The notes: generated by a model from the letters alone, not told the origin. A DNA stretch of 62,297 bases from a virus (IMGVR_UViG_3300037493_001386:1-62297), one strand, 5' to 3'; shown: positions 1-62,297, numbered from the stretch's first letter. Program-made: numbers and translations.

Positions 1-127
1 AGTAGGTAAAGATTTAAACTACGCATTATCAATTGTTGAATGGTATTCAGCAACAGACAAGCAAGACAAAGAAGTTAAATTAATCCTAAATCAAATCTGG
101 AATTAATAACCAACTAAGGGAGGCTCA
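1..127 (+). repeat. Exact 127-nt direct repeat, copy 1 (3' end of a small early gene plus part of a hairpin)
   Basis: Identical to 37130-37256; the copies diverge at the next base (aggctcaT vs aggctcaG). Confidence 0.95.
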
Positions 128-150
128 TACCTCCCTATATTTTCATTTTT
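117..150 (+). terminator. Hairpin / putative intrinsic terminator
   Basis: AGGGAGG-ctcata-CCTCCCT followed by a T-rich tract. Confidence 0.55.
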
Positions 151-185
151 AAATTTTTAATTAATCAATCCTAAATTCGTGTAAT

Positions 186-557
186 ATGAAAACTGAATCC
201 AAATTATCACTTTCCCAAATCTTAAATAACTATATCGACTTTTACGAACTTAGAGTTAGTGAGTTGATGGTAAAATTAGAATCAGATTACCTATACCAGT
301 TACCTTGGCTTGGGGAGGAAATCTATAAGTATAAGTATACCATTGCATATTACAAGTCAATGCTTAATGATTTGCAATCTGAGACCGATGGAGTTGTACT
401 TGGATATCATACAAGAATGTTATTAAACTACTGCAAGAGGGCATATAATGTAAGGGAAAATTCAACTGGTACATTGCATCGTGAGGTATCTACTTGGAAA
501 TTTCAATGCAATTTGGAAATACTTGAAAAGATTGAACAACTAACTAACAATAACTAA
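186..557 (+). CDS. Hypothetical early protein (A only)
   Basis: 123-aa ORF with A-rich leader; no recognisable motif. Confidence 0.7.
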   Translation: MKTESKLSLSQILNNYIDFYELRVSELMVKLESDYLYQLPWLGEEIYKYKYTIAYYKSMLNDLQSETDGVVLGYHTRMLLNYCKRAYNVRENSTGTLHREVSTWKFQCNLEILEKIEQLTNNN

Positions 558-586
558 TAATAAATCAATCACTAAAATCAATCAAA

Positions 587-1081
587 ATGAAAAAGCAAAA
601 AATGAAATTATCAGGAAGTTTCTTTAATTATTTAATGGGAAACAATGAAAGTATACCAGTAGTCGGTCAAGGCGGAACGGTTCTCGGATACTCGGACCGA
701 CACGCCTTTGAAGTACTGGAGGTATCAAAATGTGGGAAGAAAGTTCTATGCGAATATTACAAGGCAAAGAGAACTGATGATTGGGGAATGAGCGATTCGC
801 AGTCCTATGAATATACTGAGCTTAACGGGCATCAATTTACTCTTGAGTACCGATATGGTTCTTGGAAAGTAAAACATCAGGAAATGCATTTTGAAGAGGC
901 GCATTGGAAACTTTATTATGCTGCTGGAAATGACGGATATGAAAAGTATATCAAACCATATCAGGATGATAATGGAACCACTAACGTACTGGTAAAAGAT
1001 GTGACCAAAATGTATATCACATACTCAAAGAAGAACGTAATATTTGGAGTTAGAAATGAATACTATGATTATTCATTCTAA
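587..1081 (+). CDS. Hypothetical early protein (A only)
   Basis: 164-aa ORF followed by a hairpin. Confidence 0.75.
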   Translation: MKKQKMKLSGSFFNYLMGNNESIPVVGQGGTVLGYSDRHAFEVLEVSKCGKKVLCEYYKAKRTDDWGMSDSQSYEYTELNGHQFTLEYRYGSWKVKHQEMHFEEAHWKLYYAAGNDGYEKYIKPYQDDNGTTNVLVKDVTKMYITYSKKNVIFGVRNEYYDYSF

Positions 1082-1087
1082 AGATAA

Positions 1088-1114
1088 TGGGGAGTAACTT
1101 CCCCAATTATTTTT
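1088..1114 (+). terminator. Putative intrinsic terminator
   Basis: TGGGGAG...CTTCCCCA stem then T tract. Confidence 0.5.
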
Positions 1115-1124
1115 GATTTTAATA

Positions 1125-1154
1125 TTGCATATTCAAAATATATTGTTACATTTA
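1125..1154 (+). promoter_or_regulatory. Bacteroidota-type early promoter, repeated motif
   Basis: TTGCATATTCAAAA...TACATTTA; same layout at 6247, 37005 and 44619. Confidence 0.6.
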
Positions 1155-1186
1155 CAGAACATTAATCAATTACTAAATCAAACGAA

Positions 1187-1429
1187 ATGAATCGAAACCT
1201 TATTGAACACCAAGACACAATATTTTCAATGTTAGAAATTTACGCAAAAGGTAATATTGAAAGTATGGAAGTTGTTGATGCGCTGCAGACAGTTGTATTC
1301 CTGAAGATGAGCCTTGCTCGTCATATTGAAAATGATTTCAAATATATTGGATCAACTGAATATCACGTATTAGTTTCTTCAATTAACTCGTACAAAATAA
1401 GACTAATCAAATCTGTTTCTAATTACTAA
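1187..1429 (+). CDS. Hypothetical early protein
   Basis: 80-aa ORF directly downstream of the promoter motif. Confidence 0.65.
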   Translation: MNRNLIEHQDTIFSMLEIYAKGNIESMEVVDALQTVVFLKMSLARHIENDFKYIGSTEYHVLVSSINSYKIRLIKSVSNY

Positions 1430-1450
1430 TCAATCAAATTTCTAATTACT

Positions 1451-1744
1451 ATGAAAGCATCAACACTTTTCAAATCACAAGAAGGAAATACCTACTTCCA
1501 TTATGATCATCTAAATGGCTCAATGATTACCATTATAACTGATGGCTGCTATACTGGTATATTTACACGATGCGATAATAATTGCGCTGCAATGGCAAGG
1601 CAATTCCACAAGGAAGAATATCACAATGTGCCAGTAATATATCGTGACTATGTTGCAGTCACAACTGATGAATATGTAGAGGCCTTCGATAAGGCAATGG
1701 CAAAACTGGAAGATGCTGCAACCATAATGTTTAAATCACTTTAA
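1451..1744 (+). CDS. Conserved hypothetical protein
   Basis: Clear homolog at 37541-37834 (MKASTLFK...TIMFKSL). Confidence 0.85.
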   Translation: MKASTLFKSQEGNTYFHYDHLNGSMITIITDGCYTGIFTRCDNNCAAMARQFHKEEYHNVPVIYRDYVAVTTDEYVEAFDKAMAKLEDAATIMFKSL

Positions 1745-1771
1745 TTTTTAATCAATAAATCCAAATCAATT

Positions 1772-2479
1772 ATGTTACCAACACTAAATGCTCCAGTAGG
1801 AGGCGAATCAAATTACACGAATAAGATTGCACCAGTTGGTGTCCATCTTGCAAGAATCTACCAAATCATTGACTTAGGTACAACCGAACAAGGTGGTCAG
1901 TTTGGTGGCAAGAAAAGGAAAGTTCAGATACTATTTGAACTTCCTCTTGAAACTGCAGTCTTTGACCCTGAGAAAGGAGAGCAGCCATTCTATGCTCGCA
2001 ATATGTATACGTTGTCAATGCACGAGAAAAGCACCCTGAGAAAAGATGTGCATTCAATGCTTGGAAAAACATTGACAGATGATGAGGCTAAATCATTTAA
2101 TGTTTTTAATCTGCTTGGCAGAGAATGTATGGTTAGTATTATCCATCGACCAAGTGGTGATAAGGTATATGCCAACATTCAAACAATAACACCAGTTCCG
2201 AAAGGAATGGTTTGTCCTCCATCTGTTAACCCTCCTTTAGTGTTCTCAACGCAGATGCCTGATATGCAAGTATTCAGAATGCTTCCTGAGTTCGTACAAG
2301 ACAAGATTAAACTGAGCGACGAATTCATTGCCTATATGAATGCTCAGATGGCTGGTAACTATCCACCAAATAAACCGCAACCTATTCCACTACCAACATT
2401 TACTATCGAAAAGACGAATGATAGTGGTTTACAATGGATGCTTGGTGATGCAGAAGATCCTGATAAATTGCCATTCTAA
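1772..2479 (+). CDS. Phage single-stranded DNA-binding-like protein
   Basis: GxHLARIYQIIDLGT N-terminus, Pro-rich linker, acidic C-terminus ending LPF; homolog at 37862. Confidence 0.65.
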   Translation: MLPTLNAPVGGESNYTNKIAPVGVHLARIYQIIDLGTTEQGGQFGGKKRKVQILFELPLETAVFDPEKGEQPFYARNMYTLSMHEKSTLRKDVHSMLGKTLTDDEAKSFNVFNLLGRECMVSIIHRPSGDKVYANIQTITPVPKGMVCPPSVNPPLVFSTQMPDMQVFRMLPEFVQDKIKLSDEFIAYMNAQMAGNYPPNKPQPIPLPTFTIEKTNDSGLQWMLGDAEDPDKLPF

Positions 2480-2488
2480 ATTCATATG

Positions 2489-2527
2489 GTCGGAGATTTA
2501 ATAATTAGTTATTTCTCCGACCTTTTT
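2489..2527 (+). terminator. Intrinsic terminator after the SSB-like gene
   Basis: GGTCGGAGA...TCTCCGACC followed by TTTTT; a different hairpin sits at the same place in B (38582). Confidence 0.65.
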
Positions 2528-2572
2528 AAAAATAATAGGAAAATAAAATTGTCCTACAAAAATCCTACAACT

Positions 2573-3223
2573 ATGAAATCAGAAATTATATTAAATGTTG
2601 ATTCGCTATATGAAGTGATCAATCATCCATCCACATTAAAAAGCCAACAATTAATTAATGATGCACCATCAAAGGTAGAAGATAAGTTAACCTATGATAT
2701 TATGGAGCATACCATTAAACTTGCCAATGATGTAGTCAAGTTAATTGAGACAAATCGTAAATCAATTACTGCTCCATTGGATGCCTACAAAAAGCAAATA
2801 ATGGAAATTGAAAAGGATGCAGTAGAACCATTAAAGAAGTTTATTGAATCTGGTAAGTCTCAACTGCTATCATACAATAATGAATTAGAAAAAGTGCAAC
2901 GAGAGGCAAATGAAAAACTAAGGATTGAATCTGAAGCGGCATTAATAAATTCTGATGCTGATGTATTTAATACTCTTGCTGGATACTTTACCGACCAATC
3001 AGTTTCAATTAATACTGAGCAGCCAAAGAATATCAGGACTACTAAGAAGGCTCGCATTTGTGGCGAAGTAAACTGGTCAATGGTACTTAATGTATTATTT
3101 GCAGCCGAGTCATTGGACTACCAAGACTTACTAACTCCACTTGCAAAGGCAATGGAAAAATGCGGAGTTGTAATGATTGAAGGTATTGAAATCTATGATC
3201 ACAAAACACAAGTAATAAGATAA
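2573..3223 (+). CDS. Coiled-coil protein of the recombination module
   Basis: Start moved to ATG 2573 by homology with 38621-39280; RKSITAPLD coiled-coil region and GIEIY C-terminus. Confidence 0.65.
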   Translation: MKSEIILNVDSLYEVINHPSTLKSQQLINDAPSKVEDKLTYDIMEHTIKLANDVVKLIETNRKSITAPLDAYKKQIMEIEKDAVEPLKKFIESGKSQLLSYNNELEKVQREANEKLRIESEAALINSDADVFNTLAGYFTDQSVSINTEQPKNIRTTKKARICGEVNWSMVLNVLFAAESLDYQDLLTPLAKAMEKCGVVMIEGIEIYDHKTQVIR

Positions 3224-3226
3224 GTT

Positions 3227-3727
3227 ATGGAAGATAAAAAACCAGTACTAAATTTCAGAGGTGCAAATCCAATTAAACCAGTTTCAATTAATCAACACAT
3301 AAATCCAAAACAAATGAATACACAATTAACTATTGCTGATGAATTAAAAGTATCGCAAACTCATAAATATAAATTTGCGCCACATAACCATTCCGAAATT
3401 ATTAAGGCACTTGACACTTATAGGAATCATTTTAATATAGGTACTCAGGAGTTCTCTAAAATGGCTGGATATTGGGAAGGGCACTTTAATGCTTTATGTA
3501 CCTATAAACATAAATTCTCTGAGCCAAGTTATAGAAAATACAGAGAAGTGGTTATGGCATTAAAGGCAAAAGAATTAAATAAAGAAAAGCCAGTCTATGC
3601 GCCAACAGAACCAGCAACAATTAACAATACTGAATTAACAGAAGATATCTGCATTAACTTTTTGAAAGCGACCGGAGAATATAAAATATCCAAATTAGAA
3701 ACTATTACTAATTGGGTTGAATTATGA
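3227..3727 (+). CDS. Hypothetical protein, possible HTH (A only)
   Basis: 166-aa ORF absent from B; LDTYRNHFNIGTQEFSKMAG resembles an HTH. Confidence 0.55.
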   Translation: MEDKKPVLNFRGANPIKPVSINQHINPKQMNTQLTIADELKVSQTHKYKFAPHNHSEIIKALDTYRNHFNIGTQEFSKMAGYWEGHFNALCTYKHKFSEPSYRKYREVVMALKAKELNKEKPVYAPTEPATINNTELTEDICINFLKATGEYKISKLETITNWVEL

Positions 3728-4332
3728 CACGAAATGATTTCATTTATTATCCAGCATTATCGTGTTCTAAAATAAAGAAGTACTATACTGGAGATATTAG
3801 TTATGCAAAAGTAGCAATGGAAAAAGGCATTAGTATCCATAACCAATTGCTGGAAACTAAACCTGAGGATATGAATCCTGAAGCATTTAATATTCATAAC
3901 GCAATAGGTAACCATCCAATTGCATCAAGAATAATGTATGAATCAATTAATGAATATCCAATAATAAAAGACGTAACTATTGGAAAGCATACTATTCAAG
4001 GGAAAGCACTATTTGATATCTATAATGAGAAATTAAATCTGATAGCAGATATCAAAACAACATCTGCCAAAACATTGGATGTATTCGCATCAGATATGAT
4101 TAAGCACTATAATCACATTCAAGCAGTTTGGTACTCCCTAATCGCTGGAATTGATCCCAAGAACTTCTATTACATTGGAGTAACATCAATGTCTAAAAAA
4201 GTAGGGAGTAAATCTGATAGCATATTTATATATAGGCATAATGATAATGAGATTTCAGATGCTTATAAATTGATTACTGGATACCTTGATATAAATATTG
4301 CAGAACTAAAAGATAAATACAAAAGCAAATGA
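3724..4332 (+). CDS. PD-(D/E)XK exonuclease (RecE/exonuclease VIII-like)
   Basis: LSCSKIK, KALFD...IADIKTT and YNHIQAVWY motifs; homolog at 39277. Confidence 0.8.
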   Translation: MTRNDFIYYPALSCSKIKKYYTGDISYAKVAMEKGISIHNQLLETKPEDMNPEAFNIHNAIGNHPIASRIMYESINEYPIIKDVTIGKHTIQGKALFDIYNEKLNLIADIKTTSAKTLDVFASDMIKHYNHIQAVWYSLIAGIDPKNFYYIGVTSMSKKVGSKSDSIFIYRHNDNEISDAYKLITGYLDINIAELKDKYKSK

Positions 4333-4697
4333 ATGTAGTTTCAAGTACAGATTATGATTTGCTTTTTAGTTATAATCCTTGCGATATATTTCATTATTAT
4401 AATATTGATGAGATGCACGGATTGAATTTATATGACTGCATAAATTATAATAACACAAAAGAATCTGCATACTTTGCTGGTTGGTGCAATCTAATTCCAA
4501 ACTCAAATAGGCATTATGTATTTATTAATCTAAGTAGATGTAATAATGATATAGAGACATTTGGATTAATAATGCACGAACTGATGCATCTTAGTTTTGA
4601 TCTTCATACAGATGAAGAAGAATTAATTACTTGGGCGGAAAATGAATCTTACAAAGTATTTCAAATAATTAAAAACAATTTAATAAATGAATCCTGA
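4329..4697 (+). CDS. Small zincin-like HExxH protein (A only)
   Basis: IMHELMH plus downstream EEE. Confidence 0.6.
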   Translation: MNVVSSTDYDLLFSYNPCDIFHYYNIDEMHGLNLYDCINYNNTKESAYFAGWCNLIPNSNRHYVFINLSRCNNDIETFGLIMHELMHLSFDLHTDEEELITWAENESYKVFQIIKNNLINES

Positions 4698-5151
4698 ATT
4701 AGTTAGCCACATTGAATACTTAACTGGTAAGTCAATTAAGTTTAAAGAGATAGAAAATAGGTATGCCATTGGAGTTAAAAGATGGTTTCTTTGCGGAGGT
4801 GATTTGCCATCAATTGAAATAGCAAAGTATCTTGATATCAGCCATAATAAATTGACACTATTAATTCAGAAGCAAATGTCAAAAGTTACTGGTATAAAAC
4901 TTAAAGATGAAGCACCAATAGTTGATGTAATGTATACTCCATATTCATTAGAGAAATTATATCCTAAGTCTTACAGATTTGATTGGCAGCCAGTATATGA
5001 ATTAAACTATTATCTTTACCTCGCTAACAATTCAAGGGATCAAATAATTGATAATTACAAAGTATTTCTAAATGAGTCACGAGGTAGAGATATACAAAGT
5101 CATAGCAAGGTATCTTTCAATAAAATATCCAAAGGTAATATTCAGATTTGA
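4687..5151 (+). CDS. Conserved hypothetical protein, HTH-like
   Basis: PSIEIAKYLDISHNKL; homolog at 40126. Confidence 0.7.
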   Translation: MNPELVSHIEYLTGKSIKFKEIENRYAIGVKRWFLCGGDLPSIEIAKYLDISHNKLTLLIQKQMSKVTGIKLKDEAPIVDVMYTPYSLEKLYPKSYRFDWQPVYELNYYLYLANNSRDQIIDNYKVFLNESRGRDIQSHSKVSFNKISKGNIQI

Positions 5152-5455
5152 TTTTGCTGCTGGTATGTATCTGAGTCCATATATGGCAACAAAGCATAGG
5201 TCGCAAAATCCAATAAAAGGATATCCCGATTTATTTATTGCTTTACCTCGTGGAAAATTTGCTGGTCTATTTATTGAAATCAAAACTGAGAAAGCGAATC
5301 CATTTAAAAAGGATGGCACTTTGAAATCTAACGAGCATACAGAAAGACAAGCCGAAGTATTATCAATGCTGAATGAGGTTGGATACTATGCAGTATTTAC
5401 AAGTGGTGTTGACGAAACAATAAAAATTATAGAGAACTATATACATCAAAAATAA
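5072..5455 (+). CDS. VRR-NUC domain nuclease
   Basis: GYPDLFI...FIEIKT...RQ...L...GY motifs; homolog at 40511. Confidence 0.85.
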   Translation: MSHEVEIYKVIARYLSIKYPKVIFRFDFAAGMYLSPYMATKHRSQNPIKGYPDLFIALPRGKFAGLFIEIKTEKANPFKKDGTLKSNEHTERQAEVLSMLNEVGYYAVFTSGVDETIKIIENYIHQK

Positions 5456-5471
5456 TTTTCTATTTTAGCAA

Positions 5472-5581
5472 CATTCAGAGGTGGTATCCTGAATGCAACA
5501 AAAATATGTCGCCCTATGGTGACTGAGAGGCAACGATTAAAATCTGAGCCGATACCACCTCAGTCTTCATAGGGCATTTTT
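5472..5581 (+). ncRNA. Structured leader RNA upstream of the replication initiator (two hairpins plus loop-bulge pairing)
   Basis: Conserved at 43831-43943 with three compensatory base-pair changes; ends in a U tract. Confidence 0.75.
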
Positions 5582-5594
5582 AATTCTTATAACA

Positions 5595-6215
5595 ATGAAT
5601 AATCGGGACACTTGCATTTTTTATCGATCAATGTTTGAATCTATAAAGGAACTTCCAAAAGAGAATCAGGCAGAACTATACAATGCCATATTTGAATACT
5701 CTTTAGATTTTGTTGAACCTGAATTGGCTGGTCTATCAATGACAATATGGAGACTTATAAAGCCAGTACTGGAAAAAGGAAATACTAATTACATTAACGG
5801 AAGCAGACCGAAAGCGAAGCAGATAGTAAGCGAAACCGAAGCGAAACCGAAGCGAAGTAGAAGCAAAAGGCAAGCCTATAAGGATAAGGATAAGGATGTA
5901 GATATAGATAATGATATTATTGTTAAAGCACCATCTTTCAAGGCAATGACTAATGATGACTTAATAAATCAGATCAAACCATTTATAGAAAAGTACGGAA
6001 AGGACACTTGCAATGCTTTCTATTCATACTGGTCGGAACCACTTTCCAATGGTAGGATGAGATTGACAGAACAGAAGGCTTGGGATACCAGTAGAAGACT
6101 TTTCACTTGGAAACAGAGGGAGAAGCAGCCTGAATCTTCATATGTAAAAAAAGTACCAGTGCCTTTCAATCGCAGTAGTCAAGGGCAAACCTATGTAGGG
6201 GATGATGTGGTATAA
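5595..6215 (+). CDS. Replication initiator (DUF6291-like N-terminus, lambda O-like layout)
   Basis: FYRSMFESIKELP...LYNAIFEY N-domain, iteron-bearing linker, FYSYW..W..W C-domain; upstream of DnaB. Confidence 0.75.
   Translation: MNNRDTCIFYRSMFESIKELPKENQAELYNAIFEYSLDFVEPELAGLSMTIWRLIKPVLEKGNTNYINGSRPKAKQIVSETEAKPKRSRSKRQAYKDKDKDVDIDNDIIVKAPSFKAMTNDDLINQIKPFIEKYGKDTCNAFYSYWSEPLSNGRMRLTEQKAWDTSRRLFTWKQREKQPESSYVKKVPVPFNRSSQGQTYVGDDVV
5817..5897 (+). repeat. Putative origin: six AAGCnnA units at 11-bp period, then TAAGGA repeats
   Basis: Units at 5817, 5828, 5839, 5850, 5861 and 5872; period is not a multiple of 3; conserved in B. Confidence 0.7.
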
Positions 6216-6246
6216 AAAAAAATTTAAAAATATTTTGATAAATGTA

Positions 6247-6276
6247 TTGCATATTCAAAAAACTATATTAAGTTTG
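6247..6276 (+). promoter_or_regulatory. Bacteroidota-type promoter
   Basis: TTGCATATTCAAAA...TAAGTTTG. Confidence 0.7.
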
Positions 6277-6297
6277 CAGAACACTAAATCAAACACT

Positions 6298-6555
6298 ATG
6301 AAAATTTCAGCAAAACAAATCGTAAGAAGAACGAATAAAAATACTGCAACCACTATAATGGAGGGATATCATATGACTAAAATTGGTAATGACAATATTG
6401 GATGGAGAGGAGCAGAAGAAAATGAATATCATTTTATTACCAAGTATGGAAGTAAAATTCCGAAATGCGGTCAAGAAACAATAATAAGGGTTCTTGAAAT
6501 TGAATCTGAATTAATAAGATTTGATGGAGCGAATATTTACATAAAATTTAATTAA
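6298..6555 (+). CDS. Hypothetical protein (A only)
   Basis: Likely start ATG 6298 after the promoter and a CTAAATCAAAC leader. Confidence 0.65.
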   Translation: MKISAKQIVRRTNKNTATTIMEGYHMTKIGNDNIGWRGAEENEYHFITKYGSKIPKCGQETIIRVLEIESELIRFDGANIYIKFN

Positions 6556-6582
6556 TCAATCACTCTTAATAAATACTATAAT

Positions 6583-6789
6583 ATGACAACACAACACTAC
6601 TCGGAAGTTTTTCGGTCTGAAATAAGCCGCAAAAATGATCTACTGGATTTAATAAGCGAAGAGTTAACTGATACTCTTGTATACCTATCATCAAGTAAAT
6701 TTCAAGGCTTTGAAAACAACTATGTCAATGCTCAGGAAATGGCAAACAGAATACTGGAAATAAGGAGTCTAATTTTAGCAAAATACTAA
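6583..6789 (+). CDS. Hypothetical protein
   Basis: 68-aa ORF in the early cassette. Confidence 0.6.
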   Translation: MTTQHYSEVFRSEISRKNDLLDLISEELTDTLVYLSSSKFQGFENNYVNAQEMANRILEIRSLILAKY

Positions 6790-6796
6790 TCTATTC

Positions 6797-6822
6797 AGGG
6801 AGGCAAACGGCCTCCCTATTTT
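6797..6822 (+). terminator. Hairpin / terminator
   Basis: AGGGAGGC-aaacg-GCCTCCCT-atttt; similar to the hairpin at 117. Confidence 0.55.
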
Positions 6823-6843
6823 AACCAACTTAATAATTGAAAT

Positions 6844-7065
6844 ATGAATAATGCATTTCAGCCAATGGACGAGTCTTTAAGACTAAAAAGAATTTATGAC
6901 TTACAGAATATCTTGTATAAAATGGATTACTACCAAAGGGAGAGCGGATTTATCGCAGAGGATATATTGGGTAATCTAACATTCTTTGATTCTGAGCCAT
7001 CGTTTGGTGGCGCATTTATTACACGAGGTGACATTTTAGACTTCATAGATATATTCAATGGCTAA
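6844..7065 (+). CDS. Hypothetical protein
   Basis: 73-aa ORF. Confidence 0.55.
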   Translation: MNNAFQPMDESLRLKRIYDLQNILYKMDYYQRESGFIAEDILGNLTFFDSEPSFGGAFITRGDILDFIDIFNG

Positions 7066-7121
7066 TCATTATTGATGGCTGCAAATCACATATAATACAC
7101 AATCTTAATCAATCAATCGTT

Positions 7122-7607
7122 ATGATCAAATCTAAAGTAAATCAATTGTTAAATGATGTATCACATATTTGCGATGTATCTGCAAAGTATTCTACCAAAG
7201 TAAAATCCAAAGACAGACCAGTAATTAAAACTGAAGTAGACATTTATAAATTAATGCATCATTGGTATGCAAATACAGAAATGTTTGAGCAAAGGGAAAT
7301 CTTTTCAGTAGTATTAATGACTCGGGCAAATCAGGTATTAGGAGTTGTAAATTGTGGCGAGGGAGCAGCAACTTCAACTATTGTAGATAAGCAATATATT
7401 GCAAGACTTGCAATTTTGGCAAATGCTCAAGCGGTTGTCTTATGCCACAATCATCCATCAGGTAATATAAAACCCAGCGATGCGGATATAAGGATAACTA
7501 AGGAAATAAAAGAAGCACTTAAGTTATTAGAAATAACATTACTGGACCATTTAATACTAACACAAGACAATGGATTTACTTCATTGGCAGCAGAAGGCTT
7601 AATTTAA
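7122..7607 (+). CDS. radC: RadC-like JAB domain protein (A only)
   Basis: QREIF...CHNHPSG..KPS.AD..IT...LLDHLIL signature. Confidence 0.9.
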   Translation: MIKSKVNQLLNDVSHICDVSAKYSTKVKSKDRPVIKTEVDIYKLMHHWYANTEMFEQREIFSVVLMTRANQVLGVVNCGEGAATSTIVDKQYIARLAILANAQAVVLCHNHPSGNIKPSDADIRITKEIKEALKLLEITLLDHLILTQDNGFTSLAAEGLI

Positions 7608-7613
7608 AATCAA

Positions 7614-8990
7614 ATGACAAACCCACAACAAGCAATAATCGCAATATTAATGACTGGTGAAAACCATCAGGATTTAATGCCACAACTGGAAGAGCATCTC
7701 TTTAATGAGGTGCTCACATCAAGATGCTACAAAGTAATAAAGCGCACTATTGAAAAAGGACAGACACCTAATATGGTTAACTTCTTTAGTACTGCGAATG
7801 AACTTGATAAGTTTACACCTAAAGAAACATCTGCAATAGTTGGCTGGTCTAATAGTCTAACATATAACGAGCCAGTTAATGAATATATTGCAATCCTAAA
7901 GGACAATCATATTAAAAGATCAATAGGTAATATTATTACCGAGCAGTCTTTCGGACTATCAAATAATGTTGATGGCTATACAACTGCAACCGAAATAATA
8001 AAGTCATTAACTAATCTATTAGATACTGGAAGCAACTCAGATAATATTATTGATCTATCGGAATTAACTAATGAAGAAAGGGAATCATACTATCGTAGAG
8101 CAGCACTAACATTATCAGGAAAAACTACTGGATTAAATACTGGATTAAATGCTTTAAATAAATTTACTGGTGGTTTTCATCCTGAGTTTATTATAATTGC
8201 CGGTCGACCATCAATGGGAAAAACGGCATTGGCATTGTTTCACGGAATGAAAAGTGGCGAGGCTGGTATCTACTTTAATCTTGAAATGAATAAAAGCCAG
8301 TTATGCCAAAGATTAATTCTTCAGGAGGCTGGAGACACAATCCATTCTTCAAGACTTCGTGATGGCAATCTTAGCCAATCTGAATTGCACTCTTTTGAAA
8401 AGACTATTGGAAGTATCGAAAAGCAGCCATTCCTGATATATGATAAGGCAAGGTGTGGCGTACACGAAGCAATTAGAGTAATGAAGCGAGAGCATCGGAA
8501 AGGTAGGTGTAAGTGGGCAATAATTGATTACCTACAACTAATGACTATTGAGGGATTCAAAGGTGGCAATCGTGAAGCAGAAGTTGCTGAAATTAGCAGA
8601 ACATTAAAGGCAGCGCAAAAAGAGATTGGAATACCTATAATTGCCTTGGCGCAACTTAGCCGTGAAGTAGAAAAGCGACCTGATAAAAAACCTATACTAT
8701 CAGACCTAAGAGAATCAGGTTCTTTAGAGCAAGATGCAGATAGCGTTGCTTTTGTTTGGAGGCCATCGTATTATGGACTTAATGACGATAATGGCAATCC
8801 ATATACTAATAATATCTTTTATCTTTTTGAGAAGCATAGACAAGGCGCAACTGGTATTGTCGAATTTAGGCACTCACCAAATATGACAAACTTTACAGAT
8901 GTTACCAGTAATGATATTGGCAGCACATTTCTTCCACAACCTAAAGACCTAAGACATTATGCAGACAAAGATTGGGATGTACCATTCTGA
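7614..8990 (+). CDS. dnaB: DnaB-like replicative helicase
   Basis: GRPSMGKT Walker A, IIDYLQL, LAQLSR, SDLRESGSLEQDAD, KHRQG. Confidence 0.95.
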   Translation: MTNPQQAIIAILMTGENHQDLMPQLEEHLFNEVLTSRCYKVIKRTIEKGQTPNMVNFFSTANELDKFTPKETSAIVGWSNSLTYNEPVNEYIAILKDNHIKRSIGNIITEQSFGLSNNVDGYTTATEIIKSLTNLLDTGSNSDNIIDLSELTNEERESYYRRAALTLSGKTTGLNTGLNALNKFTGGFHPEFIIIAGRPSMGKTALALFHGMKSGEAGIYFNLEMNKSQLCQRLILQEAGDTIHSSRLRDGNLSQSELHSFEKTIGSIEKQPFLIYDKARCGVHEAIRVMKREHRKGRCKWAIIDYLQLMTIEGFKGGNREAEVAEISRTLKAAQKEIGIPIIALAQLSREVEKRPDKKPILSDLRESGSLEQDADSVAFVWRPSYYGLNDDNGNPYTNNIFYLFEKHRQGATGIVEFRHSPNMTNFTDVTSNDIGSTFLPQPKDLRHYADKDWDVPF

Positions 8991-9222
8991 ATATATTAAT
9001 TATTTGGAAAAGCATAAAACAGAACCATTTGTAATGTTGGATGAAATGAATCTAACTTATGATCAATTTGAAATGCTATTTAATAACTCATATCCATTTC
9101 GGGAGATGTGGAAAATAGATGAATGTGATTTTAATTACTATGATATCAGAGGTGGCAAGTGCCAGTATGCAAAAGTTTATTACGGAAAAATACATTGCAC
9201 AAACAAGCAATGTAAAACATAA
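8959..9222 (+). CDS. Conserved hypothetical protein, Cys-rich C-terminus
   Basis: Homolog at 46456; four conserved Cys. Confidence 0.7.
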   Translation: MQTKIGMYHSEYINYLEKHKTEPFVMLDEMNLTYDQFEMLFNNSYPFREMWKIDECDFNYYDIRGGKCQYAKVYYGKIHCTNKQCKT

Positions 9223-9239
9223 TCAAAATATTATTATAT

Positions 9240-9458
9240 TTGCAATCTATGGAACAGAAGATAAAAGATAATAGAGGTGGCAAAAGAGAAGGTGCTGGTC
9301 CTCCATTTAAGTACGGAGAGAAAACAATAAACATTACATTCCGCATACCGAAATCGCATAAAGAACTAATTAAATTAATGGTAAAAGAATACCTGAATAA
9401 AGTTAGTTCTGAATATAAATCAAACAAATCAAACAAATCTGAACATTATGGCTGCTGA
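9240..9458 (+). CDS. Small DNA-binding protein (RGGxRxGAG plus ribbon-helix-helix-like)
   Basis: RGGKREGAG...TINITFRIP; homolog at 47499; TATATTTG at 9235-9242 suggests a slightly later true start. Confidence 0.7.
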   Translation: MQSMEQKIKDNRGGKREGAGPPFKYGEKTINITFRIPKSHKELIKLMVKEYLNKVSSEYKSNKSNKSEHYGC

Positions 9459-9666
9459 ACAATCTTGTATTGAATTAATATTTGAGCAACACAATTTACT
9501 ATCTGATGCCGATTTTAAGTCTTGGATGCTAAATAACTATGAAGAACTTGTTGACCAACACAAATTAGAAGTAATGGGCGCATTTGATTGCGGACAAGAA
9601 GATGCTTACGAAAGTGGATTTTCAAATGCTGGAGCACTGGTATTCTATAAAGAGTTCTATGGATAA
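9448..9666 (+). CDS. Conserved hypothetical protein
   Basis: Homolog at 47701. Confidence 0.75.
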   Translation: MAAEQSCIELIFEQHNLLSDADFKSWMLNNYEELVDQHKLEVMGAFDCGQEDAYESGFSNAGALVFYKEFYG

Positions 9667-9759
9667 AATAAAGTTGGCAATAAAATGGTTTGAAATAAAC
9701 CTAAAATATTATTTGTCATTTATTTTCTTTTTAGATCACAATGATAAAAATAAGTATTA

Positions 9760-9981
9760 ATGAAAAAGCAAACAGCAGTTGAGTGGTTAGTTGATGCAAT
9801 ATTTAATGATGTTGATTTGAAAGATTCAATCTTAAAGTTAGCAATCAGTCAGGCGAAAGAAATGGAAAGAGAGCAAATAATTGAAGCATATAGAGATGGA
9901 AGAACAGACCAACAAACTCGTATTCCAAAGTTCTACAATCGAAGTTCTGCAATCTACTACACATCAACCTATGGAGAATAA
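9760..9981 (+). CDS. Hypothetical protein (QTAVEWL...EQIIEAY..G type)
   Basis: Pattern shared with 9448 and 39897. Confidence 0.7.
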   Translation: MKKQTAVEWLVDAIFNDVDLKDSILKLAISQAKEMEREQIIEAYRDGRTDQQTRIPKFYNRSSAIYYTSTYGE

Positions 9982-10354
9982 CCTACTACTTATACCTTGT
10001 GCAATTGAATCTGTTTCCACAAGGAGAGATAAGACATTAAAAGTAATTATAGGTACTCAGGAATTGCCACCATCAAAAGCAGCCGAACTATTAAACCAAT
10101 GGGCATCAGGTGTTGGAGTGATGGCATTCAAAGGTGAATCATTTAGTTACGATGATGAAGAATTGCTAAAATCAATTAAGATTGATGCAGAAGAAATGGG
10201 AAGTAAGACACCAAGCCAAAGGTTAAGGTCTTGCTTATATGTATTATTTGAGCGCAATCCAGAGGGTTACAGAGACTTTAATAGTTATTATGCTGCTATG
10301 ATGGACAAGTTTATAGATATGGTCAAGAAGCGGATAGATACCTACCAATTATAA
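9971..10354 (+). CDS. Conserved hypothetical protein
   Basis: Start at ATG 9971 by homology with 47912-48295; KTPSQRLR motif. Confidence 0.8.
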   Translation: MENNLLLIPCAIESVSTRRDKTLKVIIGTQELPPSKAAELLNQWASGVGVMAFKGESFSYDDEELLKSIKIDAEEMGSKTPSQRLRSCLYVLFERNPEGYRDFNSYYAAMMDKFIDMVKKRIDTYQL

Positions 10355-10373
10355 CATTAACTACATTTGCATT

Positions 10374-10964
10374 ATGTCAAGCATAAAAACAAAAAACGTA
10401 AAGATTAGCGATATTAAAATAAATCCTAATAATCCAAGACTTATTAAAGATGAGAAATTTAATAAGTTAGTGCATTCAATAAAAGAATTTCCTGAGATGT
10501 TGGCAATAAGACCAATCGTTGTAAACTCAGAAATGGTGGTTATTGGTGGCAATATGCGATTAAAGGCTTGTAAGGATGCTGGATTAAAGGAAGTGCCTAT
10601 AATCATTGCGGATAACCTAACGGAAGAACAACAGAAAGAATTTGTAATAAAAGATAATGTTGGATTTGGAGATTGGGACTGGCAAATTATTGCAGAGGAA
10701 TGGGGAACAGAATCACTGGAAGATTGGGGTTTAGATATACCTAACTTTGCCAATGATGAATTGTTAGAAGAATTTGATACCAAGGCATCAGATATTAATC
10801 TAACTCCAAAACCAACTGATGATGACTATTCAACATTTGAAATGGTTATGCTGCATCAAAATAAATTGCTGCTATTGGAAACATTAAATAAAATAAAAAA
10901 TAACTTCCTATTTGAAAAGCAAGAGGATTCATTAATGGAACTCGTAAGACAATACAATAAATAA
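10374..10964 (+). CDS. ParB/Srx-like N-terminal domain protein
   Basis: NPNNPR, L..SIKEF, RPIVV, IGGNMRLKA, IKDN motifs; TACATTTG promoter at 10362-10369. Confidence 0.85.
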   Translation: MSSIKTKNVKISDIKINPNNPRLIKDEKFNKLVHSIKEFPEMLAIRPIVVNSEMVVIGGNMRLKACKDAGLKEVPIIIADNLTEEQQKEFVIKDNVGFGDWDWQIIAEEWGTESLEDWGLDIPNFANDELLEEFDTKASDINLTPKPTDDDYSTFEMVMLHQNKLLLLETLNKIKNNFLFEKQEDSLMELVRQYNK

Positions 10965-10970
10965 AAACCT

Positions 10971-11765
10971 ATGAAGCAAGAGACACTTTCATTTATTAAT
11001 TTTATTAATCCCGATTCAGGTTTAATATTTAATGATGAGGAACACGATAAATATCCATTAAAATACTATAATGTAATTAATGGCGAAGGCATTGATGTAG
11101 ATGAAAATAAAAGTTACTATGGTTTCGTTTATTTAGGTGAGGCGGTGATCAAAATAAAAGACAATATTCAATCTATACTGCCAAAGGATTCTTACTTTTC
11201 GCATCACGGAGAATTTACTCTTTGTGGCAATTTCAAAGCGGTAATCATTGAGGTAATTACCAGTAAAGGAATATACCTAAAGGAACGATTTAAGGCAATG
11301 ACTGCCATCGGAGGTGTTGTAGAAGATACTGGAAGATTAAAATATATAGATGGATGTACTGATAGTCTATTAATACCACCAGTTAAAAAAGGTAATCCTT
11401 GTTTAAATCATTTGCATTTTCCAAAAGACATTCGACAGACACCTCATACTCACCCAAGCCATCGTGTTGGATTAGTAATTAGAGGGCAAGGAAAGTGCGT
11501 AACACCATTCGGAGATCTTCCATTAAATGAGGGATGCATATTTGTTATTAAAGAATATGACGGCCTTTTAAAAGCGGTTGGTTTGGATGGCAAAATGTAT
11601 GATGCTGGTACTCATAAATTTGATACTAATTTTAGCAGTATGGATGTGATAGCATTCCATCCTGATAGCGACTTTGGTCCTGAAGATGAATTCCATCCAA
11701 TGATTAATCGCACAATAGTAAATGGAATTTCTGCAAAAGACATTGATCAAATAAGAACTAAGTAA
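10971..11765 (+). CDS. Cupin-domain protein
   Basis: QTPHTHPSHRVGLVIRGQG and later HKF metal-binding cupin motifs. Confidence 0.75.
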   Translation: MKQETLSFINFINPDSGLIFNDEEHDKYPLKYYNVINGEGIDVDENKSYYGFVYLGEAVIKIKDNIQSILPKDSYFSHHGEFTLCGNFKAVIIEVITSKGIYLKERFKAMTAIGGVVEDTGRLKYIDGCTDSLLIPPVKKGNPCLNHLHFPKDIRQTPHTHPSHRVGLVIRGQGKCVTPFGDLPLNEGCIFVIKEYDGLLKAVGLDGKMYDAGTHKFDTNFSSMDVIAFHPDSDFGPEDEFHPMINRTIVNGISAKDIDQIRTK

Positions 11766-12940
11766 TGGGAGTAGTTAGAAAGAAAGAATACAAAGAGATT
11801 GATGTATATGAGGAAGCATTAAATCGCATCAGATATATTTACGATAGATTTGATAAAGTAGTAGTTTCATTTTCAGGAGGAAAGGATAGTACTGCCGTTT
11901 TAAATACTGCATTAATAGTTGCCAAAGAAAGAAATAGATTGCCATTGGATGTAGTATTCTTTGATGAAGAAGCAATACATCCACCAACTATTGATTATGT
12001 AAAAAGAGTAAGGGAAAATAAAGATATCAGAATGCATTGGTACTGCTTAGAATTTAAGCATCGAAATGCTTGTTCGAATGAGGAACCATTTTGGTATACT
12101 TGGGATAAAGAAAAGAAAGATTTGTGGGTTATGGAAATGCCTGAGTTTGCAATAACTGAACATCCTAAATTTATTAAGGGAATGAGTTTCCAAGAATTCT
12201 CCCCTTACCTATTTAATAGAACGGATGGCAGCGTTGCAATGCTTACTGGTATCAGAACACAAGAAAGCCTCAGAAGATACCAAGTGATCGCTAAAAAAAA
12301 GAATGATGCATTTATGAATTCAACCAGCGAGTCAGGGCAAAACCAATATAGATGCTTCCCTATTTACGATTGGAGTTCTGAGGATGTATGGTTGGCAGTT
12401 AAAAAATTTGGATGGGATTATAATACCACATACGATATATTTAATCAAACCAAATTAAATAATGATTTTCTGCATCAAAGAGTTTGTCCTCCATATGGAG
12501 AAGAACCATTAAGAGGATTATGGGTTTATGCGGAATGCTTCCCTGAGATGTGGCATAAAATGATTAGTAGAGTGCAAGGTGTTAGTACTGCTTGGAGATA
12601 TGGCAATACAGAACTATATTCTAATGCCAGTAAAAAACCTGATAATAAAACGTACAAAGAGTATTTAAATATTATACTGGATAGTTACGATTATGATAGT
12701 CAGCAAGATGTTAAGAAAACAGTTAATGGATATATCAGAAGACATCAGTCATTAACTAAGCAGAAAATACACGAGGTAGATTGCCATCCATTGAGTGGTG
12801 TTTCTTGGGAGTGGCTATGCAAAGTAACCATACGAGGAGATTTCAAAGGCAGACAGAGTAATATATTAAATACCAATGCCAATAATGTAAGGGAGAAATT
12901 AGGTATTACTTTGGAAGAAGCGGAAAGGATTTATAAATGA
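11765..12940 (+). CDS. ibrA: PAPS-reductase-family PP-loop protein, IbrA/YbdN (DUF3440)-like
   Basis: VSFSGGKDS, FFDEEA, GIRTQES, PIYDWSSEDVW, QRVCPPYG motifs. Confidence 0.85.
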   Translation: MGVVRKKEYKEIDVYEEALNRIRYIYDRFDKVVVSFSGGKDSTAVLNTALIVAKERNRLPLDVVFFDEEAIHPPTIDYVKRVRENKDIRMHWYCLEFKHRNACSNEEPFWYTWDKEKKDLWVMEMPEFAITEHPKFIKGMSFQEFSPYLFNRTDGSVAMLTGIRTQESLRRYQVIAKKKNDAFMNSTSESGQNQYRCFPIYDWSSEDVWLAVKKFGWDYNTTYDIFNQTKLNNDFLHQRVCPPYGEEPLRGLWVYAECFPEMWHKMISRVQGVSTAWRYGNTELYSNASKKPDNKTYKEYLNIILDSYDYDSQQDVKKTVNGYIRRHQSLTKQKIHEVDCHPLSGVSWEWLCKVTIRGDFKGRQSNILNTNANNVREKLGITLEEAERIYK

Positions 12941-13434
12941 AGATCAAAGAAGCAAAAATATTTATCAATAGTCAGCCGTTTACATTTGCCAAAAGTTATG
13001 CAGATACATTTCCGCACACCTATTTGCAAAGAGCAAAGACAACAGACGAAAATAAATTTGAGCAATTCATTTCATTAATACGAAAGGAAGGACTGGTATA
13101 TAATTTTTTTAAAAAGCAATACGTATATTTATTTATTGACGATTTTATTTATTGGGAAGTTGGCAGACCTATCAAGTGCATACAAGTATTAAATAGAGCC
13201 AGTATTCATTCACTAAATCAAAATAAGCAACATCTTGTTTCGCAGCATATAGCAGATACTTTATTAGCGAAACTTAATGATAGAGAAATATATTTAGATA
13301 CCTTGCTGAATAAAGAGATTAAATCCATTCAGGATATAAGGCAAATTAAGTTCCTGATGGATACCGAAAGAAGAATAAACGGAGGAGGTAAAAACATAAT
13401 TGATAACTATAAACAAGAAGTAAAATATGAATAA
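12937..13434 (+). CDS. Hypothetical protein within the IbrAB cassette
   Basis: Overlaps both neighbours; FAKSY...PHTY...YW motif; function unknown. Confidence 0.7.
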   Translation: MKIKEAKIFINSQPFTFAKSYADTFPHTYLQRAKTTDENKFEQFISLIRKEGLVYNFFKKQYVYLFIDDFIYWEVGRPIKCIQVLNRASIHSLNQNKQHLVSQHIADTLLAKLNDREIYLDTLLNKEIKSIQDIRQIKFLMDTERRINGGGKNIIDNYKQEVKYE

Positions 13435-13933
13435 GAAAGATCAGCCATTAAATGAAATCGTTTGGCGCAACAGAGAAGAACTAAAAGCAAATAATTACAA
13501 TCCTAATAAAGTTGCACCTCCTGAATTAAAACTATTAAAGGTTTCTATTATTGAAGATGGATGGACACAACCTATTGTAATAAATCCTGATATGACAATT
13601 GTTGATGGATTCCATAGATGGACGGTTTCGGGACATAAAGAAATATACCAGTTAACAGATGGACTTGTTCCAACCGTTATGATCAAACCGAAAGACATCA
13701 ACCAGCAACAGATGGCAACCATTCGACACAATCGTGCTCGAGGTACTCACGGAGTATTGGAGATGAGTAATATCGTAAATGATATGGTTAAGAATGGATT
13801 AAGTGGCGAAGAGATTATGAGTAGATTAATGATGGAAAAGGAAGAAGTAGTTAGATTATTATTTAGAGCGGGTATTCCAAAGAGTGAAGTCTTCAAAGAG
13901 AAAGATTTTAGCAAGGCTTGGTCACCTAAATAA
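13427..13933 (+). CDS. ibrB: IbrB/YbdM-like ParB/Srx-fold protein
   Basis: ANNYNPNKVAPPELKLL..SI.EDGWTQPIV, IVDGFHR, ATIRHNRARG.H. Confidence 0.9.
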   Translation: MNKKDQPLNEIVWRNREELKANNYNPNKVAPPELKLLKVSIIEDGWTQPIVINPDMTIVDGFHRWTVSGHKEIYQLTDGLVPTVMIKPKDINQQQMATIRHNRARGTHGVLEMSNIVNDMVKNGLSGEEIMSRLMMEKEEVVRLLFRAGIPKSEVFKEKDFSKAWSPK

Positions 13934-13953
13934 CAACATTAAAACAACGAAAA

Positions 13954-14259
13954 ATGGCTGGTAAAGGACAAGTAGAACCACGTTGGAAAAAAGGCGAAAG
14001 TGGTAATCCAAATGGAAGGCCTCGTAAGTTGCCTGAGTTGGACAAATTACTTGCTGATGTACTTGGCGAGGAGAAGGATGGAATAACGGCTGGAGAGGTC
14101 ATATTAAAGGCAATAAGGGCAAAGGCAGCAAAGGGCGATGTAAGAGCAGCCGAACTATTATTAGATAGAGCATATGGCAAACCAAAACAAAGTATTGAAA
14201 ACAATATATCATCACTTGAGCCAATGGTTATTATCAGGACCGAGAGAAAAGAAATGTAA
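13954..14259 (+). CDS. terS: Terminase small subunit (DUF5681-like)
   Basis: WKKGESGNPNGRP, GDVRAAELLLDRAYGKP; directly upstream of TerL. Confidence 0.8.
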   Translation: MAGKGQVEPRWKKGESGNPNGRPRKLPELDKLLADVLGEEKDGITAGEVILKAIRAKAAKGDVRAAELLLDRAYGKPKQSIENNISSLEPMVIIRTERKEM

Positions 14260-14284
14260 TATTATACCAGTTACATTTTGATTA

Positions 14285-15559
14285 ATGGCTTATACATTAA
14301 CAGAAACACAAACAATTGCATATGATTATGCCACCAATGGAGATAAAAGAGTTATCTTATTTGGTGGCGCAATTCGTGGCGGTAAAACATATTGGTTGCT
14401 GCTAACATTAACCTCATTATGTTTGGCATATCCAAATAGCAGATGGGTTGTAATTAGAAAAACACTACCTGATCTAAAACGTACAACATTCCCAACATTT
14501 AAATCTATAATGAATGATGGTGTTGGACAATACATAAAGAACTGGAATAGGGATAATGTAGTTACATTTAATAACAACAGCCAATTAATATTTATGGGCG
14601 AGAGTTACGATGATGATAAAGAATTAAATAGGTTTAGGGGATTAGAAATAAATGGTGCTGGATTAGATGAAGTCAACGAGTTACAAGAAGTAACCTTTTA
14701 CAAAGTTCAGGAACGTATTGGTTCTTGGAACAAAGCAGAAGGTCAGCCACCAATAATATGCTTGGCTACTTGCAATCCATCACAAAATTGGGTGAAGACA
14801 TTAATCTATGAAAGGTATAAGTATGGAACGCTTCCAAACAAATGGGCATTCATACCATCAAAGATTACCGACAATCCATATATACCTATTGAGTATCTTG
14901 AATCATTAAAAGAATTGCCACCTATTCAATATGCAAGATTTGTTGAAGGTGATTGGGATGTACTGGATAATGTAGTTAATCCATTCTTGTACGAATGGAA
15001 TGATGAAAAACATATTGATGATAGCATAGAACACAATCCAAATCTACCAACATTTATTAGTGTTGACTTTAATGTTAATCCATTATGCGCATTAATCATT
15101 CAACACGTTGGCAGCGACACACGAATACTGGATGAGATTAAAATAGAAAAGGGCTCAATAGAAGCATTCTGCGATGCCGTTGAGAATTATAATATACCAA
15201 GTGGCTTGATGCGAATAACTGGAGATGCGATGGGCAAAGGCAGTTCAATACAACAACGTGATAACTCTTCTGCATATACTCAAATCAAACGCAAATTTAA
15301 ATTGTCTGATAGTCAAATTATGATACCAGCCAATCCAAGAATATCTAATAGTCGGATAGATTCCAATTTAGCATTAAAAAAATTAAATATTAAAGTTAAT
15401 TCAATCAGGTGCAAAGGATTTATATTTGATGCAAAGCAAGTGCAATGCGATGCGGAAGGTTCGTTAATAAAAACAAATAGGAAAAACCTATCGGAACGTG
15501 CCGATTTTTTAGATTGTTTTCGTTACTTTGTCAATACTATTTTAAAAAGATACCTATGA
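14285..15559 (+). CDS. terL: Terminase large subunit
   Basis: GGAIRGGKT, LDEVNE Walker B, TCNP, DNPY, SVDFN nuclease motif, D.LDC.RY. Confidence 0.95.
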   Translation: MAYTLTETQTIAYDYATNGDKRVILFGGAIRGGKTYWLLLTLTSLCLAYPNSRWVVIRKTLPDLKRTTFPTFKSIMNDGVGQYIKNWNRDNVVTFNNNSQLIFMGESYDDDKELNRFRGLEINGAGLDEVNELQEVTFYKVQERIGSWNKAEGQPPIICLATCNPSQNWVKTLIYERYKYGTLPNKWAFIPSKITDNPYIPIEYLESLKELPPIQYARFVEGDWDVLDNVVNPFLYEWNDEKHIDDSIEHNPNLPTFISVDFNVNPLCALIIQHVGSDTRILDEIKIEKGSIEAFCDAVENYNIPSGLMRITGDAMGKGSSIQQRDNSSAYTQIKRKFKLSDSQIMIPANPRISNSRIDSNLALKKLNIKVNSIRCKGFIFDAKQVQCDAEGSLIKTNRKNLSERADFLDCFRYFVNTILKRYL

Positions 15560-15903
15560 GCATTTGTTCACCTTGTTACGATTCAGGTAGTTATGTTGAT
15601 GTTTGCGCTACTGGAATAACATTTGGAGTTGCAGAACCTGATACTTCATATCTTGTCTGCATTCAATATAAAGCGACCGGTCGCATACAAACATTTGTGA
15701 CCATTAGCGACGAGTTCGGCAACATTACTATTGAAGGTGTATTAATTGATCCATTGCAAGGATATACATTGTGGATCACAACTGATACACCTAATGGAAC
15801 AAGGCAACCAATTACAATAAATGAAATACCTTATACTTGCATTGACTTTTCAATAGCAGTTACCAATACAGAACCATCAATAATTAATCTAACAAATGAA
15901 TAA
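15556..15903 (+). CDS. Conserved Cys-containing protein, probably virion
   Basis: Start ATG 15556 overlaps the terL stop; close homolog at 50409. Confidence 0.7.
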   Translation: MSICSPCYDSGSYVDVCATGITFGVAEPDTSYLVCIQYKATGRIQTFVTISDEFGNITIEGVLIDPLQGYTLWITTDTPNGTRQPITINEIPYTCIDFSIAVTNTEPSIINLTNE

Positions 15904-16102
15904 GATATACGCAATCATTAAAGGTTGGTACTATTACCTAACTGCCAGTTCAAAGAATAAGAAACTAAGTACCGAAAGAACTGCAATATGTAATAACTGC
16001 CAACATAGATACAAGAGATTAAACCTATGCAATGCTTGCGGATGTTTTCTTCCAGCAAAGACAAGAGTTGAGGATGCGCAATGTCCACATCAATACTGGT
16101 AA
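15896..16102 (+). CDS. Small zinc-binding protein (DUF6171-like)
   Basis: R..IC..C...C..CGCFL.AKTR.....CP...W; near-identical at 50750. Confidence 0.75.
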   Translation: MNKIYAIIKGWYYYLTASSKNKKLSTERTAICNNCQHRYKRLNLCNACGCFLPAKTRVEDAQCPHQYW

Positions 16103-16104
16103 CT

Positions 16105-16350
16105 ATGTTAGGATTTATATTAGTAAAATGCAATCAATTTGATTACGATGAAATTCTTTCATTTCAAAATAAGGGACAGATTGATGTTTTATTAAATATC
16201 CAAAACATTGTATCAATCGAAGAAATTAATGATGAAGGAGATGGTTGTTGTATTTCAATGATCAATGGTGTCCATATACTAACAACAAATAAATTCAATG
16301 AAATTAGTAAGAAGATTATTTCCTCGCAAAGTATGGCATCGATTCAATAA
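16105..16350 (+). CDS. Hypothetical protein
   Basis: Divergent homolog at 50960 sharing the MASIQ C-terminus. Confidence 0.65.
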   Translation: MLGFILVKCNQFDYDEILSFQNKGQIDVLLNIQNIVSIEEINDEGDGCCISMINGVHILTTNKFNEISKKIISSQSMASIQ

Positions 16351-16948
16351 ATGGAATCAAAAGCATAGCAGTTACAATCTAATAAATGTATTTACTCAGG
16401 ATGGATATAAGTACCTGAGATTCCCAAAAGAAACTAATATGCCATTGGAACGATTTGCGATGTCAATGGCATTGTTGGAGAGATTGAGTAGTGGCATAAG
16501 CGGAAGCGAAATGGATGGCATATTAGAGGGTATGGAGAAGGCATTAAGTGCTGGACTATCTAATCCAAAGAACGCAGCATTGGTTGCCACCTACATTCAC
16601 ATTATTCGTGAAAGGCAAGATACTATTATACATCGTGATATATTATTAAACATTGCTGCTACTTGGATCATTCGGGAAGATGAAGATCCAACAATAATCA
16701 ATAATGATATTCATAGTGAAAAGTTAAAAGTATTTGAAGCGATGTGCAACGGAGGTGCTCACGATTTTTTTACACGTTTGGCTATCGAGCCTCTAACACC
16801 CTTAATGTCTATGTCAGCCGAAGACTTGCAGAAATTATGGGAATACAACGTGGAGCAACAACGCAATTTAATCAAAGCATTGAACCACTTAGATTCTCAC
16901 CACGATACCGAGCGACCGAAGCGACCAAGAGAATTAAAAGTCAAGTAA
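16298..16948 (+). CDS. Tail assembly chaperone (G-like)
   Basis: Upstream of the tape measure; contains slippery T TTT TTT at 16765-16771. Confidence 0.75.
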   Translation: MKLVRRLFPRKVWHRFNKWNQKHSSYNLINVFTQDGYKYLRFPKETNMPLERFAMSMALLERLSSGISGSEMDGILEGMEKALSAGLSNPKNAALVATYIHIIRERQDTIIHRDILLNIAATWIIREDEDPTIINNDIHSEKLKVFEAMCNGGAHDFFTRLAIEPLTPLMSMSAEDLQKLWEYNVEQQRNLIKALNHLDSHHDTERPKRPRELKVK

Positions 16949-17070
16949 TGACAATTGTTGAAGGTGATGTAGTGGCATACAATCAACTTATGAATGGAGA
17001 TGTTGATTTATTTTTAACTAAATTTGAGCAGTTTATAAATACTCAACAACGTGGCAACAGTTTACATTGA
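16765..17070 (+). CDS. -1 frameshift extension of the tail chaperone (GT-like)
   Basis: -1 frame open from the slippery site and conserved in B (51635-51928). Confidence 0.8.
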   Translation, partial: FFYTFGYRASNTLNVYVSRRLAEIMGIQRGATTQFNQSIEPLRFSPRYRATEATKRIKSQVMTIVEGDVVAYNQLMNGDVDLFLTKFEQFINTQQRGNSLH

Positions 17071-20000
17071 TTATGAAGCGAGAGCAGCATCGTTAAAAGC
17101 AGTAACCGATACCATTATTAATGCCAATAAACAAATTGGTGATAGTGCTGAAGTAGCAGCCAAAGAGGGAGCGGATGCCTATAAGTCAATGGGCAAAGCA
17201 ATGGGTGCTGCATTCTCATCGCAAGAGGTATCTAAGGCATTGAATAGTAACATTGCCAGTATAAATAAAAATCGTGATGCGCTAACTAAATTAACTGGTG
17301 AATCAATTAAGTTTGGTAAGGCAGCAATAACATTAGGCGGTCAAGTAAAGCAGAATGCATCTGAAGTATTAAAAGCAAAAGAGGCATTGGCAAAGTACCA
17401 ACAAACATTAAATGATACTGGTAAGGGAACAGATAATACAGAGAAGAAAACCCAGTCATTAAAAGGTAGATTGCGAGAATTAAAAGAACAATTATCCGCA
17501 CTTGAAACGGCTGGTCAAGAGGGATCAATGGCATTTGAAAAGTTAGCGGTTGAGGCTGGTAAACTTCAGGATCAAATAGGAGATACAACAGAACGAGTTA
17601 AAGTATTATCATCCGACACATTTAAGTTTGATGCTGCATTGGGTGCGGTTAAAGGAATTGCTGCTGGATTTTCAATAGCGCAAGGTGCTGCTGCTTTATT
17701 TGGTGAGGAGAATGAGGACTTAAATAAAACAATTGCAAAGACTCAGGGAGCATTAGCATTACTTTCAGGATTGCAAGAGATTGCAACATTAGTAACTGGT
17801 CAAGGCGCAACAAAGATTGCCTTACAGAATCTATTTATGAAAGATAAAATAGTCACTACTACTGCTGCTGCTGGTGCGGTTACAACATTAGCGGTTGCCG
17901 AAGAAGGTGCTGCAGTTGCAACATTGGCAACTAAGAAAAGTCTTGACCTATTAAAGATTGCGATTGCTGGAACTGGTATTGGATTATTAGTAATTGGATT
18001 AGGTGCATTGTATGCAATCTATCAAAGAAATTCAGAGGCCTCTAAGAAATTTCAAGAAGCATTAGATGGAACTAATGTTGCAATAGGCAATGCTAAAATA
18101 TTACTTAAAGAATATTCAAACGATCAAATTAATTTGAATAATCAAATCGAAGTTGCTGCTGGAAGAATGAAGCAAAGTGATGCAGATAAGGATAAAGTAA
18201 AAAGAGATTCTAATGCTAAATTTAAAACAGAATCAAAAGCATTATATGCATCGCAAGTTCAATTAGATAATCAAGTAATTGAATTGAATAATAAAATAAT
18301 GTTCCAAGAAGTAGAAAGGCAAAAGAATGGAGCATTGGGCGCAAAGGGTTCTGATGCAGCAATTATTGCCACAAGAAAAGAAATTGCAGTAATTCAAGAA
18401 AAGTACAAAGAAGCGCAGAAAGGAATTAATGATTTAAGAGAAGCAAATAAAAAGTCCGAAGGAGCGCAAATTAAACTGATTGATGATGCAGAAATAAAAA
18501 GATTAAAAGATGAAGCATCTGCAGCATACGATAAAGCAAAGCAGATATCAGATAAATTAATTCAAGATAGATTAAATGCAGAACTAAATGGTCTTAAATT
18601 AATTCAGGTAATTAATGGAGATTCATTTAAGAACAAAGAAGATATATTAAAAAAAGAAGCAGAAATCGAAAGGGCATCAGCAACTGCCAGTATCACTAAT
18701 AAACAATTAAGGGCATCAACACTACTACTGATTGATGCTAAATTGGCTCAGGATACAGAACAATTAAAACTGGATGAACAAAACAAAGTAATTGCTAATG
18801 AGGTTAAATTGATTGAAGCGAAAAAGGTATTAAATACTGCAACATTAGGTGATGAAATTAAACAAGCAGAACTATCATTTAATATTGAAAAGTCTAATCT
18901 TGAAGCAAAGATTAAATTAAATCAGGCATCATCTGCAGACCTTGAATTACTTAGTGCTAATAACGAAAAGAAGATTCAGGATATAAAGAACAGAGGTATA
19001 CAACAAGAGTATACTTTAAGAGTTCAGTCATTCGAACTAAGAAAGATGTTAGGCGCAACTACATTAGCAGAAGAACTAAGTTTAATTCGTGCAAGAGCAG
19101 AAGCGGAGTTAAAGGCAAATGAATTATCAAATAAAACATTGCCACAAAAGGAAGCGGATAGGAAAGCAATCATTGCCAAGACTGATAATGATATCACTCA
19201 GGCAAAAGCAGTAGAAGCAAACAAACGTATTGATATTGAGAATGCAGAGGCTGAGGCAGCGTTAATACTTGGAACTGCTACATATGATCAAAAGGTAAAA
19301 TTAATAGAAGACGAGGGTCTAAAACAGAAGAATTCACTTGATAAAAAACTATTAGGTGAGGAAGCATATAATGCAGCGGTCTTAAAGATTAATGCAGACA
19401 CTACTGCCAAACTAAAATTAGAGCAAGATGCAAGAGTACAAAGTGTATTTGCATTACTAAATGCTGCATCAGGTGTATTTCAGGAATTAAATGCTTTGGG
19501 TCAACAACAGACAGATGAAAGAATTGCTGGAGTAACGGCTGCAAGTGAGGTTGAACTAAAAGCAATTAATAATAGTACTGCGCTGGAAACTGAAAAAGCA
19601 AGACAAAGAACTGCGCTGGAGAAAAGAACACAAAGAATAATTCGTGAGGATAAAAGAAGGCAAGCGGAATCTGATAAAGCATTAGCATTATTTCAGGCAA
19701 TTGTTGGTAGTGCATCAGCGGTTGCATCTGCTAAAACATTACCATTAAAGATATTAATTGCGGCGGCTGGAGCAATTCAGATAGCAGCCATATTATCAAG
19801 ACCAATACCTAAGTTTGAAAAGGGAGGGGAGATAGGTGGCAAAAGACATAGTGAGGGAGGTACAATTGTAGAAGCAGAACAAGGAGAATATATCGTTAAT
19901 AGAAAGCAAACATCGGCACATAGAAAAGAATTAATGGCAATGAATCAATCATCTGAATCATTTAAAAAATTAATTAATGATAGGTATGTTCGACCAGCCA

Positions 20001-20176
20001 TTATGAATTATATGTTGAATTCAAAGAACAAGGAAATGGGGGTAAATGTAAATGCTACATTAAACTCAAAAACTATGGAGACTGAATTAAAAGGATTGCG
20101 AAAAGATATAAGAAATAGTTCTCAGGTATTTAGTAATAACAAAAATGATTCACGTTACTTATGGCACAAGAATTAA
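17051..20176 (+). CDS. Tape measure protein
   Basis: 1041 aa, Ala/Lys-rich helical with hydrophobic segments; C-terminal KFEKGG...GEYIV motif. Confidence 0.9.
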   Translation: MATVYIDYEARAASLKAVTDTIINANKQIGDSAEVAAKEGADAYKSMGKAMGAAFSSQEVSKALNSNIASINKNRDALTKLTGESIKFGKAAITLGGQVKQNASEVLKAKEALAKYQQTLNDTGKGTDNTEKKTQSLKGRLRELKEQLSALETAGQEGSMAFEKLAVEAGKLQDQIGDTTERVKVLSSDTFKFDAALGAVKGIAAGFSIAQGAAALFGEENEDLNKTIAKTQGALALLSGLQEIATLVTGQGATKIALQNLFMKDKIVTTTAAAGAVTTLAVAEEGAAVATLATKKSLDLLKIAIAGTGIGLLVIGLGALYAIYQRNSEASKKFQEALDGTNVAIGNAKILLKEYSNDQINLNNQIEVAAGRMKQSDADKDKVKRDSNAKFKTESKALYASQVQLDNQVIELNNKIMFQEVERQKNGALGAKGSDAAIIATRKEIAVIQEKYKEAQKGINDLREANKKSEGAQIKLIDDAEIKRLKDEASAAYDKAKQISDKLIQDRLNAELNGLKLIQVINGDSFKNKEDILKKEAEIERASATASITNKQLRASTLLLIDAKLAQDTEQLKLDEQNKVIANEVKLIEAKKVLNTATLGDEIKQAELSFNIEKSNLEAKIKLNQASSADLELLSANNEKKIQDIKNRGIQQEYTLRVQSFELRKMLGATTLAEELSLIRARAEAELKANELSNKTLPQKEADRKAIIAKTDNDITQAKAVEANKRIDIENAEAEAALILGTATYDQKVKLIEDEGLKQKNSLDKKLLGEEAYNAAVLKINADTTAKLKLEQDARVQSVFALLNAASGVFQELNALGQQQTDERIAGVTAASEVELKAINNSTALETEKARQRTALEKRTQRIIREDKRRQAESDKALALFQAIVGSASAVASAKTLPLKILIAAAGAIQIAAILSRPIPKFEKGGEIGGKRHSEGGTIVEAEQGEYIVNRKQTSAHRKELMAMNQSSESFKKLINDRYVRPAIMNYMLNSKNKEMGVNVNATLNSKTMETELKGLRKDIRNSSQVFSNNKNDSRYLWHKN

Positions 20177-22194
20177 AGTTTTTATTAGATGGTGAAGATA
20201 GAGGGCAACCTACTAACTATATTGATTTTGGTTTAAGTATAACAGAAGATACAACTATTCAGGCAAGGATTGTTTCTTTTGATAATCCTTTAATATTTAT
20301 TGGAGAATCATACGAATACATTTTTGGTAAAGTAATTAGTGGAGAACATTGCGATTTGATTAATGTTCAAGTGCAATACAAATGTGGTAATATTTGGAAG
20401 AAATTAGTTGATGGCTATTTTATAATTACAGAATCTGATTTTGATTTAGATCGGTGTTCAGTTCAAACAAAGTTATACGATGAATCATTTTCAACTAAAA
20501 TAAATAATAATAAATCTATTCCATTTTATTCCGACTCTAATATATCCAAGAATTTATTTCCAATTGTTGCGCCAATAGTTACACCATTAAGGATATTTAA
20601 ACCGTCGGATGGTACTTACTACCAAGATAGTTGTGGATGTATTAGTGTATACGATGCATTTAAACATTTAGTTAATTGTATGTCAGATGGATTAATAGAT
20701 TTTGATTCTAACTTTTTTAAGCCAGTATATAATAATCCACCATTTGTTCCGCAGAATTATGTTGTAACAAATGCAGAAGCATTAAGGAATAAATCATTTG
20801 TGCATACTCAATTAGTATTTGATAAGTTATTCATAGCATTAAATAAAAAATTAAGATTGGGAATGGGGTTTGAAAAACAACCTAATGGCAGACCACTATT
20901 AAGAATTGAAGATGCTGAATACTTTTTTGATTCAACACCATCAGTAACATTAGATGACCAGCCTGATATCACTATGCGATATGATACTGAAAGTTTAATT
21001 GCTGGTGTTGACTTTGGATCAAATCCTTTCTTTAATAAAGGGGATTGTAATAATGGCAGTACACCTTGTTCATTTTTGCAGACTGCATTCTTTGGATTTC
21101 GTGATGAATCATTCGGTATACTTGGTACTTGCAATACATCTAAAATGTTAAACCTTGTAAGTGATGATGTAATATTTGATACTAATATTATTGAGGATAT
21201 AATAGTCCATAATAATTTAGATTACGAATTAAATATGATTGTAATGTATTGTGATGGTAATAGAGCATTACCAGTAAGCACATCATTTACAGCAATACAA
21301 GGTGACCCATTGGGTGCTGGTAATACAATATATAATGAACAATTAATAAATGAAAGATGTTCTGCTAATTGGTTAGGCGGTTATCCAAATTCTTTGATTC
21401 AGTATATAGTTGGATTTGATCCAGCACTAACACCATTTAATGCAAGAATGCTTAATCTATTACCAAGTGACCAACAATGGACTATATATCCAGTACCTCC
21501 AAATTCTCCACAATACTATTTAGCAGAAGAAGGTGTTCCAATTAAATATTTAGCCGAGATAAGTGATCCCAATAACTTATTTGACGGACAGAAATATACC
21601 GTTCCATTTTCAGGAACATATACATTTACTGCGAAGATAGCATTGCAGTTATTATCAGATACACCAGTTAATAGATATACAAAAGCAATTATTAGGCAAT
21701 ATAATTCTATTGATGTTGAAATAGGTTCTTATAGCAGCGGAGTATTTAATGATACTGGATTAGGAAATATAAGAATAGCAGTAACTGCAACATTTCCTTG
21801 TAATGCTGGAGACTTCATTAGGGTAGATTTAATGGAGTATTATACAGATGCCAATCTTCACGTAGCAAGAGTTCAAGATATAATAACATATGCAATAGAT
21901 GAGGAAGGTGATTTTTTATACTCAGAGTTCTTTGGTAGTGGAGTGCCATTTGGTAATACAGATTTGCAGCCAGTTGATCCAAATCTAATTAGGAATGTAT
22001 TATACAGATTTGAACGGCCTCTGTCAATGGATGAGATTAATAGTATTATAAATGCCACAAGTAATCCAATTCTAATTGGTAGGTACGATGACTTATTAAG
22101 AACAATACCAGCGCATATTAAATCAATAAATATTGATAGTATTATAAAGCAATCTGCTAAATTTGATTTACGTTCAAATAAAATATTAATATGA
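20161..22194 (+). CDS. Tail tip/baseplate protein
   Basis: Follows the tape measure; LRIE motif; diverged homolog at 55070. Confidence 0.65.
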   Translation: MAQELKFLLDGEDRGQPTNYIDFGLSITEDTTIQARIVSFDNPLIFIGESYEYIFGKVISGEHCDLINVQVQYKCGNIWKKLVDGYFIITESDFDLDRCSVQTKLYDESFSTKINNNKSIPFYSDSNISKNLFPIVAPIVTPLRIFKPSDGTYYQDSCGCISVYDAFKHLVNCMSDGLIDFDSNFFKPVYNNPPFVPQNYVVTNAEALRNKSFVHTQLVFDKLFIALNKKLRLGMGFEKQPNGRPLLRIEDAEYFFDSTPSVTLDDQPDITMRYDTESLIAGVDFGSNPFFNKGDCNNGSTPCSFLQTAFFGFRDESFGILGTCNTSKMLNLVSDDVIFDTNIIEDIIVHNNLDYELNMIVMYCDGNRALPVSTSFTAIQGDPLGAGNTIYNEQLINERCSANWLGGYPNSLIQYIVGFDPALTPFNARMLNLLPSDQQWTIYPVPPNSPQYYLAEEGVPIKYLAEISDPNNLFDGQKYTVPFSGTYTFTAKIALQLLSDTPVNRYTKAIIRQYNSIDVEIGSYSSGVFNDTGLGNIRIAVTATFPCNAGDFIRVDLMEYYTDANLHVARVQDIITYAIDEEGDFLYSEFFGSGVPFGNTDLQPVDPNLIRNVLYRFERPLSMDEINSIINATSNPILIGRYDDLLRTIPAHIKSINIDSIIKQSAKFDLRSNKILI

Positions 22195-23858
22195 GTATTA
22201 CCTCAATACCAAACCAGCCAATATTATTTCATTCAGAAGATGAAATAATTGCACCTTGCGAAGAATGCGGAAGTTCTAATTATAATCAGTTAATTGATTT
22301 TAATGATAAGGTTTTCTTTCAATTAGAATCAACTGCTTGCGAACAATCCCCGATGATACCATTTGACACTTTATTGCAAGTTTGGTCAGATACAGAAGGT
22401 AATATTTGTGGTGATGGAGTATTGGCTGGTTCGTATGCACAATATTTATACATTGATTACTCATACGAATTATACTCCATAACATTTACAATTCTGAATA
22501 TTGAAGAAGGTACCTTAAATATATCAATGGATGGCAGCACAAACTATGAGTTATCATTGGCTGGAACTTATACATTATACTTTAATAATGTAAATACAAA
22601 TAATGATAGTTATGTTATATTATTAATTCAATCAAGTACATTCGTAGGTTGCTTTGATGCTAATAGTATTTTAGTAAAAGGTATTGCATCAAGAAACGAA
22701 ATAAAAGTTGGTATTGTTGATCCTATTACACTTCAACAATTAGATGTTATTTCTCCACAATACACAATAATAGATAATAAGATTATTGCTTCATTTGATT
22801 TCATAGATGTTGATGTTACTACTGGATGCTATCGACTTGCAATAGCAGATTTTTGTGAAAATACTTGCAGCCAGTTTAGAGTAATTAATAATCTTTTTAA
22901 TTTATACTTCAGTATTCCTTATGGTTGGAGCGCAGTAACTGGATTCGGTGCAACATATAGTTTTAATCAAAATCTATTTTGTGCGGAAACACCATATGAA
23001 GATGGGGAGATTACATTAGCATCTGTATCAGAATTATGCGAAGGGAAATTCTATTACATATCAATAGTAATTGAAAGCACAACAAATAATTTAATTTATG
23101 CTCAAATAGGTAATAGTACAATTCAGTTTCCATATAATGCAACGGGATACCAAACTATTGGTATAACTGCTGGAAGTCCATCATTAATTTATGGAATGAG
23201 GTTAACATTATTTATTCAGAATAATGGCAATGGACCGGGAAGTACTTGCATTTCAAAGGTGGATGTTCAGATTGATGATAGTAATATCCAATGGAATAAA
23301 TACTCAGATATAATTAGTTTGGGCGATTACAGCGATTCGTGCAACTATTATAAGATTGAGGGTTGCAATACACAAAACCAGTTTAATCTTGCGTTTAATG
23401 GCAGCGTATTTATGCCAATGGTTAGATTAGAGGGAAGACGAGTGAAACCACAATATGTAACTAATGCAAATACATTTAGATATGCATCAGGTAAATGGTC
23501 GGCAAACTATGTCAATAGAATAAAACAATGGACGTATCATTTTGGCAGACTGCCTGAATACATACTTGACTTTCTATCAACCATATTCTATTATGATAAT
23601 TGCTATGTGAATGGAGTATTAATGTTTCCACAAGATAACCAGTTCCCAACTATTGACTGGTCGGATGCTGATACATACTTAGGATCATTCAACATTGACT
23701 TAGTTGAAAAACAAAATAATGTTATTAAAGTACAATGTGCTGATTCTAATGCTACTTGTTTGCCATCGGTAATAGGATTAGACGAACCATATTTATTATC
23801 TGAGGATGGTATTATTTTAAATACACAAGATTCAATTAATTTGTATTCCGAAAATTAA
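22191..23858 (+). CDS. Tail protein with variable internal beta-rich domains
   Basis: Termini conserved with 57052-58719, middle divergent. Confidence 0.65.
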   Translation: MSITSIPNQPILFHSEDEIIAPCEECGSSNYNQLIDFNDKVFFQLESTACEQSPMIPFDTLLQVWSDTEGNICGDGVLAGSYAQYLYIDYSYELYSITFTILNIEEGTLNISMDGSTNYELSLAGTYTLYFNNVNTNNDSYVILLIQSSTFVGCFDANSILVKGIASRNEIKVGIVDPITLQQLDVISPQYTIIDNKIIASFDFIDVDVTTGCYRLAIADFCENTCSQFRVINNLFNLYFSIPYGWSAVTGFGATYSFNQNLFCAETPYEDGEITLASVSELCEGKFYYISIVIESTTNNLIYAQIGNSTIQFPYNATGYQTIGITAGSPSLIYGMRLTLFIQNNGNGPGSTCISKVDVQIDDSNIQWNKYSDIISLGDYSDSCNYYKIEGCNTQNQFNLAFNGSVFMPMVRLEGRRVKPQYVTNANTFRYASGKWSANYVNRIKQWTYHFGRLPEYILDFLSTIFYYDNCYVNGVLMFPQDNQFPTIDWSDADTYLGSFNIDLVEKQNNVIKVQCADSNATCLPSVIGLDEPYLLSEDGIILNTQDSINLYSEN

Positions 23859-23859
23859 T

Positions 23860-23943
23860 ATATTTGCTCATCTTTTTGCACCATCGTAGGTTTAACGGAA
23901 GCAACCTTTAATAGCGACTGAAACAACTTAAATCTATACTACA
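23860..23943 (+). promoter_or_regulatory. Promoter (TATATTTG) plus GTAGGT...CAACCT leader motif
   Basis: Motif also present before the MCP gene (30068) and the B tail-tube gene (58743). Confidence 0.6.
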
Positions 23944-24483
23944 ATGGGCTGCGCCTCATATTGCGAAACTGGACTTGAAACGCACGATTTAGTGCCTTGC
24001 GGTCAATATAAACTTGGCGGTGTTTCCGCTATTATTATCGGTGCTTGTGGAGCAGTGTTGGCTGTTCCAACTGATCCAATTGAAATTCAAGCATTATTAA
24101 CTTCAGGAGATGCAGTCTTGGTTGAAGATATCCGTTTTGCATTACCAGCGGGTTCTCCAATTCAGGTGGATTCACCAGTAGGTTGTGGCACTCAGATTCG
24201 TATCAACGAAGACCGAACTGCTACTCTTTACGATGCCAATGTTACCGACCAAAATAATTCATTTTATAATTCATTAAACTCTCAAAAGGTTGGATGGATT
24301 ATGGCTTATTTATGCGACTCAGGTAACGTAATCTATATCGACCCACCAGTTGGTATTACAACCTCTGCAAACTTTATTATTCCTGAGCAGAACAACGAAC
24401 TTCAGCGTTATGAAGTAACATTTAGTTGGAGACAAAAAGAGATTCCAACTCAGTTTGCTGCACCGGCTGGAATATTTAGTTAA
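23944..24483 (+). CDS. Probable major tail (tube) protein
   Basis: 179 aa, own promoter, GGV N-terminal motif, C-terminal YEVTFSW; highly conserved in B. Confidence 0.65.
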   Translation: MGCASYCETGLETHDLVPCGQYKLGGVSAIIIGACGAVLAVPTDPIEIQALLTSGDAVLVEDIRFALPAGSPIQVDSPVGCGTQIRINEDRTATLYDANVTDQNNSFYNSLNSQKVGWIMAYLCDSGNVIYIDPPVGITTSANFIIPEQNNELQRYEVTFSWRQKEIPTQFAAPAGIFS

Positions 24484-25436
24484 TGGAATTAGAAATTAAC
24501 ACTAACGATATTGCCACATCTTCTTCGGAGGGTGTGGTACTATTTGCATTTGGCAAGACTGCATACTATCAAGCAGCATATAATCTTGCATATTCAATTA
24601 AGTACCATTCACCATCAGTTAAGATTGCCCTATTTGTTGAAGACATCAATAAATGCAATAATTCTACTGGAGACATCAACACATATGTTGATTCAATAAA
24701 TCAAATCGAAAGTTCCGACCTTTATGTTAATGGGAAATTAGACCCAGCAATGTTAAAGGTGTCTATATATAAGTATCTGCCATTTAAAATTAATCTGTAT
24801 TTAGATGTTGATGCGGTATGCCTTAAAAACATTCAGCCATTAATAGATGATTTGATTAAAACAAAAAGGCACTACATCAGCCATTGCTTGGGTTATCATA
24901 CTATTGATTTAGGAAGAGAAATCCAATCAATGGTTTGGGCTTGGGCGGATGATATTTGGGAGCATTTTAAATTAGATCCTGATACAATACTACCATCTAT
25001 AAATAGCAGCATTCAATTCATTAAAAAATGTAAAAAGTCTAAAGACTTATTTGGAGTTCTTAGAATACTTTACACTACAAATCAATTGCCATTAAAAAAA
25101 TTAAAAAATAAATGGGGAGGTGGTCAACCTGATGAGTTGTATATGGATGTTGCTTTGGCAATGACAAAGTATGACCCATCTTATAAAAATGGAAATGTTA
25201 TTAGTGGAAGTAAATCGCAAAGTGGTTTCATTCACTTTGCATCAGTTCGTGGTTTGTCATTTCAGGAAGTAACGGATAACTATTATTTCCAATCATACTA
25301 TGGTGGTCGTAATTATACATCAAGATTCTATACTGAATGGCTTGAGAGACTTTTAAGAGTAATGATGAAGAAAGAAAACAAAACACATCAATTTCATATA
25401 GACCGAATCATTGGTAATAAATACGTGAACAAATGA
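24483..25436 (+). CDS. GT-A fold glycosyltransferase
   Basis: LAYSIK, LYLDVDAVCL (DxD), INSS and PDE motifs; homolog at 59340. Confidence 0.75.
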   Translation: MELEINTNDIATSSSEGVVLFAFGKTAYYQAAYNLAYSIKYHSPSVKIALFVEDINKCNNSTGDINTYVDSINQIESSDLYVNGKLDPAMLKVSIYKYLPFKINLYLDVDAVCLKNIQPLIDDLIKTKRHYISHCLGYHTIDLGREIQSMVWAWADDIWEHFKLDPDTILPSINSSIQFIKKCKKSKDLFGVLRILYTTNQLPLKKLKNKWGGGQPDELYMDVALAMTKYDPSYKNGNVISGSKSQSGFIHFASVRGLSFQEVTDNYYFQSYYGGRNYTSRFYTEWLERLLRVMMKKENKTHQFHIDRIIGNKYVNK

Positions 25437-26035
25437 AAAATACTACTACCAAAAAACCGAAAGTAAAATCAAATAAAACTGATTATGATTTGCCAGTTGT
25501 AGAAATTGTTACAACAGAAACATTTAAAGAAGTTGCTCGTCACGAATGGAACTCAGAAGATGAAGTTGGTCAGTTCTTGGGATCACTTATTAAAATGTCT
25601 AAGTATAATACTGCTCTTGAAATTGGAGTATTTGAAGGCGAAACATCGCAGCATTTAATTAATGCTATTCCAAAAGGAGGTCAATATATTGGCATTGACA
25701 TCAATGATTATCGTACTGAAAAAACAAAATCATTAATGGCAGAGGGTGGCAAGTCAATTGATTTTATTCTTGGCAATTCACACGATGAATTATTAAAGTT
25801 ACCAAAGAATCATTTTGATTTGATATTTGTTGATGCCGACCATTCTTGGGTATCAGTATTACCTGAATTTAAACTTGTAGAAAAACTGGTAAGTACTGGA
25901 GGTGTAATTGTGTATCACGATACAATACATATTTCAGCACCTAAAAAACTTGTTGAGTATGCGAGATACCGAAACTATAAAACAACTACCTTAAACACTC
26001 CCGAAGGACGTGGATTGTCAATATTACATAAATGA
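25433..26035 (+). CDS. Class I SAM-dependent methyltransferase (Methyltransf_24-like)
   Basis: LEIGVFEG, GID, FDLIFVDADH, GGVIVYHD. Confidence 0.9.
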   Translation: MKNTTTKKPKVKSNKTDYDLPVVEIVTTETFKEVARHEWNSEDEVGQFLGSLIKMSKYNTALEIGVFEGETSQHLINAIPKGGQYIGIDINDYRTEKTKSLMAEGGKSIDFILGNSHDELLKLPKNHFDLIFVDADHSWVSVLPEFKLVEKLVSTGGVIVYHDTIHISAPKKLVEYARYRNYKTTTLNTPEGRGLSILHK

Positions 26036-26042
26036 TAAACCT

Positions 26043-26123
26043 ATGAAAACTACATACTGCCGTTCAAAGTCTTGTGGCTCGCACATTATTAATTCAACTA
26101 CATCAACTAAAATCGTTGCGTAA
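26043..26123 (+). CDS. Conserved 26-aa microprotein MKTTYCRSKSCGSHIINSTTSTKIVA
   Basis: Homolog at 60894-60974 with many synonymous changes; TAATG coupling to the portal gene. Confidence 0.8.
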   Translation: MKTTYCRSKSCGSHIINSTTSTKIVA

Positions 26124-28033
26124 TGGCACTTTCAATTGAGGAGGTAAATAAATTAGTTAATCGTTTTGCCAGTAAACACAAGGCATTCGAAAGTGATAAA
26201 TCAAGATCACAAATTAATCCTATCTCAAAACGTAGAATTGGAATGTACCAGTATCCTGAGTATTGGGATGGCTACAACTTTTCTGCTATGATGTATGATA
26301 GTATTTTACCTCACGCAAGAGCAGATGTATATCCTGAGCATATACTATCAGTTAGAAGTCCAAATCAAACTGAGGCTCAGTATGAATACATTAAGGCGAA
26401 TTATAAAGCAACAACATTAAATGTATTTGAAGATTTTAAGGCAACAATTTCTCGTGCTTTTGCGGACCAAAATTGGTCATTAAATATCCGACCTGAAACT
26501 GATGAAAGATTTGGAGAGGATACATTAAGCAAATTTGTAAATGAAGAAATAGAAAAGTTTGGTAGTGTTGAAGCATTTGTAAAGTCTATGCTGCCAACCT
26601 TAAAGTTAATTGATCCTAATGGTATTATTGCAATAGAACCTGAGGACTTTGATATTGAAAAGAATTCAGATACTGAGGAAGTATTAATTAGCAATAATCT
26701 AATTAAGCCAATGCCATCGTATTACAATTGCAAAAAAATTGTTGGGCAAGAATATGGTCAATACTATTTGGTAATTGATGAGGATAAAAGTTATGTAAAG
26801 TCAGGAAGCAAAACAGAAGAATCAGGTATTATATTAGAATTATTTGATGACACTAATATTTGGAGAATAGAGCAAGTAGGAAAGAAATCTGAATTTACTT
26901 TTGGAGAACCAGTTGTTTATTTCCAACACGATTTGGGTTATGTTCCTTGCAGAAAATTAATGGGAACACCATTATTAGTTAATAGCGAATTAGTATTTCA
27001 ATCTCCATTTATAACTGCAGTTCCGTTACTTGACCAAGTTATACTGGATGAAAGTTATTTACAAATGTCAAAAGCCACAAGTGCATTTCCATTTATGGTT
27101 GCTCTTGGAGAAATTTGTGAGTTTGTTGATCGTGAGGGGAACCGATGTGATAACGGGCAAATCTTTGATGCTATTGGTGGAGGATATAGAACTTGCAGTA
27201 GTTGTAATGGTGCTGGAGTAAAGAGTAGATTTTCGCCAACTGGAATGTTATTAGTAAAACCAAAAACTTCTTTAAGTGAAGGTGATGCTGGACTATCAGG
27301 AGAGTATATGAAATTTGTTTCTCCACCAATGGATACTCTTACATTCTTAAGAACTGAGATTAATACTCAGATGGATAAGTCAAGAAACATTTTGCACTTG
27401 CCATCAAGTGATGCATCAGGTACTATTGGCGAGGCTACTACTGCTACTGGATCATTAAATAAAATGAGAGCCTTATATGCTTTTGTTAAGCCAGTATCAG
27501 ACCAATTATTCGGGATGTATGAGTTTATGCTTAACACTATTGGGAAAATGCGTTATGGAGAATACTTTGGCGGTATTACTTTAGTGTATCCGACATCATT
27601 CGACATAAGCACTCCAAGTGATTATCTTGCAGTAATATCTGAGGGCATTAAGGCTGGTGTTCCACCAGCAGTTACATATGCCAATGTTTACAATTATATT
27701 AAAGCCATTAATTATACAGATGATGAAAGTGCTGCGATCTATGAATTAATAATGTCAGCGGATGAACTTCTATTAATGGGTCAGGCAGATATTGTTGCAA
27801 GACTTGGATTAGGTACAATTGAAAAATGGCAAGATGTTTTACATCAATCTGCTCCACAACTTGTAATGGAGTTAATACGTAACTTCATACCTAATGTAGA
27901 CTATGATAACTTTCTTGACCAGCCAATGAAAGAACAAATTATTCAACTTCGGGAAGCAGCGGTAAGTAAAGTTCGTGAGGTATTAGATCCAATACAATTA
28001 GCACAACAAAATCTACTAAGTGGCATCGCTTAA
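26123..28033 (+). CDS. Portal protein with an inserted Cys4 motif
   Basis: 636 aa, first head gene, HDLGYVP motif; C-x9-C...CSSCNGAG insert. Confidence 0.75.
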   Translation: MALSIEEVNKLVNRFASKHKAFESDKSRSQINPISKRRIGMYQYPEYWDGYNFSAMMYDSILPHARADVYPEHILSVRSPNQTEAQYEYIKANYKATTLNVFEDFKATISRAFADQNWSLNIRPETDERFGEDTLSKFVNEEIEKFGSVEAFVKSMLPTLKLIDPNGIIAIEPEDFDIEKNSDTEEVLISNNLIKPMPSYYNCKKIVGQEYGQYYLVIDEDKSYVKSGSKTEESGIILELFDDTNIWRIEQVGKKSEFTFGEPVVYFQHDLGYVPCRKLMGTPLLVNSELVFQSPFITAVPLLDQVILDESYLQMSKATSAFPFMVALGEICEFVDREGNRCDNGQIFDAIGGGYRTCSSCNGAGVKSRFSPTGMLLVKPKTSLSEGDAGLSGEYMKFVSPPMDTLTFLRTEINTQMDKSRNILHLPSSDASGTIGEATTATGSLNKMRALYAFVKPVSDQLFGMYEFMLNTIGKMRYGEYFGGITLVYPTSFDISTPSDYLAVISEGIKAGVPPAVTYANVYNYIKAINYTDDESAAIYELIMSADELLLMGQADIVARLGLGTIEKWQDVLHQSAPQLVMELIRNFIPNVDYDNFLDQPMKEQIIQLREAAVSKVREVLDPIQLAQQNLLSGIA

Positions 28034-28934
28034 AGATATAGTAAAAGAGAAAATAAAACTCTTTGATTCGACACCTGAAAGGATGGCAACATCTGCAGAA
28101 AAGGTGCAATTAAAAATATGGAAAGAATTACTGCCAGTAATTAATGAACTTGAAGTAGATGCTACTGGTAATATTATTCAAAGTGATAATAATGTTGCAA
28201 GAATTGGAATCATTGCCGATACATTAAATGAAGTTCTTGCTGGTAAAGAATATCAATCAGTTATAAAAACATTTCTAAATTCTATTGATGAAGGAGTTGT
28301 ATTGACAAATGAGGTTGCTAAAAAATTTGATGCTGGATTCGAACCAACTGCAGCGCAAACTAAATTACTTCAAATATCAAAAACAAATGCCATTGATAAT
28401 TTTATTGGAAGTGGATTAAAGAATAATGTAACTCAGCCATTTCTTGAACAATTAGTTACTAATGTTTCTGCTCGTGCTCCATTATCAGAAACCATAAAAT
28501 CATTGCAAGGAGTTATCATAGGCAATGACAAATTAGAAGGAAATTTACTCCGACATATTAAGACTACTGCATTAACTGCTCAGGCGGTTGCAGATAGGTC
28601 TTACTCCTCCGCTATTAACGAAACTATTGGTGCGGTATACTATGAGTATTTAGGCGGTGAAATACCAACAACAAGACCTTTCTGCCAACATCGTGAGGGT
28701 GAAGTATTCCATAAAGAAGAAATAGAACAATGGGGAAAAGGGAATAATTCAGGTGGCATTAATGATATTGTTGATGGTACTTGGGCTGGTCGAATAGATG
28801 GTACGGATTCAAAATCTATTTTCACATTTGTTGGTGGCTGGAATTGCCGACATTATTTGATCCCAATAGAAAGTGATTTTGTAGATCCAACAGTTAAAGC
28901 AAGAGCAAAAGCAGAAGGTTTTAATCCAATATAA
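28020..28934 (+). CDS. Minor head morphogenesis protein (MuF/SPP1 gp7-like)
   Basis: Y.G....TRPFC...GEVF and GGWNCRH motifs, downstream of the portal. Confidence 0.8.
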   Translation: MASLKDIVKEKIKLFDSTPERMATSAEKVQLKIWKELLPVINELEVDATGNIIQSDNNVARIGIIADTLNEVLAGKEYQSVIKTFLNSIDEGVVLTNEVAKKFDAGFEPTAAQTKLLQISKTNAIDNFIGSGLKNNVTQPFLEQLVTNVSARAPLSETIKSLQGVIIGNDKLEGNLLRHIKTTALTAQAVADRSYSSAINETIGAVYYEYLGGEIPTTRPFCQHREGEVFHKEEIEQWGKGNNSGGINDIVDGTWAGRIDGTDSKSIFTFVGGWNCRHYLIPIESDFVDPTVKARAKAEGFNPI

Positions 28935-28963
28935 CGTAATCAAAAAATTATTATCTTTGACTT

Positions 28964-29188
28964 ATGAATATAATCGTGATGCCTGATGGAGACATTAAGG
29001 CGGTATCTAATATGGTTGCAGAACTACTGGTAATAAATGGTGGTCGCATTGTAAAACTTAAACCAATTGAACTAAATATAAATAATAATGAAAGAAGCAG
29101 AAGCACTGGAACTGGTCAAGTTCCTAAACCTCGAAAGCGCAGAATCAATAGAAGAAGCGAAGGAAAAGTTTACTCAACATTGGATTAA
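28964..29188 (+). CDS. Small hypothetical protein
   Basis: Follows a TATCTTTG promoter-like site; 3' half overlaps the scaffold gene. Confidence 0.45.
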   Translation: MNIIVMPDGDIKAVSNMVAELLVINGGRIVKLKPIELNINNNERSRSTGTGQVPKPRKRRINRRSEGKVYSTLD

Positions 29189-29903
29189 AGCGGAAGAACT
29201 ATCTTCTAAAATTGGAAGGGTTACTGGAAGCATTACTAATGTTGCAAGAAAAGCATTCGAACCATTTGGCATTGTACTTACAGAAGAAGACTTTAAGGAT
29301 AAGAAAGTTGAAGAAGTAATTCGCAGCGCATCAGAAAGAGCAAAAGAATCATTTGAAACACAAAAAGATGAGTGGGAAAAACGTGCATCAGGAAATGGCT
29401 CAGAAACATTGATCAAAGAATGGGAGTCAAAATACAAATCACTTGAGAAAAAACATAATGAAGTGGATTCTGCAAGGCAAGATGTAATGGCTCAATTTGA
29501 TAAGTATAAGGAAAAGGTAAAAGAGGAATCTAAGATTAATAACATTAATAACATATTTGAAAAAGAGTTAACTGCTATTAAAATTGATCCATCAGTTTCC
29601 GATATTACTATAAGAGGATTTAAATCTGTTATTGCAGAAAAATATATTTTTGATATTGAAGAAGATGGCAATGCAATAGTGAAAGACAAGAAAAGTGGCG
29701 AGAGATTAAAGTCATCTGCAAAGGCTGGTTCGTTTTTAGGTATTAATGATATCCTATTAAAAGAAGCAACTGATGCTGGTATTATTCAAAAGAATGTGCA
29801 TCAAGGAAAACCAATTAATCAAAGAGGTGCTTACATTCCAGCCATCGAACCGATACAAAACAATAAAGTAAAATCTATTAATCCTCGTTTTTTCGGAGTT
29901 TAA
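29088..29903 (+). CDS. Capsid scaffolding protein
   Basis: Charged coiled-coil protein upstream of the MCP. Confidence 0.7.
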   Translation: MKEAEALELVKFLNLESAESIEEAKEKFTQHWIKAEELSSKIGRVTGSITNVARKAFEPFGIVLTEEDFKDKKVEEVIRSASERAKESFETQKDEWEKRASGNGSETLIKEWESKYKSLEKKHNEVDSARQDVMAQFDKYKEKVKEESKINNINNIFEKELTAIKIDPSVSDITIRGFKSVIAEKYIFDIEEDGNAIVKDKKSGERLKSSAKAGSFLGINDILLKEATDAGIIQKNVHQGKPINQRGAYIPAIEPIQNNKVKSINPRFFGV

Positions 29904-29966
29904 ATAATATATATTTGCATTGTTCATCGGTTTGCTTTTTATGCGAAAGTAGATTTGTATTAATTC

Positions 29967-29997
29967 TAAAAAAGGCAGCAGCAATGTTGCCTTTTTT
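29967..29997 (+). terminator. Intrinsic terminator, possibly bidirectional
   Basis: AAAAAAGGCAGCA-gcaa-TGTTGCCTTTTTT. Confidence 0.7.
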
Positions 29998-30005
29998 ATT
30001 TAAAA

Positions 30006-30124
30006 TATATTTGTAAATTAGCATCGCAAAAAGACAAGTAGTCAATCGTGACTCTAACACGATAAAAGTAGGTAGAACTCTCAACCTTTTAATGAGAATT
30101 AAACTAACTATTAAATCGACTAAA
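30006..30124 (+). promoter_or_regulatory. MCP promoter and structured leader
   Basis: TATATTTG at 30006; ATCGTG/CACGAT hairpin; GTAGGT...CAACCT motif. Confidence 0.6.
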
Positions 30125-31174
30125 ATGTCAATTTCTCGTATACTATCCGAATGCCCTAATATTCAGGCTCCGCTTGGACAACTTTTTATTGAAGTTGGAC
30201 AACGTGAATCTCTCCCATTTCTTGAGTATTTAAATTCTCCTGAAAATGTTAAATTAATTCGTCAACAAGTATCGCCCGGTGGTGGTAAATTAAGAACAGT
30301 TGAAGCACGTTGGATTCAACGCTTACCTGAAACAGAAGTAGAAGAAGGCGCAGACATTATGAATTGTTCTGCAACTAATATTTACGGAGATACAACAACT
30401 ACTTATACTCTTGAAACAACTGATACTTATCAGGCATCGCAGTTAATTACTGCAACTGATATTGCTCGTCATTGTCAAGATAATAATGTTTATTTCCTTG
30501 AATCAGTTATGCGATTAATGGATGTTATTGATCGTAAGGTTGCTTCGGCTGCAGCAACACAAGCGGTTGCTGCAACTGGTGCTTGGGGAACTGATGTAGA
30601 AAACTTCTTTACTATGGATGGCGACTGCATCGAAGTTGCAACTATTGCATCTACTGGTGTTGTTAATGAGTTTGCACTTGCTGATATTACACAAGCAACA
30701 CAAATGGCTTTGTATCCATCTTCACCAATCGCATTCGGTGGTGCTGCAATGCAACGCTATGCAAATGCAGTTAAGGCTGGTTGCTGCACACAAAACGGAA
30801 TTGATTTGTTGGCTATTTCTCAACAAAATGGTTTCGGGTTTGCTTATGATTCTCGTGTTGCTGCTGCTCAAGGTGATCAAACTCACGCTTTGGTAACAAC
30901 TGCTGGAGCAATCCAATGGTTATCATACAATTTGGCTGAGTGGAATTCTAACTTTACTCCAACCGTTGGTGCTGGATATGCAAGAACAATTGCATTTACT
31001 CCATCAGGTGTGCCAGTAGATTTAACATTAAAAGATGATTGCGGAAATCTATCTGTTATTTTAACTGCAACTGGTAAGATTGTTACTTTGCCGACTGATA
31101 TCTATGAGGCTGGAGATAAACTTTCAGGTGTTAACTATGTGAATTGTGTATCAATTGTAAATGTAAACCCATAG
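30125..31174 (+). CDS. Major capsid protein
   Basis: About 350 aa after the scaffold, with its own promoter and terminator; likely start ATG 30125. Confidence 0.8.
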   Translation: MSISRILSECPNIQAPLGQLFIEVGQRESLPFLEYLNSPENVKLIRQQVSPGGGKLRTVEARWIQRLPETEVEEGADIMNCSATNIYGDTTTTYTLETTDTYQASQLITATDIARHCQDNNVYFLESVMRLMDVIDRKVASAAATQAVAATGAWGTDVENFFTMDGDCIEVATIASTGVVNEFALADITQATQMALYPSSPIAFGGAAMQRYANAVKAGCCTQNGIDLLAISQQNGFGFAYDSRVAAAQGDQTHALVTTAGAIQWLSYNLAEWNSNFTPTVGAGYARTIAFTPSGVPVDLTLKDDCGNLSVILTATGKIVTLPTDIYEAGDKLSGVNYVNCVSIVNVNP

Positions 31175-31251
31175 ATAACCCACAATTTCTACTGAGTCAG
31201 GACTCGGATGAATTGTTGGGTCAAAATGGTGACAATTTACTATCACAATAA
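31165..31251 (+). CDS. Putative -1 frameshift C-terminal extension of the MCP (IDNPQFLLSQDSDELLGQNGDNLLSQ)
   Basis: A AAC CCA heptamer immediately before TAG; -1 frame open until TAA just before the terminator; peptide resembles the tail-protein C-termini. Confidence 0.65.
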   Translation, partial: KPIDNPQFLLSQDSDELLGQNGDNLLSQ

Positions 31252-31257
31252 ATTGAG

Positions 31258-31286
31258 GGGAAGGTGATTAATGCCTTCCCTTTTTT
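31258..31286 (+). terminator. Intrinsic terminator
   Basis: GGGAAGG...CCTTCCC-TTTTTT. Confidence 0.8.
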
Positions 31287-31308
31287 ATAACTTTAGAAAA
31301 AAGAAATT

Positions 31309-32355
31309 ATGTGCTTTGAAAAACTACTTGGTTTGAAAGGCTGCCAATTATCAGAGCCGACTACTGGTTTATTTATTGATGATTTAGGCATTAATACCAC
31401 ATTACTCGCACAATTAATTACGGACCAATACAATACTGGTATAGAATTATTTGAAGCAAAGAGAGCGTTTGCGTGGCGCAAATTATCAAGTGATATCCTA
31501 AGTAGGTTACAACCTACGATGACGGCAGACACGATAATAGAGAATAAGAGGATAGGTCAGGTATTAACTAATGCATCTAACATAGACCTTGCACTTGGTG
31601 CTGGAAGATATGCTGGTATCAGAATTAAAGTTGATCCTAATAATACGTCATTCTTAAACTTCTATCTAAGTCAATTACAGATTGATATTTACACAATGGC
31701 AACACCAGTTGAGATACTGGTATTTGATATGGCAACCCTTAAATTAATTGATACTTTTGATTATCAATCTGAAGCAGTCGAGGAATTTATTGGCAGAACA
31801 TTTAAAGCGAAAAGAAGAAAATTAGATTTAGCATTTGTTTACGAATCGTTGTGGGATACAACAAAAATGATTACAAAACGAGGTGCTTGTACTGATTGCG
31901 GAGGAAGATTAAAAGAGGCGCACATTTGTCCATTTGTTGATGCTATTGGAATCGAATTAACTACTGATGGATTTAATGTCATTTCATCTATTGCAAAGAA
32001 GTATACTCAGGGAATGTCATTTGTTTACAATATTAATTGTGATCGTGAAAGTTGGCTTTGTTCAATAGGTGGATTGATGGCAATGCCATTGGCATATTCA
32101 ACTGCTATTGAAATATTTAATTATGCATTAACTATATCACCAAACCAAAGAGTAAATACTGCCGTTTCAATTAATAAAGGAAATAAAGTATTTGCAACAT
32201 CAGATGCAACAGAAGGTATTGTTGCTGCAAGGGATATAGCGGTAACAAGATATAATGAAGAACTATCTGCAATGCTAACAAATATGCGATTGCCTGATGA
32301 TAGGCATTGCTTTGATTGCAGAAAGAATTACAAATACGTAACTGCTCTTCCCTGA
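31309..32355 (+). CDS. Cys-rich virion protein (head-tail adaptor candidate)
   Basis: Directly after the MCP; CxxC motifs including terminal CFDC. Confidence 0.55.
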   Translation: MCFEKLLGLKGCQLSEPTTGLFIDDLGINTTLLAQLITDQYNTGIELFEAKRAFAWRKLSSDILSRLQPTMTADTIIENKRIGQVLTNASNIDLALGAGRYAGIRIKVDPNNTSFLNFYLSQLQIDIYTMATPVEILVFDMATLKLIDTFDYQSEAVEEFIGRTFKAKRRKLDLAFVYESLWDTTKMITKRGACTDCGGRLKEAHICPFVDAIGIELTTDGFNVISSIAKKYTQGMSFVYNINCDRESWLCSIGGLMAMPLAYSTAIEIFNYALTISPNQRVNTAVSINKGNKVFATSDATEGIVAARDIAVTRYNEELSAMLTNMRLPDDRHCFDCRKNYKYVTALP

Positions 32356-32936
32356 TGCCAACTATTAAGGAAATAAATATTAAGATGGATGCATTATACA
32401 ATGGCTGGTTAAAAAACTTTCGCCCTTTGTATCGTGCTGGTAATAATCTTAAAAGAGTTATGATAAAAAGAATATTTGGAAAAGGCTCAAGTGGTGGCTA
32501 TAATTCAGAAATGAAAAAGTTACCTACTCGTCCATATTCAACCAAAGCAATTTACGTAAGTGCAAATTCTTTAAGGAGTGCTCCAGCATCATTTAAATTT
32601 GGAAAACCTACTACTGATAGCAAAGGTAAAACAAAGAAAGGAAAGCCAATTAAATCATTGTATTTTCCGCAAGGATATGCTCAGTTAAAAACAAAGACTT
32701 CCGCTAAATTGCCACTTCAATTAACTGGAAATTTATTTGGTGCATTTGTTAAGTCAGGACAAAGTAATGATGGATTAAGTTGGGAATTAGATATAGATGA
32801 AAGTCAGGATGGAAAGATAGACGGCCTTGAAAGAAAATATGGATTTATATTTCAACCTACTGATGAGGAAGAAAAACAGTTTTTATTACTTCACGGACAA
32901 TATGTTGTTGAGCAAATAAACGATATGCTAAAATGA
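32355..32936 (+). CDS. Basic neck/tail-completion protein candidate
   Basis: Lys-rich, LQLTGNL motif; TGATG coupling suggests start at 32355. Confidence 0.55.
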   Translation: MPTIKEINIKMDALYNGWLKNFRPLYRAGNNLKRVMIKRIFGKGSSGGYNSEMKKLPTRPYSTKAIYVSANSLRSAPASFKFGKPTTDSKGKTKKGKPIKSLYFPQGYAQLKTKTSAKLPLQLTGNLFGAFVKSGQSNDGLSWELDIDESQDGKIDGLERKYGFIFQPTDEEEKQFLLLHGQYVVEQINDMLK

Positions 32937-33478
32937 ACATTCTAAAAACAATTATTGATAGGTTAAACGAACGTTTAATTCTTAAAAATATCTTTGATCA
33001 AGTGTATCCGCTATGCGAACAGAATGAGAATGGAAACGATAAGGCTTGGGTCCATTATATTGGAAATGGTCAGGCGGAAGTGGTAACTAATTTTGATTCT
33101 AATAATGCAACATTATTTTGGGCGAAAAGTAGCAGAGTAAATATATTTAAATCTGATAATATAAAAGCAAGAAGTTGTGATATAGTTTACCAAACTACAT
33201 TTCCATTGACTGCATATATTGTAATTAAAAAAAGTTATTGTCCTTGCGATGATTCATATATTGATGACTGGATTGCATCACAAGTTATTAATGCAATTGC
33301 TGGTTTTGATACTGAATTAAAAGACCAATTAAATCTTATTACATTTGAGGTAATACCTAAGTCATATGATACTGAAAATAAGACATTGCCCAATAACTAT
33401 GAGTATGCTACATTGACAATTGATTTTGATGTGACATTCCAAATAACTACAAACAATCCTTGTTTTACATATTGCTAA
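32933..33478 (+). CDS. Tail terminator-like protein candidate
   Basis: Position, size and C-terminal TIDFDVTF strand. Confidence 0.45.
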   Translation: MNILKTIIDRLNERLILKNIFDQVYPLCEQNENGNDKAWVHYIGNGQAEVVTNFDSNNATLFWAKSSRVNIFKSDNIKARSCDIVYQTTFPLTAYIVIKKSYCPCDDSYIDDWIASQVINAIAGFDTELKDQLNLITFEVIPKSYDTENKTLPNNYEYATLTIDFDVTFQITTNNPCFTYC

Positions 33479-33497
33479 CAATTAAAAACTAAAGAAA

Positions 33498-34322
33498 ATG
33501 GCTGGAATTAAAATTACCGAATTGCCCGTTTCGGGAAGTCTTGAAAAAACAGATTTAACTTATGTTGTAGATGTAAGTACAGATACATCAAAACAAGCCA
33601 CAATACAAAATGTTATTGATGCAGTTGACCAAGTAGGTATTACTGATGTAGATGGCTATGCAGTTTTACAAGCAATTGATTCATTTGGGTTAAAAGTTAA
33701 AAGTGATAATGCAGCATTTCAAGGCATTTATTATAATGAAGATAATTCTGCTAACTATACAGATAATTCTTTAATTGCAAGAAAGGATGCTCCAAAAGTT
33801 TTGCAGTTTGCAAATACACCTTGCGATGAGGGAGAAAATCCAACAAGGGTAGGAGATATTTATATAGATTCTTTGAACAACAAAGTATACTTGGCATCAA
33901 ACATTAATACTTGTACCGATTGGGTAAAAATAGAATCTATTGAAAGTAGCACTTATAACCCATCGGTAATTCTACCATCAGTAAATCAGATAATAAGTTT
34001 TATAGGGGCTGCTATTTATACAAGAGTAGGAGATATAGTGTCTTGTAAAATACGATTATCATTAACATTTGGAGGTGTTTCGGGACATAATTATAATTTC
34101 TATGTTAGTTTACCAATACCTCCAACAAATCCATTTGGGATTAATACACAAGTTTTAGGTAGTGTAATACCTTTTGGGAATGTAACATTATGGCATAAAG
34201 TAAATCATACATCAATAATTGCAAATGTGCTTAATGATTATGCTGAAATTGATGTAGAGGTTGATAATTCTATGAATGGGGTTTGCCAATTTGTACTTGA
34301 CTTTTCATACCTTGTTCAGTAA
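33498..34322 (+). CDS. Fibre/spike protein
   Basis: N-terminal KITELP...VVD...K.T motif; YTRVGDIV...SLPIP fibre-tip-like motif. Confidence 0.7.
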   Translation: MAGIKITELPVSGSLEKTDLTYVVDVSTDTSKQATIQNVIDAVDQVGITDVDGYAVLQAIDSFGLKVKSDNAAFQGIYYNEDNSANYTDNSLIARKDAPKVLQFANTPCDEGENPTRVGDIYIDSLNNKVYLASNINTCTDWVKIESIESSTYNPSVILPSVNQIISFIGAAIYTRVGDIVSCKIRLSLTFGGVSGHNYNFYVSLPIPPTNPFGINTQVLGSVIPFGNVTLWHKVNHTSIIANVLNDYAEIDVEVDNSMNGVCQFVLDFSYLVQ

Positions 34323-34780
34323 TGAATATTAGTAAGACTGGAATCCAATTAATTAAAGACTTTGAGGGTCTGCGATTAAATGCCTATAAGTGTTCGGCTG
34401 GTGTTGCAACAATTGGCTATGGAAGTTGCTTCTATCCTGATAAATCCAATGTAAAAATGGGAGATGTTTTGCGAGATAAAAATGAAGCAGAGTTATTATT
34501 AATTAATACTCTTAAAGACTACGATATATATGTTAGCAAGTACACTAAATCAGTTAATTTAACCCAATACCAATTTGATGCATTGGTGTCTTTTGCTTTT
34601 AATGTTGGATTAGGTAACCTTAGCAAGTCAACTTTGCTAAAAATGGTACTTAGCAACCCCAATGATAAAAATATACCAGCAGAGTTCGCCAAATGGAATA
34701 AAGGAGGTGGTAAAGTATTAACTGGATTAGTAAAAAGAAGGGCAAAAGAAGCCGAACTATACTTTAAGGTATTCGTATAG
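34322..34780 (+). CDS. Endolysin, GH24 lysozyme
   Basis: IKDFEGLRL.AY.C.AGV.TIGYG, QFDALVSFAFNVG, GLVKRRAKE. Confidence 0.95.
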   Translation: MNISKTGIQLIKDFEGLRLNAYKCSAGVATIGYGSCFYPDKSNVKMGDVLRDKNEAELLLINTLKDYDIYVSKYTKSVNLTQYQFDALVSFAFNVGLGNLSKSTLLKMVLSNPNDKNIPAEFAKWNKGGGKVLTGLVKRRAKEAELYFKVFV

Positions 34781-34785
34781 TTAAT

Positions 34786-34995
34786 ATGGCTATCGATCCA
34801 AAGAAATTCAAACAAATAGCAGATTTACTTATGATATATTGGCACTTAACAATAGGATCGCTGGTGTCTGTTATTGGATTTTGGCTGTTCTTTAGTAAGA
34901 AGATAGATAAGGAATCATTTGCATACATTATTGGAGCAGTAGTTACTTTAAAGTGGGTCTGGAAACCATCAGATAAAGGAGGTAACAATGCATAA
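34786..34995 (+). CDS. Putative holin
   Basis: 69 aa with two hydrophobic segments, next to the endolysin. Confidence 0.6.
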   Translation: MAIDPKKFKQIADLLMIYWHLTIGSLVSVIGFWLFFSKKIDKESFAYIIGAVVTLKWVWKPSDKGGNNA

Positions 34996-35497
34996 TGAAT
35001 TAAGAGATACAATAGTAACACATACATTTGATAGTATTTGTGTTATTGGTGCATCTTGTAAGTTGCACAATCATATTCATCACCAAATTGTCAATAATAA
35101 CCACGAGCTTTTACTGGTAAATACTATTATTGATGATTCAACAATTTATATTTACGAAAATCAATGGGGTCAGGTACTTTATCTTGACGAACAAATCACT
35201 AAATTTGATCCTATAATTGAGATTAATTCTAATTCATTGCCAGTAATACCATTTCGTGCATCAGATACCATTCAACCTTGTGATGCTAAGTGGTTAAATA
35301 AAGGTAAAATGTTAGAATTAAAAGCTTATTCTATACAAAAATGTAATAATAAGATGGCTGAAGACTACTTATATTGTGATTTATCTAATTCAATTGTAAT
35401 GATGCTGATGTTATTTGCTACATCTGTATGGTTATACAATAGCATATTTTATTGGGCGGAAATGATTTCCAAAATAAATAAAATAGTAAAGGATTAA
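34988..35497 (+). CDS. Membrane-anchored hypothetical protein
   Basis: His-rich C...CKLHNHIHH N-terminal patch; C-terminal transmembrane segment. Confidence 0.6.
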   Translation: MHNELRDTIVTHTFDSICVIGASCKLHNHIHHQIVNNNHELLLVNTIIDDSTIYIYENQWGQVLYLDEQITKFDPIIEINSNSLPVIPFRASDTIQPCDAKWLNKGKMLELKAYSIQKCNNKMAEDYLYCDLSNSIVMMLMLFATSVWLYNSIFYWAEMISKINKIVKD

Positions 35498-35500
35498 AAA

Positions 35501-36070
35501 ATGTCTACTCAATATATCTTAGCCAATTCAATTGACTTGTTGTATGTAGTATCGGACTATGAAGGAAATATTGTAAGGTCTAATGATTTATTCAAAGAGT
35601 ATAGCAGCCATATAAAACCCAAGAAAGTTAGTGATATAATTAGTGATGATACTGAAATGGACGATTATGTTATTTCAGTAAAGAAAGCAATTGAATTATC
35701 TCCTAACCCAGTTCGTATTTATGCAAGAACTAAACAAAAGAATAGTGGATTAAGATGGAATTTGTGGAACTGCTTTGCAATACTTGGATCACTTCATTTT
35801 GTTGGTTTTCAAATTACTGATGTTACCAGTATAACTTCTCACGAACACGAAAAACAAAAGCAGTTACTGGAGGAATTTAGATTTATGCTTTCTCACGAGT
35901 TAAGGCAACCATTGACATCAGTTGCTGGAGTGGTAAAGTTACTTCTTGACAAAGGCAGTAATATTTCAGATGCCGAACAAAATGAATTATTAAATATGGT
36001 TGATGATTCAATGAAACGATTAGATGATTCAATTCATTTACTTGTAAAAAAGGCAACACGGCAGTTATGA
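35501..36070 (+). CDS. PAS-like plus HisKA (DHp) protein without an ATPase domain
   Basis: PAS/PAC-like N-terminus (D.EGNIVRSN...G..RW...ITD); H-box FMLSHELRQPLTS; ORF ends after the second DHp helix. Confidence 0.85.
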   Translation: MSTQYILANSIDLLYVVSDYEGNIVRSNDLFKEYSSHIKPKKVSDIISDDTEMDDYVISVKKAIELSPNPVRIYARTKQKNSGLRWNLWNCFAILGSLHFVGFQITDVTSITSHEHEKQKQLLEEFRFMLSHELRQPLTSVAGVVKLLLDKGSNISDAEQNELLNMVDDSMKRLDDSIHLLVKKATRQL

Positions 36071-36267
36071 AAGATTGCACTTTACCGATGGATGAGGAAG
36101 AAGCAGACGAGAGACTTCTTATTGTGGTAAAGCATTATGTTGTTGAAAGAGAGATGCCAATTTATGTTGCAAAGAATGTTTTACGAAGTAACCTAAGAGA
36201 CAAATCTTGCTTTGAAATAAAATGGGAAAAGTTCATTAAATTAATTGGTGGTTATGCAGCAAAATAA
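36067..36267 (+). CDS. Small hypothetical protein
   Basis: ATGA overlap with the PAS-HisKA gene. Confidence 0.6.
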   Translation: MKDCTLPMDEEEADERLLIVVKHYVVEREMPIYVAKNVLRSNLRDKSCFEIKWEKFIKLIGGYAAK

Positions 36268-36931
36268 TTTTGAGTCAATAGATAAAGTATTAGGTATTGT
36301 TGTTGCAATCGTACTGGTATTAATTTTAATGCATACTTGCGGAACAAATGGTCAACTGAATATTGATCATAAGAAAATGAAAGATCAAATAGAAAACTAT
36401 AAAGTTCAGCATCTTTCCGACTCAAGTAAATTAATAAGTCAGGCAATTAATTACCAAAATGAAATTGATTCAAAAGATATAGCATTAAAAAAATTAAATA
36501 TCAGGAATCCAAAAGAGGTTGTTAAAATAAAATATAAGACAATTGTTCAAACTGAAATCAAATTAAGTGATCCAATAGTAATTGACAGTTCGAACTACAT
36601 AAAGTTGCCAGTAGTCTTTTCAGATTACAATGATTGGTGGTCCATAGATGGAAGCATTGATTCATCAGGTGTGCTTAAAATAGACTCCATAGTATCTACT
36701 GGTACTTTGACCTATTCCGTTGGTGATACTCTCAGGAATGGTCTATTTAATAGGTTATTGAGGAAATATGATAGTGTTATCCGTCTGCATATTGATAACC
36801 CTACAATGTCAATATCAAATCTCTCTAATATATATATGAATAAAACACCTAAGTGGTTTCAAACTACTGCATTCAAAGTAGGTGTTGGTGTTTTGATAGG
36901 CATCGGCCTCACCAGCCAAATAGCAAAATAG
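36254..36931 (+). CDS. Spanin-like protein
   Basis: N-terminal hydrophobic helix ending at Cys (LMHTC), coiled coil, C-terminal hydrophobic helix; last gene of the lysis cassette. Confidence 0.55.
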   Translation: MQQNNFESIDKVLGIVVAIVLVLILMHTCGTNGQLNIDHKKMKDQIENYKVQHLSDSSKLISQAINYQNEIDSKDIALKKLNIRNPKEVVKIKYKTIVQTEIKLSDPIVIDSSNYIKLPVVFSDYNDWWSIDGSIDSSGVLKIDSIVSTGTLTYSVGDTLRNGLFNRLLRKYDSVIRLHIDNPTMSISNLSNIYMNKTPKWFQTTAFKVGVGVLIGIGLTSQIAK

Positions 36932-37004
36932 AAATTAGGCATTCACAATATCAATTAGTTACGTTTCGTGACCAAAAATAATTGTGTTTATTTTGATAGA
37001 GGTA

Positions 37005-37034
37005 TTGCAGATTCAAAATATAGTTTTACATTTG
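37005..37034 (+). promoter_or_regulatory. Early promoter
   Basis: TTGCAGATTCAAAA...TACATTTG. Confidence 0.7.
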
Positions 37035-37082
37035 CCTATCAATAAGTCACAAAATATTTACTTACTCACTAAATCAAACATT

Positions 37083-37235
37083 ATGAAAAGCCAACAAATT
37101 GCCAATTACATTATGAATCTTTCTAAATCAGTAGGTAAAGATTTAAACTACGCATTATCAATTGTTGAATGGTATTCAGCAACAGACAAGCAAGACAAAG
37201 AAGTTAAATTAATCCTAAATCAAATCTGGAATTAA
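37083..37235 (+). CDS. Small early protein (50 aa) spanning the junction repeat
   Basis: ATG 37083 after the promoter; its 3' part equals window positions 1-106. Confidence 0.65.
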   Translation: MKSQQIANYIMNLSKSVGKDLNYALSIVEWYSATDKQDKEVKLILNQIWN

Positions 37236-37256
37236 TAACCAACTAAGGGAGGCTCA
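37130..37256 (+). repeat. Exact 127-nt direct repeat, copy 2 (A/B junction)
   Basis: Identical to 1-127. Confidence 0.95.
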
Positions 37257-37301
37257 GACCTCACTATATTTTCATTTAATCAATCTCTAAATTTAATCAC
37301 A

Positions 37302-37499
37302 ATGAACAAACAATTTCAAATCTCAATTGAGACCAACACAACATCTGAAGGTATCTCTTCACATCAACTTTTAAAGGATGCCAAAATGTGGGTAGATATC
37401 TACCTTACCACCAAGAAGTCAGGATACATAGAGTCAGAAAATCCATCCATCGTAATTTGGGAAGGTGACTATATGGTTCAGTATATTCCTTTTTTTTAA
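37302..37499 (+). CDS. Hypothetical early protein (B only)
   Basis: 65-aa ORF. Confidence 0.6.
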   Translation: MNKQFQISIETNTTSEGISSHQLLKDAKMWVDIYLTTKKSGYIESENPSIVIWEGDYMVQYIPFF

Positions 37500-37540
37500 T
37501 CCACTAATTTTCTAATCAATCAATCCTAAATTCGTGTAAT

Positions 37541-37834
37541 ATGAAAGCATCAACATTATTTAAACTTCAAGATAATAATACCTATTTCCATTACGACCAT
37601 ATCAACGGGTCAATGATTACCATCGTGAATGATGGTTGTTACAAAGGCATCTTTACAAGGTGTGATTCTAACTGCGCTATGATGGTTAGACAATACTTCA
37701 AAGAAGACCATCACAACGTACCTATGGAGTATAGAGATTACCAGCCTATCTCAGTTGATGAATGGGTAACAGCCTATGATAAGGCATTAGCTAAATTAGA
37801 AGAGACTGCTACAATAATGTTTAAATCACTTTAA
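37541..37834 (+). CDS. Conserved hypothetical protein
   Basis: Homolog of 1451-1744. Confidence 0.85.
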   Translation: MKASTLFKLQDNNTYFHYDHINGSMITIVNDGCYKGIFTRCDSNCAMMVRQYFKEDHHNVPMEYRDYQPISVDEWVTAYDKALAKLEETATIMFKSL

Positions 37835-37861
37835 TTTTTACTAAATAAATCCAAATCAATT

Positions 37862-38572
37862 ATGTTACCAACACTAAACGCTCCCATCGGTGGAGACTCA
37901 AACTACAGCAACAAGATAGCACCAGTAGGTATGCATCTTGCAAGAATCTATCAAATCATTGACTTAGGAACTACAGAGCAAACTGGTCAATTTGGTGGAA
38001 AAAAAAGAAAGGTTCAAATCCTTTTTGAACTACCATTAGAGACTGCGGTCTTTGACCCTGAAAAGGGTGAGCAACCATTCTACGCACGTAATATGTATAC
38101 CTTGTCAATGCACGAGAAAAGCACTCTAAGAAAAGATGTTCACTCTATTGAGGGTAAGACATTGACTGAGGATGAAGCTAAGAAGTACAATGTGTTTTCT
38201 TTAATTGGTAGAGAATGTATGGTCAACATCATTCACAAACAAAGTGGTGAAAAGACCTTCGCTAACATTCAAACTATCACACCACTACCTAAAGGAATGG
38301 TTTGTCCACCAGCTGTGAACCCACCACTTATATTCTCAACTCAACAACCTGATATGGTTGTGTTCAGGACACTACCTGAGTTCGTACAAGATAAGATTAA
38401 GTTGAGTGATGAATTTATAGCATACATGAATGCTGAAATGTCAGCTAACTACCCAGCTAATAAACCAGCACCAACACCACTACCTACATTCACAATTGAG
38501 AAAGGTGTTAACCCAAGTGATTTCGATTGGATGCAAGGTGAACAAGAAGACCCTACTAAATTACCATTTTAA
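37862..38572 (+). CDS. SSB-like protein
   Basis: Homolog of 1772-2479. Confidence 0.65.
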   Translation: MLPTLNAPIGGDSNYSNKIAPVGMHLARIYQIIDLGTTEQTGQFGGKKRKVQILFELPLETAVFDPEKGEQPFYARNMYTLSMHEKSTLRKDVHSIEGKTLTEDEAKKYNVFSLIGRECMVNIIHKQSGEKTFANIQTITPLPKGMVCPPAVNPPLIFSTQQPDMVVFRTLPEFVQDKIKLSDEFIAYMNAEMSANYPANKPAPTPLPTFTIEKGVNPSDFDWMQGEQEDPTKLPF

Positions 38573-38581
38573 TTAATCAAT

Positions 38582-38605
38582 GGAGGGTGTAATAGCCCTC
38601 CTTTA
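38582..38605 (+). terminator. Hairpin / terminator
   Basis: GGAGGG-tgtaatag-CCCTCC-ttt. Confidence 0.55.
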
Positions 38606-38620
38606 AAAACCTTTACTCAA

Positions 38621-39280
38621 ATGAAAAATACTAAGTCAGAAATATTACTCAAGGTTGATTCACTCTATGAAGTCATCAACCATTCAAATACATTAAAGAC
38701 TCAACAACTAATCAAAGATGCACCATCTAAGGTAGAAGACAAACTATCTTATGACATTACTGAGCATACTATCAAATTAGCAAATGAAGTTCTTAAAACG
38801 ATTGAATCAAGTCGTAAGGCTATTACCTCACCATTGGATGCATACAAAAAGCAAATAATGGAGATTGAGAAAGAAGCAGTTGAGCCACTAAAGAAGTACA
38901 TTGAATCAGCTAAGATTAAGATGTTAGCCTACAATGAAGAACTTGAGAAAGTGCAACGTGAGGCAAATGAGAAACTAAGGATTGAATCTGAGAAAGCATT
39001 AGAAGATGCACCCTTTGATGTATTTAATACACTTGCTGGTTACTTTGTTGACCAAGCAGTTAGCATCAATACTGAGCAACCTAAGAACATAAGGGTGACT
39101 AAGAAAGCAAGAATCAATGGTGAGGTGAATTGGTCAATGGTACTTAATGTCTTATTTGCTGCTGAGGTATTAGATTATCAAGAACTACTCACACCACTTG
39201 CTAAAGCTATGGAAAAATGCGGAGTAGTTAAGATTGATGGTATTGAGATTTACGACCATAAAACACAAGTAATAAGATGA
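38621..39280 (+). CDS. Coiled-coil protein of the recombination module
   Basis: Homolog of 2573-3223. Confidence 0.65.
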   Translation: MKNTKSEILLKVDSLYEVINHSNTLKTQQLIKDAPSKVEDKLSYDITEHTIKLANEVLKTIESSRKAITSPLDAYKKQIMEIEKEAVEPLKKYIESAKIKMLAYNEELEKVQREANEKLRIESEKALEDAPFDVFNTLAGYFVDQAVSINTEQPKNIRVTKKARINGEVNWSMVLNVLFAAEVLDYQELLTPLAKAMEKCGVVKIDGIEIYDHKTQVIR

Positions 39281-39894
39281 CACGTGACCAATTCGTTTAC
39301 TACCCAGCACTATCTTGTTCAAGAATTAAGAAACACTATACTGGTGACATTAGTTATGCAAAGGTAGCCTTAGAATTAGGTGTTAGCCTACACCATCAGT
39401 TGTTAGACCTTAGACCTGAAGATATGAACCTTGAAGCATTTAACGTACACAAGGCAATATCTAACCACCCAGTAGCTAAGAGAATAATGGAAGGTGCAAT
39501 AAATGAATACCCACTAATCAAAGAGGTGAACATAGGTAGGCATACAATAGAAGCTAAAGGTATGTTTGACATCTACAATGAAAAGTTAAATGTGATAGCA
39601 GACATCAAAACCACATCAGCTAAAACCTTAGATGTGTTTGCATCCGACATGGTCAAGCACTACAATCACATTCAAGCGGTATGGTATTCACTACTTGCTG
39701 GAATTGACCCTAAGAACTTCTTTTACATTGGTGTAACTGCAAGGTCTAAAAAGACTAATAGCACATCGGATAGCATCTTAGTATATAGACATAGTGATAA
39801 TGAGATTGCAGATGGTTACAAGTTAATTACTGGGTATCTTGACATCAACATTAATGAACTCAAATCACATTTTAATTCATCTTATAAATCATAA
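39277..39894 (+). CDS. PD-(D/E)XK exonuclease
   Basis: Homolog of 3724-4332. Confidence 0.8.
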   Translation: MTRDQFVYYPALSCSRIKKHYTGDISYAKVALELGVSLHHQLLDLRPEDMNLEAFNVHKAISNHPVAKRIMEGAINEYPLIKEVNIGRHTIEAKGMFDIYNEKLNVIADIKTTSAKTLDVFASDMVKHYNHIQAVWYSLLAGIDPKNFFYIGVTARSKKTNSTSDSILVYRHSDNEIADGYKLITGYLDININELKSHFNSSYKS

Positions 39895-39896
39895 CA

Positions 39897-40136
39897 ATGA
39901 AAAACGAAACTGCAATTCAAATAATACTAAGATTACTTAGTTCACATGATAAGTTGAATAAAGAATGTCCTGAAGTTCTTGAAGTCATTGAAAGTTATTT
40001 AACTATTGAACAGATTCAAATTACATCTGCTTGGAATGATGGTTATTTGTTAGGTGTAAATGGCTTTATACTTGAGAATTATAGCACTGGTAAAGGGTAC
40101 TACGAACAACTATACAAGGTGACTAATGAAGTCTGA
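39897..40136 (+). CDS. Hypothetical protein (ETAI...EQIQI..AW.DG...YY type)
   Basis: Occupies the slot of the A zincin gene; resembles 9760. Confidence 0.65.
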   Translation: MKNETAIQIILRLLSSHDKLNKECPEVLEVIESYLTIEQIQITSAWNDGYLLGVNGFILENYSTGKGYYEQLYKVTNEV

Positions 40137-40590
40137 ACTAATTGAACACATTGAATATCTAACTGGTAAGTCAATCAAGTTTAAAGAGATTGAAGATAGA
40201 TATGTGATTGGTGTTAAGAGATGGTTTCTTTGTGGTGGTGACCTACCATCAACTGACATAGCTAAGTACCTTGACATCAACCACAATAAGTTAACTCTAC
40301 TGATTCAGAAACAGATGTCTAAGATAACTGGTGTTAAGTTAAAAAATGAAGCACCAGTAGTTGAGGTAATGTATACACCATCTTCATTAGAAAGGCTCTA
40401 TCCTAAGTCATATCGTTATGAGTGGTTACCAGTATATGAACTCAACTACTATCTTTACCTTGCAAATAATTCAAGAAGTCAACTAATCCACAACTATAAA
40501 CTATTCTTAAATGAGTCACGAAGTAGAGATTTACAAAGTCATAGCAAAGTATCTAAGCATCAAACACCCAAAAATAATATTCAGATTTGA
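40126..40590 (+). CDS. Conserved hypothetical protein, HTH-like
   Basis: Homolog of 4687. Confidence 0.7.
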   Translation: MKSELIEHIEYLTGKSIKFKEIEDRYVIGVKRWFLCGGDLPSTDIAKYLDINHNKLTLLIQKQMSKITGVKLKNEAPVVEVMYTPSSLERLYPKSYRYEWLPVYELNYYLYLANNSRSQLIHNYKLFLNESRSRDLQSHSKVSKHQTPKNNIQI

Positions 40591-40894
40591 CTTTGCTGCT
40601 GGTATGTACCTTAGTCCATATATGGCTACTAAGCATAGGTCACAGAATCCAATCAAAGGTTACCCTGACTTATTCATTGCCTTACCACGTGGTAACTTTG
40701 CTGGTCTATTCATTGAGATTAAGACTGAGAAAGCTAACCCATTTAAAAAGGATGGTACATTGAAAGCTAATGAGCATACTGAACGTCAAGCAGAAGTATT
40801 GAAAGCATTAAATGAAGTTGGTTATGCTGCACTATTTTCTACTGGAGTAGACGAAACAATAAAAGTTATTGAATCATACATAAATCAAGAATGA
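40511..40894 (+). CDS. VRR-NUC domain nuclease
   Basis: Homolog of 5072. Confidence 0.85.
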   Translation: MSHEVEIYKVIAKYLSIKHPKIIFRFDFAAGMYLSPYMATKHRSQNPIKGYPDLFIALPRGNFAGLFIEIKTEKANPFKKDGTLKANEHTERQAEVLKALNEVGYAALFSTGVDETIKVIESYINQE

Positions 40895-41067
40895 TGGAAA
40901 TTGAAGAAAATGAAAACAAAATAATGGTTGAAATAACTCTTATTGAAAAAGATATAAGAAGTATTAAACTTTGGGAAAAACTTGTAAAAGAGCTTGATGT
41001 ATTAAAAGACAATAACTATACAGCAAGAATACTTTTTGATTATATAGAAAAGCATTATGGAATTTAA
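40891..41067 (+). CDS. Small hypothetical protein (58 aa, below the ORF-track cutoff)
   Basis: ATGA overlap with the VRR-NUC stop; open frame MMEIEENENK...HYGI. Confidence 0.55.
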   Translation: MMEIEENENKIMVEITLIEKDIRSIKLWEKLVKELDVLKDNNYTARILFDYIEKHYGI

Positions 41068-41317
41068 AGAAATCAAAGACAAAGAAAAATACTTAAAAAA
41101 GAATTATCCATTTGATGATGTGCCAAAACTAACTGAGATAAAGCATTGTGTTCATTGTGGTCAAAACTTTTTAGTTGGAGATTATAAAGTACATCTTGAG
41201 TATAATTCTTTTGCAAAGAAAAAAATAGAATACATTGTCTGTCCTTATGCACCTGATTGTAGTGGTAGTGTAATTGATTGGTTTACTTTAGAAGATGAAG
41301 ATTTAGATATTGATTAA
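41057..41317 (+). CDS. Zinc-ribbon protein (B only)
   Basis: CVHC...CPYAPDC. Confidence 0.7.
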   Translation: MEFKEIKDKEKYLKKNYPFDDVPKLTEIKHCVHCGQNFLVGDYKVHLEYNSFAKKKIEYIVCPYAPDCSGSVIDWFTLEDEDLDID

Positions 41318-41329
41318 TCAATAAAAAAA

Positions 41330-41409
41330 TTGACACGATGTCAATGGGGTGGGCGGTTGTTACAAATACAAAATAATTTAAGGGAGTAATTGAACTGCCC
41401 ACTTTTTTT
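41330..41409 (+). promoter_or_regulatory. Inverted repeats / long-loop hairpin upstream of the helicase
   Basis: TTGACA-cga-TGTCAA; GTGGGCGGTT...AACTGCCCAC then T7. Confidence 0.45.
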
Positions 41410-41432
41410 AACTCACAATAAAAATAACTACT

Positions 41433-42800
41433 ATGAACGAGTACGAAAAATTTTTAGAACAAAAAAAACATTCAATTGGTAATTTTGGATTTGATGCTAA
41501 TTACATTCCTGATATAGCATTTGACTTTCAAAAGTATATAATTGAGAAAGCAATTAAAAAAGGACGTATTGCAATATTTGCTGATACTGGATTAGGTAAG
41601 ACATTAATTCAATTATCAATTGCAAATAATATTATAAGAGAAACAAATAAGAAAGTATTAATCTTAACACCATTAGCAGTTGCATTTCAATTTATTTTAG
41701 AAGCAGAAAAGTTAGGTATTGATGACATTGAGTATTCAAAGGATGGTAAGCATACTAAGAAAATAGTAATCTGCAATTATGAGAGATTACATTACTTTGA
41801 TTCTAATGATTTTATTGGTGTTATCTTAGATGAAAGTTCAATCTTAAAAAACTTTGATGGTGCTATTAAAAATCAGGTAACAACATTTGTAAAAAAGATT
41901 CCTTATAGATTTTTATCTACTGCTACACCATCACCTAATGACTTTATTGAATTAGGTACAAGTAGTGAGGCATTAGGATATATGGGTTATATGGATATGT
42001 TAGGAAAGTTTTTTAAAAACAATCAAAACTCAGTTGATTCTAATAATAGAAACATTGGTGAAAAGTTTTACTTAAAACCCCACGCTGAAAAAGATTTCTT
42101 TGCATGGGTTAATCAATGGTCAATTATGGTTAAGATGCCGTCTGACATAGGATTTTCAAATGAAAGATATAATCTACCTGAGTTAATAGTTAATAAGCAT
42201 ATTGTAGAGAATCAATCAATGATTGATGCTTATGGTCAAATTCAATTATTTACACCAGTAGCAAAGTCAATGACTGAGGTAAGACACGAACAAAAGAAAA
42301 CAGAATCAATTAGATGTGAGAAAGCAATTGAATTAGCTAATGGTAAAACAAGTGTATACTGGTGCAATACTAATAATGAAAGCAGCATCTTAAAAAGTTT
42401 AGATAAGGAAGCAGTAGAAATTATAGGTAGTCAGTCAATAGAACGTAAAGAAGAGATTCTATTAGCATTTGCAAATGGTGATATTAAAAGATTAATCACT
42501 AAAGCTAAGATGACATCTATGGGTCTTAACTGGCAGCATTGTAATCACTCTGTATTTTTTCCTACATGGTCTTATGAGCAATATTATCAAGCTATAAGAA
42601 GGTTTTGGAGATTTGGTCAAAAGAATGATGTTACTATTGACATGGTTATTTCAGATGGTCAAACAAGGGTAATAGAAGCATTACAACAAAAAACAAAAAA
42701 GGCAATTGAATTACATGAGAATCTAACAAAAAATGTAAATAGTACATTTACAAACATCACAAAAGAGTTTAACCAGCAAATAATCAAACCTAAATTTTAA
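41433..42800 (+). CDS. SNF2-like superfamily 2 helicase (B only)
   Basis: ADTGLGKT, ILDESS, TATP, GLNWQ, QAIRRFWRFGQ. Confidence 0.9.
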   Translation: MNEYEKFLEQKKHSIGNFGFDANYIPDIAFDFQKYIIEKAIKKGRIAIFADTGLGKTLIQLSIANNIIRETNKKVLILTPLAVAFQFILEAEKLGIDDIEYSKDGKHTKKIVICNYERLHYFDSNDFIGVILDESSILKNFDGAIKNQVTTFVKKIPYRFLSTATPSPNDFIELGTSSEALGYMGYMDMLGKFFKNNQNSVDSNNRNIGEKFYLKPHAEKDFFAWVNQWSIMVKMPSDIGFSNERYNLPELIVNKHIVENQSMIDAYGQIQLFTPVAKSMTEVRHEQKKTESIRCEKAIELANGKTSVYWCNTNNESSILKSLDKEAVEIIGSQSIERKEEILLAFANGDIKRLITKAKMTSMGLNWQHCNHSVFFPTWSYEQYYQAIRRFWRFGQKNDVTIDMVISDGQTRVIEALQQKTKKAIELHENLTKNVNSTFTNITKEFNQQIIKPKF

Positions 42801-42805
42801 TAACT

Positions 42806-43819
42806 ATGAACAACAAAGTAAAAGACCAAATTGTAACAGACAGATACGCTATGTATAATAGTGATTGTATGTTAGTCATGCCAACTATTGAAGATGAATC
42901 AATAGACCTAAGTGTATATAGTCCACCATTTGCAGGATTATATAACTACTCAAGTTCAGAAAATGACTTTAGTAATTGTGAAAGCAAAGAACAATTTTTA
43001 GAGCAGTATGAATTTCTTATTAAAGAAGTTGCAAGGGTAACTAAGAAAGGTAGAATAACTGCAGTTCATTGTACTGATGTATTTGATAATACTTGTAGAC
43101 TTTGGGATTTTCCAAATGAGATTATTAGACTGCATACTAAATATGGTTTTGAATATCGTAATAGAATTACAATTTGGAAAGAGCCACTAAAAGTTAGAAT
43201 GCGTACAATGGTACAATCATTAATGCATAAATTCATAGTAGAAGATTCTACAAAGTGTTTTACTGCTATGCCTGACTATGTATTAATATTTACTAAGAAA
43301 GGAGATAATCAAGTCCCAGTTACACATGAGTTTGGAATTAATCATTATGCTGGTGAAATTCCAATCTTACCAAATATTTTAAGAGCATGGAATAATGCTA
43401 ATAAATCAGATTTAAATGAAGAGCAACTATGGGTGCATCTAAATAATATAAATGAAGATGGTAAGATAACTAAGTTGAATCATTATATATGGCAGCGTTA
43501 CGCATCAAGTGTATGGGATGACATTAGAATTGATAATGTACTACCATTTAGAGACTCTAAAGAAGAGGATGATGAAAAGCACGTACACCCACTTCAATTA
43601 GACGTTATTGATAGGATAGTTGAATTATACTCAAATCCTAATGAAGTTGTATTAACTCCTTTTATGGGTGTAGGTAGTGAGGTGTTTAGTCCAGTTTCAA
43701 TGGGTCGTAAGGCAATTGGTATAGAGTTAAAAGATTCTTACTTCAAACAAGCTAAGTTAAACCTACAAGAAGCAGATAATAGATTTAAAAAAGAAAGTAA
43801 ATTTTTGAAATTATTTTAG
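42806..43819 (+). CDS. Beta-class N4-C/N6-A DNA methyltransferase (B only)
   Basis: SIDLSVYSPPF (motif IV) precedes HVHP...VLTPFMGVGS...GIEL (motif I). Confidence 0.85.
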   Translation: MNNKVKDQIVTDRYAMYNSDCMLVMPTIEDESIDLSVYSPPFAGLYNYSSSENDFSNCESKEQFLEQYEFLIKEVARVTKKGRITAVHCTDVFDNTCRLWDFPNEIIRLHTKYGFEYRNRITIWKEPLKVRMRTMVQSLMHKFIVEDSTKCFTAMPDYVLIFTKKGDNQVPVTHEFGINHYAGEIPILPNILRAWNNANKSDLNEEQLWVHLNNINEDGKITKLNHYIWQRYASSVWDDIRIDNVLPFRDSKEEDDEKHVHPLQLDVIDRIVELYSNPNEVVLTPFMGVGSEVFSPVSMGRKAIGIELKDSYFKQAKLNLQEADNRFKKESKFLKLF

Positions 43820-43830
43820 TAACTTAGCAC

Positions 43831-43943
43831 CATTCAGAGGTAGTATCCTGAATAGATTGTAAAACATTGTCACCCTATGGTGACTGAGAGACTAAGAGTA
43901 AAATCAAGGTCGATACTACCTCAGTCCTCATAGGGTATTTTTT
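43831..43943 (+). ncRNA. Structured leader RNA upstream of the initiator (homolog of 5472-5581)
   Basis: Same stems, with compensatory changes. Confidence 0.75.
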
Positions 43944-43948
43944 ATGAT

Positions 43949-44587
43949 ATGAATAGCAGAGATACTTGCATCTTTTATCGGTCAATGTTTGAATCAATAA
44001 AAGAACTACCTAAAGAGAATCAGGCTGAGTTATACAATGCCATATTTGAATACTCATTAGACTTTGTTGAGCCTACTTTGAGTGGTCTATCAATGACCAT
44101 ATGGAGATTGATAAGACCAGTATTAGAGAAAGGTAATACTAACTATATCAATGGAAGTAAACCGAAATCAAAGCAAACAATAAGCGAATTAGAAGCGAAA
44201 GTGAAGCGAATTAGAAGCGAAAGCCAAGCCTATAAGGATAAGGATAAGGATAAGGATAAAGATGAAGATATAGATAAGGATAAAGTTAAAAGTGCTAAAG
44301 CACCATCATTCAAATCATTTACACCTCAAGACCTCATTAACCAAATGAAACCACTAATAGATAAGTTTGGCAAAGATACTTGTAATGCTTTCTACTCTTA
44401 TTGGTCTGAACCATTAGCCAATGGTAAGATGAGATTGACAAATGAAAAGGCTTGGGATACACATAGAAGGTTAGCATCTTGGAAACAAAGAGAAAAACAA
44501 CCTACTACCAACTTTGTCAAACAATTACCAGCGGTCTTCAATCGTAGTTCACAAGGTCAAAAATATGTAGGTGACGATGTGATTTAA
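43949..44587 (+). CDS. Replication initiator (DUF6291-like)
   Basis: Homolog of 5595. Confidence 0.75.
   Translation: MNSRDTCIFYRSMFESIKELPKENQAELYNAIFEYSLDFVEPTLSGLSMTIWRLIRPVLEKGNTNYINGSKPKSKQTISELEAKVKRIRSESQAYKDKDKDKDKDEDIDKDKVKSAKAPSFKSFTPQDLINQMKPLIDKFGKDTCNAFYSYWSEPLANGKMRLTNEKAWDTHRRLASWKQREKQPTTNFVKQLPAVFNRSSQGQKYVGDDVI
44171..44258 (+). repeat. Putative origin iterons
   Basis: AAGCnnA at 44171, 44182, 44193, 44204, 44215 and 44226, then TAAGGA repeats. Confidence 0.7.
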
Positions 44588-44618
44588 AAAAATAAATAAA
44601 AATAATTTTATGAATGTA

Positions 44619-44647
44619 TTGCATAATCAAAATAATGTCTATATTTG
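44619..44647 (+). promoter_or_regulatory. Promoter
   Basis: TTGCATAATCAAAA...TATATTTG. Confidence 0.7.
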
Positions 44648-44683
44648 CCTATCAATAATTCACTAATCAATTACTCAAACGAT

Positions 44684-44878
44684 ATGACAACTCAAGAATT
44701 TAAAGCAATCGCAACAGAAAAATTCAACACTATCTCTACTAACGATTTAATTGCTGAATCTAAAAAACTTATGTTTGATATTTCAGATGCATCTGATTTA
44801 GTTTTAGAAGTTATAACTGATATTCTTTTTGAAAGAATGCCTGAATCAGAATTTATCGAATTCTCAAAATCACTTTAA
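44684..44878 (+). CDS. Hypothetical protein (B only)
   Basis: Likely start ATG 44684 after the promoter. Confidence 0.6.
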   Translation: MTTQEFKAIATEKFNTISTNDLIAESKKLMFDISDASDLVLEVITDILFERMPESEFIEFSKSL

Positions 44879-44932
44879 TTAATCAAGGGTGGCTAACAAC
44901 CACCCATTCACTTACTCAATAAATCAAACACC

Positions 44933-45118
44933 ATGACACAAGCAACTATTAGAATATTCGGAAACATGATATACTTAGACTTTTTTAATTCATCTGAGGT
45001 ATATTCAATTAAAGGATTTGATACATTAAGAAAGGCTAAAAACTATGCACGAAAATTCAATATTACATTAGTTGATAAGATGCCAAATAAAATAAAAGAG
45101 TTCGAGTATAATGACTAA
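44933..45118 (+). CDS. Hypothetical protein (B only)
   Basis: 61-aa ORF after a GGGTGG/CCACCC hairpin. Confidence 0.6.
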   Translation: MTQATIRIFGNMIYLDFFNSSEVYSIKGFDTLRKAKNYARKFNITLVDKMPNKIKEFEYND

Positions 45119-46487
45119 CCCACAACAAGCACTCATAGGTATTCTAATGACTGGTGAAACACATCAGGAACTTATACCACAACTTGGTGAGCATCTCTTC
45201 AATGAGGTGCTTACCAATAGATGTTATGCAGTAATCAAGAAAACTATTGACAAAGGACTTACTCCTAACATCGTCAACTTTTTTATGACTGCTAAAGACA
45301 TTGATAAGTTCACACCTAAAGAAACATCTGAGATTATTACATGGTCAAACAACTTGACCTACAATGAGCCAGTTAATGAATACATAGCTATACTTAAAGA
45401 TAATCACATAAAGAGGTCAATAGCATCAATTGTAACTGAGCAGTCATTAGGTCTTATCAATAACGATGGTTACACAACTGCCACATCAATAATCAAATCA
45501 CTTACCAACCTACTTGATACTGGTACTAACTCAGATAACATCATTGACCTTTCTGAATTAACCAATGATGAACGTGAGGCATACTATCGTAGAGCAGCCT
45601 TGACACTATCAGGTAAGACTACTGGACTTGAGACTGGTCTTAAATCACTCAATAAGTTTACTGGTGGTTTCCATCCTGAGTTTATTATCATAGCTGGTAG
45701 ACCATCAATGGGTAAAACTGCATTAGCATTATTTCATGGTATGAAATGTGGTGAGGCTGGTATCTACTTTAACCTTGAGATGAATAAGAGTCAACTTTGT
45801 CAAAGGTTAATACTTCAAGATGCTGGTGACTCAATCCACTCTTCAAGGTTACGTGATGGAAACCTTAGTCAATCTGAGTTACATTCATTTGAGCAGACCA
45901 TTGGCAGCATTGAGAAAGCACCATTTCTAATCTATGATAAGGCAAGATGTGGAGTGCATGAGGCAATTCGTGTAATGAAACGTGAACATCGTAAAGGAAG
46001 GTGTAAGTGGGCAATCATTGACTACTTACAACTAATGACAATAGAAGGCTTTAAAGGAGGTAATCGTGAAGCAGAGGTAGCTGAGATTAGTCGAACACTA
46101 AAAGCAGCACAGAAAGAACTTGGTATACCAATTATAGCACTTGCTCAACTTAGTCGTGAGGTGGAAAAACGACCTGATAAGAAACCTATCTTATCTGACC
46201 TAAGAGAATCGGGTTCATTAGAGCAAGATGCTGATAGTGTTGCTTTCGTATACAGACCATCATACTATGGATTGAATGATGAAGATGGTAATCCATATAC
46301 CAATCACATCTTCTATCTATTTGAGAAACATCGTCAAGGTGCTACTGGTGTGGTTGAGTTTAGGCATTCACCTAACATGACCAACTTTACAGATGTTACC
46401 ACTCACGAGATTGGTAGCAGTTACCTACCTCAACCACAAAAAGACCTAAGACATTATGCAGACCCTGACTATGATGTACCATTCTGA
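45111..46487 (+). CDS. dnaB: DnaB-like replicative helicase
   Basis: Same motifs as 7614. Confidence 0.95.
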   Translation: MTNPQQALIGILMTGETHQELIPQLGEHLFNEVLTNRCYAVIKKTIDKGLTPNIVNFFMTAKDIDKFTPKETSEIITWSNNLTYNEPVNEYIAILKDNHIKRSIASIVTEQSLGLINNDGYTTATSIIKSLTNLLDTGTNSDNIIDLSELTNDEREAYYRRAALTLSGKTTGLETGLKSLNKFTGGFHPEFIIIAGRPSMGKTALALFHGMKCGEAGIYFNLEMNKSQLCQRLILQDAGDSIHSSRLRDGNLSQSELHSFEQTIGSIEKAPFLIYDKARCGVHEAIRVMKREHRKGRCKWAIIDYLQLMTIEGFKGGNREAEVAEISRTLKAAQKELGIPIIALAQLSREVEKRPDKKPILSDLRESGSLEQDADSVAFVYRPSYYGLNDEDGNPYTNHIFYLFEKHRQGATGVVEFRHSPNMTNFTDVTTHEIGSSYLPQPQKDLRHYADPDYDVPF

Positions 46488-46716
46488 GTACACCAATTAC
46501 CTCAATAAACACCTTACTGAGCCGTTTGTAATGTTAGATGAAATGAATTTAAGCTATAATCAGTTTGAGGTGTTATACAATACATCTTACCCATTTAGAA
46601 AGATGTGGAAAATAGATGAATGTAATTTTAACTACTATGAGATTAGAGGTGGTAAATGCGAATTCGCTAAAGTATATCACGGCAAGATACATTGTAGTAA
46701 TAAGAATTGTAAATAG
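46456..46716 (+). CDS. Conserved hypothetical protein
   Basis: Homolog of 8959. Confidence 0.7.
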   Translation: MQTLTMMYHSEYTNYLNKHLTEPFVMLDEMNLSYNQFEVLYNTSYPFRKMWKIDECNFNYYEIRGGKCEFAKVYHGKIHCSNKNCK

Positions 46717-46766
46717 TTGTATTATAAAAATATTATAATAACTTTGTAGAAACAATAAATAAAACT

Positions 46767-47459
46767 ATGGAAAGTAATATTATAATGAAGAGTAAAGACA
46801 GAGAATTGTTTGGTATTGTTATCAAGCAAGAAACAAAAACGGGATTTTTATCTGTTAGTGAATTACAGAAAGCATACGAAGTTGCAAGATGGCAGCATGG
46901 TTGGAGTGAAAGACGTATTGACAATATAATGCAGACTAATGATTTTAAAGAACGAGTTTACTATCTATTACAAAATCAAGGTATTATAAAAACAAGTATT
47001 CTTGGATTTATGGAAATGGTAGAAAAGGAGGGTATAGCAAAAGTATTAAAAGGACTTGGAGTCTATAAAACAACTGGAGCAAGACAAAGTAAAGTGACAT
47101 TTGCTAACCCATACATTTGGATATTATTAGCAATGGAGTTAAATCCTATGATATATGCAGCAGTTGTTACTTGGTTGACTGATACTTTAATATTTGATAG
47201 GATAGAGGCTGGAGACGAATTTAGACCTATGAACAATGCCATTAAAAAAATCATTCCTAATCCTGACTATAAGAAATATGCCATCGCAATAAATGAAAGG
47301 GTATTTGGTAAACATCTAACTGGAATGAGAAATTTAGCATCAGCACAAGAACTAAGAAAAATAACTAAGATTGAGCAGTTTATTTCTCAAGGTATCAATA
47401 TGAATATGATTAAAGACGATACTCAAACAATGTATGCAATTGGTAATTTTGCTCTATAA
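46767..47459 (+). CDS. KilA-N-like DNA-binding protein (B only)
   Basis: IKQETKTGFLSVSEL...TFANPYIWILLAMELNP; own TAACTTTG promoter-like site. Confidence 0.7.
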   Translation: MESNIIMKSKDRELFGIVIKQETKTGFLSVSELQKAYEVARWQHGWSERRIDNIMQTNDFKERVYYLLQNQGIIKTSILGFMEMVEKEGIAKVLKGLGVYKTTGARQSKVTFANPYIWILLAMELNPMIYAAVVTWLTDTLIFDRIEAGDEFRPMNNAIKKIIPNPDYKKYAIAINERVFGKHLTGMRNLASAQELRKITKIEQFISQGINMNMIKDDTQTMYAIGNFAL

Positions 47460-47498
47460 AAGTACAACATAATCATATAATCACTATATTTGTTGACT

Positions 47499-47711
47499 AT
47501 GAAAGAACAAATCAAGAAAGATAACAGAGGTGGTAAGAGACTTGGTGCTGGTCACCCATTCAAATATGGTGAACGCACCATAAATATCACATTTAGAATA
47601 CCAACATCGCATAAGGAACTAATAAAGGTAATGGTCAAGCAATATCTTGATAAGGTTAGTTCTAACTATAAAGAATCTAAACCAACTAAATCTGAACACT
47701 ATGGCTGCTGA
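47499..47711 (+). CDS. Small DNA-binding protein
   Basis: Homolog of 9240. Confidence 0.7.
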   Translation: MKEQIKKDNRGGKRLGAGHPFKYGERTINITFRIPTSHKELIKVMVKQYLDKVSSNYKESKPTKSEHYGC

Positions 47712-47919
47712 ACAATCGGTTGTTGAATTAATCTTCGAGAATCACAATGAACTATCTAATGTTGACTTTACATCGTGGTTGATAAATAACTATGAAGAGT
47801 TAAAAGACCAACATAAGGTTGAGGTAATGGGTGCTTATGAAGTTGGTCAAGCAGATGCCTATGATAGTGGATTCTCAGAAGCTGGTGCATTAGCATTTTA
47901 TAAAGAATTTTATGGATAG
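47701..47919 (+). CDS. Conserved hypothetical protein
   Basis: Homolog of 9448. Confidence 0.75.
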   Translation: MAAEQSVVELIFENHNELSNVDFTSWLINNYEELKDQHKVEVMGAYEVGQADAYDSGFSEAGALAFYKEFYG

Positions 47920-48295
47920 TAACCTACTACTTATACCTTGTGCAATTGAATCAGTATCTACAAGAAGAGATAAAACTCTCAAGGTAGTGATAGGTACACA
48001 AGAACTTTCACCATCAAAGGCTGCTGAGTTATTCAATCAATGGACATCAGGTGTAGGTGTTATGGCATTCAAAGGTGAATCATTCAACTACAATGATGAA
48101 GAGTTACTAAAGTCAATCAAGATAGATGCTGAAGAGATGGGTTCTAAGACACCCAGTCAAAGGTTGAGGTCGTGCCTTTATGTTTTGTTTGAACGCAACC
48201 CTGAAGGATACAATGACTTCAATAGTTACTATTCAGCTATGATAGAAAAGTTTATAGAGATGGTCAAGAAACGAATTGACACCTACCAACTTTAA
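47912..48295 (+). CDS. Conserved hypothetical protein
   Basis: Homolog of 9971. Confidence 0.8.
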   Translation: MDSNLLLIPCAIESVSTRRDKTLKVVIGTQELSPSKAAELFNQWTSGVGVMAFKGESFNYNDEELLKSIKIDAEEMGSKTPSQRLRSCLYVLFERNPEGYNDFNSYYSAMIEKFIEMVKKRIDTYQL

Positions 48296-48300
48296 TACCT

Positions 48301-48687
48301 ATGAACAAGACTCACACAATAGAAGATGGTAGTGGTAATAGATTAATTGCCACACATAACGATGCAATCATTAACCTATCACTATTACTCACCGATGGTA
48401 AAAAGAGAGCCATAGGTCAAATTGATAAAGCTACAAGAACATTAAGACTAATCAGGTCAAGGTCTAAACATCTTATGAGAGTCAATAACTCTTATGGAAT
48501 CAACTACTACCTGATAGAGAATGGTAAGGCATTTGACAAAGTTCAGATAGTAGACGAACAAAATAGCTGGTTAGTATCTAAAGACTATCTTATAGAACAT
48601 TGCACAACGATGAACTTTAAGTCTCAAGGATTTGAACTACAGAAATTCATATCACTTGACAAACTAAATTCTTTCGTAAATTCGTAG
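48301..48687 (+). CDS. Hypothetical protein occupying the slot of the A IbrAB cassette
   Basis: 128-aa ORF between the conserved gene and TerS. Confidence 0.7.
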   Translation: MNKTHTIEDGSGNRLIATHNDAIINLSLLLTDGKKRAIGQIDKATRTLRLIRSRSKHLMRVNNSYGINYYLIENGKAFDKVQIVDEQNSWLVSKDYLIEHCTTMNFKSQGFELQKFISLDKLNSFVNS

Positions 48688-48688
48688 T

Positions 48689-49135
48689 ATGGAATCACAA
48701 GAAGAAGTTAACAAAGGTGGTAGACCAACTGAGTATAAAGAGATATTCAATGAACAAGTCTTTGAAATGGCTCTACTTGGTCTTTCAGATGTTCAGATGT
48801 CTAACATAATTGGAATATCAGAGGTGACATTTAATGCATGGAAACACAAACACCCTGAGTTTCTTAAGTCGTTAACGCAAGGGAAAGAGAATGCAGACGG
48901 CAAAGTAGCTAAGGCAATGTACAAACGTGCATTAGGTTTGACCATCATTGAAGAGGCATTGACTAAGGATGGGCAAATAGTACAACTAAGAAAAGAACTA
49001 CCACCTGATACACCAGCAGCTAAACATTGGTTAGCTAATCGTCAACGTAAGCTATGGGCAAACAATGGTGAAAGCACAATGTATACTACTGAGCCATTGA
49101 TTATCATAAGGACTGAGGGAGATAAAGATGAATGA
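48689..49135 (+). CDS. terS: Terminase small subunit (HTH type)
   Basis: GGRPTEY, HTH-like GLSDVQMS..IGISEVTF..W...HPEF, PPDT.AA..WL.NR; upstream of TerL. Confidence 0.85.
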   Translation: MESQEEVNKGGRPTEYKEIFNEQVFEMALLGLSDVQMSNIIGISEVTFNAWKHKHPEFLKSLTQGKENADGKVAKAMYKRALGLTIIEEALTKDGQIVQLRKELPPDTPAAKHWLANRQRKLWANNGESTMYTTEPLIIIRTEGDKDE

Positions 49136-50412
49136 GTTTCAAGTTAACCAAACGTCAAACAACTGCATACGACTTAGCAGTTAATGGAGTTAAGAAAGTA
49201 ATAGTATTTGGTGGCGCAATTAGAGGTGGTAAGACGTACTGGTTACTCTTAACCCTATCTTCACTTTGTTTACTCTATCCTAAGTCAAGATGGGTAATCA
49301 TTCGTAAGACATTACCTGACTTAAAGAGGACTACCTTTCCTTCATTCAGTTCAATTATCAATGATGGTTTGAGTGAATACATTAGTAGTTGGAATCGTGA
49401 GACCAATGTAGTTACATTTACTAATGGTAGTGTACTAATCTTCATGGCTGAATCCTTTGACGATGACAAAGACTTAAATAGGTTTAGAGGGTTAGAAATT
49501 AATGGTGCTGGGTTAGATGAGGTAAACGAACTACAAGAAGCAACCTTCTACAAGGTACAAGAAAGGATAGGTAGTTGGAATAAGGCTAATGGTCAACCAC
49601 CCATTGTACTACTTGCTACTTGCAACCCAGCTAACAACTGGGTCAAGTCAGTTATCTATGAAAGGTGGAGAAGTAATACATTACCTGATAAGTGGTCTTA
49701 CATCAATTCACGCATAACAGATAACCCATACATCAGTCAAGAATACCTTGAGTCACTTAAAGAACTACCACCAATTCAATATGCAAGATTTGTTGAAGGT
49801 GACTGGGATGTAATGGACGATGTCTCTAATCCATTCCTTTATGCTTGGGACGATGAAAGACACATAGACGATTCACTAAGTCTTAATCCTAACCTACCAG
49901 TATTTATCTCAGTCGATTTTAATATTAACCCATTATCAGCATTAATCATTCAGCAACACACCACTAAAGGTTGTTCAGTCATTGGTGAGATAAACATTGA
50001 TAAGGGTAGCATTGATGCTTTCTGTGATTATGTTGAGGGGTTGAATTTACCACGTGGTCTACTTAGAATAACTGGAGATGCAATGGGTAGTGGTAGAAGT
50101 ATTCAACAAAGAGATAATAGTTCAGCATATACCCAAATCAAAAGAAGGTTACACCTTGCAGACTCACAGATAATAATACCAGCTAACCCTACGCACTACA
50201 ATAGTCGTATTGATTGCAATAACGCATTAACACGACTTGAGATAAGAGTTAACTCAGTTAAGTGTAAAGGATTGGTCTACGATGCTAAACAAGTACAATG
50301 TAATGCTGATGGTGGTATAATCAAATCAAACAGAAAGAATTTATCTGAAAGAGCAGATTTCTTAGATTGTTTTCGTTATTTTGTAAATTCAATTTTAAAA
50401 AGATACCTATGA
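49132..50412 (+). CDS. terL: Terminase large subunit
   Basis: Homolog of 14285. Confidence 0.95.
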   Translation: MSFKLTKRQTTAYDLAVNGVKKVIVFGGAIRGGKTYWLLLTLSSLCLLYPKSRWVIIRKTLPDLKRTTFPSFSSIINDGLSEYISSWNRETNVVTFTNGSVLIFMAESFDDDKDLNRFRGLEINGAGLDEVNELQEATFYKVQERIGSWNKANGQPPIVLLATCNPANNWVKSVIYERWRSNTLPDKWSYINSRITDNPYISQEYLESLKELPPIQYARFVEGDWDVMDDVSNPFLYAWDDERHIDDSLSLNPNLPVFISVDFNINPLSALIIQQHTTKGCSVIGEINIDKGSIDAFCDYVEGLNLPRGLLRITGDAMGSGRSIQQRDNSSAYTQIKRRLHLADSQIIIPANPTHYNSRIDCNNALTRLEIRVNSVKCKGLVYDAKQVQCNADGGIIKSNRKNLSERADFLDCFRYFVNSILKRYL

Positions 50413-50753
50413 GCATTTGTTCACCTTGTTACGATTCGGGTAGTTATGTAGATGTATGTGCTACTGGTCTTACATTCGGGGTTGCTGAACCTGATACATC
50501 TTACCTTGTTTGTATTCAATACAAGGCTACTGGTCGCATTCAAACCTTTGTAGCAGTTAGTGATGAATTTGGTAACATTACTATTGAAGGAGTATTGATT
50601 GACCCACTACAAGGCTATACGTTGTGGATAACAACTGATACACCTAATGGAGTTCGTCAAGACTTGACCATAGGTGCTGACACCTATACTTGTATTGACT
50701 TTAGTATTGCGGTAAGTGATACTGAACCATCAATAGTTAATCTAACACTATGA
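50409..50753 (+). CDS. Conserved probable virion protein
   Basis: Homolog of 15556. Confidence 0.7.
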   Translation: MSICSPCYDSGSYVDVCATGLTFGVAEPDTSYLVCIQYKATGRIQTFVAVSDEFGNITIEGVLIDPLQGYTLWITTDTPNGVRQDLTIGADTYTCIDFSIAVSDTEPSIVNLTL

Positions 50754-50956
50754 GCAAACTATACGCTATAATCAAAGGGTGGTACTACTACCTTACTGCA
50801 AGTTCTAAGAATAAGAAACTAAGCAGCGAAAGAACTGCTATTTGTAATAACTGCCAACATAGGTATAAGAGATTGAATCTATGCAATGCTTGTGGATGTT
50901 TCCTACCAGCAAAGACACGTGTTGAAGATGCACAATGCCCACATCAATACTGGTGA
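50750..50956 (+). CDS. DUF6171-like zinc-binding protein
   Basis: Homolog of 15896. Confidence 0.75.
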   Translation: MSKLYAIIKGWYYYLTASSKNKKLSSERTAICNNCQHRYKRLNLCNACGCFLPAKTRVEDAQCPHQYW

Positions 50957-50959
50957 CCT

Positions 50960-51220
50960 ATGTCTAACTTTATTATCTTACAATCTACGTTAATCGAATA
51001 CAACAAGAACATTGAAGATGAAGAGTTACAAGAACTATCTGCAATTGACTTAGGTGACTGCAAGGTATTAGTTAATGTCAATGCTATTATGATGGTAGTA
51101 GAGAATCAAGGTACTACAATTTTAACCTTAACCAACTTAGATAGATTGGTTAGCAACAACACAATAGATGAAGTTATTCAGAAAATTAATGCCAGTCAAG
51201 TTATGGCATCGATTCAATAG
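50960..51220 (+). CDS. Hypothetical protein
   Basis: Positional and weak sequence homolog of 16105. Confidence 0.65.
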   Translation: MSNFIILQSTLIEYNKNIEDEELQELSAIDLGDCKVLVNVNAIMMVVENQGTTILTLTNLDRLVSNNTIDEVIQKINASQVMASIQ

Positions 51221-51818
51221 GTGGAATAAGAAGCAGACCAGTTACAACTTAGTCAAGGTTTTCACTCAAGATGGGTACAACTACCTTAGATTCCCGAAAG
51301 AAACCAATATGCCACTTGAAAGGTTCTCAATGTCTATGGCATTACTTGAGAGATTAAGTTCAGGTATTAGTGGTGCTGAAATGGAATTGATATTAGAAGC
51401 TATGGAGAAAGCATTGAGTGCTGGTCTATCAAATCCTAAGAATGCTGCATTGGTTGCTACCTACATTCATATCATACGTGAACGTCAAGATACCATCATA
51501 CATCGTGACCTACTACTTAACATTGCAGCTACTTGGATAATCAGAGATGATGAAGACCCTACCATCATAAACAATGATATACACAAAGAAAAGTTAGAAG
51601 TGTTTGAAAAGATGTGCAATGGAGGTGCGCATGATTTTTTTTCACGTTTGGGTATAGAGCCGCTAATACCCTTAATGTCTATGTCAGCAGAAGACTTTCA
51701 GAAATTATGGGAATACAACGTGGAAGCACAACGCAACCTAATCAAAGCATTGACCCACTTAGATTCTCACCACGACACAGAGCGAGTGAAACGACCAAGA
51801 GAATTAAAACTCAAGTAA
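51168..51818 (+). CDS. Tail assembly chaperone (G-like)
   Basis: Homolog of 16298; slippery site at 51635-51641. Confidence 0.75.
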   Translation: MKLFRKLMPVKLWHRFNRWNKKQTSYNLVKVFTQDGYNYLRFPKETNMPLERFSMSMALLERLSSGISGAEMELILEAMEKALSAGLSNPKNAALVATYIHIIRERQDTIIHRDLLLNIAATWIIRDDEDPTIINNDIHKEKLEVFEKMCNGGAHDFFSRLGIEPLIPLMSMSAEDFQKLWEYNVEAQRNLIKALTHLDSHHDTERVKRPRELKLK

Positions 51819-51928
51819 TGACAATAGTTGAGGGTGACGTGGTTGCATATAATCAACTCATGAGTAATGATGTTGACTTATTTTTAACTAAATTTGAGCA
51901 GTTCATTAAGACTCAACAACGTGGCTAA
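51635..51928 (+). CDS. -1 frameshift extension of the tail chaperone
   Basis: -1 frame opens right after a TGA at 51632-51634, i.e. at the T run. Confidence 0.8.
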   Translation, partial: FFFTFGYRAANTLNVYVSRRLSEIMGIQRGSTTQPNQSIDPLRFSPRHRASETTKRIKTQVMTIVEGDVVAYNQLMSNDVDLFLTKFEQFIKTQQRG

Positions 51929-54900
51929 AGTTATAATTGAATACGAAGCTCAAGCAGCATCACTCAAACAAGTAACAGATACTATTATCAATGCTAACAA
52001 GCAGATAGGAGATAGTGCTGAGTTAGCATCTAAGGAAGGCTCAGATGCTTATAAAGCTATGGGTAAGTCTATGAGTGCTGCCTTTAGTTCACAAGAAGTT
52101 AGCAAGGCAATCAATAGTAACATAGCTAACATCAACAAGAATCGTGATGCACTAACTAAGTTAACTGGTGAATCAATTAAGTTTGGTAAGGCTGCTGCTA
52201 CATTAGGTGGTCAAATCAAACAGAATGCAGCACAAGTATTACAAGCAAAGGAGGCATTATCTAAGTATCAATTAACATTAGCAGATACTGGTAAAGGAAC
52301 TGACACTACAGAAAAGAAAACACAATCACTCAAGGGTAGACTAAGAGAATTAAAAGAGGAACTATCAGCACTTGAGTCTGCTGGTCAAGAAGGTACACAA
52401 GCATTTGAAAAGTTATCTATTGAGGCTGGTAAGCTACAAGACCAAATAGGTGACACACAAGAAAGGGTTAAGGTACTTGCATCCGACACGTTTAAGTTCG
52501 ATGCAGCAGTTGGTGCGGTCAAAGGTCTTGCTGCTGGGTTTGCAATTGCACAAGGTGCTGCTGCATTATTTGGAACTGAATCTGAAGAACTTAATAAGAC
52601 CATTGCTAAGACTCAGGGTGCATTAGCATTACTAACTGGGTTGCAAGAAATAGCAACATTGGTAACTGGTCAAGGTGCTACTAAGATAAGTTTGCAGTCT
52701 ATCTTTATGAAAGAAAAGATAGTTGTAACAAATGCTGCTACTGGTTCAGTTACTGCATTAGCAACGGCAGAAGAGGGTGCTGCGGTTGCTACATTAGCAA
52801 CTAAGAAAAGTCTTGACTTGTTAAAGGTTGCAATAGCTGGTACTGGTATTGGTTTACTTGTGATAGCATTAGGTGCATTGTATTCTATCTATCAAAAAAA
52901 CTCAGAGGCATCTAAGAAGTTTAATGACTTGATGAAAGAATCTGAAGAGGCTAATAAGAATGCAACGGCTGCTATCAAAGAACAAAGAGCAGCACAAAGT
53001 GACCTTAATGACCAAATATTAGTTAGTTCAAAACAAATAAGTCAAGAAGAGGCTGATAGGAGAAAAACAAGAAGGGATGCATCAAAGGAGTTAGAAGCAC
53101 AACAAAAGCCACTATTTTTAAATCAAGCTAAACAAATCTCACAAGAAAAAGAATTAGCTAATAAGATTGAATTTAAGAAAGCACAAATTGATGCAGCATC
53201 TAAGTCATCAAGGGATAATGCTGCAATTAACTTATCAACTTATGTATCTGAATTAAAAAACTTAGAGACTCAAAGAGTTGCAACTAACAAAGCATTGAAT
53301 GATACTAAGGCAAGTATTAAAGATTTAAGAGCAGAATCAAATAAAACAACTGGTGGTAAAATTGAACTTATTGATGCTGCTGAAACACAAAGATTAAAAG
53401 ATGAGGCAAAAGCAGCAGCAGATAATGCAAAACAGATAAGTGACAAAGCAATACAAGATAGGATAACTGCTGAACTTAATGGTCTTAAATTGATTGGAAT
53501 CGTTAATGGTGAATCATTCAAGAATAAAGAAGACATCTTAAAGAAAGAGGCTGAACTTGAAAGAGCATCAGCAAAAGCCAGTATAACAAATAAAGCATTA
53601 AGAGCATCTACACTACTACTCATTGATGCTAAGTTAGCACAAGATACTGAGCAACTTAAACTTGATGAACAAAACAAACTTATCTCTAATGAAGTTAAGT
53701 TGATTGAGGCTAAGAAGATATCAGGCAAGGCAACAATAGAAGATGAAATCAAACAAGCAGAATTATCATTTAACATTGAAAAGAGTAACCTTGATGCAAA
53801 GATTAAATTAAATCAAGCATCTGCTGGTGACCTTGAAGTATTGACTGCTAATAATGTCAAGAAGATTCAAGATATTAGAAACAAGGGTATACAAGAAGAG
53901 TTAACACTAAGAGTTCAGGCATTTGAACTACAAAAGATGTTAGGTGTTACCACCCTCGAAGATGAACTATCATTGATACGTGCGAGGGCTGAAGCAGAAC
54001 TAAGTGCTAATGAACTATCAAATAGTACACTTGCAGTTAAAGAGGCTAATAGGTTAAGTATTATAGCTAAGACTGACAAACAGATTACAGATGCTAAGGT
54101 AGTTGAGGTCAACAAACGTATTGACCTTGACAATACTGAAGCACAAGCAGCGGTAACATTAGGTACATCAACATACGACCAGCGAGTTAAATTGATTCAA
54201 GATGAAGGTCAAAAGCAAATCAACTTACTTGATAAGAAACTATTAGCTGAAGAGGAATACAATGCAGCGGTGGTTAAGATTAATGCAGATACAACTGCTA
54301 AGTTGAATGTTGAACAACAAGCACGAGTTGATAAGGTATTTGAATATGGTAATGCTATTATTTCAGCATTTACTGCTTTAAATGAATTAAGTCAACAAGC
54401 AACTGAGCAAAGGGTAGCAGACATCACAACATCAAGTGAGGCTGAATTAAAAGCCATTAATGAATCAGTTGAATCAGAAGCTTATAAACAACGGCAAAGG
54501 GAGAACCTAGAAAAAAGAACTAATAGAAAAATTGCAGCTGAAAAAACAAAACAAGCAAATCAAGATAAGGCATTAGCAATATTTCAAATTGCACTCAATA
54601 CTGCATCATCTATTATTAAAACTGGAGCAGAGTTAGGTTATCCAGCAGCTATACCATTTCAAATAGTTGCTGGTATTGTAGGTGCTGCACAAATAGCAAT
54701 TGCATCCGCTAAAACACCACCAAAATTTGAACGTGGTGGTGAGATTGGAGGTCAAAGACATAGTCAAGGTGGTACTATGGTAGAAGCAGAGCAAGGTGAG
54801 TACATCGTAAACAGAAAGCAAACGTCCGCACATCGTAGAGAATTGAATGCATTAAATCAATCCTCTGATGCCTTTAAGAAACTAATTCAAGATAGGTATG

Positions 54901-55085
54901 TTAGACCAGCATTGATGAATTATATGTTAGGTTCTAAGTCTAAGGAGATGGGTGTAAATGTAAATGCTACATTAAATTCTAAAAGTATGGAGGCTGAATT
55001 GAAAGGATTAAGAAAGGACTTAAGACAAAGTAATAAATTCTATAATAACCAAATTGATACACGCTACCAATGGCATCAGAAATAA
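51921..55085 (+). CDS. Tape measure protein
   Basis: Homolog of 17051; GTG start at 51921. Confidence 0.9.
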   Translation: MAKVIIEYEAQAASLKQVTDTIINANKQIGDSAELASKEGSDAYKAMGKSMSAAFSSQEVSKAINSNIANINKNRDALTKLTGESIKFGKAAATLGGQIKQNAAQVLQAKEALSKYQLTLADTGKGTDTTEKKTQSLKGRLRELKEELSALESAGQEGTQAFEKLSIEAGKLQDQIGDTQERVKVLASDTFKFDAAVGAVKGLAAGFAIAQGAAALFGTESEELNKTIAKTQGALALLTGLQEIATLVTGQGATKISLQSIFMKEKIVVTNAATGSVTALATAEEGAAVATLATKKSLDLLKVAIAGTGIGLLVIALGALYSIYQKNSEASKKFNDLMKESEEANKNATAAIKEQRAAQSDLNDQILVSSKQISQEEADRRKTRRDASKELEAQQKPLFLNQAKQISQEKELANKIEFKKAQIDAASKSSRDNAAINLSTYVSELKNLETQRVATNKALNDTKASIKDLRAESNKTTGGKIELIDAAETQRLKDEAKAAADNAKQISDKAIQDRITAELNGLKLIGIVNGESFKNKEDILKKEAELERASAKASITNKALRASTLLLIDAKLAQDTEQLKLDEQNKLISNEVKLIEAKKISGKATIEDEIKQAELSFNIEKSNLDAKIKLNQASAGDLEVLTANNVKKIQDIRNKGIQEELTLRVQAFELQKMLGVTTLEDELSLIRARAEAELSANELSNSTLAVKEANRLSIIAKTDKQITDAKVVEVNKRIDLDNTEAQAAVTLGTSTYDQRVKLIQDEGQKQINLLDKKLLAEEEYNAAVVKINADTTAKLNVEQQARVDKVFEYGNAIISAFTALNELSQQATEQRVADITTSSEAELKAINESVESEAYKQRQRENLEKRTNRKIAAEKTKQANQDKALAIFQIALNTASSIIKTGAELGYPAAIPFQIVAGIVGAAQIAIASAKTPPKFERGGEIGGQRHSQGGTMVEAEQGEYIVNRKQTSAHRRELNALNQSSDAFKKLIQDRYVRPALMNYMLGSKSKEMGVNVNATLNSKSMEAELKGLRKDLRQSNKFYNNQIDTRYQWHQK

Positions 55086-57055
55086 AGTTTATTTTAGATG
55101 GTTCAGATAGAGGTCAGCCAACTAATGCAATAGAATTTGGATTTACTATTTCAGAAGAGATTGATATAAAAACAAGAGTTGTATCATTCAACAATGATTT
55201 GATATTTAGTGGTGCTGCTTATGACTACTTATTTACATTATTAGTTAATAATGGTATTTGTAATTTAGTAGATGTTAATGTACTATATGAATGTCAAGGG
55301 ATATGGAAAAACCTAGTAAATGGGTATCTGATTGTATCTGAATTAATCTTTGATTTTGATAGATGTACTTGTAGAACTAAGATGTATGATACATCATTTA
55401 GCACAAGAATTAATAATAACAAAGACATACCATTTTCACTTAATAGTTTAAAAACTAAAAATCTTTATCCTAAGTCTGCTGCTAATATTGTTCAATTAGA
55501 ATTCTTTAACCCATCAAATTGCGTAACTAATACAATTGATACAATTGGTGGATATTCTGTTTGGGAGGCATTTAAAAATTTAATTGCATCAATGAGTGAC
55601 AATCTTATAGATTTTCAATCTGATTTTTTTAGAATACAAACATTTGGATTAGCTAGTAGAGTTAATTATTTTGTTACTACTGGTAAATCAATTGCTGATA
55701 AATCAAGTTCAGTAGATGCTATTGTTTCATTTAAGCAATTATTCTCAACACTTGATTCAAAGTTAAATTTAGGTATTGGATTTACAAGACAATCTAATGG
55801 TAGACCATTAATGAGAATTGAACCAGCAAGTTTCTTTTATGAACAGAATTCAATCGTAAATCTTTATGACCAGCCTGATATAACATTATCAGTTGATAAG
55901 ACTCAATTGTATGGTACAATAAGATTAGGTGCAAGTGAATCACTACAATTTAATGAATGCAATAATGGTGATTCAAATTGTCAATTTGTACAAACACCAG
56001 TTGATGGATTTGAAGAAAATACATTTGGATTCTTAGGAACTTGTAATACTGGCACAGCATTAAATTTAGTTTCAAATGAAGTAATTATAGATACTAATAT
56101 AATTGAAGATACTTATATCTTTAATAGTGATGCATATTTAACAAATACATTTATAATTGAAATAAAATACAACTTTCAACCAGCTGGTGGAGGTCAACCA
56201 GCAAAGATTAGATATTTAGCAAATAAACAAGACCCTTATGAACAAGGTAATTGCTACTATAATATCTCACTTAATAATTTAGCATCATCATTTAATTGGA
56301 GAACCGAATTACATAATTCAATTGCTCAATATCAAGAACCATATACACCAGCATCTACAAACTTTAATGTTAGGGTATCTTCTAATTTATCATTTGTAAT
56401 AACTCCTACCTCAGCAACATATTTTGAAACTACAGACCAGTACATTAAATATTTAGATGAGGTAAATGATGTTGGTAATAACTTTTCAGTAGACAAATAT
56501 GTAGTTCCTCGTGCTGGACAATATACATTTGATGTAGAGATATTTACATTTTGTTCAAATAGTTATTCAATTCAAGCAATTATACAAAGGTTTAATTCTA
56601 ATGATGAATTTGTTGGACAAGTGGTTAGTTCCACACAAAATAGTACGGGTGGAATTCTATCTGCAACCATAACATTAACTGCTGTATTTAATCAAGGTGA
56701 TATTATAAGAACAGATTTACAAGCCGTTTCAGGAAATGGTGGCAATCAAACACTAATTATTCAAAATATATTTAGTGCTAATCCATCTATATTTTATGGT
56801 AGCGGTACACCATTTGAAAATGAGTTTCAAGTAGTAGACCCTAATGCATCTAAAAAGATATTATATAAATTTGACCGACCATTAACAATGACTGAGATTG
56901 AGGCAATACTTGACAATACCTCACGACCTATAGCATTTGGTAGATGGGATGACCCACTAAGAACTATTGAAGGTTACATTAAGAAGGTTGATGTTAAGTC
57001 AATTATAGAACAAGAAGCATCATTTGAATTAAAGTCTAATAAGATACTGAGATGA
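55070..57055 (+). CDS. Tail tip/baseplate protein
   Basis: Homolog of 20161. Confidence 0.65.
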   Translation: MASEIKFILDGSDRGQPTNAIEFGFTISEEIDIKTRVVSFNNDLIFSGAAYDYLFTLLVNNGICNLVDVNVLYECQGIWKNLVNGYLIVSELIFDFDRCTCRTKMYDTSFSTRINNNKDIPFSLNSLKTKNLYPKSAANIVQLEFFNPSNCVTNTIDTIGGYSVWEAFKNLIASMSDNLIDFQSDFFRIQTFGLASRVNYFVTTGKSIADKSSSVDAIVSFKQLFSTLDSKLNLGIGFTRQSNGRPLMRIEPASFFYEQNSIVNLYDQPDITLSVDKTQLYGTIRLGASESLQFNECNNGDSNCQFVQTPVDGFEENTFGFLGTCNTGTALNLVSNEVIIDTNIIEDTYIFNSDAYLTNTFIIEIKYNFQPAGGGQPAKIRYLANKQDPYEQGNCYYNISLNNLASSFNWRTELHNSIAQYQEPYTPASTNFNVRVSSNLSFVITPTSATYFETTDQYIKYLDEVNDVGNNFSVDKYVVPRAGQYTFDVEIFTFCSNSYSIQAIIQRFNSNDEFVGQVVSSTQNSTGGILSATITLTAVFNQGDIIRTDLQAVSGNGGNQTLIIQNIFSANPSIFYGSGTPFENEFQVVDPNASKKILYKFDRPLTMTEIEAILDNTSRPIAFGRWDDPLRTIEGYIKKVDVKSIIEQEASFELKSNKILR

Positions 57056-58719
57056 GTTATACATCAATACCAAACCAACCTATTATCTTTCATACGGAAG
57101 AGGAACTACTAACACCTTGTGAAGAGTGTGGAGATGGTAGCTATAGACAATTGGTTGACCTTAATGACCAGTTATTCTTTCAAGTTGATGCACCTGATTG
57201 TACTGGTAAGTTACCACTTAGCAGTTTGTCAAATGTAATATGGACTTTAGATGGTAATATTGTTTGCTCAACTACAGCATCTAATGGTAGTGCATCTGTT
57301 ATATTTACCACACCTTACCCTTATGAAGTTTATAGGTTAGAAATACTTGTTACTGAACTTACAGAGGGTGACTTAGTGGTTACCATTCAAAACGGTGAAT
57401 CATTCACATTTTATACGGCTGGTACTTATAACATCTACCTATCAACTCAAGCAGCCATCAATGGTGACCTATCACTACAAGTTAACTTTGCATCAACCAC
57501 TTTTGTAGGTTGTTTCAATCTACGTGTAGGTGCATTTGGTGTTGGTACTGATATGCAGTTAGGGTGGGTAGACCCATCTACATTCGAGTATGTTGCACCA
57601 GTAGTTGGATTCTTAACTACCATTAAAGATAATAAAGTGACTGCTGCTATTCCAATGGTAGACCAAGAGATAGGTATTGGATGCCATAGGTTAGCAATAA
57701 CAGACCCTTGTGATAATGGATGTTCTACCTATGGCATTGATAATCCTAACTTTAATGGTTCGGTAGCAGTTGGTGGTGCTGGTAGTGGATGGGATTTGAC
57801 TAATGGTATTTGGGAGATAAGCGGTGGTCAAGCAATATTTACAGATGTTATTACTGGAGATAATGCAGTAATGGTAAGTGATTCTTTCTTATGTGCTGCT
57901 GAAGATTCAGTCTATGATGTTACCATTACTATCACTCAACATCAAGATGTAAGGGTATTTGTATTAGCACCATCAGGTGGTTCAGTCACACCTAACTATG
58001 TTGCTGGTGTAGGTACATTTACGTTTCAAGTTACTACTGGTGCATTTGCTGAACAACTAACTATAAGAGGTCAAGCAATGGCAGATGGTGCATTTGTGTA
58101 CATTGATAGTTGTGTTGTTAGTCTTACTGCTCAATCTTCTACATTCGTTCAATACTCTGACATCTTTGACTTAGGTGACTATAACGATAGTTGTAAATAC
58201 TTTAAGATTGAAGGTTGTAATGCTCAAGACCAGTTTAACTTTGCCTTTGGCGGTTCATCATTCTTACCAATGATAAGGTTAGAGGGTAGAAGGTCTAAGG
58301 CTCAATACGTGACCAATGCTAACACCTTTAGATATGCATCAGGTAAGTGGTCTGCTAACTATGTCAACCGATTAAAACAATGGACATATCATTTTGGGAG
58401 ATTACCTGAATATGTATTAGACTTTTTATCTACCATCTTCTACTATGACAATTGTTATGTCAATGGTGTGTTAATGTTTCCACAAGATAATGCATTCCCT
58501 TCTATTGACTGGTCTGATGCTGACACCTACTTAGGTTCTTTTGCTATTGACTTAGTTGAGAAAGACAATAAGGTTGTTAAGGTACAATGTGGTGACTCAG
58601 ATGCTGACTGCTTACCATCAATCTTAGATAACTCAGATGAACCTTTCTTATTGACTGAAGACCTAAATAGAATAACTACACAAGATTCAGTTAATTTGTA
58701 TTACGAAAATAATTTGTAG
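57052..58719 (+). CDS. Tail protein with variable internal domains
   Basis: Homolog of 22191. Confidence 0.65.
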   Translation: MSYTSIPNQPIIFHTEEELLTPCEECGDGSYRQLVDLNDQLFFQVDAPDCTGKLPLSSLSNVIWTLDGNIVCSTTASNGSASVIFTTPYPYEVYRLEILVTELTEGDLVVTIQNGESFTFYTAGTYNIYLSTQAAINGDLSLQVNFASTTFVGCFNLRVGAFGVGTDMQLGWVDPSTFEYVAPVVGFLTTIKDNKVTAAIPMVDQEIGIGCHRLAITDPCDNGCSTYGIDNPNFNGSVAVGGAGSGWDLTNGIWEISGGQAIFTDVITGDNAVMVSDSFLCAAEDSVYDVTITITQHQDVRVFVLAPSGGSVTPNYVAGVGTFTFQVTTGAFAEQLTIRGQAMADGAFVYIDSCVVSLTAQSSTFVQYSDIFDLGDYNDSCKYFKIEGCNAQDQFNFAFGGSSFLPMIRLEGRRSKAQYVTNANTFRYASGKWSANYVNRLKQWTYHFGRLPEYVLDFLSTIFYYDNCYVNGVLMFPQDNAFPSIDWSDADTYLGSFAIDLVEKDNKVVKVQCGDSDADCLPSILDNSDEPFLLTEDLNRITTQDSVNLYYENNL

Positions 58720-58800
58720 ATTTGTATATCTTTTTGCACCCAGTAGGTTTAAATGTTACAACCTTAAATAGTAACATCAATAACTTTAAATCTATATAAA
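58717..58800 (+). promoter_or_regulatory. Promoter (TAGATTTG) plus GTAGGT...CAACCT pseudoknot-like leader
   Basis: AGGTT/AACCT stem; loop ATGTTAC complementary to downstream GTAACAT. Confidence 0.65.
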
Positions 58801-59340
58801 ATGGGCTGTGCCTCATATTGCGAATCAGGTCTCGAAGCACACGACTTAGTCGTTTGTGGAGACTATAAATTAGGCGGTGTATCCGCTATAGTAATTGGTT
58901 CTTGTGCATCTGTATTAGCTGACCCTACAAGTGGTGAAGAGATTCTTGCTGCTATTAGTTCAGGTGATGCAGTCTTAGTTGAAGATATTCGTTTTGCTCT
59001 ACCAGCTGGTTCACCTATTCAGGTGGATTCTCCAGTAGGTTGTGGAACTCAGATACGTATCAATGAAGACCGAACTGCTACTCTTTACGATGCAAACGTA
59101 ACTGACCAAAACAACACATTCTATAACTCATTAAACCAACAAAAAGTAGGTTGGATAATGGCTTATCTATGTGACTCAGGTAAGGTTATCTACATCGACC
59201 CACCAGTAGGTATTACTACATCTGCTAACTTCATTATCCCTGAACAGAATAATGAACTTCAGCGTTATGAAGTAACATTTAGCTGGAGACAAAAAGAGAT
59301 TCCAACTCAATTTGCAGCACCTGCTGGTATTTTTGGATAA
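58801..59340 (+). CDS. Probable major tail protein
   Basis: Homolog of 23944. Confidence 0.65.
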   Translation: MGCASYCESGLEAHDLVVCGDYKLGGVSAIVIGSCASVLADPTSGEEILAAISSGDAVLVEDIRFALPAGSPIQVDSPVGCGTQIRINEDRTATLYDANVTDQNNTFYNSLNQQKVGWIMAYLCDSGKVIYIDPPVGITTSANFIIPEQNNELQRYEVTFSWRQKEIPTQFAAPAGIFG

Positions 59341-60293
59341 TGACTGAAGAGTTAAACACTAACGATATTGCCACATCTTCTAATGAAGGTGTGGTACTAT
59401 TTGCTTTCGGCAAACAAGGCTACTATCAAGCAGCATACAACTTAGCCTATTCAATAAAGTATCATTCACCTAATGTAAAGATTGCACTCTTTGTAGACGA
59501 TATTAAGAAGTGTGAAAATGCAACGGGTGACATCAAGAAGTACGTTGATTCATTAAATCAAATCGAACATTCCGACCTATACGTAGATGGTAAATTTGAC
59601 CCAGCTATGTTGAAGGTGTCTCTATACAAGTATTTGCCTTTTAAAAACAATCTATATCTTGATGTTGATGCTATATGTTTAAAAGACATTCAGCCATTAA
59701 TAGACGATTTAGTAAGTACAAAGAGGCATTACATCAGTCATTGTGTGGGGTATCATACTATTGATTTAGGACGTGATATCCCCTCAATGCAATGGGCATG
59801 GGCAGATGATATTTGGAGTCACTTTAACTTAGAATACGATTCAATCCTACCAGCTATCAATAGCAGCCTTCAATTCATTAAGATAGGCAAAGAGTCGAAA
59901 ATGTTATTTGAGGTTCTTAGAAACCTTTATACGACTAACCAACTACCAACAAATAGACTTAGAATGAAGTGGGGTAATGGTCAACCTGATGAACTCTATA
60001 TGAATGTTGCATTAGCTATGACATCATACGACCCATCATATAAGAATGATGGTATAGTAGGTGGTGGCAAATCTGAAACTGGGTTTATTCACTTTGCTAA
60101 TGTTCGTGGTTTGTCATTCCAAGAAGTAACAGAAAACTATTATTTTCAATCTTACTATGGTGGTAGGAATTTTACATCAAGATTCTATACTGAGTGGTTA
60201 GATAGGTTAATGAAGGTAATGATGCGAACTCAAAACAAAATACATCAATTTCATATTGATAGAATCATAGGTCAAAAATACGTAAACAAATGA
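59340..60293 (+). CDS. GT-A glycosyltransferase
   Basis: LYLDVDAICL; homolog of 24483. Confidence 0.75.
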   Translation: MTEELNTNDIATSSNEGVVLFAFGKQGYYQAAYNLAYSIKYHSPNVKIALFVDDIKKCENATGDIKKYVDSLNQIEHSDLYVDGKFDPAMLKVSLYKYLPFKNNLYLDVDAICLKDIQPLIDDLVSTKRHYISHCVGYHTIDLGRDIPSMQWAWADDIWSHFNLEYDSILPAINSSLQFIKIGKESKMLFEVLRNLYTTNQLPTNRLRMKWGNGQPDELYMNVALAMTSYDPSYKNDGIVGGGKSETGFIHFANVRGLSFQEVTENYYFQSYYGGRNFTSRFYTEWLDRLMKVMMRTQNKIHQFHIDRIIGQKYVNK

Positions 60294-60889
60294 AAGACAT
60301 ATCTACCAAAAAACCGAAAGGGAGACCTAAGAAGGTCGAAACAATATCTACAGAAATTGTAACTACTGAGACATTTACAGAGGTTGCAAGGCATGACTGG
60401 AACTCTGAAGATGAAGTTGGTCAATTCTTAGGTTCATTAGTTAGAATGTCAAAGTATAAGACCATTCTTGAGATTGGTGTATTTGAAGGTGAAACAACAC
60501 AACACCTTATTAAGTCACTACCTAAAGGCGGTCAATACGTAGGCATTGATATTAACGACTATCGTACAGCAGCAACTAAGTTGTATATGTCAGAGGGTGG
60601 TAAGTCAATTGACTTTATCTTAGGTAATTCTCACAATGAATTAAGTAAACTACCAGCTAATCACTTTGACTTAATCTTTGTGGATGGTGACCATTCTTGG
60701 GCATCAATCCTACCTGAGTTTAAGTTGGTTGAAAAGTTGGTTAGTCGAGGTGGTGTAATTGTATACCATGATACCATCCACCTTCAAGACCCTAAAAGAC
60801 TTGTTGAGTATGCAGCAAATTACAACTACAACACAACAACATTGAATACACCTGAAGGTCGTGGTATATCTTTAATATCTAAATACTAA
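60290..60889 (+). CDS. Class I SAM-dependent methyltransferase
   Basis: LEIGVFEG, FVDGDH, GGVIVYHD. Confidence 0.9.
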   Translation: MKDISTKKPKGRPKKVETISTEIVTTETFTEVARHDWNSEDEVGQFLGSLVRMSKYKTILEIGVFEGETTQHLIKSLPKGGQYVGIDINDYRTAATKLYMSEGGKSIDFILGNSHNELSKLPANHFDLIFVDGDHSWASILPEFKLVEKLVSRGGVIVYHDTIHLQDPKRLVEYAANYNYNTTTLNTPEGRGISLISKY

Positions 60890-60893
60890 AACT

Positions 60894-60974
60894 ATGAAAG
60901 TTCTATTTTGTCGTTCTAAATCTTGTGGCTCACACATTATCAATTCAACTACATCTACTAAAATCGTAGCATAA
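60894..60974 (+). CDS. Conserved 26-aa microprotein MKVLFCRSKSCGSHIINSTTSTKIVA
   Basis: Homolog of 26043. Confidence 0.8.
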   Translation: MKVLFCRSKSCGSHIINSTTSTKIVA

Positions 60975-62297
60975 TGGCACTCTCTATTGAAGAGGTTAAT
61001 AAGATAGTCAATAAGTTTGCCTATAAACACAAGGCATTCGAGAATGATAAGTCAAGGTCAATTACAAACCCTATCTCAAAACGTAGGGTAGGAATGTATC
61101 AATATCCTGAATACTGGGATGGGTACAATTTCTCTGCAATGATGTATGATTCAATCTTACCTCATGCACGTGCTGATGTATACCCTGAACATTTACTATC
61201 TGTTAGAAGTCCAAATCAAACTGAGGCTCAATATGAGTATATCAAGGCTAACTATAAGGCTACTACTCTTAATGTCTTTGAAGATTTTAAGGCTACTATC
61301 TCACGTGCATTTGCAGACCAAAACTGGTCAATCAATGTAAGACCTGAGACAGATGAAAGATTTGGTGATGACACATTTAGTAAGTTCATCAATGAAGAGA
61401 TTGAAAAATTTGGTAGTGTTGAGGTCTTTGTTAAATCAATGCTACCTACCTTAAAGTTAATTGACCCTAATGGAATCATAGCCATTGAGCCTGAAGATTT
61501 CGATATTGAAGATAATGGTAATGATGAAGAGTTATTGATAGGTAACAACCTAATTAAACCAATGCCTTCATACTATAATTGTAAAAGAATTGTAGGTCAA
61601 GAATATGGTAGATGGTACTTAGTTATTGATGAAGATAGAAGTCACGTTAAGGTAGGTACTAAGACTGAAGAGTCAGGAATCATTCTTGAATTGTTTGACG
61701 ATACCTATATCTACAGAATAGAACAAGTAGGTAAAAAAAGTGATATGACATTTGGTGAACCAGTTGTATACTTTCAACACGATTTAGGTTATGTACCTTG
61801 TAGAAAGTTGATGGGTACACCACTCTTAGTTAATAATGAGTTGGTGTTTCAATCTCCATTTATTACAGCCGTTCCATTACTTGACCAAGTGGTATTAGAT
61901 GAATCATATTTACAGATGTCTAAAGCTACAAGTGCATTTCCTTTCATGGTTGCATTAGGTGAAATTTGTGAGTTCGTAGATAGAGAGGGTAATAGATGTG
62001 ATAACGGACAAATCTTTGACCCTATAGGAGGTGGGTATCGTACTTGTGGAAGTTGTAGTGGTGCTGGTGTTAAGAGTCGTTTCAGTCCAACTGGAATGCT
62101 ACTTGTTAAACCTAAGACATCAATGAGTGAGGGTGACTCAGGTCTATCAGGTGACTATATGAAGTTTGTAAGTCCACCAATGGACACATTGACCTTTCTT
62201 AGAAATGAGATTAATACTCAAATGGATAAGTCAAGAAGTGTATTACATCTACCTTCAAGTGATGCATCAGGAACGATAGGTGAGGCATCAACTGCTA
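60974..62297 (+). CDS. Portal protein (truncated by the window end)
   Basis: Begins MALSIEEVNK; homolog of 26123; missing from the ORF track because no stop lies in the window. Confidence 0.85.
   Translation, partial: MALSIEEVNKIVNKFAYKHKAFENDKSRSITNPISKRRVGMYQYPEYWDGYNFSAMMYDSILPHARADVYPEHLLSVRSPNQTEAQYEYIKANYKATTLNVFEDFKATISRAFADQNWSINVRPETDERFGDDTFSKFINEEIEKFGSVEVFVKSMLPTLKLIDPNGIIAIEPEDFDIEDNGNDEELLIGNNLIKPMPSYYNCKRIVGQEYGRWYLVIDEDRSHVKVGTKTEESGIILELFDDTYIYRIEQVGKKSDMTFGEPVVYFQHDLGYVPCRKLMGTPLLVNNELVFQSPFITAVPLLDQVVLDESYLQMSKATSAFPFMVALGEICEFVDREGNRCDNGQIFDPIGGGYRTCGSCSGAGVKSRFSPTGMLLVKPKTSMSEGDSGLSGDYMKFVSPPMDTLTFLRNEINTQMDKSRSVLHLPSSDASGTIGEASTA

Follow-up and report, generated by a model that had tools for sequence, protein, structure and literature searches.

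A PAS-DHp protein without an ATPase domain encoded in the lysis gene block of a clade of uncultured phages

Within the lysis gene block of an uncultured phage, a gene was identified whose 189-aa product is a cytoplasmic PAS-DHp protein without an ATPase domain, i.e., a PAS-fold sensor domain followed by a DHp helical hairpin with an intact H-box. In a large clade of uncultured phages with genomes of ~37 kb the gene belongs to the late core genes and, judged by its substitution pattern, is under strong purifying selection. As a function we tentatively favour that of a PAS-gated phosphoryl acceptor or decoy, which late in infection would act on a two-component pathway of the host. The architecture as such, a sensor and HisKA without HATPase, is already on record for cellular genomes; what is described here is a minimal 'HisKA, no HATPase' form that belongs to the core genes of an abundant clade of phages, with strong selection, a fixed context and a candidate small partner. 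Consisting of one gene, one invariant histidine and one neighbour, it provides a compact genetic system for asking what role such proteins play.

The window and its phage clade

The stretch of DNA analysed here (the window) comprises 62,297 nt and had been taken for an apparently complete genome in the preliminary description. This assumption does not hold true, as the record amounts to ~1.7 genome lengths and so is not one complete genome: positions 37130-62297 repeat positions 1-27446 at 71-82% identity, whereby the first 170 bases reach 94.7%. Despite this repeated genome portion, the lysis region is present in the window as a single copy. Five complete relatives were found to measure 36.7-38.5 kb, with terminal repeats in two of them. 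A DNA search with the lysis region against 50,697 phage records returned no match, and tblastn of the PAS-DHp protein against phage records gave just two weak Listeria-phage matches covering 38% of the query (E 8e-3), the same search with two distant family members giving none; among cultured phages, no relative of the PAS-DHp protein is encoded in the 50,697-record collection.

Concerning the host, the terminase of the window phage shares only 27-31% similarity with those of Flavobacterium, Polaribacter and Bacteroides phages, and the similarity of the p236 protein is scattered over assorted marine phages; to name Bacteroidota as host is a guess. The only full-length PAS-DHp matches in genome collections reside on three MAG contigs, which were binned to Bacteriovoracaceae, Bacteroidota and Phycisphaerales. 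Being short (2.7-4.7 kb) and of discordant taxonomy, these contigs were rejected as host evidence, and they are probably phage fragments.

Domain structure of the PAS-DHp protein

The PAS-DHp gene (35501..36070, + strand) was assigned on the basis of a Pfam HisKA match, an AlphaFold2 model, Foldseek and a PDB profile search. The HisKA match (PF00512, residues 129-178) scores 39.0 bits against a gathering threshold of 26.9 (E 8.4e-10); Pfam PAS-clan models returned nothing for the protein at E<=0.1. In the AlphaFold2 model (mean pLDDT 81.1), strands 14-18, 23-27, 71-78, 84-94 and 97-104 form the five-stranded antiparallel sheet of a PAS fold with flanking helices, placing the sensor domain at residues 14-104 (35540..35812, + strand). 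C-terminal of the PAS fold follows a helical hairpin built from helices 109-154 and 157-188, to which the linker helix and the DHp hairpin were assigned (residues 109-188; 35825..36064, + strand) and which carries the H-box SHELRQPLTS (residues 131-140; 35891..35920, + strand) with His132 as the phospho-acceptor. The protein ends one residue past the second DHp helix.

Structural comparison by Foldseek identified similarity of the model to the LOV-histidine-kinase structures 8a52 and 4gcz (E 1.8e-7 to 1e-6); isolated PAS domains, among them those of RpfR (6dgj) and ARNT PAS-B, were matched as well (TM 0.70-0.80 on target). The PDB profile search found the PAS-kinase ThkA (3a0r, E 1.8e-5). The HisKA score and the modelled PAS fold thus bear out what had been read from the sequence before, namely a PAS-like plus HisKA protein with an intact H-box. 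We infer that the protein is very probably dimeric. NCBIfam revealed only partial PAS-kinase similarities (PnpS, PhoR, HrmK) for the lysis-block proteins, all far under cut-off, and PADLOC matched none of the five lysis-block proteins. Pfam Hpt and Spo0B helical-domain models did not match the 189-aa protein at E<=0.1, a result which is silent on whether it works in an Hpt-like or Spo0B-like manner.

Absence of kinase and receiver domains

Neither HATPase_c nor Response_reg was detected by Pfam in the 63 ORFs of the window (11 + 52), in six-frame family searches of the whole window at E<=1, or in any of the five complete relatives; as a control for HATPase_c, the family search was positive in 14/14 reference genomes. 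The lack of both a HATPase domain and a receiver gene, which the preliminary description had noted for the window, consequently extends to the relatives. The PAS-DHp protein is no autophosphorylating sensor kinase, HATPase_c being absent, and the genome encodes no two-component system, a receiver gene being absent as well. Since there is neither self-phosphorylation nor a phage-encoded kinase domain or receiver, the intact, invariant H-box must work with host proteins.

Conservation and distribution

The PAS-DHp protein is encoded in at least 409 viral stretches. Its homologues, found in these stretches and in 145 database clusters, are phage proteins of ~188 aa, whereby nearly all of the 120 listed clusters fall within 186-193 aa. 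Over 695 pairs the median dN/dS was 0.074, with values of 0.065 for the PAS half and 0.090 for the DHp half. It had been considered beforehand that homologues might be only full-length host kinases and that this copy might show relaxed selection; neither turned out to be the case, and among 1536 candidates no longer-protein relative was found at E<=0.001, which by the nature of the search is weak evidence.

H132, E133 and P137 are invariant both in the 77 locus genes and in the 120 aligned sequences, the latter comprising the window's protein and 119 database clusters. At His+4, Q136 occupies the position in 77/77 locus genes and 119/120 aligned sequences, and Thr or Asn never occurs. R135, Q136, T139 and G143 are likewise fixed in all 77 locus genes and S140 in 75 of them, even though overall identity drops to 52-55%. 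Among the fixed positions are those of the surface directly beneath the His, to which response regulators bind in HK-RR complexes. Within the PAS region, the polar residues N28, Y34, S36, H37, R72, Y74, Q79, K80 and H99 are invariant.

Save for the three short MAG contigs, no cellular protein was found to resemble the PAS-DHp protein over its full length. The nearest cellular proteins are alike in the DHp part only (30-40% identity), and as a consequence no cognate host pathway can be named. Among longer profile matches, 61 of 92 stop within 25 residues past the DHp, and HATPase_c is absent in all 30 longer relatives scanned; the ATPase-less PAS-HisKA architecture also occurs in complete bacterial genomes, including Chitinophagaceae. 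Of the longer relatives, 61 have no ATPase domain; the residue occupying His+4 in these is R in 19, K in 12, A in 12, G in 8, S in 4, Q in 4 and H in 2. Distant short relatives (n=57) keep the His in 53/53 aligned sequences, four being unaligned at these columns, and an acidic residue beside it (E or D) in 30/53, while the Pro is sometimes lost. One distant lineage (L182, retrieved with P0279) carries its PAS-DHp gene between holin-like and spanin-like genes and possesses an H-box without Glu and Pro. Viral-contig searches with the distant members P0133 and P0147 returned nothing, and with the p236 protein of L182 as sole query no contig other than that of L182 itself was retrieved.

The lysis gene block

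The three closely packed genes that had been placed between endolysin/holin and spanin-like gene in the preliminary description are indeed present as ORFs. Upstream lies the endolysin (34322..34780, + strand), a glycoside hydrolase of the phage lysozyme family (Pfam Phage_lysozyme E 6.5e-39; PHROG 7 E 1.3e-50) without a TM-like segment or N-terminal TM helix. It is followed by a holin-like small membrane protein of 69 aa (34786..34995, + strand), in which a strong hydrophobic helix (residues 14-32) is accompanied by a second, weaker one and by a charged C-terminus, and which we suggest to be the holin based on size, topology and position. The window's copy matched no Pfam, PHROG or NCBIfam family; homologues scored below threshold against a Pfam model with two TM segments (E 2e-4 and 8e-4), and a holin-like gene was detected in 64/80 loci.

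The first of the three intervening genes encodes a 169-aa TM protein (34988..35497, + strand), whose N-terminal part contains Cys and His and whose one hydrophobic helix lies towards the C-terminus (residues 136-154). Its earlier characterisation as a His-rich membrane protein stands with regard to this single hydrophobic helix, but the protein has only seven His and the richness is not kept in homologues, where conservation is limited to DT(I) motifs and a Trp-bearing C-terminal helix. No Pfam, PHROG or NCBIfam family matched it, and an ORF of this kind, 132-169 aa in length, precedes the PAS-DHp gene in 75/77 loci.

At the 3' side of the block, a spanin-like protein is encoded (36245/36254..36931, + strand; 225 aa from 36254), in which an N-terminal hydrophobic helix is followed by a conserved Cys and which possesses a further hydrophobic helix at its C-terminus. 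Unimolecular spanins of the T1 gp11 type combine an N-terminal lipoprotein signal with lipobox Cys and a C-terminal transmembrane helix, and we suggest the 225-aa protein to be one of these. From the 77 loci, 63 homologous ORFs were recovered, 60 of which have both helices and the Cys; the Cys after the N-terminal helix is found in 62/63 and the hydrophobic C-terminal segment in 63/63. The residues at the Cys (IHTC, IATC, FKSC) do not form a canonical lipobox, the equivalent in L182 reading LMSSC. The window's copy matched neither Pfam nor PHROG, two relatives gave sub-threshold DUF6549 matches, and its Protein Atlas neighbours are only unnamed viral clusters.

The order endolysin, holin-like protein, TM protein, PAS-DHp, 66-aa protein and spanin-like protein is kept down to 55% identity, and the endolysin gene lies upstream of the PAS-DHp gene in 79/80 loci, so that the conserved linkage to lysis genes, which had been named as a point to check, was found. 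Anchoring loci on p236 (n=59), endolysin and PAS-DHp gene were found upstream in 40 and neither of them in 19, the latter having an altogether different architecture. All loci with this conserved placement belong to a single collinear clade, and the placement therefore provides no independent evidence for a role in lysis. Between 33400 and 38000, 20 promoter-like sites were counted against 26.5±5.9 in shuffles and one terminator-like site against 1.7; neither is in excess, and no transcription boundary can be placed.

The 66-aa protein

Directly downstream of the PAS-DHp gene, p66 is encoded (36067..36267, + strand; 66 aa). The clean end of the PAS-DHp gene in an ATGA stop/start overlap with p66, reported previously for the window, is present and recurs in 69/77 relatives, and an ORF of 45-90 aa directly follows 3' in 76/76 loci. 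D14, R16, L17, Y24, E27, M30 and P31 of p66 are invariant. Its AlphaFold2 model consists of three helices (pLDDT 74), for which Foldseek found no match at E<=0.001 (best E 2.7) and VIA reached a Z of 5.0 at most, a value in the noise range of helical bundles. The co-fold with this neighbour, which the preliminary description had proposed, was scored at 0.60 for p66 with the PAS-DHp dimer against 0.01 for the best control, a result that weakly supports an interaction; as modelled, p66 probably binds the PAS-DHp protein. In the L182 lineage, p66 is absent and the PAS-DHp gene is retained.

Proposed function and alternatives

In the function that we tentatively favour, the gene block which supplies the endolysin, holin-like and spanin-like proteins would first supply the PAS-DHp protein and p66 along with them. 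Next, His132 would accept a phosphoryl group from a host response regulator by back-transfer; alternatively, the ATPase domain of a host kinase may phosphorylate His132 in trans. A host two-component signal would thereby be drained or diverted late in infection, gated by a PAS-sensed cue. Plausibly, the process serves to silence, in the lysis phase, a defence response or a response to envelope stress, or else to feed the host state into lysis timing; host partner, direction of phosphoryl flow and purpose are what we infer. If the protein does act on a host pathway, two-component signalling would be a further host process known to be manipulated by lytic phages late in infection.

Going by the residues conserved, the retention of His and Glu but not of Thr/Asn would fit phosphoryl transfer onto His better than hydrolysis. 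In work on CrdS, the acidic residue beside the His was assigned to the kinase reaction and Asn/Thr at His+4 to the phosphatase reaction (PMC3510030; bioRxiv 10.64898/2026.02.27.708494). RedE has been described as a kinase-like protein which does not autophosphorylate, whose conserved His is phosphorylated by a response regulator and which antagonises another regulator (PMC2755868), and phospho-acceptor, phosphotransfer or phosphatase roles were proposed for the 'HisKA, no HATPase' class by Galperin et al. 2018 (PMC5847659). The earlier idea of a phage device on a host two-component pathway is kept insofar as a functional device with an invariant H-box is concerned, but canonical phosphatase action is disfavoured by Gln at His+4. 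Since the L182 gene keeps the same placement after loss of Glu and Pro, canonical phosphoryl chemistry may be dispensable for the conserved role. Two further observations run counter to action on a host signal: the position in the lysis block points at least equally to a lysis role, and the conserved α1 surface could equally be a docking site for p66.

The main rival explanation, which we regard as rather doubtful, is that of an antiholin-like regulator of lysis timing, whereby PAS-DHp/p66 would bind the holin-like or the 169-aa protein from the cytoplasmic side and delay or trigger hole formation in response to a PAS cue, the His serving as input, structural or pH-sensitive residue and not in an attack on a host pathway. 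The fixed gene order (endolysin in 79/80 loci, held down to 55% identity) argues for it, as do the p236-anchored loci, which have both endolysin and PAS-DHp gene (40/59) or neither (19), the L182 gene, which stays between holin-like and spanin-like gene despite the loss of Glu and Pro from its H-box, and the tight packing and overlap of the genes, among which neither promoter-like nor terminator-like sites are in excess. In known phages, additional genes located between those for holin and spanin frequently encode lysis regulators, as exemplified by T4 RI/RIII and P2 LysA/LysB. However, the linkage comes from one collinear clade, in which order is inherited with the genome, the 19 gene-less loci differ in their whole architecture, and the absolute invariance of H132, E133 and P137 is predicted by a phosphoryl-transfer site and not by a mere binding surface. 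Action on the holin would make the protein a new kind of lysis regulator. It is unlikely that the protein is a signal-gated phosphoryl acceptor of the lysis programme itself, in which a metabolic or envelope cue of the host, read by the PAS domain, would lead to phosphate exchange at His132 with a host response regulator or kinase and, via p66 and the tail-anchored protein, to holin timing; were this true, it would represent the first case of a lysis clock assembled from parts of two-component systems and the first function assigned to the 'HisKA, no HATPase' class. A stand-alone phosphatase, with the DHp dimer dephosphorylating a host response regulator, is distinctly unlikely, even with the DHp hairpin intact and an acidic residue (E133) at His+1. 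EnvZ phosphatase activity without the catalytic domain was reportedly found by Zhu and colleagues in 2000, and Gln at His+4 occurs in some natural kinases, which leaves room for such an activity. A phosphatase is also raised for the class by Galperin and colleagues (PMC5847659). Against it stands the Gln at His+4 itself (77/77 and 119/120), Thr and Asn being absent at this position also from the 61 ATPase-less longer relatives; the equivalent CrdS variant N375Q had no measurable phosphatase activity (PMC3510030).

There is little to be expected from a dominant-negative partner, which would form heterodimers with a host kinase via DHp or PAS and so block its autophosphorylation. RetS acting on GacS is the model here; dimerisation is a property of the DHp module and can be mediated by PAS domains as well, and the ATPase domain is absent. 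Heterodimers usually need close similarity, however, and no full-length cellular likeness exists beyond the three contigs that probably are phage fragments; moreover, a blocking role needs no invariant His-Glu pair. Highly improbable in our view is a phage gene regulator in which PAS-DHp, together with a possibly DNA- or polymerase-binding p66, would tune transcription in phage or host from where late and early genes meet on the circular genome: p66 always follows (76/76), is translationally coupled and weakly co-folds, and the lysis block lies directly upstream of early genes, but p66 has no significant DNA-binding fold match (Foldseek E 2.7; VIA Z 5.0) and the L182 lineage keeps the PAS-DHp gene without p66. 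That the gene is a recently captured, decaying and functionless host-kinase fragment, for which the missing ATPase domain is the sole point in favour, has practically no probability left and was rejected as contradicted by selection and distribution data: dN/dS is 0.074, length is constant over at least 409 viral stretches, a clean stop with a coupled downstream gene is found in 69/77 loci, no full-length kinase is a close relative, and the ATPase-less architecture also occurs in complete bacterial genomes.

Relation to known systems

The preliminary description knew of no described lysis module of this form, and literature searches, with most subscription journals outside their scope, provisionally agree, as none was found; in the same literature no paper was found to use the term phage or viral histidine kinase. 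The 'HisKA, no HATPase' class is defined by a sensor and a C-terminal HisKA with conserved His in the absence of HATPase, all of which applies to the PAS-DHp protein. These nonenzymatic HK-like proteins, termed 'possible incomplete histidine kinase' in P2CS, were described by Galperin et al. 2018 (PMC5847659) as having, like the PAS-DHp protein, an N-terminal PAS/GAF sensor and a C-terminal HisKA with conserved His; according to this source the class is cellular, mainly archaeal, and none of its members is studied, and a further report also notes it for Archaeoglobus (PMC1183210). The phage protein differs from the published class in being a minimal one-PAS form, the gene of which is fixed among lysis genes next to that of a 66-aa protein. 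RedE of Myxococcus xanthus is cellular, is encoded beside its partners and has a phosphatase activity dependent on ADP; a nucleotide-binding part is accordingly retained, in contrast to the PAS-DHp protein (PMC2755868).

ThkA (3a0r), YF1 (4gcz) and SB2F1 (8a52) share with the PAS-DHp protein the PAS core, a long coiled-coil linker and the mid-helix position of the DHp His, but they alone have a catalytic ATP-binding domain and autophosphorylation. Spo0B and ChpT, which are built on a four-helix bundle resembling the DHp, and the isolated EnvZ DHp are dimeric helical hairpins whose His exchanges phosphoryl groups with receivers without ATPase activity of their own; these are cellular relays without a PAS sensor, and no Hpt/Spo0B-type sequence match was found here. 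The small protein inhibitors Sda and KipI bind kinase DHp domains, whereby Sda, a small helical protein docking on the DHp, is a possible analogy for p66, to which no sequence or fold similarity was found. The plasmid-encoded pXO1-118 and pXO2-61 of Bacillus anthracis are sensor-domain decoys, i.e., kinase fragments interfering with a host relay, which unlike the PAS-DHp protein consist of sensor domains only, without a DHp. T4 RI/RIII antiholins and VqmA of phage VP882 are phage sensors tying lysis to a cue, VqmA-Phi doing so via a PAS domain; to our knowledge, none of them has a HisKA/DHp domain, and VqmA is a transcription factor acting from outside the lysis cassette.

Viruses do carry PAS- and HK-like genes, the matched BFVD and PHROG entries all being uncharacterised: PHROGs 10912, 857 and 20458 are long profiles (468-970 positions) which match residues 112-178 only, and the uncultured-phage entries A0A6J5KZZ3, A0A8D9CBR8 and A0A345MNJ9 of BFVD, 165-182 aa in length, match structurally (E 1.8e-5 to 3.7e-4).

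The lysis block and its PAS-DHp protein

The lysis block, present in a single copy in the window, consists of closely packed genes on the plus strand (34322-36931) and does enclose, as the preliminary description stated, a 189-aa HisKA protein. It opens with an endolysin (34322-34780; Pfam Phage_lysozyme, E 6.5e-39; PHROG endolysin, E 1.3e-50), followed by a holin-like protein of 69 aa (34786-34995), a protein of 169 aa (34988-35497) whose only hydrophobic helix lies at the C-terminus, the PAS-DHp protein (35501-36070), the 66-aa protein p66 (36067-36267) and a spanin-like protein of 225 aa (36254-36931) or 228 aa (36245-36931) with a hydrophobic helix at each end. The reported ATGA overlap was likewise found, the stop codon of the PAS-DHp gene overlapping the start of p66. 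In a unimolecular spanin, a hydrophobic helix at the N-terminus is followed at once by a Cys, and a second hydrophobic helix lies at the C-terminus. This arrangement is seen in 60 of the 63 spanin-like homologues recovered, the residues preceding the Cys differing from a canonical lipobox; the protein thus has the layout of a unimolecular spanin and its role is putative.

In the Pfam scan the PAS-DHp protein matched HisKA (39.0 bits, cut-off 26.9; E 8.4e-10; residues 129-178) and no other significant domain, a PAS model included. The PAS-like part of the earlier assignment is borne out by structure prediction instead: the AlphaFold2 model, built from alignment A1 of 59 family members (mean pLDDT 81.1), shows a PAS-type sheet (14-104) and two long helices (109-154 and 157-188). 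Foldseek against the PDB placed LOV-histidine-kinase structures on top (8a52, 4gcz and relatives; E 1.8e-7 to 1e-6) and matched isolated PAS domains at a TM-score of 0.70-0.80 on the target, among them the fatty-acid-binding PAS domain of RpfR (6dgj), and a profile search of PDB sequences found the PAS kinase ThkA (3a0r, E 1.8e-5) with an alignment spanning the last PAS strand through the DHp. The protein is therefore modelled as a PAS sensor, a linker and a DHp hairpin, ending one residue past the second DHp helix. Neither HATPase_c nor a receiver was found among the 63 window ORFs (Pfam), in family searches of all six frames of the window (E<=1) or in five related records of 36.7-38.5 kb (CheckV 100% complete, two with terminal repeats), while both families were detected in 14/14 control genomes; the absence noted at first reading hence stands, and the protein is not a histidine kinase.

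For p66, three helices are predicted (pLDDT 74) and fold searches gave no match above noise. Co-folding of p66 with two PAS-DHp copies scored 0.60 (runs 0.51, 0.60 and 0.64) against 0.01 for the best control, with at least 40% of contacts agreeing between runs and a partner pLDDT of at least 68; this counts as weak support. The mark applied, reached by 58/80 solved complexes and 2/110 mismatched pairs, was reached at scores of 0.60 or below by only 7 of the 80 complexes and by both mismatches. Taking this together with invariable adjacency and translational coupling, binding of p66 to the PAS-DHp protein is likely but unproven.

Conservation of the family and of its gene order

The PAS-DHp family comprises 145 clusters in the protein collection (E<=0.001). 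The 120 listed range, with few exceptions, from 186 to 193 aa, at 52-93% identity, and every one is HisKA only. Among IMG/VR stretches, 295 were found to encode the protein by a single-protein query and at least 409 by an alignment query. No relative was found among longer proteins at E<=0.001, and dN/dS is low (median 0.074, range 0-0.17; Nei-Gojobori, 77 genes from loci, 695 pairs with 0.1<dS<1.5; PAS half 0.065, DHp half 0.090). H132, E133, R135, Q136, P137, T139 and G143 are identical in all 77 locus genes; across 120 aligned sequences (the window protein and 119 database clusters) H132, E133 and P137 are invariant and Q136 is kept in 119. Homologues confined to full-length host kinases and relaxed selection, which the preliminary description had named as what would overturn its reading, are therefore both rejected, and sequence comparison depicts a large, phage-specific and constrained family. 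In the phage record collection, DNA and tblastn searches found no cultured phage carrying a relative. The viral structure library includes several PAS/HK-like phage proteins of 165-182 aa, none of them characterised.

Of 80 loci retrieved with the PAS-DHp protein, 79 have the endolysin upstream by tblastn, the sole exception being cut at a contig end. The other tblastn counts were 74 for the p66 gene, 75 for the spanin-like gene, 64 for the holin-like gene and 41 for the 169-aa gene, and they fall short of 80 because of divergence and contig ends: on ORF inspection the order is unchanged at 55-60% identity, with an ORF of 45-90 aa directly after the PAS-DHp gene in 76/76 loci and one of 132-169 aa with a C-terminal helix before it in 75/77. 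To avoid anchoring on the PAS-DHp protein itself, loci were also fetched through p236 (37862-38572), a conserved gene downstream of the lysis block. Among the 59 such loci that extend 3.3 kb or more upstream, endolysin and PAS-DHp occur together in 40 and are both absent from 19; in these 19, p236 is only 39-43% identical and the neighbourhood is different and divergently transcribed. PAS-DHp therefore belongs to the core genes of a single collinear clade. Linkage to the lysis genes is real, but it comes with inheritance of the entire genome and so does not speak independently for a lysis function. In a lineage of 66-68% identity the endolysin and the holin-like gene are separated by an additional ORF of 266 aa (L039:4452-5252, also in L040), whose N-terminus is signal-like and which has no Pfam match.

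A more distant locus, L182 (p236 57% identical to that of the window), runs holin-like protein, TM protein, PAS-DHp and lipoprotein-like protein with a C-terminal TM helix, and lacks p66. Its 180-aa PAS-DHp protein (P0279) matches the family profile at only E~4e-12, as measured on its cluster representative P0154, and has a degenerate H-box which keeps the His and has lost Glu and Pro. The PAS-DHp stop there overlaps the start of the gene for a 153-aa protein (both genes within L182:984-1984) that carries a lipobox-like LMSSC signal as well as a TM helix at its C-terminus and, judged by these motifs, is a clearer unimolecular-spanin candidate than that of the window.

Relatives without an ATPase domain

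A profile search of 1.84 billion representatives yielded 2672 matches at E<=0.001 (41 at <=1e-10, 18 at <=1e-30). Among the best 150, 149 were analysed, P0021 being left out as a close family member; 57 are short (<=230 aa) and 92 longer. Beyond the DHp match, 61 of the latter continue for no more than 25 residues and 28 for at least 100, the remaining 3 having tails of intermediate length. The 30 of the 61 scanned with Pfam all lack HATPase_c and have a multi-PAS-HisKA architecture, with a receiver at the N-terminus in one, whereas the 16 scanned of the 28 tailed ones have HATPase_c in 15 and a receiver instead in 1. Contig ends as the cause of the missing ATPase were ruled out by examples inside genomes. 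In three genomic loci the tail measures just 3-6 residues; the two scanned encode a 238-aa GAF-HisKA protein inside a complete Chitinophagaceae chromosome (L093:2491-3207) and, in Filimonas zeae, a PAS-PAS-HisKA protein of 389 aa (L091:2095-3264), and in neither 6-kb locus does a receiver or ATPase gene adjoin the HisKA protein; a 707-aa ATPase-less example is annotated in a Cytophagales MAG. The taxa of these cellular relatives, together with terminase similarity of 27-31%, weakly suggest a Bacteroidota host.

By its domain content the phage protein thus belongs to HisKA and to the "HisKA, no HATPase" class named by Galperin and colleagues, for which the part of PMC5847659 dealing with it states that no member had been studied and proposes phospho-acceptor, phosphotransfer or phosphatase roles; such proteins also figure in a section of PMC1183210, and P2CS labels them "incomplete HK". 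Two ATPase-less relatives, P0162 and P0171, join PAS-DHp to a receiver (REC-PAS-DHp and PAS-DHp-REC), fusions which would fit the class taking part in phosphorelays.

H-box chemistry and possible function

CrdS, a HisKA kinase, requires the acidic residue following its His for kinase activity and Asn375, at His+4, for phosphatase activity, N375T being partly active and N375Q showing no measurable phosphatase activity, as given in the mutant data of PMC3510030; the general rule is restated in a preprint (10.64898/2026.02.27.708494). The phage family reads His-Glu-x-x-Gln and so, unlike CrdS, has Gln at His+4. Among the 61 ATPase-less longer relatives His and Pro at +5 are kept in 61/61, Glu or Asp at +1 occurs in only 31 and Thr or Asn at +4 in none; of the 57 short relatives, 53 align at the H-box columns, all with His, and 30 have Glu or Asp at +1. 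The His-Glu pair kept in the window's clade is consistent with phosphoryl transfer onto the His, while the acid being dispensable across the wider class with the His retained leaves room for a role other than classical phosphotransfer.

The preliminary description had proposed a device which taps or jams a host two-component pathway or ties lysis timing to a PAS-sensed cue; the observation held and the interpretation did so in part. The reading put foremost here, a plausible one of less than even probability, is a PAS-gated phosphoryl acceptor or decoy acting on a host two-component signal during the lysis phase. The PAS domain would gate the protein, which would work with p66 and draw phosphate off either a host response regulator or, in trans, a host kinase, whereby the signal would be drained or diverted while lysis proteins accumulate. 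Such action would resemble that of DHp-based phosphotransfer or decoy modules, and a precedent is RedE, likewise kinase-like, described in the portion of PMC2755868 concerned as non-autophosphorylating and phosphorylated by a regulator.

The main rival, a lysis regulator of antiholin type that would act on the holin or on the tail-anchored membrane protein, is rather unlikely: the fixed position among lysis genes speaks for it, as does L182, where the position is kept despite the lost Glu and Pro, but the invariant His-Glu-Pro disfavours a purely structural role. Gln at His+4, the CrdS N375Q result and the lack of Thr or Asn in the relatives make a canonical phosphatase the least favoured of the phosphoryl-chemistry options, and a stand-alone phosphatase is accordingly considered improbable. 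A dominant-negative heterodimer would be slightly more improbable, and a gene regulator acting together with p66 less likely still, whereas a dead fragment, given the low dN/dS and the want of longer homologues, has next to no probability.

A PAS-DHp type of gene inside a phage lysis block appears undescribed before, as first supposed: in the literature covered, most subscription journals being outside its scope, no such description was found and three phage or viral histidine-kinase phrases had zero occurrences, and this absence is therefore provisional.

Composition of the record

The IMG/VR record is not the apparently complete single genome it was taken for, as 37130-62297 repeats 1-27446 at 71-82% identity (94.7% over the first 170 bases). 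Joined in it head to tail are two diverged variants of a ~37-kb genome, which add up to about 1.7 genome lengths; such a record may stem from chimeric assembly of two co-occurring strains or from a mixed concatemer that really exists. An insertion of ~2.9 kb (40895-43808) in the second variant encodes a DEAD/SNF2-type helicase (41433-42800) together with an N6/N4 DNA methylase (42806-43819); near 5450, the corresponding place in the first variant, it is missing. In the first variant a ~4-kb island (10354-14309), possibly a DNA-modification module, encodes a protein with a ParB N-terminal domain (10374-10964), one combining PAPS reductase with DUF3440 (11765-12940) and one with DUF5681; the second variant lacks it, the matching interval (48295-49156) being only ~0.9 kb. 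A RadC-like JAB-domain protein (7122-7607) adjoins the DnaB helicase, and an O-methyltransferase gene (25433-26035) sits amid large structural genes. The early, conserved p236 (PHROG 862) has a second copy at 1772-2479 and ~30% identity to putative ssDNA-binding or DNA-binding proteins of some marine phages; the gene after it matches PD-(D/E)XK-like DUF3799 weakly (E 0.001; first-variant copy, 3724-4332), the two together suggesting a recombination module.
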